Below are positions 1 through 64,000 of a stretch of 64,000 nt of DNA, in pieces (within the stretch, counting starts at the first letter, position 1; every line of letters begins with the position of its first letter). The notes below the pieces were generated by a model. It saw nothing but the letters and a program-made list of their open reading frames with translations. It was not told the origin of the DNA and searched no databases. The stretch covers positions 18,650,754 through 18,714,753 of the forward strand of contig OZ316896.1 of the NCBI GenBank assembly GCA_973895155.1. The letters are read 5' to 3'. This DNA is from Marsupella aquatica (Eukaryota; Plantae; Marchantiophyta). Both the position numbers and the translations under genes were made by a program.

Positions 1-3000
1 GTGCAGTTACCGGGACCCCTCACTGCTGAAGCCAATTGTAGCAATGTGCTACAGTGTATGAACACCCAAGAGTAATTTCCTCCCCCATGTACTCCTGGCA
101 AGACATTTCTCTAATGCTGTGCCTCAAGAGAATGTGGACAAGGTTCTGATCATCTGATGTAGCTCAGAGATGAGCTTGCCCGCCAGGGCCTTGACAAGGT
201 TGCGGATTGAAGTCAATCCTAACCCCTTTGCTGTATTGGTAATGTCACTGCATTATGCCTCAACCTATAGCAAACCCCACAAGTGTTGTTTGGCCCAGAG
301 ATATTTTAAGATCATTAAGTTCCTTATCAGCTCTCAACCACACCGTCAGCAAGTATCATAAATAACTCAGGATAACCTAGTCACTCTTGCAATAAATTTT
401 GAGATCATTAAGTTCCTTATCATTCAGCTCCCAACCACAAAGTCAGCAAGTATCATAAAGAACCCAGTATAACGTGCTTAATTAGAGTGACTTTTGCAAT
501 GAGTGAGGTGGGGTTGATCCTAGTGTTGAATAATCTATCCTCCAGGAGAACCTTGAGCTGAGCGACCATTTGCTGGTGTGAGATGTCTTATTAGCCTACC
601 TCAAAAGCCCAGGAATTTTGACTAGTTCATGTCCCTCTCGATCCAAGGTCCAACTCAGTTGTTGAAATATTGGAGGCAGCCGATGCGGGATCAAAACAAT
701 GGCCCTGGGCTTGACCCAATTACAATGGAGGCCTCAAGCCTGACCATAGTTCTGAGAGATGTGTTGACATGCTTGAACGTTACCTAAGGACTGTAGATTA
801 GCTTGGGTCTAATGTTAGCATATATCCAATGCAGCAAGCGGAGTCTCTCTGCTTTTATACCCTCATGGAGACCCCCAGTTGTTCCATCCTGAAGGGCTTG
901 ATTTCCAGACACAATTCAGGGATCTCTACCATCAATCTACTTATATAATGGCAAAGCAAACCTACCATTCAGGCCCGTATTAGACCTAGAGTGAATCTTT
1001 GGAGGGTCTGTACCCCTCTTTTACAAATATGACCTTAACATGTTAAGGACACCTCCCCAGGTGATCTTTAACTTTTGGCCATAAGAGAAAACCTTACCCT
1101 GTGTCTGCAATTGGCACTTTCACAGAATTTTGAATCAATTTTTTTTAAAAACTTTTCTTACCATTAATGATAGGGCTACGACTAACCAGAAAATTCCAGC
1201 TTTGAGCCGCTCTATTAGAGTGTGCCAAAGTACTGCCACAAACATAATCTAATGGACATTCCAGCTTAAGACTCCCTATTAGAGTGCGTCAAAATACTGC
1301 CACAAGCATAATCTAATGGCTAATAATTTTTTGAAGTGTAATTCTTAGGGGCCATGTATTTAGGTGGCCTATAATGTTTTTTTTCCACCCCCCATAAAAC
1401 CACTTTAAGTCTTTAGATCTCACTTAGGGCCTTGTTTTGAAGCGCCTAGTGAAGAACATTGCTATTTTGGGGCATGGGAACATAATTTTCGTGATGGCGG
1501 TGGAGTTCGGCGAAAGTTCGCCACTAAAAAACCCACACCTCGACGGCACCCTTTGGCAATGCGTTTGGTCGTCGTTTGTGAAAAACCCACACGTTGGTGG
1601 GGCAGTGCTGGAGTGGCTCAGACAAATACACTGTACCCATAGATTCCATCACTGCAAAGCATTCTGGAATGTGGGACCTGCTGAGCTCTACCGGAGATGG
1701 GAGGCTTGAAAACACTAGCTACGAGTAGAGCCTCTGTGCAAGCGAAGATGAGCAAATTTCACCTGCTCAAAAGCTCACGTTATGTTCCTCCAGAGAAGAC
1801 CGTACCCAGTTGCTCGTGCTCCACACTGGCAATGCCACTGTTTAGGACGCCTGGTGGTACATGCACAATACAAAAGTGTGCAAAAAACTCTAATGTCAGG
1901 AGGGCAAAGTCTTTTCCAAAATTCGTACCTGGAAATATGCCTGGCTTCGTATACAAACTACAAATGAATGAAAATTTCTGATCACAGAATCTTCGACTGT
2001 AAGCTGCTGATTGCAAGGTCGATCAAACTGTCTCATGCACGTACAGCAATAGAGCTACCATACCTGACTGACAGTGCAGTTGAGTTACAGCACCGCAATG
2101 CTCAGTGGATAATGAGATTTACGTCAGCATGGATGCAGTGAGCTCACATCAATTCGAATTTTGATTTCAGTCATGAGAGCTGCAACATGACCGCTGCGAA
2201 GTTCACTGACAAGGACAATGCGAATTTTTTCTCACAAGCGTGTCCCGCGCGTCCACATGCAAAAGTCATATATTGAACAGAAATGAAACTCATCGAAATT
2301 TCCATAAAGTTGTGCAGAATTGCCGAAGTCCTTCGTAACCTCGAGGTTTTCTGTGAGAAACACAAAATCACCGGTAGCAGCTCTGCATTTCCGAGGACAC
2401 TTCCGGTTGCTTTAAGCCTGTGCAAATGCCTCTGGAATTTGAAAATTTCCGCTCAAGTATATGAACTCGAATTTAAGGAGCTGAGATTGATTACGGCCAT
2501 ACCTTCCAAAAAATGGCTCAGAGCCTTCCACGTTCACTAGAATGTCATTTGTTTCGTTTTCCAAGTGTTTCCTTTCCTTATCGTTTCATTTGCTGTCCTG
2601 AGTACGGAGGATCTACACTAGCAGCCTTTCGTTCTGAGAGACTGCCCACTCCAGGATTTCTGTCAATCCAAAATCGGATGAGTCAACACCTCTCCATTAA
2701 GTAGGGCACTACGTCCATCCTCAATGTGGCCAGCAATCTGACAGCTCCATGTTAAGTGCAGTAGCAGAAAGAGACGAGACACCGAGGCAGAAGTGTCCAG
2801 AGCTCAGGAGGCTAGGTAATCATGTTTCATATATAAAATGTTACCCACATGGCTGGAAAACTGAGTTTTCATCAGGGCCCCACGAGTTCATTTGATTCAT
2901 GTATTTGTTTCGGAGATTGTTCAGTACTCTCGTTTTGGAATGCTTGAACTCAGGTTGCTACTTGAAATATCGATGAGCCAAACTCGAGAATCCATCTCAT

Positions 3001-3608
3001 ATTGTGTCACATGTAGATGTCTCATATTGTACATGTAGATGCGGCTCGATCAAAGGCCGTAGATGTGTAGATCAAAGGCCTACTTTGGACATGAAGCGGC
3101 TCGATCAAAGGCCGTGTCAAATATTGCCACAACATCATTGCTGTGAGAACTCGCTCTGCTGGAATCCTTCATAATAAATGTATTAATTGTGCAAACAGTT
3201 TGTCCGAGGTATTCATATACACAGCACTACCGTAGATATATTAACCACTTCTGTAGTACCGGTATATCCTAATCCATTTCTCATGGTGCATCTTCAGCAG
3301 TTGGTTCCTGTTAAAATAAATGAAAAATATGAACCACGGCCTTTGATCGAGCCGCTTGGTCTTTGTGCCGTTTCCCCAACAACAGTTTGTTTGAACCAAA
3401 TCGAAGAGAACCGACATAATTATATCCTCTAACAAGGACATCTAAAGAAACTTGAGGGCCTGGCGTGACCAGAAATGGACCTCATATGCTTGTGGAACTG
3501 TAGAGGACGAGATAAGTGCTCCTTTTCAAATGAGAGGACTAAAGGTCAAGACATAGAAACAGCATCCGTTTAAACATGTATAACACTTGATGATACTTTG
3601 GACATGAA

Positions 3609-3834
3609 GGGCCTGTATCTCAGCAGTAGAGCATTGTGATGTACACAGGAGGTCCTAGAACTCAATTCCTAGCCAGTCTATACGTGTTGAAAGTTCCAAC
3701 ATGGTATCAGGGCCAAAGAATAGGAATTTCTCTTGCAGGGGAATCTCTCTTGAACGGAGGGTGATGGACATGGACCACACTCAACCGTGGTAGGGCACTA
3801 CGATATGGCCGGTCCATGCTGTCGAAAATTCCAA
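3609..3834 (+). mobile_element. tRNA-derived mini-element with LTR-end, PBS and short direct repeat (SINE/TRIM hybrid-like)
   Basis: 3609-3680 is tRNA-like (GGGCCTGTATCTCAGCAGTAGAGC...GAGGTCCTAGAACTCAATTCCTAG, with A-box-like and degenerate B-box). It is followed by TGTTGAAAGTTCCAACA (3685-3701) and then TGGTATCAGGGCC (iMet PBS-like). A related TGTCGAAAATTCCAA recurs at 3820-3834. Confidence 0.55.
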
Positions 3835-5676
3835 TTATCTGTGGGTGTTTTTGCTTTACTTTTTAATTTCATGAGTGACAAGCTTTCTGAGCAATTGAAA
3901 CGGAAGTAAACAGACATTTTATCAGCTTCTTGCTCCACGTTGGGAACAAACTAGAGTTGTAGCTGACACTCCATGTGAAGCGTGGGCTGGTGGTCCAACG
4001 GAGGTCCAGCCGGCGCCTGCGAGCTACCACCCTACTCCTTAATGTCCAACCAACACAACTTCTTGCTTTCCCAGTATTCTATTTCCTAGTTTATTGCACT
4101 GAATTCACGTACTGACAGTAGTTCAGCTTTGGCAAGATGAAGATCAATGACGTTCTGATTCACTCCTGATCAGAACGTTTTGCACGAAATTGAAGGCTCT
4201 TAATATGAGCTTGATCACTCTCTGGCCTAAAGAAAAAATCGCCCTTGGCTTTCAGATACGATCGGTTGTAAGTACTGACGGCTACATGCAAGCGTTTTGA
4301 AAGACACCTTTGGGTCCATTTCAGCCAGTCCATTTCAACCATTCACGTTGAAATTGTTCGTTGGTTAATTGTGATCAGACAACTTACTGAACTTTTCTCT
4401 ACTCTAGACAGCAATTTCCTACCTGACGGAGCACTGCCAGAGTACCTTACGAGAACATTGCATTGAACTTTCCAGCCAAGCGATATACTAAAAAGTAGGC
4501 ATAGTACTCGACCATTGCTTGATATCATTATCTTCCACAAAGTAAGTTTTCCCATTTCTCATATCTTTCCCGTAAGGCTAAGCAAAAAATGACAACAAAG
4601 GGCTGTCATAATGTCCAGTACAATAGGATTCTCTCGGTCTTTCCTTAGAAAACCAGATCTAAGGGTGAAAAGGAGTTCAGTGCTCGGATGGGAAAAGTGA
4701 GATGTTGGCGAAAACAAAGTTGTGTACCTTGACTGGTTTCCCAAGGGGGACAGTTATGTAGCAACAGAGTCCTTTCATTTCACCAGTTTGGTGCCAGAGA
4801 ATGTGGACATATTGTGAGCCTCCTGTGAGATTGCCTACGTTGTAGGTGGCCCTAAAATTGTGCGTCCTGATGCCAATATCTTCTGGATCAGAAAATACAC
4901 AAATTTGTCCGTTGAAAATTTCACTATGGAGGGTTTTCCCAAACAAAAGCATTTTGAGACAATATTCAATTTTGGTCCCCAAGAGAAAAATTTTGATATC
5001 TCCATTTCAACCTAGAAAAATCATGCAATTCCCAGAAATGCTCTACAGGTCTTACTAGTAGACAAATCTTCACTACAAGCCTCACCGTGTGAAAGGCGTT
5101 CCACAACAGAGAAAACAATCTTAATCTCCTCATCCACGACTTTGTTGACTTAGACTTGCAAGGTCAACGAGAGACAAGAATGAAGATTGTTCTCTTTACC
5201 AAGCGTGGAGATTCAGTCTAGGAAATATAGTCAGGTCTAGAAAACAATTTTAGACTAGGATCGCATGCTCTCCATGTGAGACATTGCCCAATGATATTCC
5301 AGTTATTTTCCAGACACCTCACAGATGACGAGATCTAGTGGTTCACTGAGGTGAGCGACAAGAGATAATGAAGCAGATGCTACGAAATTACTTGGACGAG
5401 ACTTCTACATCGGCTGCAACTCCTAATACGAGTGACACATCTGTCCAGTAGCAAGTAAATGTCCAAACGAATACCCCAAACCAACCTGACCAATTTTGAG
5501 GCAGCTGGTGGGTCTTCCATGGGTCGTTGTGGACCAGACAATGACACAAATATATTTGCAAGTGGCTCAATTTCTATCTACCATTGCTATAATTCATGGA
5601 GAAAACCTGTAAAACAGCCTGTTATGAGAGGCTATTATCAAGTGTTTTGGTTACCCTCCTAAGACCTGCTCCAGTG

Positions 5677-8600
5677 TCATCTCAAAGTTACCTTCAATTT
5701 GCTTTCGACCTCTTCCCTCACCTTAGTCTGCAAGTCAGTGCCAATCACAAGCAGTTCGAGATCAGCACAATGTCCAGACAGCTGACATAAGATAGAAAAC
5801 CTATCGCATCATAGGTCCTAAATGCACATCCAAGTAGCTCAGAAGCAACTGTGCAGACCAACAAATTTCACATATGACCATAAGAGAACGATTTTCACAC
5901 ACAGACGAACCTGATAATTATTGATCTCGTCGTCAGTAAGAGAACGCTCCATCGATCGATATGTGATCCGATAACAATGGCTAGTCTTTCCCTTCTTCGG
6001 ATTCGTAAATTCATCGATTAGTACCACCTGTTTGAGGACAAACTATTCAGGACAATGTTGTTCTAGCGGGCTTGTTCGCTTTTATTATGGGGAAGTTGGC
6101 TTAGGTTGGAAACTTCAAACTGCGCTGCAGGGAACTTGCACGCCTGGAATATGAAATTTCAAAAATCTCCCAATTGTAGACGCAAAGAACGATATACATA
6201 AAAAACAAACGTTCATGAGAAGTACCTCCTCCACAAGGTCCCCCGCCACACCTCGAACAAGTTCACATAAATTATTCTCGGAGAATATATCACTGATCCA
6301 GAAGCTGATGTCTTTGTAGCAGGGAGGAAACTGTCATCGAAATACACGGGAACATATTCAAAAGCTGAGAATGCACTCAAATTTCTTTTGGCATTAGCTC
6401 AAATGCTCAATACCATACGGAAACAAGCAATCACTAAGAGACTCCTCGAGAGAGTGATCGCCCTGACATTATATGTAGCAATCCTTAATCAACAGCTTGA
6501 AGTGCTGAGGACGATTCATCATGAGTTGAGAAGCTGCATGAGAAAACTGCGCCATGGAAGAAAGAGTGCTATCACCGTATCTCGCAGGATTCCCTAACCA
6601 CTCCTCAGAATGCCATTCCAGATTACTAAATAGAAGGGATTGCTCAGCTCCTGATTTGACCATGGAGGATGCAGCGGTCCCCAGTAATACGGTAAACAGG
6701 ATGATGTTATGGCAGTGTGCTGATACTAATATGTCATATATAAGATACCATGCGGAGAAGGACGACATACCTTGGAGAAAGATTTGAATTTGGTGCGAAG
6801 CTGTCCGGCTTTAAACTGTCATCATAATCACAAGCAGCACCGCCAATCACATCTTCATTTCGAAGACAACTATCGAAAAATGTTTAAGGTAAAACAGTGC
6901 TGAAGCCCAGAAACATTATCGACTGTTTGCAGCAAACCTTTGTCTGTTAACACTAAGCTGAATGAAACACTTGTCAGTGGGAAGTTGTAACTCAGGCAAC
7001 GTAGTAGATAATTATTTGCACCTGAGAAGTGAAACGATTATCATCAGACCAAAATAGGCGAATGTCAGGAATTTCGAAGAGAACCATGGCCAGTCGCTCT
7101 AATCCTAGCCCAAATGCCCATGCTTTTCTTCCACTGCAACCATTATCGTCTAGAATCGCCTGTTCGGTAACTCCGCATCCTAGGACCTCCAGCCATTTAT
7201 CCTGACACACCCATCAGACCACAGCAAGCTGATGACAAATGCACCTTTATTCATCAACGCTTTCAAACCAAGTTTGCATTACCGTTCATAGTCAGTCACA
7301 GAAGCGATCGCCACGATCAAATTATTACCTTCCATGCTTCACATTATATAGACCCACTTGCAGAACTTCTAGATGTGTTCGTTTGTGCAATTCTTTCAAT
7401 TCTTTCACCAACATTCTTCGAATGAACTACAATCCCCCTTAGATGACCCGAAAGAGACAAACCTGGTAAAAAATCTCGAGCTCATATGATGGGTCCGTGA
7501 AGGGAAAGTAAGTGTCAACCCATCTCATCTCAACCTTCCCTGATACAGAGCAGAATAATCATCAGCCCCCATGAAGGACCGTGTCACAGTGGAAAACAAA
7601 TAAGATCCTACATATGCAAAGCCACTATACCTGTTCTGAACCTGACAATAACTGAGGAGCGTACTCCAAATGACATAGCCAAATTTGTAAGATCTTGAAT
7701 GGAACTTCGGTACATCTTTCTGAGGTCATGCAGGCAGGGTCTCTACAGGAATGTGCGCCAATGTAAGAGCCCAATTACCGAAAAGACGCTCCGCAAGACC
7801 TTCTACTACCTCCTTTAAATCTTTAGCAGCAAATGATGTGCCATCCATGCCTGCTGCTTCCCAGTCAGATTGGTTGAAAACTCGAAAGCCTTCCATCTAG
7901 TCACATAAGCCTACAGATTAGCGAGAAAGAATACATTATTTGACGTTCAACATGCATTTAATTGTAACTTTTATGAGATATAAGCAAACGACCGAAGACT
8001 GTTGTGCATAAAAGCGAGCACAAAGAATCCGTTTACAACTGTGGACCAAATACCTGATGGAAGACTGGGTAGTGAGTGGCATCAATTGCATCCCTTCTGT
8101 AAACATCTCCTGTGACAAGAAAGTGAGTCTCCCCTTCGCGCAGTTTCTCAGCTTGATGGGCACTAGTATGACAACGCAAGACTGTGTCAGTGTTGATGTA
8201 GTAGGTGTCATTGTATCTTCGGCTGACGTGATCGACGGGCACCAGCACGTCATCAAAATTCTGCAATTAAACACACGAGACAGTTAAAAACCAAAATCAT
8301 GAAAGAGGCTGAGACGAAAGGACAATGGATTGACTAAAAGACAAGCTAGACTTCGGGACTTCCAATTCGCCTGTCAGAGGTAAAGGTTCGTCCAGCGACG
8401 ACAAAGACGCGCGAATGCAACACAAAGTTATGATATACAACAGACCGAACCAGCCAATTTCACTCTATCGTCATGTTCCTAAGTTCTCGCAGCAAGTGAC
8501 GAACAGCGACCAGAAGAAAAGGAAGAAAGAAGTGCGAAAGGCCAAGAACAAGATAGATAGTTGTGTACAGCTTTGACAGTGACGATAGGACTGAGATTGT

Positions 8601-9658
8601 CGAATGTCTTGAAGACACCTTGAAACCTTTCTTCAAAATAGTTGTGAATCTCGTTCTTAATAATTCCCAGGGGATGGTTTTCCCTGTTGTGTAACTGCAA
8701 CCCAAGCTTTGAAAATACAGAGTCGGGTACATTGTTTGTGGGATCATTCTCCTTCACCACTTCTGCATCAATCAATCAACCGTGGGTAGCATCGGGGGTC
8801 AGAGTAGCCTCTCCTAAGCCCCACAGCGACCGTCATTTATTGACAGAGTAAACCCATCCAAAGAGAAGCCTCCAGAATTCACATGAGACTTTAGGCATAA
8901 ATTGCTGCATTGAAGGTGAATTGTGAAAGTAAACAATGGAATGAACTGCTCGTGCTGAAGTTACTAAGAAAATGCACTAAAATTATTGTGCTAAACCTCT
9001 TCCTCTTTGTCAGGACAGGCCCCAAAACCCACACAATATCACAGCATAGTGACCCGTGTGATATTACAACAATGACTTAGAACTGGCAAAGGAAGGATCA
9101 ACAGCGGCACCAACCATCGCGAGTGATGGCAAGACCTCCACCAACTTGGACAGCTGGTGCAGCTGCAGACGCTGCCATTACAGAGCGTCGAGTTTTCGGC
9201 TTCTCAATTGGAGAATCGGCCACCATTGCCGCTGGTTGGCTGAAGAGACGGCGTCCCTGCATCTGCTTCTTGTCCAATCCCCATCCCCCACCCCACCCAT
9301 CTCTCTGCAGGACGGCGCTGCTCTTGAAGCCTCTCCTGCTCTGTTCCTGCAGCTGCTTGTGTCGGGAGATCGAAGCACAAAAACTGGACCCTGCTGAATA
9401 CTCGTGAGAGGAGGGAGAGGACGAAGGGGCACCAAGAATTGGCGAAAAACAACCCATCGCCATGGACGCTGGTGAAGTGGAGGGGGAGGAGGACACGGGT
9501 GGGGCTGCTAGAGACGACCAAGGCTGATGAAGGTGGCTTGCCAAGGCCATCGCTGCTGCTCGCCTGCTGGTGTTCAGCACCACCGGAGTCACAGTGGTAG
9601 CTGCCACCGGGCCCCAGAGCAGCAGGGATGAAGCTCTGCTGAGAGCGAACGGATTCAT
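5677..9658 (-). CDS. FARS2: Phenylalanine--tRNA ligase, organellar (chloroplast/mitochondrial, monomeric type)
   Basis: Ten GT-AG exons: 9658-9115, 8762-8569, 8260-8054, 7896-7779, 7539-7463, 7201-7022, 6815-6771, 6330-6226, 6027-5911, 5727-5677. Motifs include [73 protein letters not shown], and the FDX-ACB tail ([16 protein letters not shown]). The N-terminus is Ser/Ala-rich and transit-peptide-like; the start could be 9658 or a downstream ATG. Confidence 0.95.
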
Positions 9659-9917
9659 GAAAAGGTCGATCAGCTCAACTCAACAATGCGTTCCGGAAAT
9701 TGGGTTCGTGTAAAGTGCCTTCATCCACTCCCCAAAAATTGTGGTGGAGAATTTGGAGCCACTGACTTTCTTTTCGGGACGAATTCGAGACCAAAGACGC
9801 GGACAGAGAGAGGCAGAGGAGAGAGGGAGAAGGGAGAGGGCAGAGAGAGATCGACAATGAACACTATAATCACTGAGAGGTCATAAGTCCCGTAGCTGTG
9901 AGGTATAAGTTACCACC

Positions 9918-10310
9918 CTCTTAATTAATGCCCTTAGAGATTTTTCTTTTTGCAATTTTCAAGGCTTTATTGGCCACTCGAGGGGCATGGCTTACATCCC
10001 TTACATCCCATAACACCCTCCAGGCCATGGGTTGGGTTACTGTACACTTAATGCCCTTTGTGATTTTTCTCTTTCTAATTCACTTAATGCCCTTTGTGAT
10101 TTTTCTCTTTCTAATTTTCTCTGCATTGGACTTAATCACCTTTGTGATTTTTCTCTTTGTAATTTTCTGTACATTTATGGAGAAGAATGTAGAGTCAAGA
10201 TTTGGTTGGCTCATTCTTCTCATTTACTTTTAACAAATATAGTAAAAGAAAAAAAATATTAGTCACTTAATTGTATGAATGCCCTGTTACCATAGCATTA
10301 TGGGCAATAA
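9918..10310. repeat. Dispersed AT-rich non-coding repeat (MITE-like), with inverted partial copies at ~18840-18960, ~22375-22555 and ~26290-26530
   Basis: Segments such as CTTAATGCCCT..GATTTTTCTCTTTGTAATTTT..TTTATGGAGAAG.ATG..AGTC recur as reverse complements at the other sites. A 36-bp internal tandem duplication lies at ~10045-10165. Confidence 0.55.
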
Positions 10311-13300
10311 TAATCACTCAAAGCTGAAGCTGAAGTCCACACTTGCAAAATAGTACCTTACTATATTCAAGGAGGCTGTAGATTGGATGGATGACTAGTC
10401 TCCTTCACCACACTTCGGTCCCACCTCTTTCCATCTATCCATATGTAACTATATAATGGGGAATGAAAGCTACTCTTGAGAGCCTATGGTCCAGAGTGAA
10501 GACTCTCGAGGGTGATTTTGGGTCCCAAATGAGAACCTATTCTCTAGAATGAAGCCTCTAGACTGTGACTTTGGACGTAAATGAAGTTGGAGGTGGAAGG
10601 CAGGGATTGGAGGCAGAGTGAACTATTGGGAATGTGGCATTGGACTTGAATATCCTCACCTTTATTTTTGTTCAAAAAACAGGCACTCATGCTAGTAATC
10701 ACGATCAAAAGCTACTCTTCAAGGCCTAGGGTCTAGAGTGAATCCTCTAGACGGCACACTAGGAGCATGACTGAAATTGCAGGTGCAAGTGGAAAACTGG
10801 GATTGCGGTCAAGGTGAGTCTTTGAAATGGTGCAATGGGTTTGAACGTCTCATCTCTATTTATGTTCAATTAACAGGCACTCAAGCTAGTCCTACTAAAA
10901 AAAGGCGGAAATGTACAAATTTAGAAGCATCGCCACTGTAATTGCCATTTGCAACCTGCTATTAGGGTCAATAGTGAGGCGAGTAGCACAGACAGTCCGC
11001 TTCGGTGGAGAGCACCTTGACTCTATCCCTGTCCATGGTATGTTTTAGTGATTGACCTACACTTGACCGCGACTCATGCCAAAATTTCTGTAGCCATGGC
11101 CGTCCAGCTGTCTTGCGCTGACATGATCCACTCTATCCACACAATTTAGCATGAGTCAGCATGCTCCTGTATTGGTGGCCCAACATGCCAAACTTCAATG
11201 GCCCAAGTTTCATTTTGTTGCAGGCCAGTGAGGACCGAGAAAGGCACAAACATTAAAATCCTGGCTGTCTCGAACTTGTCTTGACCTGGCATTCCTCGTC
11301 ATAGGTATGCTCTGAGTACATTACCACTTTTTTCTACAATTAGTTGTGTAAAGTAAATTTGGTTAGCTTTGAATAATCCAACTGACAACATCCTGTTCAT
11401 TTTTGCTATTGGATCATCATCAGTGTCCTCAAATTACCTCAACATCCTCACTCACCCTCTATCAAGGGGGACAGGGGAGTGGGGCAGCCAACCAGGGAAC
11501 CAAGAGCAAAGTAAGAGACCCAATTCAACCCAATGTCGAGGGTTGGAAGGGTGTCGTGGTTACGGTAGGGGAGTGTTAGGATTAACTCTTAGTCTTGGGC
11601 TAACCTTGTTTAGTCTAATCAACATAAGGCTTAACAATGATTAGAGGCCTAGCATATAGAGGGGCAAGGGAGTGTTCCTCAATGAGACTCATGCTCATTT
11701 GTGGGGGAGCGAGCTTGAAGCTAGGTTAGTAATCTTGGAGCTTGTACATGGAGGCCTGGTGTGGCTACAGTGGCCAAAGCTCAGTAAAGCTCTTGTATTC
11801 CCTTGGATGTAGCCTTGACAAAGTTGGACCCCATATTTATGGTGCCGGTGTGATGTGTGTTTGCTGGTGTCTTGTGTATGTCTTTGCTAGAATTTTCAAA
11901 CTGTCTGGACATGGATGACCATGTGAGTAATTGTAGACTATATATTTTGAGAAAAAGGCACTGTGGTAACTTTTACTACGACCTCTCTAACATACTAAGC
12001 TTTTAAAATATCCATAAGTTTCTAAATCTAGACTATAATTTTACTGTTCATGACTTACTCTTTAGAATGAAGCCATAGGCCATAATTTTTCTAATAAGAA
12101 TATTTTTTCAATGTTTTGACTATGCTTGTGAGTAAGGACGGGCAGTGGGAGCCTGGGTATGAAGAGCCCTTCCTGTGCATTCACACTGGTGGTATCCAGG
12201 CCAGTTCTAAAAAACATGATATGCATTTTCCTACAGACTATGTATAATACATTATGCGATAGTCAAGGTAGCACCCGGGCATGACCAGGTGGGCCCCATA
12301 GACTTTCATTCAGTATATATATTTTTAGTTCAGTTTGCTCTTCTGTAGGTCGCAGTCACCACTTTCCATCGGTAGGATTTCTTCACTATCTATGGCCAGT
12401 AAAGCAAATTTATGGGCACACTCATGAACTAGTGTAACCTAAAAAATTGCATGCATTTAAAACAATTTTAAGCACCCAATGGGAAGAAGGTAGGTGCCCA
12501 AATAAAAATCCTTGGCCCTAGCATGTGAATAAGTGTAGACAAACTCTATTCCCCTCTTCTTCTTACTAATTTTCCAGTCACACTAATTCATCCAAGAAGA
12601 CTCATTAGATTCAATACTATTTGCAATTAACACTGCAATTCCATCCTGCCGGCTGTCATGGTCACTGTCACCACTTTAGGCATGAAAATTCTTGGTCCTC
12701 GCATGTATAACTTCTATTTCCCTCTTATTGGTACTAAACAGTTATTTGCAGTCACACTATATAAATGCTAGTACCCGGGCTAGCACTACACTTAACAATG
12801 TAGTTCTGGCCACCCTTTTGTCACTCGCAGTCATCATCACCACATAGTCATACATTCCTGGAAGAACACTACTAGGGCGTCTCAAAGTTGGGTTGTGGCT
12901 GAAAGTTGCGGCTTTGTAAGTCTGGTTATGGAACCTAGTTAAGGAATTTAAGCAATGGGGAAGGTAGCATTGACCCGCCCCAAAAGGAAAGGGGTTACGA
13001 CCTCACCTCAGTCTCATAGCATATATCCCTTTTCTTTCATTCTCAGTCAGCTGCCACCTCAAATGCAGCAGTCATCAGAGTCAGGGGCAAAGTCCATGTG
13101 CCGTCAATCACAACTTTCTAGATTTCTAGATACTGTGCCTAAAGATATAATTGAAAAGTTATGAAGGTTATTGGTTAACTGTGAGCATGCCTGACCTTTC
13201 CTTAAGGTAGCCAACGATTGACTCCCACAACTTTAACAGGAGTCTCAATAACTCAAGAGTTATGAAAGGACATAATTTAGATATGACCAGAGTATTGAGA

Positions 13301-13465
13301 CACTCTACACACAATAATTGATGTAAACAACCTAGAGAGGCATGACTTTGTGGTAACTCACTTGAGTAGAGACTTATAGGTCTCGGTTCAACTGTTAGTG
13401 CTAACTCTTCCCAACTATTGTGGCTGACTCTTCCCTTTCTGTGGGGTTTCACAGATTTCCCCTTA

Positions 13466-13490
13466 AATAATAATAATAATAATAATAATA
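13466..13490. repeat. (AAT)n microsatellite
   Basis: About 8 perfect AAT units. Confidence 0.9.
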
Positions 13491-14784
13491 AATTGTTGTA
13501 AACATTGTAATTCTGGCCCTTCCATCCATCCGTCATTGTCATCATAGAGTCACAGTAATTGCTGTAAACATGTCACACTAAGTAGGATGTCTCAAAGCAC
13601 TACCATAAGAGAGCGCTTATGGCTGTGACTTTTTGGACATGTGATCCTTGTGGGGCACATAATAGGTATCCCCAAAGGTTTCTATCTTGGCAATGCATCA
13701 ACGAGTCATACTAACTACAGTAGATGCAAGCACTAATTGTCATAAACAATGTAGTTCTGGCCATCCGTCCAATGCATCAACAAGTCACACTAACTACAAT
13801 AGATGCAAACACTAATTGTCATAAACAATATAGTTCTGGCCATACGTCCATCACAATCACCATCACCACACAATCATACATTATTGACATATGCTTTGGG
13901 TGATTCTTTACTTTTTGGGGCTTGAGGTTGCTGCCAGGCAATCACTTTTAGCCATATGATTATATATCATAATTTTGACCATATTTCATACAGTCTGCAT
14001 GCAGCACAAAGTTACGTTCGAATCTTGCATCCAGGCATGTTGAGCATTAGTCCTGACATTAGTCAGTGGATTTGTCAGTGTTTAAATCACCCAAAAACCT
14101 TTCACAAATACGTGCTCATTCCATTATGAGTTATGTTGCCTCCCGTATGGAATGAGTTATTTTGTCTCTAGTATATGGTCAACCTGCATAAGCTGGAAGA
14201 CCATACACAATTCACAAAATCTACAACTATAATATTGGACCCAGCCTAATTTCATCTTTTGTCAGTTTATGAAAATGAGAAATGGCATGATCCAATCTTG
14301 ATCGTCCATTGAACTGATTATTTATTTCTCATAATCAAATGCACACAAAACCATATCATTCTCTCTTTTGTCTCACTTTAATAGGCATAGTAGCAAGTTC
14401 AAGGTACACTTGCCCAAAGTACATGTTATAGGACAAAAGACATGTGTACACATGCCCACAGTACATGCACATAAGACAAATGTACTTGAAAGTGCCATGC
14501 ATATGGGGTTGTACTAGAAAGTACAACCAATTATTATGCTCCCATAAAAATATGATGTTATGCAAATGATGGGGAGAGTAGAGAGAAAATAAGATGCTAT
14601 GCAAATGATGGGGAGAGAGAAAAATTGGTAGGGAACATTTAAAAAATATGCCTAAATATTTGTAAATATATTCTATCAAAATGATGAGATTTTCTAACCA
14701 ATATGAAAAAAATTTATATGGGTTTTTTTATCATGGTTGTCTTACAAAATTATCCATATATAGTCCCAATGCCTTAAGTGGAAG

Positions 14785-15190
14785 CAAATCTTTTCTCACA
14801 TCGACATCTTTTTGTCATATTGAATCTTTATCTCATCTCGACATCTTTTATCCACTCAAGATCTTTTCTCACTTTGACATCTTTATCACCATCTTTCCCT
14901 CACCCTTAATATATTTTCTCATCTTGCCATCTTTTCTCATCTCACCATCTTTTCTCTCCTTGAAATCTTTTTCACCTCAACTTCGTTTCCTCACCTTGCT
15001 TTTTCTCTCATCAAGATCTTTTTTCACCTCGGTGTCTTTCCTCATCTTGACATCTTTTCTCACCTCAACATATTTGCTGTAACGCACAAGCTCTTTTCTC
15101 TCCTTAACATATTTTTCTCACCTTGATTTTTGTTTCTCACCTCGACATCCTTTCCTCATCTCTACATTTTTTTCAAGTCAACGTCTTTTG
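14785..15190. repeat. Degenerate pyrimidine-rich minisatellite (~19-20 bp unit, ATCTTTTCTCACCTCGAC-like)
   Basis: Roughly 18-20 imperfect units are visible. They explain the low-complexity F/S/L ORF 14681-15082. Confidence 0.7.
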
Positions 15191-16234
15191 CGCAACACAC
15201 ATGCATAGGGCTACTATCTCATAACGAAACACCAGTCGTCCTTCACTCTATAGGTTATAGCTTGTTTCGGGTTAGCTTGTTTCGGGTTCCTTTGAGGGGG
15301 AGCTGATTGAGGGGGATCCATGGGGCCCAATTCGATTATCATGCCAATTCTTCGCGAAAGGGGAAGGACTCATGAAGACCGGGATCTGAGCAATTTCTCG
15401 AGAATGATGGAGGACTGGGCGTGCTGGACCTCGACCCACGATGCGAACAGAGTCGATGATGCAGCGCTGCATTTCTTCCGGACGAAGTGATCGGCGAGCT
15501 AGTCTGATTAGCGATGGCTTCGGTTGTGCGTTTCGTGGCATTTCGTGATGGGGAGTGACGACGAGGAATTGCGAGATCAGCGATTATAGTCACCGTTTCT
15601 GGTACGAATTCCCTTTCGTTGCATTGCATTCATGGAGCGCGGAGGGAAGGAGGGAGAGAGATATGTGAGTTCGGTTTGACTTGGTGAAACCGAAAAAACA
15701 CGAAAGCGTTCTTCAGTTTGTCTGTTTGTTAGCTTGCGGCATAGCCAAGAGGCAAGAGGAGGTTTTAGGGCAATTCTTCCGTTTGCAAGTGAAGGGCAAC
15801 AATAGCGAGAGAATAGCTGTGTTTCGCAAGAGAGAGAGGAGGAGCCGAGAGGAAGTGGTTAAACAGGTATACATCAGATTGAATTTCTATGCTTAGAAGG
15901 AGAAAAGGGAGGAGGAAGGACGGAAAGGGCAAAGACAGACAGAAGCCGAGAGGCAAGAGATAGATACATGTTGATTTATATGCTGTGTTTAGAATAGAGA
16001 GGATAAAAGGACAAACACATGGAGAGTTTGATTTTCTGTGATTGGAAGGAGAACTGAGAGGAGGGGGAAGGGAAAGTAAATAAGAATTGACTTGCTCTGT
16101 TCAGGAGATAGACTAGAGAGGAGGAAGGGACGGTTGCAGTTACACATAGAATTGAATTGAATTGTTGTGTTTGGAAGCACAACAGAGAGAGGGAGGAGAA
16201 GGAGCGAAAGGAGGACGGAGGGAGGACGAGGAAC

Positions 16235-18007
16235 ATGGGGGGAGGGGGGAACGAGATGGTCAACAACAGCAGCAGCGGAGTAGAGAGCAGCATGGAGGTG
16301 GTCCTTCGAGATGGAGGAGTAGTATCGAACATAGTGTCCAAGCTGCGAACGGCGCGGGACAGGTACGCAGCAGCGCTGGTGTGCAGATTGTGGCACGACG
16401 CCGTCACTTGGCAAGCCACAAAGCTGGCATTGCGCACGCGAGCCTCCCTTCCACATTTGGTGAGGCCATTCAAGCACATTGTGGCTCTTGATCTCAGTTG
16501 CATCGACGAGGAATTAACGGACTCCGACATGGAGTTTTGCGCCATGTCGTTTGGCTACTTGCGTTGGTTGAGCATTGGCCATGCGGATCTCCCTCCGGAC
16601 CAGGCCCAAAGTTCAGACGCTGGGCTCTCAGCATTTGCAGAAAGATGCGGATCTTTAGAGCAACTGAGCCTTGCCGGTCTTTCTCGAATAGGAGACTATG
16701 GAATCCGAGCGTTTAGCAACGGTGGGACCCCATTTTTACGCTCCCTGACTCTCGAGAACTGCAGAAACCTCACCGATGATGCGTTGGATGCCATTTGTGA
16801 TTTTCCTGCCTTGGAGGAGCTCCAGCTGAAAGGAGAATTCGGATTCACTTCAACCGGATTAGCTAAACTTGGGTCCAATTGCAACGGATTGATCAAGGTG
16901 TTCTTAGATCTTGGTTCCACGAACATCGATCCGGCACTGAATGCGCTGGCGGAATGTTGTCCAAAACTGCAAGAATTATCTTTGAAGTTTAAGAAAGCCA
17001 ACTTAAGGGAGCTCGTGAAGTGCACGTCTCTGTCCTCTCTTGTCATTGAATCTGATCAGCGTCTTCCTATGGATGGACCCGTCCTGGCCATTGCAATGGC
17101 CAACAAAAATTTGAAAGAATTAGTGTATATTAATGTAATCACGCCCCTGACTGAAAGTGCGGTCATTGGGGTTGTTCTCAAATGCCCGGTGCTGGAGAGA
17201 CTCCACTTGGAGGCTGCAGGATTGACAGGAGCGGCTATACTCTGCATCGTGAACTGCAAAACATTACAGCATCTCATTCTGGAAAATCTGAAGAGTACTG
17301 GAGATGGGTTGGCCGAAATTGGTATGTGTGGCATGGGTTTGCTGAAAACTTTGGCTCTTAGGAATGCTCGGGGCGTACGAGACACGGAAATACAATCCTT
17401 GATGAATCGGAACAGGGGTTTGGAATTCTTGGATGTTCAAAGCTGCCACGAGATTACTCCGATAGGTTTTGCAGCAATCGCTGCGTGCAGGAATTTGCAA
17501 ACTTTGGACTTGAGTTATACAGAGGTGGACGATTTGAGCTTAATAACCATTGCGAGTGGAGTTCGCAATCTACAGCAATTGATTTTGATCAGGTGCAAGT
17601 CAGTGATAAATATGGGTGCTGTTGCCCGATTCTCTACTTTGGAGTCTCTCACTGTGGACCAATGCCCATTTGTTAGCGATCAGAGCCTTAAAGTGTTGGC
17701 AATGAACTGCTCGAGGCTTACTCATCTTAGCTTAGCATTCACACAGGTGACCGATGTGGGCCTTTCTTACCTCTGCGGTTGCAGCTTGTTGAGAAGCATC
17801 CGAGTGTCCTATTGTAGGTTCGTGAAAGGTGAAGGAGTCGTTAACATTGCTCAGGCTTGTGGTGGGTTCCAGCATGTCAGCATGAGTTACAGGTTTCGTA
17901 AATCTCAAATTATGGAGGCATTAAAGGAGCAATCCTGCAGAGTTACTTTGGAGATAGATGAAATGGCCCTAGTGCCTTTCGGATACAACTTGTTGATGGA
18001 ACGATGA
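16235..18007 (+). CDS. F-box/leucine-rich-repeat protein (FBXL/FBL type), single exon
   Basis: 590 aa from the ATG at 16235 (the ORF track starts at an upstream TTG). The N-terminus is F-box-like (NIVSKLRTARDRYAAALVCRLW). It is followed by many cysteine-containing LRRs (LxxLxLxxCxxLTDxxL, LQTLDLSYTEVDD, LTHLSLAFTQVTDVGL). Confidence 0.9.
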   Translation: MGGGGNEMVNNSSSGVESSMEVVLRDGGVVSNIVSKLRTARDRYAAALVCRLWHDAVTWQATKLALRTRASLPHLVRPFKHIVALDLSCIDEELTDSDMEFCAMSFGYLRWLSIGHADLPPDQAQSSDAGLSAFAERCGSLEQLSLAGLSRIGDYGIRAFSNGGTPFLRSLTLENCRNLTDDALDAICDFPALEELQLKGEFGFTSTGLAKLGSNCNGLIKVFLDLGSTNIDPALNALAECCPKLQELSLKFKKANLRELVKCTSLSSLVIESDQRLPMDGPVLAIAMANKNLKELVYINVITPLTESAVIGVVLKCPVLERLHLEAAGLTGAAILCIVNCKTLQHLILENLKSTGDGLAEIGMCGMGLLKTLALRNARGVRDTEIQSLMNRNRGLEFLDVQSCHEITPIGFAAIAACRNLQTLDLSYTEVDDLSLITIASGVRNLQQLILIRCKSVINMGAVARFSTLESLTVDQCPFVSDQSLKVLAMNCSRLTHLSLAFTQVTDVGLSYLCGCSLLRSIRVSYCRFVKGEGVVNIAQACGGFQHVSMSYRFRKSQIMEALKEQSCRVTLEIDEMALVPFGYNLLMER

Positions 18008-19499
18008 TAGGTTCGGATGGATTGACAACGGTTCTCCATGTCAGATGTCCCGCAACAAGATTCTAGTGTGAGCGTTAGGGGTGCTCGGAATCTCAGAGCT
18101 GTGTAGTGGATCAGAGAACTTTGATTTACTGTCCATTGGATAAGAAAGCCCAAACTGAATTTCACCCATGGACAACTTTGCTTCAAGTATGTTTGACCTA
18201 ATTACAGAGGCAAGGTTCTGTGCAGGGTTGATTTGTTGAACTTCGTGATGTGGTGTAAAAGTCATGTGATCCGTCCTTCTTGTAGATCAGAGACTTCGAA
18301 TTTGTGTCCATTGGATGCGAAAATGCTCTTGAGTTCAGTGTAGTGACATAATTCGAGTCTAGACATGTCGGATAGATATCTGTCTGAATTACGAAGGCCC
18401 AGGACTGGTGAATGTTAGTGGTGCACGAGTCGGCCGTATCAGTCCAGTCGAGTGCACAGAACTCAGAGCTTTGGGTGAGAGCCCCATCGGATACTAAAGA
18501 TCACCAAAAATGTAGGTGTAAAGATCAGAGCTCAATATCCCTGAGCATATTTTCGTCATGTATAACGATGAGGCTTGGCAAATGCTGCAGCAGTATTTGT
18601 TCCTTCTGTGCAATTGATCGAAACGGTGAACGAGTGGGCTATTTTTGCATCATGGCGGTAGTGTTGCTGGCCAGTTTTTCTCAAATTGATGCAGAATCGC
18701 TCAAGGGTTCCCCCTCATGTTTTACCACTCTCTTTGCCAGAGACTCCCGTTTCTGTCCAAAGTAGATTTCGTGAACAGAGTAATTTGACGGTCTTTGGGT
18801 TCCCAATACTGCACAGGCTCACCAAACTGCCTAAGAGATTTCTGTTTCTACTTAGTTTATTAAAAATAAAGGCTAACTTTCATAGTGATTTTGACTGTGC
18901 AGCCTTCTCCATAAAAGCCCTAAAAATTACAAAGAGAAAACTCACTGAGGGCATTAAGAGACTCGTAGAGCTGCAGAGATGAGTAGGAAGGTTGCCCAAC
19001 TAGAGGAGCAGCATACTTAAAGAAGCAAAATAATTGTAGCAACTATTCACAGTTAGCAAAACATTTCCCCTAGACATCTTAACGGAAAGCAATTTCCCGG
19101 ATGAGCCAAAACACATTGGCAACATTGGACCTCCTGCATACCAAGAAGGACTAGTCAATGTCTTCTGTTTTCAATTTTTCTTGGTCAATTAGCCTTCACC
19201 AAAATCCTACTAAAAACGACATTTTGACAAATGTGACAAAGGAAAATTGAGGAGAAAACATAGTAAAAGAATGTGCAACTTCATGACCAAAATGTAGGAA
19301 AAAAATCCAAGCAAAGTATTCCATCCACAACCTGAAGGCACAAAGCACAAAGGTACGAATGACTCAAATGAGGGCCAAAAAATGCAGAAAGATAAATTAA
19401 TCTCACGCACAAGCTAACAATGCAAGCCCAATGAGCATTGGTCACATGTGCTTGCTAGGACTGGAGATGGAGATACATGAGACACTCAGAGTGCGTCGG

Positions 19500-20135
19500 G
19501 ACTAGGGTAGTCCCTGTGGGTGAGTGTTGGAATTCAAAGTGCAGATTTCAGTAGTGGTGATGGCGGTCGAGCTGTTTCATAGTCTTCAGTGACAACAATT
19601 CACTGATGAGCGGAGGTCAGATTTCAATAGTGGCGATGGCGGTCGAGGTGTTTGATGGTCTTCGCCGACGACAATTCACTGATTAGCCAAAACCCTGCCC
19701 TTTGCAACCCTTCCGAGGAGCTCTCTTGTGGGTGAGTGTTGAAATTCGGAGTTCAGATTTCCATAGTGATGGCGGTCGAGCTGTTGATGGTCTTTACTGA
19801 CAACAATAGCTGATGGCAGGCCATCTTAACGGAAAGCAATTTCCCGGATGAGCCAAAACCTTGCCCTTTGCACCTTCTCCGAGGAGCCCTTCTGGGTGAG
19901 TGATGAACTGAAGAGTTCAGATTTCAAGAGTGGCGATGGGAGTCGAGCAATCGATGGTCTTAACGGACAGCAATTTACGGATGAGCCAAGAACTTTCCCT
20001 TTGCATCTCCTCCGACGAGCTCTTGTGGGTGAGTGGCGAATTGCAGAGTTCAGATTTCAATAGTGGCGGATGGGGATCGAGCTGTTGATGGTCTGAACGG
20101 ACAGCAGTTCACTGACGAGCCAAAGACTTTCCCTA
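19500..20135. repeat. Degenerate tandem array (~70-135 bp units)
   Basis: About five recurrences of TTCAGATTTCAATAGTGGCGATGGCGGTCGAGCTGTTGATGGTCTT...CAATTCACTGATGAGCC. The 38-mer CATCTTAACGGAAAGCAATTTCCCGGATGAGCCAAAAC occurs at both ~19075 and ~19822. Confidence 0.75.
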
Positions 20136-20904
20136 CCCGGATGTGATTCAAGTTATTACGGTTCTGCCACTGATGAGGCCGACAGATTTCTAATACAGAT
20201 GCCATTCCTGCGGGCATTCCTGGACTTTTTGGAGGTCCGCATTTACATTATCACTTCGTTGAACTTTTGCTGATGATGTCTGAGTCCTTGATCAATGCCT
20301 GTTCTTTGACAGCTTCTTCCATATCCATACGTTGCTGGAATCACCTCAATTCTTCAGGCCTTCTTCTTAACAACGTTTTTGATGTCCGTAATTCAGCTAG
20401 AATCCCTTGAAACACTAACACCGGATAAAGAACAACTTAAGATCCCACGTTAGCGAACAGCTGTAAGCTTTTTATGGTGAGCACTAGTAAGGATTCTGCG
20501 CTCGAATGACTTCACAAACCGATGATAACATTTGACTAGTGACACAGTGAGGGAAAGCACAGTAGAAGTTGTAGGAGCGGATGATATGTCAATGATTGTA
20601 GTGGAGGTGCTAACAGCATTGTCACTCACTTCAATCCTACACCTGTCCGCCGAAGGAAGAGTACCGCGAGTCACGATTCGTGACGAGTGCAGACTCTGGT
20701 GAGAGAGAAACACCGTAAGCAACTGCTGAACGACCGATTGGTAAATTGCAATCTGTCGACCTACCTCACGAAGCGCGGCCATACCGTGAATCGAAGATTC
20801 ATAGGCCATGCATACATCGTACAGTACGACTCGGTGCCTGCCAGCCGACTGAATTGCTGATGCAGAACGATGGGTCGAAAGCGAACAAGGTCGGCGTGCT
20901 TGCT

Positions 20905-21098
20905 TCCTGCAAAACAAGATCGGTGTGCTCGCTTTCTCTGATGATTTGCTACTGCAAAACAAGATTGGTGTGCTTGCTTTCTCTGATGATTCGTTCCTGC
21001 AAAACAAGATCTGTGGCCTCCACTGCCAGAGTCCCACTCACATTTGGAGACTGATCGGTGGCCTCCACTGCCAGAGTCCCACTCACATTTGGAGACTG
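20905..21098. repeat. Two adjacent 45-bp tandem duplications
   Basis: TGCAAAACAAGAT.GGTGTGCT.GCTTTCTCTGATGATT occurs 2-3 times, then GTGGCCTCCACTGCCAGAGTCCCACTCACATTTGGAGACTG occurs twice. Confidence 0.85.
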
Positions 21099-24000
21099 GA
21101 GAAGAGGCCTATGATTGTGCGCATGAGGGTGACGTACAAGGACTTGAAGCTCTTGGAGCTCTTGAAGCTGTTGTGACCTTTTTTTGCCAAAGCTGACACT
21201 TTTTCTTCCTAACACTGAATCTAGGCCAGACCATATATCGTTTGAAACGAGCTTCAATTCCATTTTGATTGAATGACCCAAAGTTTGGAAATGTTTGGAT
21301 CATGAGGTGGTCTCAATTTCCACATAAAATAAGCATTTCCTTGGGCCCAGTACTTGCCATGTAAGATTGAGTGGACACTGAACTTCAACAAATGCAAATC
21401 CCTTTTGATTCAAGGACACAAAGTTTGTGAATGTTTGGATCAAGAGGTGGTCGCAACTCCTACAAAAAATAAACATTTACTTGGGCCCAATATATACTTG
21501 CCATGTAAGATTGATTGACACTGGCCCCCAAGTTCTTCTAAATCCAAGAACGCAACTAGAGCAGTTTCCACCCATTAGTTTCCATCCAGTCCTCAACCAA
21601 ATAGGTGGCATTCCAACATTGACTGAGATTTGTTATGCATCAACCTCCTCCTTACTCAAGCCTGACGGCATATGTGTTGGAAAAACAAGGGCAAGGTTGT
21701 AAACTTTCTAGCATTTTAGGTCCCAAACCCTGAAAATTGAAAAAACAAGAAAAAGTTCCCACTTTGCAAAGTGGACACTCAAAATCCTCATGTTCTCAAC
21801 AATCTAGGAGTGCTAAGGGTTGTACAAGAAAGGGCTTTTGGCATGCAAGGACACTTCTAATAGTGTCCTGATTTTATGTTAGAGGGAAAAGACAATAATG
21901 GGCCCCTACTTCTTCTAAAGCCACCTGAGAGGCTAGCATCCGGGATACTCTCAAGCCCTGGGTGGCAAATGTCCCTTTGTGAATTGGAGAAGATGCTAAG
22001 AATATGCATTATCTAGTTTTCCTAGATGAACTTCTGACCATTAGATCTCAGCAGATTTAAACATAAAGGTCAGATTCTGGCTAGTGGAGTCTATGGCTAG
22101 GTGGGAAGCTGACTAATCAAGAAGACAAAGTGGCTAATTTTAGCCAAAGTGGCCAAAACTTTTCATAGAAGTTTGCGAATTTTTCCACTAAAAACATTCT
22201 GGCTCGCGTCACCACATGGATAGACATCCTCTTCGTTTGTTTGATCTGCTGCAATAATGTGGGCAGACAGTGGCTCTATGAACGTCGTTGGTTGATTAAC
22301 TCTAACAAGCTCTGCAGGCTCAACAGCAGCCAATTGGCTTTGCAACAAGAATGTACTAACGTTTACAAAGCATTGTGAGCCATAATGCCCTCACAAATGA
22401 CGGCTTTAGAGGAGCTATTCTTGCCATAATGTTCTGGTCACATGATATTAAAACACTTAAAAGAGATTTTTTATTTTCACTATTTTTAATAAAAGTACAG
22501 GAGAAGATTCATAATGGGCCTATCCAAGTCTTGACTGTATATTCTCCTCCTTAGTTCATAGCACATGCAACTAAGGCTTTTCCGTCAGGCACATGCCCTC
22601 TCACCAGCTGGTTGAACTTTGTTATGGAAGTGAAAAATCTAGAGCCCTAAACTAGGTTCAACGGACTCCCACTTGTCCCAAAATTTGTTGCACTCATCCA
22701 TTGTCACGTTCTTACCTAAATTCAGTGATTGGACTCATAAAATTCAGTCGCATTTGGCATATTCCTAAACCTTGCCAGGTAAGCCAGGACTTAAGCAGAA
22801 TTAAAATAGAATTTCTCCAGTCCAAGCTTGTAGTCTTGGCCTACCTGTTGCCGACAACAATGCTGGCAATTAATCCTCAAACTAAGTAGGCAAGATTTAG
22901 GTAATAGAAGTGTTACAAAGGTCCAGGTGTTATCCAGTGTGCAAATGAAAGGTATTTTGTGAGGTGTTATATAAGCTACACCTTTTCACTTTATGAATGC
23001 TCACGGTTTGGGGTGTCAAAATGTGCTTTGTTCATCAGGGTCCTTATAGGTCCGATATTGTGATCGCAATGACACAATCCTCATGTTGAGTATCTCAACT
23101 ATTTAGTATTGCAGTCTGTGAATTATCGTTATAAAAGTCAGTATTACAAATGGCCGTACAAGAGGCATATTCTATTAACCCTGAATTTCTCTTGGAAAGA
23201 TTAGCACATAAGGAACCACAGACTGAATGACATTTGGCATGTTGTCAAAATATAGGTTGAAAAATACATACAAACGCAGGCCAGATGCAATTAAAGACTC
23301 GTTGAATCCCGCATGAAAGTTCTATACTTGATTTGGGGTTAATGTGCAGAGCACTTTTCCCAACCAGAACAGTCCAACAATATAGATTTTCTAAACTCTA
23401 GTCACATTGGATTTTCCCTCATCTCATGCTGGTTGCTTCAAATCTGTTCTACAAGATAACTTTATTACTCAGATAAGACTTGACTAGAGAGAGGCGGACA
23501 ACAGCAACTACTAGTACTCCAAAAAACAAAACAAAAATAAGTACTGTATGACTACTGATGCTGACATTTGATGATTAGATCAGACCCACTCGCAATCATC
23601 ATTGTGTGGTTGCGAAGGCAGCTCAAAGCAAGAGTAAGACATGGTCTTGATGAGAGAAAGTGTGTGACAATTTGGTGCCGAGAGGTTAATAGAAATGATA
23701 CACATTTCAAAATTTCAGGTATTCATGAAAGCAGTTTTTTGGATTTTTCTTGTTGTGGAGGGGCAGTGAGAGGGAGAAGACACATTTTGTCTTATTCAGA
23801 TTTTGTGTCAAGTATTTTGATTTTAATGTGCCTTAAGAAATTGAATCATTTGTATTAATTTGATTTTGAATTAACTTTTGTACCCCTTTTAATTTTAGTG
23901 AGCTTGTAGTATTTTGAAAGAATTTGGCTCCCCTCTTAAATGTTTAATCTTTCATTCACTCCTTAGTGAATTCTCTTTTCTCTAATGAAAGTGAGAGAAA

Positions 24001-24810
24001 TGAGTTTGAACAATGTGTACATCTAGTGTACTAAGTTCGCCTAGTGATCTCCTTTACAAAATTTATGGTTTCAAGTGAGTTGACTGTCATTACTTAGAAG
24101 GAAGTGAAAATCTGTACTGTATGTGCACAACTTTTTAGTAACTTTGTACTTTCTTGGTCATAATATGTTTTTTTTTGCATGTGTATATATGGTGTTGTGT
24201 GTTATGGCACTCACTCTTAATTAAGAGATATTAATTTCTTGGCATATACTTTTTATGTACCTAGTTACCTACTTCTTTTATCATAAAATTACATATCACT
24301 ACAAGACAAAAAAAGACATGTTCCAAGATGAACATGCTATATTGGGGAGGGGAGGTGAGAGGGAGAAGACACCAAAATAATCTGCTTTATCAATCCATTG
24401 ACCCCAAGCCAGATATTAATATAAAATGTAAAAGGATCTCTCAGGTCCTGCCTGTTGCAAAACTCCCAAATCAAGTTGTTCTTTTCCAGTAAAGTTGTAT
24501 GACATAAGTAAGATATGAATTCATGTTTTCTAAAACAAATTGTATAGTAGCAGTTTAGCTCGAATTTGTTGTAATAATAGCACTAGGGCGATGAATACAA
24601 AAAGCAAGGTGAAGGGCCAGATATACATCATCAGATTTAAACTTTGATTGGTTTAAGTCTTGAAACTCTATTTAGTATTTGTGAACTTCTGGTCTTTTCT
24701 TTAGTAAGGTGATTTGTATTTGTTCATCCAAACCTCTGCACTGGGAAAGAAAATCTCCCATAGACACTAAGGTTGGTTATGGAGACAAGGATGGACACAG
24801 TCAAACCAGA

Positions 24811-25024
24811 GGAAAATGCTTGATGGACCCCCTACCAGAAAAAGTTTCCTTGATCAACTCCAGTTGTCACTATTCACCAGTTTGGTCCTAGTACCCCAAA
24901 ATCTCACTTGAGGAGGACCCTAGGAAAACTCAGTGTACTGTTATTAAGAGGGGGACGAGTTGGAAAAATAGCGTGGGGGCTGATCAAGGAAACCTTGTCT
25001 GGTAGGGGTCCATCAAGCGTATCC
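24811..25024. repeat. Inverted repeat (~40-45 bp arms), MITE-like foldback
   Basis: GCTTGATGGACCCCCTACCAGAAAAAGTTTCCTTGATCA (~24818) pairs with TGATCAAGGAAACCTTGTCTGGTAGGGGTCCATCAAGC (~24981-25018). Confidence 0.75.
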
Positions 25025-28000
25025 GTCCTCAAAGAAATAGGAACATTGTACTCTGAAAAGACTCTAAACAATGTTACTGGAGTATAAATTTGTGTTTGGT
25101 TAGTGTGTATCATGGTTCTATACAGGCAACTTGTCAAACTTTAGTGTCTATCTGTGCTTTTCTTCTGAACCTTTCGTTTGTTGGACCAACTCCAAGGAAT
25201 TTGGTTGGCAGTTACTTGACATTTTGAGGGTTTCAACCCACACCTGCCGCTATAAAGGACACTGTTTGTTTGCATAGGTAAACACTAGATTTACCTTGTT
25301 GGATCTGCCACCACTTCCCATCAGAAGACCCTCATACCCTAAAAAAACATTTGATTTTGAAGTCTCAAAGATATAAACCATGTTGAGATGCGACTTTTCG
25401 TGGAAACCTCAATTTCTATGTCCTGAGCCATATGTTACCCTCCATGGTGAGCTAATGAGATGACATTAATATTCAAACTCACAAAAATACAATGTGCTCT
25501 TTCATATATGTGATTGCTGTACTGGAGTTTTAAGTTGTGGTTTAAACCACCAGGTAAACTTTTCGTGGAAGAGAGGTCAACATGAATTGCTAACTAAAGC
25601 AATGATGACCATCAAGTTCCTGCTGGGAATGATTGTGTAGCGTGAATGCAAATGTCAAAGCACCACAATCATTTGCGATGATAGAGGTGTCGTGTAATAC
25701 AATTGTTCTCCATGAAAATACAAATCTCAAATTAATTGCTTCCCTCCTTTTTTTCTATTTCAGATAGTATCCCAATTTCAGGTAAGCGTATCTTTCGTTG
25801 ACGTCATTGGATCTCGAACTAGTAGATTCATAGATACAAGTGGAATGTTGCTGCGGGCATGACATTGTCATATATTAATATGGCTTAGAATACAATGTTT
25901 GTACTCGCCAATCATCTCTGTCACTTGGAACAGAGTATCTAGAGCATCAGCTGGGGTGGTATAAGTATGTAGCGGGTACTGTTCGGAGCACTTTTGGAGA
26001 ATTGTAAAATTTCCAATTGAAAGATTTTTTAAGGACAAGATTCTACTGTAGAGTGGGCACAAACAGCACTAATTTTGGGGAAGACGGTTAGTGATCCTCT
26101 CAGCACATTTCTTCTTGAACGGAGAAAATTGAGTGAAGTCATAGACCATAGTTTCGTTGGTAGCACAAATTTTGATATTTAAACTTTACTTGCGAATTGG
26201 GACCAGCATGGGAAGTCTGGGTAGGGCGAGCCTTTCCTGTGCACAATCACAGGTGTTTGGACTAGTAAATAATTATAAAAATGTTTGTTTGTAGTGATGC
26301 CCTCATAGCAGGGCATTGCGTGCCATAATACGGAAGTACTAATGCTTTTAGCTCAGGTTTTGAGGGGCTGTTCTTGTGCATTATTACCTTGTAACAGGGC
26401 CTTAATGCATTTAAAGGTTTAAGAGATTGTCATTTTTAATATTTTAGTAGAAATAGAAGAGAAGTTTCGTAATCCATGTCCAAATCAGGACTATGCATTT
26501 TCTCTATAAGTACCCCAAAGGGCATAATAGGTGGTCTCAAACCTTCAGGTGGAAAAAAATTGTCTAAACAGTAGTAGTTTTGGTCTGTGTTCAAGGTCGA
26601 GCATTTTCGCGTCCATCTCTTTGTTTCCAGGAAAATGCCCTTGACCCCAACCGAGGCAAAACTAAGACCGAGGCAAACCGAAGAGATTTGAGACACCTAC
26701 AGTAATAGAACTAGAATTAAGACATGCCTAGACTGCCACGGTCTTCGTGTAAAGTGCCCCTAGGAACTAAATACTAATGGACAACGGTGAAATCAGAAAG
26801 TGAAAGCTGGCTGCTCTGAAGAGGCAGCTCGACCTACAAGATTGTTCACCGAATCATAAATACGGTAGGCACATACTGTAGGTTTGGTACATTTGGACAC
26901 CCAATTTCTGCCTGCGAGCTCAACGCACTTCATCAAACAAAGTGGCCTTTGGCTTTCGGCTTTGGGGTAGTAATTAAATACTGTCTTCAACACCTATGAT
27001 GTTCTGTACAGCATACCTTTGAAAACTGAGTTTGACCTGAAAATGGAGTGCACGCAAAGAGCGCTCTTCTACAGTAATTAAAGATTCGTTACAAGAACGT
27101 GAATCCTAAAGTCGTCGATTGAAACCGAGAGAAAGGAAAGGGAAAATGGGACCACAGGAACCGAATTACCGAAACCGACGTTCCGAAATCTGGATGTACG
27201 AGTGTTCTGCTTTCTTTCGCCGTGGAGTTCTCTCGAAGCCGTCCTTGCCAGGCTCCATATTTAGCGGCGGCGCCACATTTGGCCGGGAAGGCTGGCAGGG
27301 TACCCACTTGTAACTCGAAAAAGGACCGAAAGGATTGGCTGGCGGTCGGCGGTCAAGGACAAGTAGCTCCTCTAAACGGAGGGAGCCCGGAGGCAGAGAA
27401 ACGCCTGTGTTGCAATTCTAGAAGGGACGGACCCCACCGTGAACAAGACTTGGCTTACGAGACGTGGGCAAGCTCCGTCGATTAGGGGCTGTGGGGCTCA
27501 TCTGACCGTGATGACGGCGAAGTTGGGTGCTGGTTGGAATATATTTCCACCCGTTTGGAGATATTCGCTCGCTATCCGGAAAGTTTACACGCATGATTAT
27601 GAGTTTGGATTTATGTCGGTCCGATCTTTAAAAGTCTATCTGCAAGGGTATTCTCGGAAATACAAGCACAATTATCAGTAGAAATCTTGCTTGTCCCGTC
27701 TTTAATAATCTATCTCCAATGATATGCCGAATTATCCAGTTTGGGTGATGGTGTGAAACTCAAACTGTGAACTGATCCAAGCTCACATCAGGAGTGCTGT
27801 GTAGAAGTCAGGCGGTTGCTTTGGTAGCAAATGTGGAGGTGGAGTGATAAACTTGCAATGCTGAACCCCTATTCATTTAGCAATGCAGAGGGTACCACTG
27901 TAGTACCTACCCACCAAAAACTGACCACTATCAGGAGCTTAGGAAATGAAACCACATGGCATAGTGTTATTTGAGCGACTGCCACATAACATAGTTCTCT

Positions 28001-31000
28001 TATAAAAAATTTCTTTGGGAAAGGTAAAACGAAACCACATGCCATAGTGCTATTTGAGCCGCTATCACATACCACGGTACTCTTAAAAAAGATTTCTTTG
28101 GGAAAAAGTAAAAGGGAAACCGCATGTGCCCACAGTTCTATTTTGACACCAGGCAAGGATTTTTGCATGAAACGGAATTAGGGGAGGTTGGGCATGTGCG
28201 TATCCAATCTATTTTCAAATTCCCACTATTCCAATGTACTGTAGTACACTTGAGGCGATTGCATGCTCCGTATGTATGGTACAAAAAAAAACTTGAAGCT
28301 CGATTAAATCCCAAGCGCTTGTTTAGAATACCCTTGTGCGCGCTGGTTCATTGGTTTGTACCTTCGGTTTCTGCTCCTTCCTCCTTGCGTGTAGAGTACA
28401 TGATGTGGTTAAAAATAACAAAACTTTGGGAATTATGTTTCAAAATGATCTACATAGAAAGGGATGCAAACATGGACTAATCTTTGAATCTATGCAATTC
28501 TCATGGACCGTGACATCATTCACACCTTCACTCATTGGCACTTTTGTTTGACCTTCAGCATCTCCCATGCTATCCAATGAAATTGGCTTTTCTTTGGCTC
28601 CTAAGCAGAGTATTGGAAGCATCTTTTCAACCTGTCTAATATCTGTAGTTTTCATGAAGAATTGAAAGTGTTGCAAATTTCTAAAGATTACTCCATCACT
28701 CACTGCCCACACTTTGTGCTTTGATAGTTTTTGAGCAGCTAACCTTGACATTAAGTATCTATCTACAATAGATATCCAATGAAATTGTTATTTTCAGTTA
28801 GTTAGAAACAGCTTGGGAAGATCTTTCCTATGAGCATCATGTTATCAAATTTCATCATGGATTGAGACCAACAAATTTCATCAAGGATTGAGAGACCAAC
28901 AAATTTCTCAACGATGACTGTCTGATTTTCTTGCAACATTTCACTCATTGGCCTAATATGTTTAATATGAGGCTTAATATGCTGCAATCCATCCAGGTTG
29001 CAAAAAGCATCCATATACGGTAGGCCTCAATCTCGATCTATCCAACTCGACCAAGAAAGTGTACCTATATTTGAGCCCCCTATTTATGTACGTCTTAAGT
29101 TGATAGTCAATGTAAACATCTTGTCAAGGTTAAAATCTATGGGAGAATCACTGCATTGCCAGTTTGCCACAGCCCGAGGAGAGAATGATGGTGTGATTGT
29201 TTTCAGGCCTTCTGAGTTCTGACTCCCTCCTGACCTCGTCCGTGCAAGATTCGACCGCCGGCCACCACCCTCTTTGACTGGACCATCAGTGGATCGACTC
29301 ATCGGCCTGTTCCCAGTCTCAGGACAGCGAACAGAATTATTTTACTAGTAAAAACTTTGTACTGCGAGTCTGCGACCAAGTTCTGGCATGCATCTTCCAA
29401 CCGACACCATCGATTCACCTCGATCGGAGAGCCCGAATTGAATTGTCAGGCATTGGAATTGATAGCGTTTTTACCCGTTCGCACGGCGGGGCCAAGGTAG
29501 CCCGATAACGACAGCACAGCCGCATCCTGACGGACGGTCGTCCGGACGCGCAGGCACGGCCTGCTGCTCCACCTGACGGTTCTATAGACGGTACTAAGGT
29601 GATTCGATGCAGGCCGACGGTGAAGACGGCAACGACGGTCGATGCGGGCCGGACCATGACTGTGGTGTTTGAGCGTGTCAACCGGCAACGCGAGTGTCGC
29701 AGTAATTGCTTATTAGCAGTGACGTAGTTCGTGTCGAGTGTCGGGGACTAGTGCTGTCTCCGAGCGGTCTGTTACCGGGCAGTCGGGATTGCCGGCAACG
29801 CTTTTGCTCCAGAGTCTGGGTTAGTGTGGGTTACGTCGTCGCGCTAAAGATCACCGGCTAGTGGCGAATCCGGGTTAGCGATGGTCCACTTTACTCTATT
29901 CTAGTGGACTACGGTAGTGGCATTCGATTAGCAATAAATGAGGACTGGAGTTGGGGAATCGGAATTTACCGTCAATTGCGGTGGCGAGGAATAAGACGAA
30001 GAGCAGGGAGTAGTATGTACAAGTCGACTACGAGACTCAAAGAAAGGACGAGAGCACGTCCTGGCGTGCACTGAGGAGAACGAAAGAACCGAAAGAAAGA
30101 CCGAAGAACAGAGATCCGCGAGGGAGACAGGGCGAGAGGAAAGAAGTGAAAGAAGAGTAGGACGAGGAGGAGGAGGAGGAGGAAAGGGCGGGGCGGAGCG
30201 GAGCGAGGAAGGGGAATCGAGGAGAAGCGGGGGGATTGCTGGATCAAGATTGAGGCCGATTCGGCTCTGACTCTCACCGACCGGGAACAGGTGCAGCAGG
30301 TGAAGGAGAGTTGAGGAGGAAGAGAAGTGAACGAAGGAGATGCATTATCGGAGTGAGATACCACGGTGGCGTGGGCGCTCTTCGGTCGAGAGGGGTAAGA
30401 AGTGGAGTGAGGAGATGGCGGTGGTGCTGGTTTGATGGAAGGATGAGCTGAGATGAGATGAGAAGAGAAGAGAGGAGAGGAGAATTGGTATGGGGCGGGG
30501 ACGCCGCACTGTGGACCACAATTGAGAGGTAGCTTCGTCCGAAAAATGACATTGCAATTTCTGATGGTCAATTCTTCTTTACGGGGCGTAGTCAAGGCAT
30601 AGGACGCTTTTTTCGGGAGCCTGGAGCTTGCTGCCGTCGGTTTGAGCTACAACTCAAAGGAGTTTGACGGCTTGGCCGGATTCTTTGGCCGTCCGTGTTG
30701 ATGAGTCCGCAGCGAGATCAATCATGTTGCTCACGGGATTCTTGAATGAGGTTCTTGGGAGGTCACACATTTTCTCACGCGGCGCTTGAAGCTTTTGAGG
30801 AGATGTGGACGTGCAGCGGAGGGGTTGTAGAAGAAGGGGGGACGGCTGCAGATCTCGATTATTTGATGAGACACAGGTGAGTGCGGGGTCGAATTGGTCG
30901 CGCCAGGAGAATAGGCTTTCTTCTCAGATGGCTTCACGGCACATTACAGTGATTATAATAGCACAGAGGAGATTCGGTGGAAGACGCACCTCGTCAGCTA

Positions 31001-31954
31001 AGATCACACAAGTGTCGGGGTCGTGAAAATCATTACAAAAGCGGGTCTGCAGGGGTGAGGCTTCCGTGGATAGGGACGGATGACCATTGACTAGCCCAGG
31101 GGTCATATTATAGGGAGAGCAACGAAAATTATTTGATGTTCGTTTTCGACTTCTAGAGGTCACAGGTGCTAGATTCAGGCCAGATTAAGAAACTTGCCCG
31201 CGGACTGCCATGTACTGCTATGCGAGGCAGTATGAAGTCTTTCTGAAGCTGCTTCATCCTCGGTGGAAGGGGTGCAACGAGAGGGAAGAATGGATGGCTC
31301 AATTTTCTGTCCAGAAGAACGCTCTAAATACAGTCTTCTATGCCACTCCTAGAAAGTAAATCAAGATATCTAATTTTCGTCGGATATCTAGACAACTTCG
31401 CAATCTGATCTGATTGTGACTACTGATTGATCTGCAATTTTTGCATCAGGTTCTTTAACATTCTCACAAGAACGGTTTTGCGGCTTGTGTTACTGGCAAT
31501 TTGGATAGTGACAGCTCAGGGGCGTGGCGTTATGTGGACAGGCATGTGAGGTTTTTACGGGGACTGAAATGCGAGGGTTTCCTTATCTTCATATCTTTCC
31601 ATCGTTGCAGATGTGGCGCCGTGGTGGAGCTGTCCGGCATTGGGCAGGGTACTGACGATGTAACAATGCTGTCAATTGGAAGCGGGAGAACGCAGCCTTG
31701 GGAATGCGAGGCGGGCGGCAGTAGGACCAAACCTGGCGCTGTAGTTGGACAGATGGATATCGTCTTGATCTAGGAGAGAGTCCAGAGGTAGATTTTACCA
31801 TAGGGAGCCTTGTGAAGAAGACATTCTGTAATAATTCCCAGGTGGCTCCAGATTTCGAACTAGGAAGGACACTCGTATACGTTCTTTGGGGACGGAGGGA
31901 GGAGCTGCTCGAGTTTGGTGCTGGTCAAGACATGTGAATTAGTCTGGGTTAAAG

Positions 31955-34900
31955 ATGTTCAAGTCATTGAAGAAAAGGGGTGAGAAGGTGAAGGAGAAGG
32001 TAGACTTCAAGTTCACATTTCAGGCTACCAAGGTTCGTGAGTCTCGATTCCCAAATCGTTGTTCTCCCAGAACTGGCATGTGATTTGTGTCCTATCCATG
32101 TGCGAAACTTTCAGATCGTTTCATCAGAGCAGCTTAATTCCTTGTCAACAGTCATCCGAATTCAATGATCTACATTGCTACCCAATAATCTTCTTACTAT
32201 CGTCTGGTCTTCTGCCAGCACCAGTGATATGTCGCAATGTTGGTGTTATGGCTCCTCCCTCTTAACCATGACGGCTAGCGAACAATTGCAATCACACGTG
32301 CAGAAACCTGTTTTTACTTGTTCTCGTGACCCCCATAGGTATACTCTAGGAGCCGTCTACTGAATATGTGTTCTTTTCATCGGGTGCAGGTCCCTCTCTC
32401 AGGATGGGATAAGCTCGTGGTCTCTGTGGTCCCTCTTGAGACGGGAAGGGTGAGCTTCAAAACAACTCGAGTCCCTGTGAAAAGTGGAACTTGCACTTGG
32501 CCTGATGCCGTCATCGAGTCCACTAAGTTGTCACAGGACTTGAAGACGAAAGAATATGACGAAAAACTTTACAAGATCGTCCTCTCATCGGTAAGATGTC
32601 TTTTCTGTTCTCGCTTAAACACGTGACAAGTTGCACACTCTTCGAGACACTAAGAACGGCCCCATCGCGGTTTGAAAATATTGTTGATCCAGACACATTT
32701 TGATTACCGGATGATATGACAATCCTCTCACTGAGTTCACTACCGTGTCCGGACAAAGAACTCACGTACCATTTATTTCTGTGAAGTGTTCCACAAACCG
32801 TTGTAGTCTTGTATGCAATGTTTGATGCCTTAAAGAGGTTTATTAGACTTCTGCTTGATGCGCCTTTTGTTCGTCGATGGTTTCTCATTTCGACGACTAT
32901 AACTCGTTTTCTCGCAAAGCTTTGTGAGATTTCCTTGCACTTGTAAGTCCCTTTAAAGCAGATTCATAGCATAGCTTTGACAACAGCGGAAACGTCATCT
33001 GACATCAAAATGTAATATAGTTCATTGACAACAGCGGAAACGCGATCTGACATCAAGATGTAGTAGTGTATGGACAACTACAGATATGTAACAAGTAACG
33101 CAACTTAGAGTTGGGTTTGACGTATCTTGTAGGGGTTAGTTCTGTTCTCAGGGCCTGGATAGATTGCGTAAGTACAACATAAGGCTCAGAATGTGGATAT
33201 TGGTTGGCCTGGATAGACTTTAATCACTGCACCTCTCTTGGATGGGCGTTTTTGTCAAGCTGATCAAGAGGGTCAAAGTGTAACTTTAGCTAACAGAAGA
33301 CCCGTTGGTACTGGTTTTGCCGGACAGAAGTGGGACTGATGCCCCGAGTTGTGTTCTAGCAGGGTTCGTCTCGTTCAGGAGTCTTGGGAGAAGTCACTAT
33401 CGATCTTGCTGATTTTACAGTTTCCAATAATCCATCTCAGAATTCTCTGCCGCTGAGGAATTGCAATGCAGGGACAATTCTTCATGTAAGTTTTCCACAG
33501 TCTGATCTGGCTGGCCCCTTCTTAACTGGGTTGATTTGAGTTGAGCCTCAAGTGTCTGTCGACATAACAATGAAATCGAATCATTACAATCCGTTCTTGT
33601 GAGTGTACATTTTGGAGAACTGGACTACTTTGTAATCTATGTTTTGACTGCAATCATGATCGAGAGCTCTTTTGTGCAAATTGAAGTTCAAGAGCGCAGA
33701 CTTACCTTGATCGTGGTGATCTTTTGTTCCTTGTGCAGATGAGCATCACCTGCCTCACACCTAGATCGACTTCAGGGTATTTTTCTGTGCCAGTAACCGA
33801 TATCTGCCAACGTAGTCCCTATTAGAATGAAAAATGCGATTAGTGGCTGGTATTCGTCGTCGTTCTACTGTCCGTCGGCAGTCGCACTGATTTTACTCTG
33901 TTCTCTGGTCCTTATATCGAATCAATGGTTTAACTGTCTCAGAATATCTTTGTAGAGAAGCTACTAACATTCTTATATTTTGACAGCCGAGACTCGGGGA
34001 AAACCCGCAAAACAGACCGTAATGAGATTGCTCTAGATGATGATGAAATTCTGAGCGCTTCAGATGAGGACGACTTGGATGATTCAGATCAATCTGGGAA
34101 CCTCACTACTGGCAGTGTAGCATCGAACAATAGTACCCCTGCGCTAAATTTTACAACTCCAACAAAAGTAAGCCACTGGTTGCCAGTTCAGTTCTCGGGC
34201 CGTGTATGGCTTTGCACTTACGTTCTAAACCTGTTATGCAAGATTTTCTAAGCATTATTGTAAGAAATTGTCTGGTAGAACTTACAAGTCCAACTACTGT
34301 AATGCGTGTTCTAGACTTGTGGGTGGATTTCGACTTTCTCTCTTGTGGTTGATATTGTATCATCGGGTCTGGCAGGTCTCGCAGGGTGTAAATGGCCCCC
34401 AAATTAGATCACAAAATGTAAGTCCTAAATTTCCATGACCCATGTGGCTGCGTCAATCTGTGGCGATCACCGAGTCCCTGCCCGATTTTGCTTTCGTTCT
34501 GTTTTGTATTGGTGTAGATTTAAAGTCACCTGCTTAGGAATATTCAATTTGGTCGCAAGTCATTATGTTTTCAGCGATTGGTATGTAGCATGGCTCTAAA
34601 CTTATGAGTGGGTTTTGCACAGGATGGATTTGGATTGCAAAGAAGGCCCAGTAGCGAGGGACTAAATCCCTCAACACCCAGAGGGGGCGGGGGCCAGAAC
34701 GGAAGCCAACGTTCTTCAACATCCGACCTCTCTCCATCCAGTTCTATAAACAGTGGGACAGAAAGAAATGATCAAGGGGGTTCAGGGAGACTGGAGAACA
34801 ACAGGGAGCGAGAAAGGGATAGACCTACTCAGAGGTCTTCTAGTAGTCAGGATTCAAATTATACTGCTGGATCTCTACCCCCGGCGTATGCTAGAGCTTC

Positions 34901-37900
34901 AAGTACTCCTACATCCAACGGTCCCTTGACACCAAATAGTAATGGCAGGTCCAATGGCCGTGGAGAGTGGGCAAGTCAAAGGTCTCGTTTAACTCCAGAG
35001 AATGGCTCCAGCAGGGTTGCCAGCCCATCGACAGACTTAGGCGGGAAAGAAGCGTTGCAGGCAGATCTCACCGCTGCGGAGACAACAATCGAGGAGCTTC
35101 GTCTCGATACTGTTGCAGCACAGAGACAGAATCATAAGCTTAAAATTGAGATTGAAACATTGAAACAGCAACTGGAGTCACACATACGTGACGGAGCTGA
35201 GAATGGGATAGAAATGACCACCCTGGCAGCAGAGCGTGATCGGCTAAAGCTAGAGCTCGATCAGATCAAGTCATCAAAGCTGGCTCTGCAAGAGCGAGAG
35301 AATGGAGAAGGAAATGCTAGGTGGAAGATGGAGGATGCCCAGCGTACCATTCAGGAGCTTCAAGATGAGACGAGGTACCAGAAAGAGCAAAACATAAACC
35401 TCACCATGCAACTCCGCAAGACACAAGATTCCAATATGGAGCTTGTGTTGGCCATTAAAGACTTGGAAGACTCGCTAGAGCAGCAGAAGAAGGAGTCGGA
35501 AGACCTCATCATCTTGAATAATGAGTTGGAGGATAATCTCGGTAGCAAGCAACGAGACTCCTTCACGGAGTTGGAGCAAGAGTGGAAGCTGCGAGTTAGT
35601 AGTTTAGTAGAAGATAAAAGGGTGCTGGAAACCCACATTTTGTCACTGGAAAATGCGCAGTACTCAGCAAAAACGGACGATGAGCATGTTCTGAAGATGG
35701 AGAAAATGATCGAGCAATTGACAAGGGACGTCGAAGATCTAGAGAATGAATCTAAGGAATTGGCGGATGAAAACATGGACCTCTACACGAATGTAGAAGA
35801 TATGAAGAAAGAAATACAATTGAAGTCAACTCTTATCTCTCAGCTGGAAGAAGAGGTAAAGAAGGCGCTACAACCAACTGTTGCTTCGCGTGCTCTTCCT
35901 ACAGAGTCCTCTGAAATGACTGATCTGAGGAATCACGTGAAGGACCTTGAAAGCAGGCTCGCAGCCTCTGAAATTGCATACAACAGTCAGCTTAAGCGAA
36001 GTAAGGGGCATGTAGAACAAATTCAGATTTTAGTGGAAGAATTGCGAACGGCAAACGTGCAGCTGGAAGGACGGTTGGAACATGCGTTAGCGGAGGCTGA
36101 GGGTGCCGCAGGTGAGCATGAGGCCGTCAAGCTGGAATCTGCAAGGTTCCAAAACGAAAGAGATCAGCTGGAGGTCCAGAGAAACGACCTTGAGCGCAGA
36201 CTCGCGGTCGAAATTGAAACTCTGGAGAGGAATTTGGCTGAAGCCAGAGAAGCATTTGCGGCACAAGAACAGGAGCTGAGAACCATAGAAGAGAGTGCCA
36301 ATCGGGCAGAAGAGGAACGTAGCATTGCACTGGACAAAATTGTAGGCTTGGAGGATGACATTTCCAGGCTGAAAGCGGAAACCCGAAGCATTGTTGAAGC
36401 CAAGAGCACAGGTGAGAGCTCTGTCGGTCATCTCCAAATGCAAATGGAAGAGTTGGAGGAGCTGAAGAGAAGTGCCGACGTAGAGTGTTTGAGAATGGGA
36501 GAGAATTTGCGTGACCGTGAAGCAGAAGTCTCCCAGTTACTTCAGCAGGTAGCCTCTCATGTCGCTCAAAGAAAACAGCTCGAGGTAAGTATGGCGGAGC
36601 TAGAAAGAGAGAAATCAGAGTTGCGGAGTACTATACAAGACTCTCTTGAAGAAGACAGGCTCAGCAAGTCACGAGTCGAGGAGCTCGAGTTCCAACTTTC
36701 CTTATTGTCGGAAGAGTTGGACTCTGTGAACTTCGCAAAGCGAGAGTTTGAAGAGCACTCATTAAGATTGGAAATGGAGAAGAGAGAGCTCGAAGCCGAA
36801 AGGAAAGAGTTGGAAATCAAGGTCCGGTCGGTGGAAGGAGAGGACCAAACACGGAAGGACCAGGTCGAGTTGTTGGCAACTGAGCTCGCTACTCTCCGGG
36901 CACAGATGGACACTCAAACAAGCTCCAGAAGGAACTTGGAAAGGCAGAAATCTGAGCTAGAGAGCTCAAAAGATGAGCTATACAACCAGCTCACGGATTT
37001 GGAGGAAGAAAATCTGAAAAACATAGAACGAATTTCTGAGCTTGAAGCACAGGTCAGATTTGTTACAGAAGAGCGAGAGACCCATAAGCTCGAAAGAGGA
37101 ATTCTAGAGACTCGCTCTGTAGATCATGTTACCGAAAGAGGCAAATTGGATACAGCTCTTCAAATAGCAGCGAAGGAACACCAACAAAAAGTATCCAGTC
37201 TGGAATCAAAACTTACACAACTGTTGAAGGAGAGTGAACGCTATAGAAGTTCTCAGGAAGAGCTTCAGGTGCATGCACAGAAACTGGAACAGGATTCTGC
37301 CGGCCATATGGAGTCTGTGAAGGCGATAAAGGAGAGAATTCACAGCTTGGAGAGCATGAATCTTGGATTAGAAGCCAAGTTGCAAGAGATGACCGAGAAT
37401 CATTCTGTGGCATCCAAGACTGTGGCATCGTTGGAGGCAGAGATGGTTGCCCTCAGAGCAGAACACGAAGAGAAGACAGGCAAATTTCTCCTGGACTTGG
37501 AGAATCTGAGGCAATCAAATGGCGAGAGTGAACAGAGAGCCAAACATGGAGAAGAGTCCCTGAGAAGGGCTCGCTGGGAGAAAGCGGCTGCTGTTGAACG
37601 CTTGCAGATGGAAGTGCAACGACTGACAGAGCAGATGACATCAACTAACGACGAAAAAGAGAAGCTGGCATCGGAGGCACTTGTGCAGGCATCGGAGCTC
37701 CGTGCAGAGAAAGGGGAGTGGGAAGAGAGACTGCGGCAAGCGGAAGACAAACTCAAACTGGCAAACGAGGAGAGCACTTCTCTCAAGGCAGAGTACGGCT
37801 CTAGGTTGCAGGACTTAGTGAGTCAAAACGAGGCGTTGAAATCTAGGGAACACGAAACGGTCTTTAAGCTGAGCGAGACTGTCCGGGAATTTGGTGATCT

Positions 37901-40541
37901 AAAAGCTAAAGAGTTAGCTTCAAGGAATCATGCAGAAGACTTCGAAAGGAAGCTGACACTTGTTCTTAATGAGAAAGAGCAATTAGAAGAGGAAGTTGAG
38001 GACCTCAAAATACGAGTACAAGATTCAGAGATGCTTGGTTTTGAAATACAAAGACTGCAGAATACTGTAAGGCAGTTGAAAAGCGAGAGGGATAGCTTTG
38101 ATGATTCTGCTAAGAACCTAAAGATCGTCAATGAGCTCCTTGAACAAGAGAAGGGCCACTTGGAGGAAGATATAACTGCCTGGGAAAAAGAAAATGAAGA
38201 ACTGAAGCATGCGAAGGTTGCCGTCGAGGAAAAGATTCTTCGTCTTCAATTGGAGCTGGAAAGCCAAGGCTCTGCACGATCCCTAGAGGCAGAGCAAAGA
38301 AGTGAGTCCATCAAGCTCCGTCGCCAGAACAGTGAGTTCAAGCGAAAACTAACTGAGTATGAAGAGGAGAAAGAAGAATTTCGAAGGAAAGTACAGCTGT
38401 TGGAGGGAGAACTTAAACAAAGGTCAGAGACGTTAGGACTGGTTGAGAAGAGGCTGAAGGACAAAGATCATGATGAGTATGGAAGACCAATCAGCAATGG
38501 CGGTAGTCCTGGCTTTCTTCAAAGATCACTTTCCAGGTCTAACAGTAAGATTAATCCTATGGGCTCACCGTCTCGAGACACGAAGGAGATGAATGAGATG
38601 CGCGAGAAGATGAAATTCCTTGAGGTACTTGATGTCGTAATTTGCACATCTGGCAAGTTTCCTGTTTCTCTAGAGTTAGTCTCTTCTAGACTTCTTCCTG
38701 TTATTCGTAGAACTGAATAGGAATAAGCTGTGGTGGGAGAGAGACTTACCACCATTTTCTGCAGGCTGATCTTGAGTTGAAGGCTACGGCATTGGATACA
38801 CTGAAGAAGGACTTCAGTGCAAAAGAGTCAATTTTATACAAGAAAATTGAGCTATTGGAAGGGGCCAATGAACAGCTTGTTCAAGGCGGCCCTGATTTGG
38901 GCATGGATCATCAACTGCAGATGGAGGTACTTTTATTCTTCAATGTCTACATTCAGCTGGAATTGTAATTATTATTTAAGAGGGGAGTAATGATGTTTGC
39001 TATTTGAGTCACGATGTGAGTTTTAGATGTGGAAGATCCTAGCTTGTACACTCAATGTGGCTCTCAGGCATGTCACCCAGAGGTATGAGCACCGACGTCG
39101 TGGCTGGTTGAGACACCGATGCATAGACATGAGTTTTCGCTGGAGCCTTCTGTCTCGATTCAAGGCGTCTTATTCACTAGAGTGCTTTGTGTGCATGTAT
39201 ATCTGTCATGGGCAGTTAGTACACTTAGCATGGCTAAATGTACTAAATGCCACCGTTATTTCTTTCTCCTTAGCTGGGGTTCCAAAGACGTAAATTCAAT
39301 CCAGTAGAATTGTTTCTAGAATGAGAGTAGTCATAAGTTGGAAAGCGAGTGGTTTCCACTGAGAAAAAATCCATGGAAGTATGCCGCGTAGGTATCGAAA
39401 GGATTCCCTAAAGGTCCTAGAGAGTTGTATACCTTAGTCATTGAGCAGTGGTAAAAGTTGTGCAACTTTTTAGTAGGAGCAACCTGTGGCTGGGTTCCAA
39501 ATTTCTTTCATTCAGAATTAACGTCAACTTTTGAGACATATGAGCCGCTCGTGAGTTCTGATGTAGAAAGTATGAATTTGCTGTGCAGTTGACAAGGCTG
39601 CAAAACTTGAATGGCCTGTTATCTCGCCGAGAGCGAGAGCTATTATCTCAATTGAGTACCCAGGAAGTGCTTCATAAAGAAGTCCAGAGACTGCAAGAGG
39701 TATTGTCCTCATCACAAACGAATCGCCTCTCATATCTTTACTTTCAGTCAACCTTTCTTGTGAAAAGTGTGAACGTCCCTTAGTCCATCCTGTCTGGAAG
39801 GGATTAATCAGATACTTAAAGGGTGATAGGACGTGCAAGCTTAGGGCTTACAGTTCTTTCCTTGCCCTATTGGAGAATGGAAATATGTAGATGCATTGTA
39901 GATTAATCACGTTCACAACAATCAGGGTGCATCTATTTTGGTGTGGAGTTGGCTTCAATTTCTGGATATGATTATCAACCCTGACCACGTGATTAAGGCT
40001 TTTGGAATTTGATGTGATGCAACAGGAAAATGAGCAGCTTGAGATTCGTTTCACCAGATTTAAAGATTCCACCAAGATCGGGAATATTGCGGAAAGAATG
40101 CTCTCTTTAGAGACGGAATTGACTGAAGCTATGGAAGCCAATGCGATGTATAAAATGCAACTACAGAAGTAAGTAAATCTCTGGTATCAATTGCTTAAGA
40201 CTTTAAGTTGCAGTGAGGACTTCAGAGCTTTGCTTATAAGCACACAATCATGGTCTGTGGTGATGAGCAACATAAGACTAACGAAGGCTTCTTCTTTTGG
40301 GTGTAGTGCTTTCGCCAAGCAGCATAATGTTCAAGCAGCTGCACTGCAGAATTATGGGGATGTGGACCAGATCATCGGTGAATTAGTTCGGTTTAAAACC
40401 AAGGCATCAAAGTCAGAGGAGGATGTCAAAGATTTACGTGAGCGTTACACGACGATGAGTTTAAAGTATGCTGAAGTTTCATCTCAGAAGGAAGAACTAA
40501 TCATGGCCCTTCGAAACTTGCGGAATGGCAAGAAATCGTAA
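31955..40541 (+). CDS. NT-C2 (EEIG1/EHBP1 N-terminal C2) domain protein with long coiled coil (plant myosin heavy chain-related family)
   Basis: Exons 31955-32032, 32390-32590, 33363-33485, 33739-33776, 33987-34167, 34376-34417, 34623-38624, 38765-38926, 39589-39699, 40026-40168 and 40307-40541 are all GT-AG and in frame. NT-C2 motifs: KVDFKFTFQATKVP..GWDKLVVSVVP..GTCTW..GSSRSGVLGEVTIDLADF..LPLRNCNAGTILH. Family motifs: LQLRKTQDSNxELVLA and the C-terminal LETELxEAMEANxMYKxQL...ERYTTMSLKYAEV. Confidence 0.9.
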
Positions 40542-43524
40542 GGGGATCACCCTGATTCATACCTTGGCTTGTGATCTCACTTTTGATATCTGCGTATGAA
40601 GGCTTTGGATACTCAACGTCGCCGGCAGTTTGCACATGGTTTGTAACCCTTTTTTATGGTTTCAACTTTACCAATTACAGTTATCTTATTCTCTAATTTT
40701 TATGACGGGCATTTCAAAGAGATGACGCCTGTGAGGAGCTCAAGAAATGAAACCATATTCAGATTGAAAGAGACCAGGAGCATCTGTTTGTTTCTGTTCT
40801 ATTGAGATCTTATTATTAGTCTTTAGATCCTGAAACTCATATCGATTTTTAAATCTATTCGATTCTATACGATAGTCTTTGACCGGCAAAAATGTGTTCG
40901 TGATTTCAGAGGTTCCTCTTACCTGTGGGCTCGCAAAGCTGAGTAACAGAGCCCCTTTGATGCCACTTGAGCTGGAAAGGTTCGCGACATATCACCACTT
41001 TGACGTAGCTGTTGGTGGCCATTCTTCTATTATAGTGAATAATATCCGAAGCCAAACCTGGGAACTCAAAGTTGAGATGCTTTGATTCTAGCATTCTTGG
41101 CAAAACCCATTTTGACAATTGTATCATTTGATCACGCCCAGATTATATGAACCTTGTAGACAAGGAATGTCTGTTCTCATGTGTAGTTACAAGCAGACCA
41201 TTTTCCTGAGATTTGTATCATTGATATTTTAACGTCTTACAGCAATTTTGTACCCTTGTATTCAACATTGTATTACAATCCAGTCATTTTATCTTTCAGT
41301 TGGGACTGGACCTTTACGACTATTTTCCATTCTGATGTTCGGTCATGCGACTATCAAAGTCGATTTCTTTTAATCTGGAACGTGTTGTTGGGGCTCTCAA
41401 GAGGCACCTTTAGATGTCTGTTCCGTGATGACAGTCTTGAGATGGTCTGGATGATTTGGATTTTAAAGCGAGAAAGGCGAACTGAAATTCTAAAATGAAA
41501 GATTCCCTTGACGTGCACTCGATTTGAACAGTCAGTATTGCTACGCGTAAAGCTGAATCAGATTGTTCTACGCATATTATTGCAATTCTGTGATCGTCGC
41601 AAGACTACGCTACATTGGAAAGTGTGTTAATGCGTTCATGAGTACCCAGCGGAAAGAGTTTGATAGAACTGATTTGCTCGTGGATTTCACATCTTTGACA
41701 AGAAACAATATTTTTAGTCTCTTGCTTATACTCTTTAACAAGGAAAACATGGGAAACTCAAATATCTAAGGCTGGGCCTCAACTTTTTCTCGCTTGCTTG
41801 CACTTTAACAAGGCACAAATCGACAACTGAAATATCTGGGCGTGATGAGCCTTCTTGGAGTAAAGAATATATAAGAATCTCAGTACAATTAAACCACAAG
41901 TTTCCCCATTAAGTACTCTCTGTAGCCAGTAGTACTCATTTCACATACAGGACAATTGTTATTGCCTATTCTAAGAAGCATACAATATTTTCAGGGATTC
42001 TTGAGTATCAGTGTCATCTTTCTGCCTACACTAAGGAGCACACAATATTTTCAGAAATTCTTGAGTATCAGTGTCATCTCAGTAGTTCACGTTAAAGTTT
42101 TGGCTCAAAATGAAGATCTTGGAGATATCTATGTTCCAAAAAAAACCTCATCAAAAAATCGTTCATAAGTTTAGGTAATCACCAAAAACATCACCATTGG
42201 GGACAAAGTACTGCTCAAACCTTAGGTCTCACCATTCCACAAAAAGAATCACATGTAAAACTTGTTTATATTTTACAGGAAATCACCACAAAATGGTTTT
42301 AGATGCAAAGTGAGTGAGAGAGCCTGCAAGGTGGCTGGTTAGGGGTAGGGGTCCTTTTATAGTGGAGTTGTGGATTAAAGAAACCAGAGTACAACATCTA
42401 ACCCTCCATTCAATTCAAACCCAAAATTACTCCAGGAACATATTTACAACCTGAACACCAAAACTAATTGCCTATGAGCTGCATTAAATGTTTAGGTGAG
42501 AACTGTTTACATAGTGCCCTAGGTGCACTGTAGTGAGCCTAAGAGGTGCCAATGAGCTTCATAAACTGTTTACGTGAAACATCATGGCTTGGGCTAAGCA
42601 ATTCCTTCTTGGGCGTCGCTCCCATTCCTGTGGTAAGTTCTCATCACTCTCGTCTTCCACAACATGTTGTGGAGGATTACACATGCAATGCAAATGTCTT
42701 TGATGACACCTGTGCTATATATCCTACAGGCCAGGGGTTTCAAACTATTGCAAATCTAGCCTGCAAAATGCCAAATGCCCTCTCCACATGTCCTTCCTGG
42801 CTCCTTCTTGACATTTGGCAAACCATTTCCTTGCATCTCCTTGTGGAAGTGCAATTGTCTGGACAAATATAGAGGAGTCGGTATAGATCCATCCGTGAGA
42901 CGGTATTACTGAGAATAACCTGTCCCATTTATTGTGAAGGTCACTTTTCTATTGCTCCTCAACATATTATTCACAATTGGTGATCTGTCTAGCAAGTCGA
43001 GGTCATTGTTACGTCTGGGCAGACCAAAATAAGCATGCCACAACCACAAGGATTGATCACCTATGGCCTCCAAGACCATAGATTTATACCTATCCTTGTT
43101 GGTGAAAAGTCCTTGTCAGGCAACAATTTAATGATCCAAACATACCAAGGAACCTTCTGGCATCATTAATCATAATTTGTTTCTCCAGGTCCTCCCTAGT
43201 TGGTTGCCTGAGGTATTGTGCCTCAAATACTTCTCGGATGGCCCTGCAGAATCTCTTCAATGAATCCAACGCAGTGGATTCAGCAATTCAGCAATACTTG
43301 GCGTCAGCTGAAACTCCTAGCAAAAGTTGCCAAAGTGCTGGTGTAATTTTCTGAATTGAAGAATGCCCAAGCAATCCAGCAGCGTCTCTTTTCTGGACAA
43401 AATACTCATCATGTTCACACACAGCATCATGAATTTTCCAAAACAAGTGTCGCCTCATCCTATACCTTTGTCTAAAGTGGGCATCCGTATACACTGGATT
43501 CATACGAAAGTAGTCATCCTAGAT

Positions 43525-43807
43525 CTCGGGGGTTTCACTTCCACAAAAATGGCATATCACGTGCGACAAAGTATAGGGTCATTTTATTGGTCCGAAAGAA
43601 AGACTTAAGAATTTTTTGAGAAGAACAATGGGGTCTTTTAAATCCAATTTTGAGACTTATAAGAACATTAGGGTCCTTATAACCAAATTTTTGGAATATT
43701 CCAACTTTATAGAGGTTGAAAAACATTTTTTTCTTACATTTTAGGGGGCCCAAGGCCTAAAAATGTCGCAGGTGATGGGGAGACATCCATATAGTGAGAC
43801 CCCCGAG
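43525..43807. mobile_element. hAT-type MITE (283 bp)
   Basis: 15-bp TIRs CTCGGGGGTTTCACT / AGTGAGACCCCCGAG (1 mismatch). Perfect 8-bp TSD TCCTAGAT at 43517-43524 and 43808-43815. Confidence 0.9.
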
Positions 43808-43850
43808 TCCTAGATTTGTCTGTGGCCAGCGGCACTATCTCCATCATTAT

Positions 43851-44289
43851 TGTTGAGCATAGACGACGATCGCAACGGCAAGCCCATGAACCATCCAACG
43901 CACAATAGTCGACACAAGAGATACGTGGTTCACCTCCTTGAGGTTACGTCCACGGGAACACACAAGAGAGCTTTACTGAACTCTAAGCCCGTCGGCTATA
44001 CCGAGTCTCCACAGTGTAAGCTCTCCCTATCTCTCAAGTGGCTCCATAACAATGAGCCTTGGTTCTACCTCTCCAAGCACACATGCCTCTTATGATATAG
44101 TGTGCAACTTAGTTGTACCTAACCACATAGTTGTACCTAACCACATAGTTGTACCTAATCACGTAGTTGTACCTAACCACATAGTTGTACCTAATCACGT
44201 AGTTGTACCTAACCACGTAGTTGTACCAACCCACGTTGTTGTACCAACCACGTCATACCTAACCTAGACGTAAGAGTAAATACCCAACA
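43851..44289 (-). repeat. 3' LTR of copia element
   Basis: TGTTGAGC...ACCCAACA. Matches 49943-50381 except T43944 vs C50036 (the only difference seen). Confidence 0.97.
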
Positions 44290-44300
44290 ATCTTCCCCTT
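44290..44300 (-). other. Polypurine tract
   Basis: Minus strand AAGGGGAAGAT immediately precedes the 3' LTR. Confidence 0.9.
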
Positions 44301-44480
44301 GACTCTGGTCTAGGGGAGAGTAATACTGCCAATGTATATGATCCCTCAGCGGGAAGTTCTGGACAGAAACCAAACCGGTTTCCCTCTCTAACTAGAGCAA
44401 ACCAGAACTAAGTCGTAGCCTAATACATAGGAATGAGGAAGAGCATATATCAGTAATTACAATGAATGTTTAAGAAAACT

Positions 44481-47400
44481 CTACTTGTGATGCAATTGCA
44501 AAACCTGCAATACGTCACGGTGTCTAGAGAAACTCTCCAAAGGAATCACTTTGGTAAATGCGTCAGCCGGGTTGAGTTTACCATCAATCTTGACTAGCTC
44601 AAACAAATTATCAGACACAGCCTGCCTGATAAAATGGTACCTGACGTCAATGTGCTTCACTCTGCTGTCCATCACCTGGTTCACAGCAAGGTGGAGCGCA
44701 CTTTGACTATCACAATGGAGCTTCACATTCCCCTGTGGCAATCCCATTTCAGTGATAAGTCTATCCAACCAAATCGCTTCCTTTGCTGCTTCCGCAGCTG
44801 CAACATACTCCGCTTCTGTAGTAGACTGAGCAATACACTTCTGCAAAGTAGACCTCCAACTTATGCATCCACCGCCAAGTGTGAACACGTATCCTGTTGT
44901 TGATCTCCTTCGGTCCAAATCTTGTCCATAGTCAGAATCTACATAGCCAATCAATGATCTAGCATTCTTTGCATTCGCATCAAATAAAAGACCATGATCC
45001 ACGGTACCCTTCAAGTACCTGATAATCCACTTCACTGCTTCCCAGTGTACCTTCCCTGGATTCGACATGTACCTGCTCACCTTGCCCATAGCCATGGCAA
45101 GATCAGGTCTAGTGCAAGTCATCAAATACATGAGACTCCCCACTGCCTTGTCATATGGAACCTTTGACATCAACCCCTTCTCTGTGTCATCCGTAGGACA
45201 GAACGCTGATGATAACTTGAAGTGTGGAGCCAACGGGGTACTTACTGGCTTGCTATTCTCCATGTTGAACCTTGCAATTACCTTCCTCGCATAACTGCTC
45301 TGCGTCAACCATAGTTTGCCAGCCTCCAAGTCCCTAGTGATCTCCATACCCAAAATCCTCTTAGCTGGCCCTAAGTCCTTCATCTTAAACTCTGCACTAA
45401 GCAGTGCCTTGAGCTTAACAATCTCAGACCTATCCTTGGCTGCAATTAGCATGTCATCCACATAAAGTACTAAAACAATGAACCCAAAGACAACATTCTT
45501 CACCGGTTTCAAATACACACAAGGGTCAAATACACTTCTGTGAAAACCTTGTGACCGAATCCAATCGTCAAACCGCTTGTTCCACTGTCTTGGTGACTGC
45601 TTCAACCCATACAAGGATTTCAGCAATCTGCAAACCAATTCCTCCTGTCCTCTCTTCACAAAACCTAGCGGTTGTCTCATGAAGATCACCTCTTCCAATG
45701 TGCCATAGAGGAAAGCTGTGACAACATCCATCTGATCTAGGAGCAGACCAAACATTACAACAAGTACACACAATAGTCGTATTGTAGAGTACTTAGCAAC
45801 TGGTGAGAAGACCTCATTGTAATCCACACCTTTCTCTTGTGTGAATCCCTTTGCTACCAATCTAGCCTTGTAGACCTTCGATCCACCTCCTATGGAATTA
45901 TCCTTCAGCTTGTAAATCCACTTGCTGTCCACCACTTGCTGACCCTTAGGCAGCTTAACAAGCTCCCAAGTTTTGTTGTCCTTTAGTGACTGCATCTCCG
46001 TTTGCATTGCTGCAGTCCACTTCTGCTTCTCCTTTGAAGCACTTGCCTCATGAAATGAAGAAGGTTCTCCTTCTTCCAAAATTAACGCATCACCCTCATC
46101 ATCAGCTGTAAAATCATCCTCTTGCAGTTGAGATGAATCAACCCACTGTCCATACCTTGATGGAGCGCGTACAGTGCGACCAGATGTTCTTCTAGCCGAT
46201 GACTCCGGTTGATCTGCGTGTGCTGGTACAATTTGAAGCTCAACAACATCCACTTGCTGCTCACCAGCATCAACAAACTCCTCTGGTTCCTCTGGCACAG
46301 GAACCAGCTCCATAATTGGAGCAACTCCTTCTCTCCGGTCATGCACCTCATAACCAATCTCCCCCTCAACGAGATCCGGGATAGGAGATTTTCCTTTGTC
46401 AGTACGGGAGACCTGAGTATTCTCCCCCTCCTTCAATAATCTGGATTCATTGAAGGAAACATTCCTACTGACAACGAGCTTACAGGCAATAGGATCCCAT
46501 AGCCTATAGGCTTTCACACCACTCTGGTACCCAAGAAAAACACATTTCCTGGAGGTAGGATCCAACTTGGTCCTATTCTGCTTTGGTGTGAGAGCATATG
46601 CATCACTTCCAAAAATTACCAAGCCATGATAGTCTGCTTGCCGCTTATAGCGCATCTCAAACGGCGTTTTGAAATTGATAGCACTAGAAGGAGAAAGATT
46701 TACCAAATAAGCTGCGGTATTGACAGCTTCTGCCCAAAATTCTTGTGGTAAACCTGATTGGCTCAACATACTCCGTGACCGCTCCAACAGTGTCCGATTG
46801 AGCCTCTCAGCGACACCATTCTGCTGCGGAGTATAAACTGTGGTGAGATGGCGAGTTATCCCCTGTTCTGAACAGTACTCTTCAAATTCCATTGAAGTGT
46901 ACTCCCCGCCATTGTCTGACCTCAGACTCTTCACCCTTGTATCCAAACACTTGATCGTGTTTCCAGTCTGATTCTCCACCTGGGCCTTCCACTTCTTAAA
47001 AATGGACAAGACATCAGACTTATGCGTCATGAAATAAATCCACACAAATCTTGAGTAATCATCAATAAATGATACATAGTACAACTTTCCAGAGTGTGAG
47101 GGAGTCGGGGATGGACCCCACACGTCACTATGTATGTACTCAAGAACCGCTTTGGAACGATGAGTTCCAACACCAAAAGCACGACGATGCTGCTTTCCAA
47201 GAATGCAATGCTCACAAAACTCTAATTTACAAGATTGCAAATCAGAAATGAGTCCATTCTTCCGTAAGATAGCCAAACCCTTCTCACTCATGTGGCCTAG
47301 CCGTGAATGCCACAGTTGAGTCATCTCCTCGTGAGACTTGGTTACATTGGCCTCTCCACATACAGTATTGCCCTGTAACACATACAAATTCTTTTGTCTA

Positions 47401-47753
47401 CTCCCCTTCAAAATCACTGTCTCTCCCGACCTGACTTGAAGTTCACCATCAATAACGCTCCATTGATGACCATTTGAATCCAACACACCGAGTGAAATCA
47501 GATTCTTACGCATGCCAGGTACATACCTGACTCCGGACACTGTGCGCACAGCGCCATCAAACATTTGAATCTTCACAGACCCAATTCCCTCAATTTGACA
47601 GGAGTGATCATTTCCCATCAGAACTGAACCGTTTGAAATAGAGTAAGAACTGAAAAACTCACGAATGTAACAAATATGAAAAGAGCAAGCACAATCAAGA
47701 ATCCACACATCATCTGCTCTCCTAGATGACGTGCACAGGGCATACCCCCGGCT
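44481..47753 (-). CDS. pol: Copia Pol (protease, GAG-pre-integrase, integrase, RT, RNase H)
   Basis: Motifs WILDCACSFH (PR), LWHSRLGH..CEHC, HSDVWGP, RSDNGGEY, QNGVAER, KARLVAKG, YVDDML, DSDY, AEYVA and KHIDVRYHFIR. The frame is open from the codon right after the gag TGA, and there is no in-frame ATG before the protease motif. Confidence 0.95.
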   Translation of the reverse strand, partial: SRGYALCTSSRRADDVWILDCACSFHICYIREFFSSYSISNGSVLMGNDHSCQIEGIGSVKIQMFDGAVRTVSGVRYVPGMRKNLISLGVLDSNGHQWSVIDGELQVRSGETVILKGSRQKNLYVLQGNTVCGEANVTKSHEEMTQLWHSRLGHMSEKGLAILRKNGLISDLQSCKLEFCEHCILGKQHRRAFGVGTHRSKAVLEYIHSDVWGPSPTPSHSGKLYYVSFIDDYSRFVWIYFMTHKSDVLSIFKKWKAQVENQTGNTIKCLDTRVKSLRSDNGGEYTSMEFEEYCSEQGITRHLTTVYTPQQNGVAERLNRTLLERSRSMLSQSGLPQEFWAEAVNTAAYLVNLSPSSAINFKTPFEMRYKRQADYHGLVIFGSDAYALTPKQNRTKLDPTSRKCVFLGYQSGVKAYRLWDPIACKLVVSRNVSFNESRLLKEGENTQVSRTDKGKSPIPDLVEGEIGYEVHDRREGVAPIMELVPVPEEPEEFVDAGEQQVDVVELQIVPAHADQPESSARRTSGRTVRAPSRYGQWVDSSQLQEDDFTADDEGDALILEEGEPSSFHEASASKEKQKWTAAMQTEMQSLKDNKTWELVKLPKGQQVVDSKWIYKLKDNSIGGGSKVYKARLVAKGFTQEKGVDYNEVFSPVAKYSTIRLLCVLVVMFGLLLDQMDVVTAFLYGTLEEVIFMRQPLGFVKRGQEELVCRLLKSLYGLKQSPRQWNKRFDDWIRSQGFHRSVFDPCVYLKPVKNVVFGFIVLVLYVDDMLIAAKDRSEIVKLKALLSAEFKMKDLGPAKRILGMEITRDLEAGKLWLTQSSYARKVIARFNMENSKPVSTPLAPHFKLSSAFCPTDDTEKGLMSKVPYDKAVGSLMYLMTCTRPDLAMAMGKVSRYMSNPGKVHWEAVKWIIRYLKGTVDHGLLFDANAKNARSLIGYVDSDYGQDLDRRRSTTGYVFTLGGGCISWRSTLQKCIAQSTTEAEYVAAAEAAKEAIWLDRLITEMGLPQGNVKLHCDSQSALHLAVNQVMDSRVKHIDVRYHFIRQAVSDNLFELVKIDGKLNPADAFTKVIPLESFSRHRDVLQVLQLHHK

Positions 47754-48788
47754 TCATAAAACATACTCATCATTGAGTAAATCAGCTTCTCCATCAGCCC
47801 TAGCCACATTTGCCGATGAAGTTTCCGTTGCCTTTCCCTTACAGTCTCGCTTGAAGTGTCCAACTTGGTTGCACTTCCAACATGTCACCTGCCTCCTCTG
47901 AGGGGATTTACCCTTGGACTTAGATCTGGATTTAGATCTAAACTGGGTTCTACGGTCCCCAGTTGGTCGCTGCATACTCCTCCCACGGTTAACATTGAGG
48001 GCAGCACCAGATGATGAAGGCTGTGACGTGATGTGCATCTTCTGCTGAAGATCATCACTAAGCAGAGAACTTATCACATCATTGTATGAAATGGTATCCC
48101 TATCACGATGCAACAACACTCGTGATAGGGACTGGTAAGATGGAGGCAATGAACTAAGAAGCTGTAGAGCCTTCGTCTCATCATTCAAAGTCTCCCCAAG
48201 GTTTTCCAAGTCAACGACCATGTCGTTGAAAGCATCCACATGGTCTTGCAACTTCGTACCAGATTCCTTCATCCTGAAACTCATCAGTTTGTAGGAAGTG
48301 TAGAGCCAGTTCGACAACTCCTTGCGGTGATACTTGCTCTGCAATTCCGCAAATAAGGACATGCAATCCTTATGTGCACCCAACTGCTTGATGATGGGAG
48401 GCATGAGATAGAGTGTAACACACCACACTCCCTGCTCCTGCATGCGGTCCCATTGTTTCTCATCAACATCGTCTTCACGAGGGCTCAGCAGTTGGCCCAT
48501 CCCTGACGCATAAAGCACTCCCTTCACCTGCTTCTCCCATAGCAAGTAGTCAGAGCGCCCATCATACTTTGTCACTTCATACTTGGGTCCCCCAAGCTTG
48601 AAAGTCCCCATCTTCTTCTTTACCGTGAGCTCCGGTAGTAGTACTGCTTCCTCCACCACACGCCGCACCGGTGATGGTATCGGTGTCACGTGCTCTTCCT
48701 CCTGCTCCTCTCTCTGCCCCTGAAACCTCCGCGGTGACCCTCGTGCTTCAAGTTCCACATCTTCGAAAAACTCCTCCGAATCACTCAT
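47754..48788 (-). CDS. gag: Copia Gag (344 aa) with acidic N-terminal extension and CCHC zinc knuckle
   Basis: ATG at 48788 (MSDSEEFF...), KYEVTKYDGRSDYLLW, LLSSLPPSY and CWKCNQVGHFKRDC. It ends in TGA at 47756-47754. Confidence 0.93.
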   Translation of the reverse strand: MSDSEEFFEDVELEARGSPRRFQGQREEQEEEHVTPIPSPVRRVVEEAVLLPELTVKKKMGTFKLGGPKYEVTKYDGRSDYLLWEKQVKGVLYASGMGQLLSPREDDVDEKQWDRMQEQGVWCVTLYLMPPIIKQLGAHKDCMSLFAELQSKYHRKELSNWLYTSYKLMSFRMKESGTKLQDHVDAFNDMVVDLENLGETLNDETKALQLLSSLPPSYQSLSRVLLHRDRDTISYNDVISSLLSDDLQQKMHITSQPSSSGAALNVNRGRSMQRPTGDRRTQFRSKSRSKSKGKSPQRRQVTCWKCNQVGHFKRDCKGKATETSSANVARADGEADLLNDEYVL

Positions 48789-49928
48789 ATGAGAAAGCCA
48801 CAAAAAATGTTGTTTTTCACAACTTCTCAAAAAACTCGAAACTCAACACCGCCGCGTAGCCCACAAAGCTAGGAGTCCAATACTGAAAACCGAAATCAAA
48901 ATCGAAATTTGACGGAAAAGTTATTCAAATTTCGGTCGAGGTGGGTAAAACCTTGGGAAACTCCCCCGTTTTGACCACCTCAGGGAATAACCGAAATACC
49001 AAGTACAACCCGTTGTCGGAATTGCGATGTGATTGGTGCGCTGCATTGCCAACTTCAATGGCTACGACCTCGCCGAAAAATAACCAAAAAAGTTACCGTT
49101 CGGCGGATGAAATCTTTGTCGGACGGTCAAAAAATAGCTCTCTGGTTTTTTGGAATATTCTATGACCCTTGTACAGGCCCTGTGGGAATTTTGGAAGAAC
49201 AATCGAGGGGCTGACATGTGTCCTCGAACCCCCAAAATCCCCTACCACCCTTCGTCGTCGAAATCTGGTCGCGCGCGCAGAAAATACACACGGCAGAATG
49301 TACCCCTCGACACCAAACGCAAGATATCTCACTCGGGTTTTGACTAAATCAAGATCCGATTTCAGATTTGGAAACTAGACTCCGAGGTGATGAAGATCGA
49401 TATAAGAAGCACCCAAAACGAGGAAAGAACGAGGGAGAAAAAAATTGGTAAAGATGACAGATTTCTCTCAATTGCCATAGCCAATTTCGAATCAGTTTTT
49501 CAAAGAGAAAAAAATGGTACCTTGTCAACAACAAATGTTGATCAATTGCACTTGGTGCCGTCACCAAGTCCAACAAGGTAATTGATTTTGCTTAGCCTTC
49601 CTCTTTGCATCAAAGAGCCAATCCCGGACTCAAAAACAATCGTCTTGCCTCAATCTCTCCGTTGAGTCAAAACACTTGACGCTTCTCCCTCTGAGTCGAT
49701 TGCCAACTTTCTTCACAAAATCCAGAACGACGAAAACTTAGATCTCTCTGCACCACGAGCTCCGTTCAACGATTTCTTCACACCGTTAGAAAGCTCTTGC
49801 CCTGATCTATCCGTTGAGCCCATAAACTCCAAGTTCCATGCGATGGAACTCTGGAAAATCCACCAACACTCAACGCTGGAAAAACCGTCATGAAATCCCG
49901 TCACGAACACACGTCACCTCCCAAGCAT

Positions 49929-49940
49929 GCTCTGATACCA
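49929..49940 (-). other. Primer binding site (tRNA-iMet)
   Basis: Minus strand TGGTATCAGAGC, 2 nt after the 5' LTR end. Confidence 0.95.
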
Positions 49941-49942
49941 AT

Positions 49943-50381
49943 TGTTGAGCATAGACGACGATCGCAACGGCAAGCCCATGAACCATCCAACGCACAATAG
50001 TCGACACAAGAGATACGTGGTTCACCTCCTTGAGGCTACGTCCACGGGAACACACAAGAGAGCTTTACTGAACTCTAAGCCCGTCGGCTATACCGAGTCT
50101 CCACAGTGTAAGCTCTCCCTATCTCTCAAGTGGCTCCATAACAATGAGCCTTGGTTCTACCTCTCCAAGCACACATGCCTCTTATGATATAGTGTGCAAC
50201 TTAGTTGTACCTAACCACATAGTTGTACCTAACCACATAGTTGTACCTAATCACGTAGTTGTACCTAACCACATAGTTGTACCTAATCACGTAGTTGTAC
50301 CTAACCACGTAGTTGTACCAACCCACGTTGTTGTACCAACCACGTCATACCTAACCTAGACGTAAGAGTAAATACCCAACA
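49943..50381 (-). repeat. 5' LTR of copia element
   Basis: 439 bp, TG...CA, adjacent to the PBS. Confidence 0.97.
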
Positions 50382-50542
50382 ATTATTACATGACTTTCCA
50401 GATGTGGATCCTTCACAAAAAAATTCCTTGTGCGAGGATGCCAATCCATCAAATTGAATGGCCCATTGAATGTTGTCTACTCCCACCATTCTTGTTCCTG
50501 ATGAAGCTCTATCAATGCATCTTCAATTTGTCGCTTTGATTT

Positions 50543-53500
50543 TAGCCACAAAACTTGACTACCCTGGCTAACACTTAGCTCCGGAGTCGCTGACTCCAAC
50601 GCCAAGCTCCTCTATGGTCCAGGCTTCTAAAACGGTCATCCGATGGGGACTAAGTATGAGGAGACTAGTGGGCAACAAAGTGTTGCACTAGCAAGGGCAA
50701 TGCGCTAAGCTAGTGACGCAAACTAAGGACTTAGACTAGTGTGGCAGCTGGTCGGGTCATGGGAAGGGTCGGGCTCAGGGTGGGCCGTCCGAACCCCAAG
50801 ACAGACTGCGAGTTTTGAGGGCTTGAGTGAGAGCTCCTCTCAAGCCCAAGGCTAAGGAATTTTACTTTGATGCGCAACGAACGTTTGACGCATGAGATAC
50901 AGCGCCGCGAAGGTGTGGCAGTTCGGGACACCCGATCGACGACGGGTTCTGAGGGCCTAGGCATGAGCATTGGGTTGGCTTGATTACACGGGCTATGGCA
51001 CTTCACTTAAGGATGTCTAGCTAGAAAATTATGGGCATACCAAGTTAGTTGTGTGTCCATGTGATTGGGTTAATGTCCAGGGTGAGAGCCAAATGTAGGG
51101 ACCAAAGTTGGTTCAGGGATGACACGTCTCTAGAAGCATATATGAGGAGAGTGGTGTCTCCCTGAGGGCCAAGGGCAAACCCAAGTCGTGAGCCGCGGCG
51201 GTCGCAATATTAAGGAGAAACGTCAAATAGAAATGGCGATAATTTCTCAACGGGAAATCCGTCGGAGGACTTCTTGGATGCATTGGAAATCTCTTGAGGA
51301 GGACTACATTCTACTGAGCTCAACTAGGTCTTGGGGATGCCTTTGGGTCTTGAGGTTTGCGGGGGCTATCTCGCCCACTTGCCAAATCTTGCCAAAATAA
51401 TAGCCAAGTCGCGTTAAGTTTCCCACAAAAGCTTGAGTTGGGAAGGCAATACAGAGTAGGCATGGGTGTTGAGGTCCAAGTGCATTTGGCTCCTAGACTC
51501 TCAGTTGGTGGAACCTTGGAGATGGTTGCTAGAGTCGGGGCCAAACTGGTCTTGGCATTTGGACAAGCTTAGGGAGCTAGCTATTTGGGTCATGAGCAGA
51601 TCCTCGGGGTAGGGCATCAGCAAGTGACAGATAGAAAGTGGGAATCACAAGAGGCACCCGGTAGAGTGGTTGTTCTAGACGAGCAGTGGGTGTTGGCTTT
51701 GGCTTTGGCTTTGCCTTATGGCAAGGCCACGCAGGACCGGGAGGTTTTATTTGCTGACCTACTTACCAATGTCTGTTTGAGCTTGAGTCAAGACACTAGT
51801 CTTGAAATTCCTAGATCCTGATGGGTTACTTACCTAGGTGTTTGGTTGATTGTGCAAATAGTGAGGACTGTTGAGTGACGCCCTTGTTAAGGAGCAAGTG
51901 CGGCTTTGTATGGGGGTGACCATTGGTGGTGCTAGAGGTACCAAGTTACTTGCTCAAGGAATTCCGTGTAGGCGTTCAGGCACCAAGGACACTTAAGCAA
52001 GAGTGTTGGGATTGGTGAGGGCGTTGGGTGGCTAGGTCCACCACTATTCGAGCCACTATTTGGCACGCCATTGCCCATACCATCCATCGATGACAAGCAA
52101 CTTCAATTCAATCAAATGCACTTTGCTCCTGTAAATAGTTTGATAGCTAATTGCTCATGAAGAGCATACATTTCGCGTCAAGCTTTCAAATTGTTTCTTG
52201 GGCACTTTGTGGGGTAAAGTTTCAACTGGTTCTTTGTGGAATTCACATCCCAACTCTCAATTTGAACTAGAACATTGAAGTGTTGGTTGGCAGTTTTAGT
52301 GGGTAACCGGTGGGGTATAATACCGGCATTGGGAACATGGTCGGTTGCATGCATCCAAAGGGACTTGCCACTTTAGGTGATAGCAAGGCACTTTGTCATG
52401 CACCGTTGGGAGTGCTCTAGTTGCGGAACTTGACTACCTTAACACTTAGCTTTGGCGTCATTGACTCCGACGCCGAGCTCCCCTATGGTCCAAGCCCAGA
52501 ATGGTCACTCGGGGAGGGCTTAGCATGGGGAGACTTGTGGGCAATGGGGCATGGCACTAGCAAAGGCAAGGCGCTGAGCTGGTGGCACACACTAAGGACT
52601 TAGACTAGCCAAAGGCTGGTCGGGTCAAGGGGAAAGGGCCGGGCTCAAGATCGACCGCCCGGACCCCCGGACAGACTTTGAGTTATGAGGGCTTGAGTGA
52701 GAGCTCCTCTTGGGCCCAAGGCCAATGGAGTCGACTCCATGGGCAACGGACGTTTGGGGCTCGAGTTATGGCCCGATCGGGGATCCTGGGCGACGATGGG
52801 ATCTAAGAGCCTAAGCATGAGCACTAGGTTGGCCCAATCACAACGGGCTAGGCACTCTGCTTGCGGACGCCTAACTAGAAAGTTATGGGCATTGCCAGTT
52901 GGTGGCGGGCCTAAACATGTGGGTTGGGGTCCAAGTGAGGGGCCAAAATTTGGGGACCAAAGTTGGTCCGAGGGTGGCAGGCCTCTAGAAGCATATATGA
53001 GGGGAGTGGTGTCTCCCTGGGGGCTAAGGGTGAGCTAAAGTCGTGGGCCGCGACGGTCATGACACTAAGGGAAAACGTCAAAGAAACGACAATAACTTGC
53101 CAACGGGAAGTCCGTTGGAGGACTTCTTGGGTGCGTTGGAAATCTCTCAATGAGGGCTATGTCCTCCTGAGCTCAGCTGGGTCTGGGGGCGCCATAGGTT
53201 CTTGGGGTTTGCAAGGGCTATCTCGACCGCTTGCCAATTTCTGTCGAAACAGCAGCCAAATCGCGTTCAATCTCTCAAGGGAGCTTGCGTTGAGGAGACC
53301 GGGCCAAGTAGGCATGGAGGATGAGTTCCAAGGCACTTGGCCCCTAGACCATCAGTGGGGCGAGGACCGGGAGTTGGTTGCTAGAGTCCTGGCTAGAGTC
53401 GAGCCCATTCTGGTCCCGGGTGTGTTGGGACAAGCTTGGGACAAGCTTTAGGACAAGTTACTATTTGGGCCATGAGCATGTCCTGGGGGCAAGGCGGTCA

Positions 53501-53918
53501 GTTGATGATGGATAGGTACGAGAGGGAACGCGGACCGCACCCAAGGAAGGAGCTATTCTAGACAAATAGTGGGTGTCAATTTTGGTTTCGACTTATGGCA
53601 TCGGGAGGACCTATCGCTGACCTATTTACCAATGTCTATTGAGTTTGAGTTAAGATGCTAGACTTGGGAGATCTAGATCCTAGAGGGGTTACTTACCGAA
53701 ACGCTTGGTTGCTTGTGCAGACAGTGAGGACCGTTGAGTAGCGGTCGAGTTTAGAGACAAACGCGGCTTTGTATGGGAGGGGCCACAGACGGTGCAAGGA
53801 ACACCAGGTTACTTGCTCAAGGTATTTTGTGGAGACGTTCGGGCACCAGAGGCACTTATGCATGGGTGTTGGGATTGGTGAGGGCACTAAGTGGCAAGGT
53901 TCATCACTGCTCTTAACA
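50543..53918 (+). mobile_element. Pair of diverged ~1.5-kb direct repeats (~50543-52055 and ~52418-53918); probable old LTRs of an internally deleted Ty3/gypsy-type element
   Basis: The copies are colinear along their length (e.g. AACTTGACTACC, CTAAGGACTTAGACTAG, TCTAGAAGCATATATGAGG, GTTACTTGCTCAAGG) and end in an aligned CA. The first copy is followed by TTTGGCACGCC (Arg-tRNA PBS-like). No TSD was found. Confidence 0.6.
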
Positions 53919-56026
53919 ATTTATTATTACCTAAGAATAAGTGTTAGTAATGCTAATTTTGGTGAAAGTGACCTTGAGTCGAAAGTAACATTAATTATTG
54001 TCAGTTTTCCAAAATATTTGTTTCACTTTTGTTTAAAAGTGCTAGTGAAAACTGGGTGACCTTGAGTCCAAGTAACACACTAATCATTGCTAGTTTTGGG
54101 AAACTGTTTTTTTCTACTATTTTCCCTTTCTTGAGTAACATTAATTTTATGCACCCCCAGTTAGTGTTATATTAGAATTAGTGTGAGTAAAACAAATTCA
54201 TGGGTACAGCCAAAAAACTGTCTGCGCTCTTAACTAGCGAGAAAAAACAGCTTTTTAAGGAACCACAACTAGCAAGTACAAACAGCTTTTCAAGGTTGAG
54301 AACCCAAGTTCCCACTCGGCATCCCCAAGGCTGGGATTACAAAGTCCGAGAGGTCCTGTTGAGCTCCATTTTCCGACAGCGATCCACAACTCAGGTAGGG
54401 CTTACAAGAACGAGTGGTCTTGTCACATGAGAGGTCACTTCAAGCTCCGTTTTTCGACAGCATTCTAGCAGAAAGGAATCAATGGCTAAGAAGAGACTGA
54501 AATCCTCAAACCAAACGAACAGAAAGAATTCTATCGCTAAAAGACTGAAATTGGTGTCACCAGATCAAGCAAGATCAAGCAGACATGATACGGCTTTTGG
54601 GTGAAGTCTTGGTGTCCAGAAAGGAGAAGTGAAATCCCAGTGTCCAAACAGGAGAAGTGAAATCTAGTGTCCAAAAAGGAGAAGAGTCAGTCAGTTCATT
54701 CTTGTAAAGCCAGCATCAGATGAGCCTGATGTGCGGTCTTGGAGCCAAAACATAGAATTTCAGTACAATTGAAGATGCGCGAATTAGAGCTATATTCATC
54801 CATCTAATTTGAACCGAATCTTGCTCCAGGAACACATTTCTCACGTAAACACCAAAAACAATTTCCCTGCCCCTGAGCTCCGCAAAATGTTCAGGTCGAA
54901 ACCATTCGTTTAGTGCCAGAGGAACAACTCCTCCCACTCCCGCTCCCCACAGGGGTCGGAGGATAACAGGTGTCCAATGCTCAAGAGCTTTATTCTGTCT
55001 GTCAAGGCACTTGCTTGATTGAGTAGAACATTTAACAATTGTTTTTCAGAAAGAAGGCCCACCATGATTTCCACACAGGTGGAGATCTTCCTAAAATGGA
55101 CTTGTCAAGCAGCAACAATTCTATCAATTGGACTTGCGCGCTGCAGGTATAAGAAGCCTTCCATGTGGCGGTGAGCCTACATACTTCAAACTGATGCATC
55201 AAGCATGATTGTTGTACTTGCCTTTTGAGACCTCTGCCTATATTCCATGTCTGATTTCTGTTCCGCTCAACTGATGGGATCTGCTGAGTGTACACATCGA
55301 CAAAGAAGCTTCGAGAGTGGTCTGGCTGAAGTGCTTGTCGTGATGGTATGGAGTCACCAAGATTTCGAAGCCGTATGGAACCCCAACAAGTAGAACCACG
55401 TCTGAAGGATGCAGAAACAGCTGGAGTCTCAGGAAAGGACAGTAACTTCAACGCCCAAGACCTCATCAACATGAGGAACGGTTTACCACACTTCTTGTGT
55501 TGCTCCTTCCATGATCATTGAAGCAGGGCTGATATACCTCCCATAAAGATGTATCTAATCCTGATCGGAAACGACCTCCTCAGATCAGAAAAATAACCGC
55601 GCTGCATCACAGTTGGTGCTCCCAACCCGAGGTGATAACCTACCAGACACTGTACTTGACAGCAGAGCGTACCACAGTGGAACTGTTTCCTGAATCTTTC
55701 CACCCTCGGGTATGCGTGAGGGTCATCAGAGAGACAAATAAATGCATCCCTCTCCTTAAGTACTCGTGGCAGTGTAGTGAGCCCAAAGACTGGCAATGGA
55801 AGATGTTTTTGAGTGGCACGGAAATCCTAACTTCGGGCGAAGGCCACTTCCAAATACTCGTTCCAAAGAGCATGGATGAGAACCTTGACTTTGACAAAGT
55901 CTACAACATATACACTGTTGAGCAGCTGAGCTTCTGCTCTTCTAAAAATCAATGATGAGGATTATATACACATGTCAGAAAAAATTATGGGACATAGATG
56001 GGCGACCCAGTTGCTACACCATGATC

Positions 56027-59000
56027 TTAAAAGGGTCTCACCATCTCCATTAGCTCAGTTGTCCCACCGTTAAGGTGATCGAGTCCACCAACGTTGCCAT
56101 TACTAGTGGAGCTGGTGCCGTTACTTCTAGGAGAACTCTTGTTCAAACCCCATATTCGAATGGTATGATCATCACTAGCTGATGCAAACATGTAAGGATT
56201 CACAGGATTCCAGCTTACACAATTCACTGTCCCTGAATGACCAGGCAAAACTTCTAGGAGCTCACCGTTACCTCTATGCCACAGATAAACCTGCAATATA
56301 CCACATATCACACTTAGATCAGTAATGTCAACATGATTCAACACCAACTTCTTAGAGGAGGACTTGTCAGTGTGGTATTAAGAACAGAGCGCAAGGATTG
56401 AACTGTCATGCCGTCACATGTGTTCTCAGTGCAAGGGCTCAACTTGCTTCCTCCACCACCAGCTAAGAGAAAGGAATACACGGATATAACTAGTTTGAAG
56501 TAACTAGGGGAATTACATACATGTCAAGCACATTAACCAATATGACTACTTGTAAGACCCTAAACTTCATAGCTAACAATTGCACCACTGCCAGAAAAAG
56601 AAGTATTTGTCCAGAATACAACATTAAGAAAATAAGCAAGAACGAGAGACTAGAGGAACAAACCTGGGAATCTTCACTCCCACTGAGAATGAAAGCTTGA
56701 TCGGAGCCACCAAAGCATGAACGGATAACATAGCGCCCTTGTCGATGTCCCTTATACTTAAACGGTTTACTAGAGTTGTCGTCCTCAGTAATATCCCATA
56801 AGTGAATTTCTTGACTTACAAGGTTCACAAGAAGATACCTACCATCCCTTGACACTGACAGAGAAGTAATGCACTTCTCTTCTTCTATAACTCTATCTAC
56901 CTTCAGCTCCAGGTTATAAATTCTGATGTCCTTATCTCCACAAATACTAACAAGGTGGCTGCCATCCCTTGTGATGGCAATGTCGCTAATGCGTGGCGTC
57001 CTTGATCCTTTCCATGCATCCAGTTCCTTGCCTTCCAGGTCCCAAATATAGATGCACTTGTCACTTCCTCCAGATACAAACCGCCTGCCATCAGGGAACC
57101 AGGCACATGCACTGAAGAAGCTGTTCCTCTTGTCAAAAGTGTGCTTGCACTCACCCGTTTGCAGATCCCAGAGCTTCACTACTTCCTCGTTTCCACGAGT
57201 GAGAAGTTTGGTGTCATCTGGGCTCCATGCCACAAATGAAACTGGCTTCAGGTGTCCTTTGAGAATGTATTTCAACTTAATAAAGTCATCTCGCACGACC
57301 TGCTCAGAATTCAGATTCCTTTCATTCTCTTTAGTTTCTGTATTACGAAATCGAGGCTAAATTGATGATGGAATGACGCGAACTCCAAAAGCATTCACGC
57401 GCTCTAACATCAATCATGTAACTTCAAGCACATGAAAGGATGAGTACCATAACCTGCAACTCGAAAAACAACTCTTCTATAGCAAAGCATCAAAACGAAC
57501 AGTAGAGTTCATGCATGTACCTCCCAAATAATCGCTGTACAGTCTTTGGAGGCAGATGCAAGATACTTCCCATCGTGAGAAAACTGAAGGAACCATACTT
57601 CATTATCATGTTCCTCAAGTACCTGCATGTGTTCCAGAGTCCAACAATCGGAAGAAAGCGGGAACATATTAGAAAGTAGGTTATACGCAGCATCATTTCA
57701 TTACTTTCCGTTCGGTAGACTTCCTTTAAACGAGGACATCTAAACATAACATATAGAGCACAACGAACGTAGAGGCGGGTATGAGAATAAGACACGATCA
57801 CAAACTCAGATCATTGCTGACCTTAACTCACATAACATTCACTTAAAACAAAACACTGATCTTCATAAGTGGATCCGTGTAATATCAGGAAAGAAGTCGA
57901 ATCAGAACACGCGCTTGTAAAGAACCTACACTGGATAAGCTAAGTAGAACAATCTGGTATAGACTAAAAGGGACCGAATTCTGCCCTGCTGGAAAATCGA
58001 GAGATTTGATCCTGATTAAATACACCTAAAACAACAGAGGATGCAGACGTCAACATGCACAGATAATTGGCATACTTGCACATATAGCAAGGGTCCAAGC
58101 AATACCTTCTGCAAGATGAAGTAGACAGTACCCAAAGAGCAACTTGCTTTGCTTATATCTTCACTATATCACTTCACTACAAGTGTATGCTGACCATCAA
58201 AATTTGCAGTTCAACAGCGTTTGAAATGAGCCCCAAAAGTCCCGTGTGTACAGTGCCCAATTATCGCAATCCCTGCAACCGTAGTCAGTGTGCGTGCCAT
58301 GTGACGATACTAATAGATGTCCTTTTATCATCTGCGGGTAATCTCCCAACTTACACGACCACAGATACAAAAGATCTGTGATTGGAAAGACTACCTATCA
58401 GTAACATATGTGATATTACTGCGCATTATGAAACTCGCTACACCTTTTGTCTGTGTACACTTGATATTTACGTCCCCGGAGAAAAACTTGAACTTATCTC
58501 TATATTATGTCTAACGTATTACAAAATCGGTCCTGTCCAAGCATAATTTCCTAACTAGTCCGAGACCTAATTGGCTGCAAAGTCTGGCACAAATCGATGA
58601 TGACACTTACTTCAATTGAGCTACAAGGGTTCGCAGTCAGATCCCTTTCCAAAACGCAGATGTCGGGTATCCAAAAACAAAATACAGAATTGAGAAGACG
58701 ATTTGCATAGCGACCAAGCTACTCTCACTGGGTTCCACATGAGCCACCAGCTAGACCGGTTTGTCCTGGGAAAGCGCTAACTGAATAGCGCAGCTCCTTC
58801 AAAGAAACAGAGAACAGCATAATTGAGCAGAGATCAGCCATTAAGTGATATATAGCGCTATCTGACCCGACTTCTTATCCGACTCTTAAGTCTCCTATGA
58901 CGGACGTCAACTGCAAATTCCGCTGAGGAATTTCTCAGAGGTACTATGTGTCTGACCGGGTTTGTTCAGATTGGCAAGCTACGGTAGGGTAACATGGACA

Positions 59001-60155
59001 TGAAGAGCAAACAGCAAGCATCTGAGTAGTGAAGATTTTTCATAAACTCTTCTGTCAAGAAGCGTGTAAGATCCTGTCATAGAGACCAAGAAAAAAAGGA
59101 CAATCCCAGATGCATTAAATTGACTATGGACTAAATTGTCGGAGCAATACCTCAACCTCTTCAAATCGCCGTCATCTGCACAGCGGTGACCAAAGAAGCA
59201 ACAAGCGAGAAGCGCGAGTGTCCGAGAGGTAGAAAAGAAGGACATACCTGCAAGGTCTTTGTTGGAATCTGATCCCGGCCACAACGATGATCAGTGCACA
59301 GACACAGAGCATTGTCGAGGGAATTGTGGAAGACGCACGGCTCCCTCTGCACAGTCTGGTCTACCAGATGCTCCAGTCTCTTCTCAGGAATCATGACTGA
59401 AGGTGGCAGAAGCACTTGGAGTTCTTCTAAAAGCTTCAGCCGGGAGTCCAGACCAGCCCCTTTCCAGTCGGACTTGTCAAGCAGCTCCTCCCTGGAAGGA
59501 CATATCACCCAAGTCGCAAGCTCATGGACTCTCTGCGTGTTGATCTGTAGTGGAGATATCTCCGTTCGCAAGGTCTTCAGTGCTCCCACAGTGTCAGTCG
59601 CATCCAGCCATTCCAAGAATTTCTGCTGCAATTCCAGAAATGAGGCTGACTTAATAGTGTCGGGGTCCAGCGGCCCCACCTTCTTCAGAGTGGCGACACT
59701 CTCGTCCCACTTACCGCTCAGGATTTCATTGCGAAACTCTGTTAACAACAGGAGATTGAAGAGCAGCTCCGGACTCTTCTTCCAGGACGCTAGCAGCCTT
59801 CCTTCTTATATCCAAGCGAGACCAGAGCCTGCGTTATAATTCTGACGAACTCCTGTGTAATCTGCCCTTTGCTACCGAGTGTCTGTCCACCGGCCGGCCG
59901 ACGACGGCAAATCCCTGGCCATTGGGGCCAACGCCGACGGACGAACGGGAGAAGCTTCTCCTGCCCCGAACTTCGGAGAGGCCCACGCGCGTGACCGTGC
60001 TGCCGGCTCGCGGCCCTCCCTGCCGACCGCGGGCTGTAGCCCCCGGTCAGCCGGCCTCGACCCCCGTTTTCACCGTCCGGCCGGCTGCAGAAGTACAGCC
60101 TGCGTACGTACCAGGCCGCGTTTGGCCTTGTACTCCCCCGCTCGCCCGACTCCAT
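56027..60155 (-). pseudogene. WDR26: WD repeat-containing protein 26 homolog (LisH-CTLH-WD40; GID7/WDR26), first exon frameshifted
   Basis: Exons ~60155-59248, 57622-57521, 57299-56664 and 56290-56027. Motifs: [104 protein letters not shown]. Three frameshifts lie at ~59890, ~59800 and ~59742; these may be real or sequence errors. Confidence 0.8.
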
Positions 60156-60195
60156 ACCCCCGCGGTACGCCCTCCTGCATACGGCCCCGGCCTTA

Positions 60196-60691
60196 TAGGG
60201 CGTCTCAACCCTGCGCGTTTTAGGACTCCTTCAGGTCACCCGGATGTCTCTGGTCGCCGCCCGATATTGAACACCGGTACCCAAAATCGGGTCCCAAAAA
60301 ACCGGGGGTCTGAACTTTATCTCGCACCTAAAAGGAGTCCCGGCACTGGTTAGACCTGGGTTTTTCCAAAGCAAAATTAGGGCGTCTCAACCCTGCGCGT
60401 TCTAGGACTCCTTCCGGTCACCCAGGATGTCTCTGTCGCCGCCCGATATTGAACACCGGTACCCAAAATCGGGTCCCAAAAAACTGGGGGTCTGAACTTT
60501 ACCTCGCACCTAAAAGGAGTCCCGGCACGGGTTAGACCTGGGTTTTTCCAAAGCAAATTGTAACCAAAAAAACCCGGTAAAAACTTTTCGGTCACCAAAT
60601 CGGTGGGCTGACCACCTGATCCGGGCGGCCCGCGACTGTGAAATCCCGGGTGCCATTTGGAATTCCAAATGCTTAAGTTTGAGACGCCCTA
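60196..60691. mobile_element. hAT-like MITE (60378-60691) with a duplicated left 182 bp (60196-60377)
   Basis: TIR TAGGGCGTCTCAA at 60196 and 60378, inverted TTGAGACGCCCTA at 60679-60691. The interior is rich in CCGG/ACCCGG motifs. The same TIR sequence occurs at 12873. No TSD was found. Confidence 0.7.
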
Positions 60692-60849
60692 TTTTATACA
60701 CCCAGTTTTTGTCAAAGGGGCTTAACACCCCCTTTAAGGACTGGATTTTTTGGTTTTTCCCCGGCTCTTTTGGTTGTCCCCGGCCAGGTGACCCTAGGTT
60801 TTAACTGCTTGGACAGGTGGAGTGACCCCTGTGAGACCTGTTGTACTGT

Positions 60850-63800
60850 GTAGAGAATATTCCAAAAAAATATAGAGTTGTTTTTTGGCCGTTAGTCAAA
60901 GAGACCAAGCACTGAATGGTAACTTTTTTGGATCTTTTTTGACAAGGACGTAACCACTGAAGCTAGCAATGCGGCGCACCAATCGAATTGCAATTACGAC
61001 AATGAGTGGTACTTGGCATTTTGGTTATTCCATGAGGTGGTCAAAATGGGGGAGTTTCACAAAGTTTTGCCCACCCCAACCAAAATTTGAATAACTTTTT
61101 CATCGGATTTTAATTTTGATTTTGATTTTCAGTGTTGGACTCCTACCTTTGTGGGCTATGCGATGGTGATTAATTGAGTTTTTTGAGTTGTTGCAAAAAA
61201 CAACATTTTTTCGTGATTTTCTCATATGAGTGATTCGGAGGAGCAATTCGAAAACATGGAACTTGAGGCACGAGGATCATCACAGGAGTTGGAGGTGGAG
61301 ATAGCAGAGCAGGAGGAAGAACACGTGACATCGATACCATCATCGATGCGGCGTGTGATGGAAGAAGCAGTTCTACTACCGGAGCTAACGGTAGTGCAAA
61401 AGAAGATGGGAACATTCAAAGTTGGGGAACCCAACTTGTATGAAGTGACAAAGTTTGATGGGCGCTTTGACTACTTGCTTTAGGAGAAGCAAGTGAAGGG
61501 AGTGCTCTATGCTTGGGGAATGGGCCAACTACTGAAGCCTCGTGAGGACGATATTGATGAGAAATGAGATGAGAAAGATTGGGAGGCCATGCAAGAGCAG
61601 GGAGTGTGGTGTGTTACACTTTACCTCATGCCTCCCATCATCAAGCAATTGGGTGCACATAAGGATTGTATGTCCTTGTTTGTGGCAGAAGAAGTATCAC
61701 CACATGGAGTTCTCGAATTGGCTCTACACTTCCTACAAACTGATGAGTTTCAGAATGAAGAAAATTGGTACAAAGTTGTAGGATGCTTTCAATGACATGG
61801 TCGTTGACTTGGAAAACCTTGGGGAGGAACTTGATGAGAAGAAGGCATTGCAACTTCTCAGTTCATTGCTTTCATCTTACCAGTCCTTATCACAAGTGCT
61901 ATTGCATCGTGATAGGGATACCATGTCATATAGTGATGTGCTAAGTTCTTTGCTTACTGATGATCTTCAAGCCTTCATCATCGACTGGTGCTGCCCTCAA
62001 TGTTAACCGTGGGAAGAGTATGCAACAACCAATTGGAGACCGTAGAACCCAATTTAAATTTAAATCTAGATCTAAGTGAATGGACAAGTCCTCGGTGTCA
62101 TAAGGAAATTAGACTATATGGGGAATAGTTTAGTTTTGTGTGAAAATATAAAAGTAGAGATTTCTATGGTAACAAGTAGATTTTGACTTCTACCAAAGTA
62201 AAATTATAAGTATTGGTAATTTTTAGGAATTACCATAGTAACAAGTAATTTCTAGAATATATCATAATAAAAAAGTAAATTTTGGTAACTTTTAATGTCA
62301 TAGTAAATAGTAAATTCTTAAATTTACCATAAAAAAAAGTAAATTTTGATAACTTCTAGAGTTTATCATAGTAATAAAATAAGTTCTAGAATTTATTGTG
62401 GTAAAAAAGTTAACTCTAGTAAGCTCTAGTAATTTCTAGTATCTTCTAGGATACTCTTGTAAAGGGACCAACGTGGTCTGGCTCCAATTATAAATCTATT
62501 TTCTAGCATTTCAAACGTATGAGTGCGAGGATAGAGAGTGTATAGAGTGTATAGAGTGCATAGAGTGCATATTGTGTGCATTAGATTTACATTAGAGGAA
62601 TGCCTGAACATCGATTCTAGGACTAAATAGAATGTCTATGCCACCGGTTTCTATGGTGGAACGGATCTAAGTTTCCTAATTCTTGGTCATGGAAGGCATT
62701 GCCACCACTTGAGTACCTTGAGGATGGAGCTTTGAATTTGGCAAGGTCGGCTATGCCGCCAATACCATAAATATAATGTCTACAAACCTGTGCTCAAGTA
62801 GGAACGGCTCTGTCGCTAAACCTATCTTAGAAAATATATAGAAAGTATGAATGTCAATATTGATTTGAATGAGAGTCCGCAAATTCTAAACTTACGTTCT
62901 ACGGTGAGAATTAAGTTGATAGTAAAGAGGAAGATAGATATTAGGCAGGTTCTTACATAGAAGTTTGGAAAAGAAGGATACATACTGCAGTTATCGCATC
63001 GTCAAATCCATTAATACTCTATAGATGTACAAATGAGGATGTGAGTGTTTTTATAATAGTGTAATAGATGAGAGATCATAGTCGAGAGGGGGAAAGAAGT
63101 ACGTAGAGAAGATTATCACTTGGAGGAGATATTTGTGGAGCGTTGGCCTGACCCCGACTACTCTGGTGTTATTGCCAATAATTGGAGTTGATCACACATA
63201 TCTCTTGGTACCAAAAGTGCTTAGGAGTCCTTGCGAAAAAGGGTAGGCCATTCCCATGCAATTTATCTGGAGAAAACGGCAAGAGGCACAGGGTAACCCA
63301 AGGAACTTGAGAAATGGTCGGGAGAGGACAAGGTTCTCAGTCAATGAAATTGGTTCTAAGCATGAGGTCTCTTACAAGTGGTGAATAGCATAATTAGCAT
63401 ATGCAGCTAGACACCCGACGTGTTCTTGAGAGCTTACTATTCCCATGACACCGGAGAGGAGGCAGATGACATGTTGGAAGTGCAACAAGGGAGGACACTT
63501 CAAGCGAGACTGTAAGGGCAAGGCAATTGAGTCTTCATCGGTCAATGTGGCTAGGGCCAATGGAAAAGATGATTTACTCAATGATGAGTATGTTTTATAA
63601 AACCAAGGGTATGCCCTAGATGCACTTCATCTAGGAGAGCAGATGATGTGTGGATTCTTAATTGTGTTTGCTCTTTTCACATTTGTTACATTTATGAGTT
63701 TTCAATTCTTACTCTGTTTCAAACGGTTTAGTTCTAATGGAAAATTATCACTCTTGTCGAATTGAGGAAATTGGGTCTATGAAGATTGATGGCGTTGTGT

Positions 63801-64000
63801 GCATAGTGTCTAGAGTCAAGTATGTACCTGATATGCATAAGAATTTAATTTGACTCAGTGTATTGGATTCAAATGGTCATCAATATCTGAGCATTATTGA
63901 TAGTGAATTTCAAGTCATGTCGGGATAGACTAATTTTGAAGGGGAGAAGACAAAAGAATTTGTATGTGTTGTAGGGCAATATTGTATGTGGAGAGGTCAC
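60850..64000 (+). mobile_element. Decayed copy of the same copia family (leader, gag, start of pol); no 5' LTR seen; runs off the window
   Basis: The leader is colinear with the reverse complement of 48790-49170. Gag starts MSDSEEQFENMELEARGS at 61226 and contains QEQGVWCVTLYLMPPIIKQLGAHKDC, CWKCNKGGHFKRDC and then the PR remnant. Many stops and frameshifts are present. Confidence 0.92.
62096..63450. mobile_element. Solo-LTR-like insertion (1355 bp) in gag of the decayed copia
   Basis: Termini TGTCAT...ATGACA with flanks TCGG / CCGG. Removing the insert plus 4 bp restores KSPERRQMTCWKC, compared with KSPQRRQVTCWKC in the intact copy. Confidence 0.85.

Follow-up and report, generated by a model that had tools for sequence, protein, structure and literature searches.

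The window analysed here, a stretch of 64,000 nucleotides of the liverwort Marsupella aquatica (assembly GCA_973895155.1, contig OZ316896.1, 18,650,754 to 18,714,753), harbours on its minus strand an intact Ty1/copia retrotransposon, in which gag and pol share one reading frame interrupted by a single stop codon. The parts of the element are listed below, with positions counted from the first letter of the window.

50381-43851, minus strand: Ty1/copia element, 6.5 kb, intact
50386-50382 and 43850-43846: TSD ATAAT, 5 bp, flanking both LTRs
49943..50381, minus strand: 5' LTR, 439 bp, TG...CA, carrying an 18-bp tandem array
49929..49940, minus strand: primer-binding site
48789..49942, minus strand: leader, 1.15 kb, with 8 upstream ATGs
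47757..48788, minus strand: gag ORF, 344 aa, Retrotran_gag_2 and zf-CCHC, C-terminus DLLNDEYVL
47841..47882, minus strand: CCHC zinc knuckle, ending 28 codons ahead of the stop
47754..47756, minus strand: in-frame UGA at the gag/pol border, context UUA-UGA-AGC-CGG
47736..47750, minus strand: predicted small 5-bp hairpin, absent in the divergent relative L001
47704..47735, minus strand: 12-bp stem with 8-nt loop, beginning 18 nt past the stop, candidate readthrough stimulator
47679..47686, minus strand: proposed pseudoknot partner for the stem loop, unsupported
44481..47753, minus strand: pol ORF, 1090 aa, open, in the copia order protease-integrase-RT
47696-47694, minus strand: protease catalytic Asp, pol codon 20
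44290..44300, minus strand: polypurine tract, adjoining the 3' LTR
43851..44289, minus strand: 3' LTR, 439 bp, differing from the 5' LTR at one base

The structural features expected of Ty1/copia elements are all present, namely, LTRs with TG...CA ends, a TSD, a primer-binding site, which we take to be of the tRNA-iMet type, and a polypurine tract. Pfam matches along the element (PF14223, PF00098, PF22936, PF13976, PF00665, PF25597 and PF07727, in this order) give the domain order Gag-PR-IN-RT with RVT_2, the RNase H end of pol was recognised by eye, and the ESM Atlas identifies the Gag as a streptophyte copia Gag. An earlier note on this DNA had called the element very young, in agreement with the single difference between its LTRs and with a pol that is intact over 1090 codons. 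The 8 upstream ATGs of the leader open ORFs of 4 to 51 codons; a leader intron, shunting or an internal start may be needed for Gag to be translated. The 18-bp repeat occurs in 8 copies per LTR (44110-44253 and 50202-50345), possibly representing promoter elements.

In other respects, the window carries two host genes on the plus strand, one coding for an F-box/LRR protein (16112-18007) and the other (34608-38720) consisting of an open frame of 1370 codons that has no Pfam match and whose Atlas look-alikes suggest a coiled coil. A degenerate direct duplication with a spacing of about 1.86 kb, of which five blocks are 76-81% identical, occupies 50631-53908. Two 182-bp tandem copies, 96% alike, lie at 60196-60557, just upstream of a second, decayed element.

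At the gag/pol junction, the minus strand reads as quoted in the earlier note: gag (48788-47757), a single TGA (47756-47754) and pol (47753-44481) follow one another in one frame, and the protease motif is preceded by no ATG, the first post-stop in-frame ATG being located at 47618 (codon 46), compared with codon 20 for the catalytic Asp. A general code in which UGA stands for Trp was ruled out, since the gag-pol frame contains 24 TGG codons against 1 TGA. Selenocysteine and A-to-I editing were set aside on the general background of land-plant biology. The junction is collinear with that of fused gag-pol relatives. The spacing between knuckle and Asp is 48 residues (in 46 fused relatives it ranges over 23-59, with median 46), and therefore includes no added spacer or intron; furthermore, the post-stop peptide aligns with the pre-protease hydrophobic segment of these relatives. 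As for the context of the stop, UGA-AGC fits none of the readthrough types I, II and III, as described in the accessible text of PMC13517186.

A decayed copy of the element, on the opposite strand of the same window, offers a first comparison:

60854..64000, plus strand: second copy, decayed, 81-86% identical; insert of 1.4 kb at ~62078-63454
63598-63600, plus strand: TAA, at the same codon as the TGA
63621-63652, plus strand: stem of the second copy, 11 of 12 pairs

That this older copy has a stop at the same codon and keeps most of the structure had been noted before, and both observations hold. The TAA counts for little as evidence, because the copy is decayed and its changes are dominated by G>A (63 substitutions in the junction block, including 25 G>A and 16 C>T), so that the TAA fits a mutated TGA.

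A more informative relative was found among metagenome contigs, in which one of 79 loci (L001, Gag 51% identical) belongs to the same clade, the remaining 78 being distant elements with no stop fixed at this site. The L001 junction reads CTA TGA AGC CAG, and pol follows in frame, ungapped across 34 codons, 24 of which are identical as protein to those of the window (14 of the first 20). Codon identity amounts to 9/13 in the first 20 post-stop codons compared with 65/160 in gag (one-sided p 0.044, for a stretch picked after the fact). L001 is the one divergent relative in which the stop letters and the pol frame are seen at the DNA level. Contigs from sequencing runs add a loose contig end in run X1 reading TGA-AGC-CAG, and two contigs of X8, from another organism, which align over 47696-47771 with 11 and 13 differences and no indel among those listed; across four runs, no indel is listed within 47681-47960. 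In the run contigs aligned to the window, none of 40 variant rows out of 80 falls on 47754-47756, and a second contig comparison reported variants for 47726-47746 only. One X1 contig skips 47621-47757, which we read as a deletion because its ends are not GT-AG. Among the sequencing runs listed as carrying the sequence there is no RNA run, which says nothing about expression either way. Viral contigs yielded no relative from the clade, the one match covering 19 residues of the knuckle only, and the contigs of prokaryote genomes yielded none either.

The wider distribution of the stop was assessed on Gag proteins, gathered by a Gag search (37 proteins) and a profile search (of which the best 150 matches were considered). 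The close set, defined by at least 40% identity over at least 100 aa, comprises 52 proteins; 23 of them, mostly fragments, lack a knuckle by the pattern used and were left uncounted, leaving 29 (40-81% identical). Twenty-six of these stop 22-44 residues past the knuckle at an acidic motif of the D/E-x-x-L type, for example LLNDEYVL, LLDDDYAL or NENQDYVL, a pattern composed after the tails had been seen. Independently of this pattern, none of the 29 continues into protease. The three exceptions are P0018, which has a different 16-residue tail, P0020, which is short and whose cluster-mate goes on to DLLDDQYAL, and P0023, from Marchantia, whose gene model leaves out the protease. No close fused gag-pol form was found among proteins of 603-2000 aa, where the 10 matches are all 25-33% identical. 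A Gag tree of 81 rows was built with the IQ-TREE quick method only, after the fused proteins had been thinned from 96 to 46. The 25 stop-ended rows and 3 damaged ones, gathered by likeness to the query Gag, group in a single clade (SH-aLRT 98), and all 46 fused rows fall outside it. The named records in this clade are from Calypogeia fissa and Marchantia polymorpha, and the Gag end is common to proteins down to 40% identity in at least two liverwort genera. Outside the tree sampling, a Pol fragment of Riccia fluitans is 61% identical, the highest value among the 120 Pol matches listed.

The protein ends of relatives reveal neither the identity of the stop codon nor the frame of pol. As judged from these ends, the in-frame stop is a trait of the clade and not a nonsense mutation, and the Gag end shared by the relatives, together with the single Gag clade, takes it beyond chance and supports a stop that is programmed rather than accidental. 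The earlier note had reasoned that recoding would fall if most young copies carried a sense codon at this site; checked on the Gag relatives, where 0 of 29 are fused, it is not refuted. The underlying concern was that the stop is a nonsense mutation common to a lineage that is non-autonomous and complemented in trans. As the evidence comes from relatives and the window, an autonomous fused partner might exist in the same host, and variants at the stop could sit in the other 40 of the 80 variant rows. Against this, the Gag end is shared down to 40% identity in at least two liverwort genera, two protein searches found no close fused relative, and pol has all its 1090 codons intact, with conservation past the stop. 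The trans-complementation reading is largely refuted by these comparisons, and we regard it as highly improbable.

Two further features concern Gag ends. Seven distant Gags (P0199, P0202, P0227, P0268, P0271, P0279 and P0311; 24-31% identical) end about 27-34 residues past the knuckle, mostly at acidic-hydrophobic motifs, and are placed outside the well-supported clade; they may represent chance stops or independent gag-stop lineages. Within the window, the Gag end D-E-Y-V-L resembles the segment just past the stop, G-Y-A-L (47765-47733, minus strand), and the deepest member of the clade has a Gag end, D-E-V-L, that is Tork-like. A short duplication of the pre-protease segment may have accompanied the origin of the stop.

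The protease region begins shortly after the stop. In a predicted model, it displays a retropepsin-like fold from residue 34 on (Z 7.8, rmsd 3.4, 104 aligned), and alignment to HIV-1 protease puts Asp42 opposite residue 25, in a register extrapolated from the offset of the aligned ranges. The residues just before the stop were considered as the first strand of the protease, an idea not supported in view of an AlphaFold monomer pLDDT below 50 for residues 11-31. A PDB sequence search returned nothing relevant, and Foldseek gave no match at E 0.001 or better. The active-site triplet is D-C-A (47696-47688, minus strand), with D-S-A in L001 and D-S/T-G or D-S/T-A in nearly all fused relatives; D-C-A looks like a family trait, because the decayed second copy shares the Cys codon.

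If the stop is a property of the clade, the question is how Pol is made. A minor splice might remove the stop and join gag to pol in frame, and according to the accessible text of PMC5580714, plant copia elements use the spliceosome around the protease region. In the window as well as in L001, the letters after the UGA are AG, and in-frame GT-AG candidates of at least 60 nt number 30 in the window and 10 in L001. However, the top-scoring candidate introns are U-poor (20-30% U), with donors matching U1 at no more than 6/9 positions, and the eight best candidates of each sequence share no donor-acceptor pair, the sole common acceptor being AAG. The donor-like word GTATGT of the window is not kept, because Gag C-termini vary around D-x-A/V/I-L, and the collinearity of the junction with fused relatives equally speaks against an intron. 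Splicing is, in our opinion, quite unlikely.

A route that avoids decoding the UGA, by a bypass as in Tca2, reinitiation, a non-AUG start or an internal promoter near the junction, has in its favour that the UGA-A context is not among the known leaky types. Moreover, the junction of Tca2 had a minor promoter, and its local sequence directed no readthrough in S. cerevisiae reporters (accessible text of PMC2194720). Near-cognate codons CTG, ACG and GTG do occur in frame between the stop and the protease motif. Of these, however, only the GTG directly ahead of W-I-L-D is common to L001, in which CTG has become CTT and ACG has become ACT. A start at this GTG would leave four residues ahead of the Asp, to be compared with a model that puts Asp42 opposite residue 25 of HIV-1 protease. 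Besides, Pol in retroelements is packaged through its Gag part, and free Pol from an internal start would come without it. We hold such routes to be unlikely. Readthrough of the UGA appears as the most likely route, because the junction is collinear, the candidate introns are U-poor and unshared, and the near-cognate starts, except GTG, are unshared.

With regard to RNA structure, the 12-bp stem with 3 G-U pairs at 47735-47704 is present as previously described. The 57 nt from the stop fold as the 5-bp hairpin followed by this stem (-22.4 kcal/mol, z -3.41), whereas longer windows are unremarkable (z -0.40 for 87 nt and z -0.98 for 121 nt); 13 of 1417 ORF windows are equally stable, three of them at the junction itself. 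When the same peptide is recoded synonymously, 66 of 3000 sequences equal the pairs of the window and 52 of 3000 its fold energy. The stem of L001 keeps 11 of 12 pairs, with a compensatory change from U-A to A-U at the closing pair, a change from U-A to U-G at another, and G-U replaced by U-U. For L001, the pairing is equalled by 305 and the fold energy by 115 of 3000 synonymous recodings. A 41-nt fold contains the stem (z -2.94), whereas the minimum-energy fold of 57 nt of L001 has another structure (z -0.98). The covariation sample consists of three sequences, with 11 of 12 pairs kept and one compensatory change. Among contigs of the same family, two stem changes are common: G-U becomes A-U at 47730 (12% of X1 depth), and at 47714 a C-G pair is lost (8% of X1 contig depth and almost the whole of the sparse X2 coverage). 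The main stem modestly exceeds chance, and we see an even chance that it acts as a readthrough stimulator. Its start at +22 lies further from the stop than those of the MuLV, VEEV, Sindbis and CTFV stimulators, given as +12 to +16 in the accessible text of PMC13517186, and Rfam returned no match near any gathering score.

The other two structural elements proposed earlier fared less well. The small hairpin is missing in L001, and it would sit inside the mRNA channel of the ribosome (11-12 nt, accessible text of PMC13517186). The loop of the 12-bp stem can indeed pair over 8 nt with 47686-47679, 17 nt further on, as far as base complementarity goes. However, such a match is not special, since 90 of 4271 ORF windows match equally. 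In L001, the one relative compared, the loop forms no more than 5 pairs, and these in a different register; in the run contigs, 13% (X1) and 18% (X2) of depth carry a synonymous change by which one pseudoknot pair is lost. An H-type pseudoknot at the junction is unlikely.

Taken together, these data identify a real in-frame UGA at the gag/pol border, shared across the clade, whose context is unusual and which is followed by a plausible stem. Its best explanation, and a rather probable one on sequence grounds, would be that Gag-Pol is made by programmed readthrough of the UGA at a level of a few percent. Most ribosomes would stop at the UGA and release Gag, and the few percent that insert an amino acid, likely Trp, would go on to make protease, integrase and RT, possibly aided by the stem-loop 18 nt downstream. 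The Trp analogy is based on tobacco, where decoding of UGA as Trp was measured (accessible text of PMC2754532). Readthrough would replace the splicing by which single-ORF plant copia elements obtain excess Gag. Of the stop-codon recoding proposed in the earlier note, the stop itself is borne out as fixed in the clade; for the readthrough, we infer it as the simplest route to Pol.

The excess of Gag over Pol in plant retrotransposons is known mainly from splicing in single-ORF copia, as far as the accessible text of PMC5580714 goes, and a clade with a fixed in-frame UGA would represent a second, translational route to it in plant copia. If confirmed, this would be, as far as literature searches show, the first plant retrotransposon in which readthrough between gag and pol has been measured, and if a simple stem does make UGA-A leaky, a new plant readthrough signal would be added. 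Because the clade has Marchantia members, the signal is directly testable in a model liverwort. Furthermore, annotation pipelines will call such intact elements broken or mis-splice them, as in Marchantia P0023, and active families are therefore undercounted.

Concerning its lineage, the element resembles the Tork lineage (Tnt1/Tto1 group) by its 5-bp TSD, its tRNA-Met-type primer-binding site and its size within 4.2-8.8 kb, features common to many lineages. Its nearest Pol relatives are single-ORF angiosperm and conifer elements, mostly 48-56% identical over residues 1-330 and up to 63% in RT. Their protease motifs are Tork-like, the lineage label being taken from the motif rather than from a labelled reference set. 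In contrast, the Gag is only 25-35% identical to those of single-ORF fused relatives, and the single gag-pol ORF that prevails in Tork is not found here; REXdb (PMC6317226, Additional file 5) records a single ORF in 128 Tork elements (69%), with no stop layout given. The clade seems closest to Tork, and the element is classed here as Tork-related and not as Tork proper. One tentative scenario, which we rate as possible though on the doubtful side, is that a Tork-related liverwort copia clade swapped its splice Gag switch for readthrough at UGA-AGC with a 12-bp stem, once and long ago.

A stop between gag and pol is no novelty in plants, since REXdb (PMC6317226) gives GAG:stop:PROT as the layout of 22 elements of SIRE copia (10%) and a single gag/protease stop for the gypsy lineages Tekay (10%), Athila (12%) and Chlamyvir (80%); for Bryco and Gymco, the layout is given as 'not determined'. 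What is new here is a Tork-like copia clade in which the UGA is fixed and its context belongs to none of the three standard readthrough types. No description of a gag-stop-pol layout in Tork-like or liverwort copia was found in full-text literature, mostly outside subscription journals, and the accessible text of a P. patens TE paper (PMC7466625) mentions only transcriptional readthrough. SIRE elements, like this one, are plant Ty1/copia with a single in-frame stop between coding regions, and suppression of a pol-stop-env junction is described for SIRE1 (accessible parts of PMC2829016 and PMC2194720). However, the gag/pol stop is a minority layout in SIRE and fixed across the clade here. Sireviruses have a large Gag with a central knuckle, a AGGGGGAG PPT 10 bp before the 3' LTR and multiple linker PPTs, whereas the knuckle of the present element is terminal, its 191-nt linker contains no AGGGGGAG PPT, and it measures 6.5 kb with no extra ORF.

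Outside plants, Tca2 (pCal) of Candida albicans is likewise a Ty1/copia element whose gag and pol share a frame across a UGA, with an RNA structure predicted 3' of it; in this fungal element, the spacer is 8 nt of purines and the pseudoknot is bulged (accessible text of PMC2194720), in contrast to a plant element with an 18-nt spacer and a simple stem that is kept. MuLV shares the in-frame stop at the gag/protease border and a downstream RNA structure, but uses UAG-G with an H-type pseudoknot at +12 and a measured readthrough of ~5-8% (accessible parts of PMC2194720 and PMC13517186), whereas the liverwort element, known from its sequence, has UGA-A, a stem at +22 and no conserved pseudoknot. 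Among Ty3/gypsy elements, rice RIRE2 is cited as a candidate readthrough case in the accessible text of PMC2754532. The fission-yeast elements Tj1, Tcry1 and Tosmo1-3, also Ty3/gypsy, resemble the liverwort clade in having a clade-wide in-frame TGA with conserved neighbouring bases, though in the type II context GAA-TGA-CT and not UGA-AGC; for this group, a single-ORF ancestor has been proposed, and the stop of Tj1 is required for transposition (bioRxiv 10.1101/2022.12.06.519325, accessible text).
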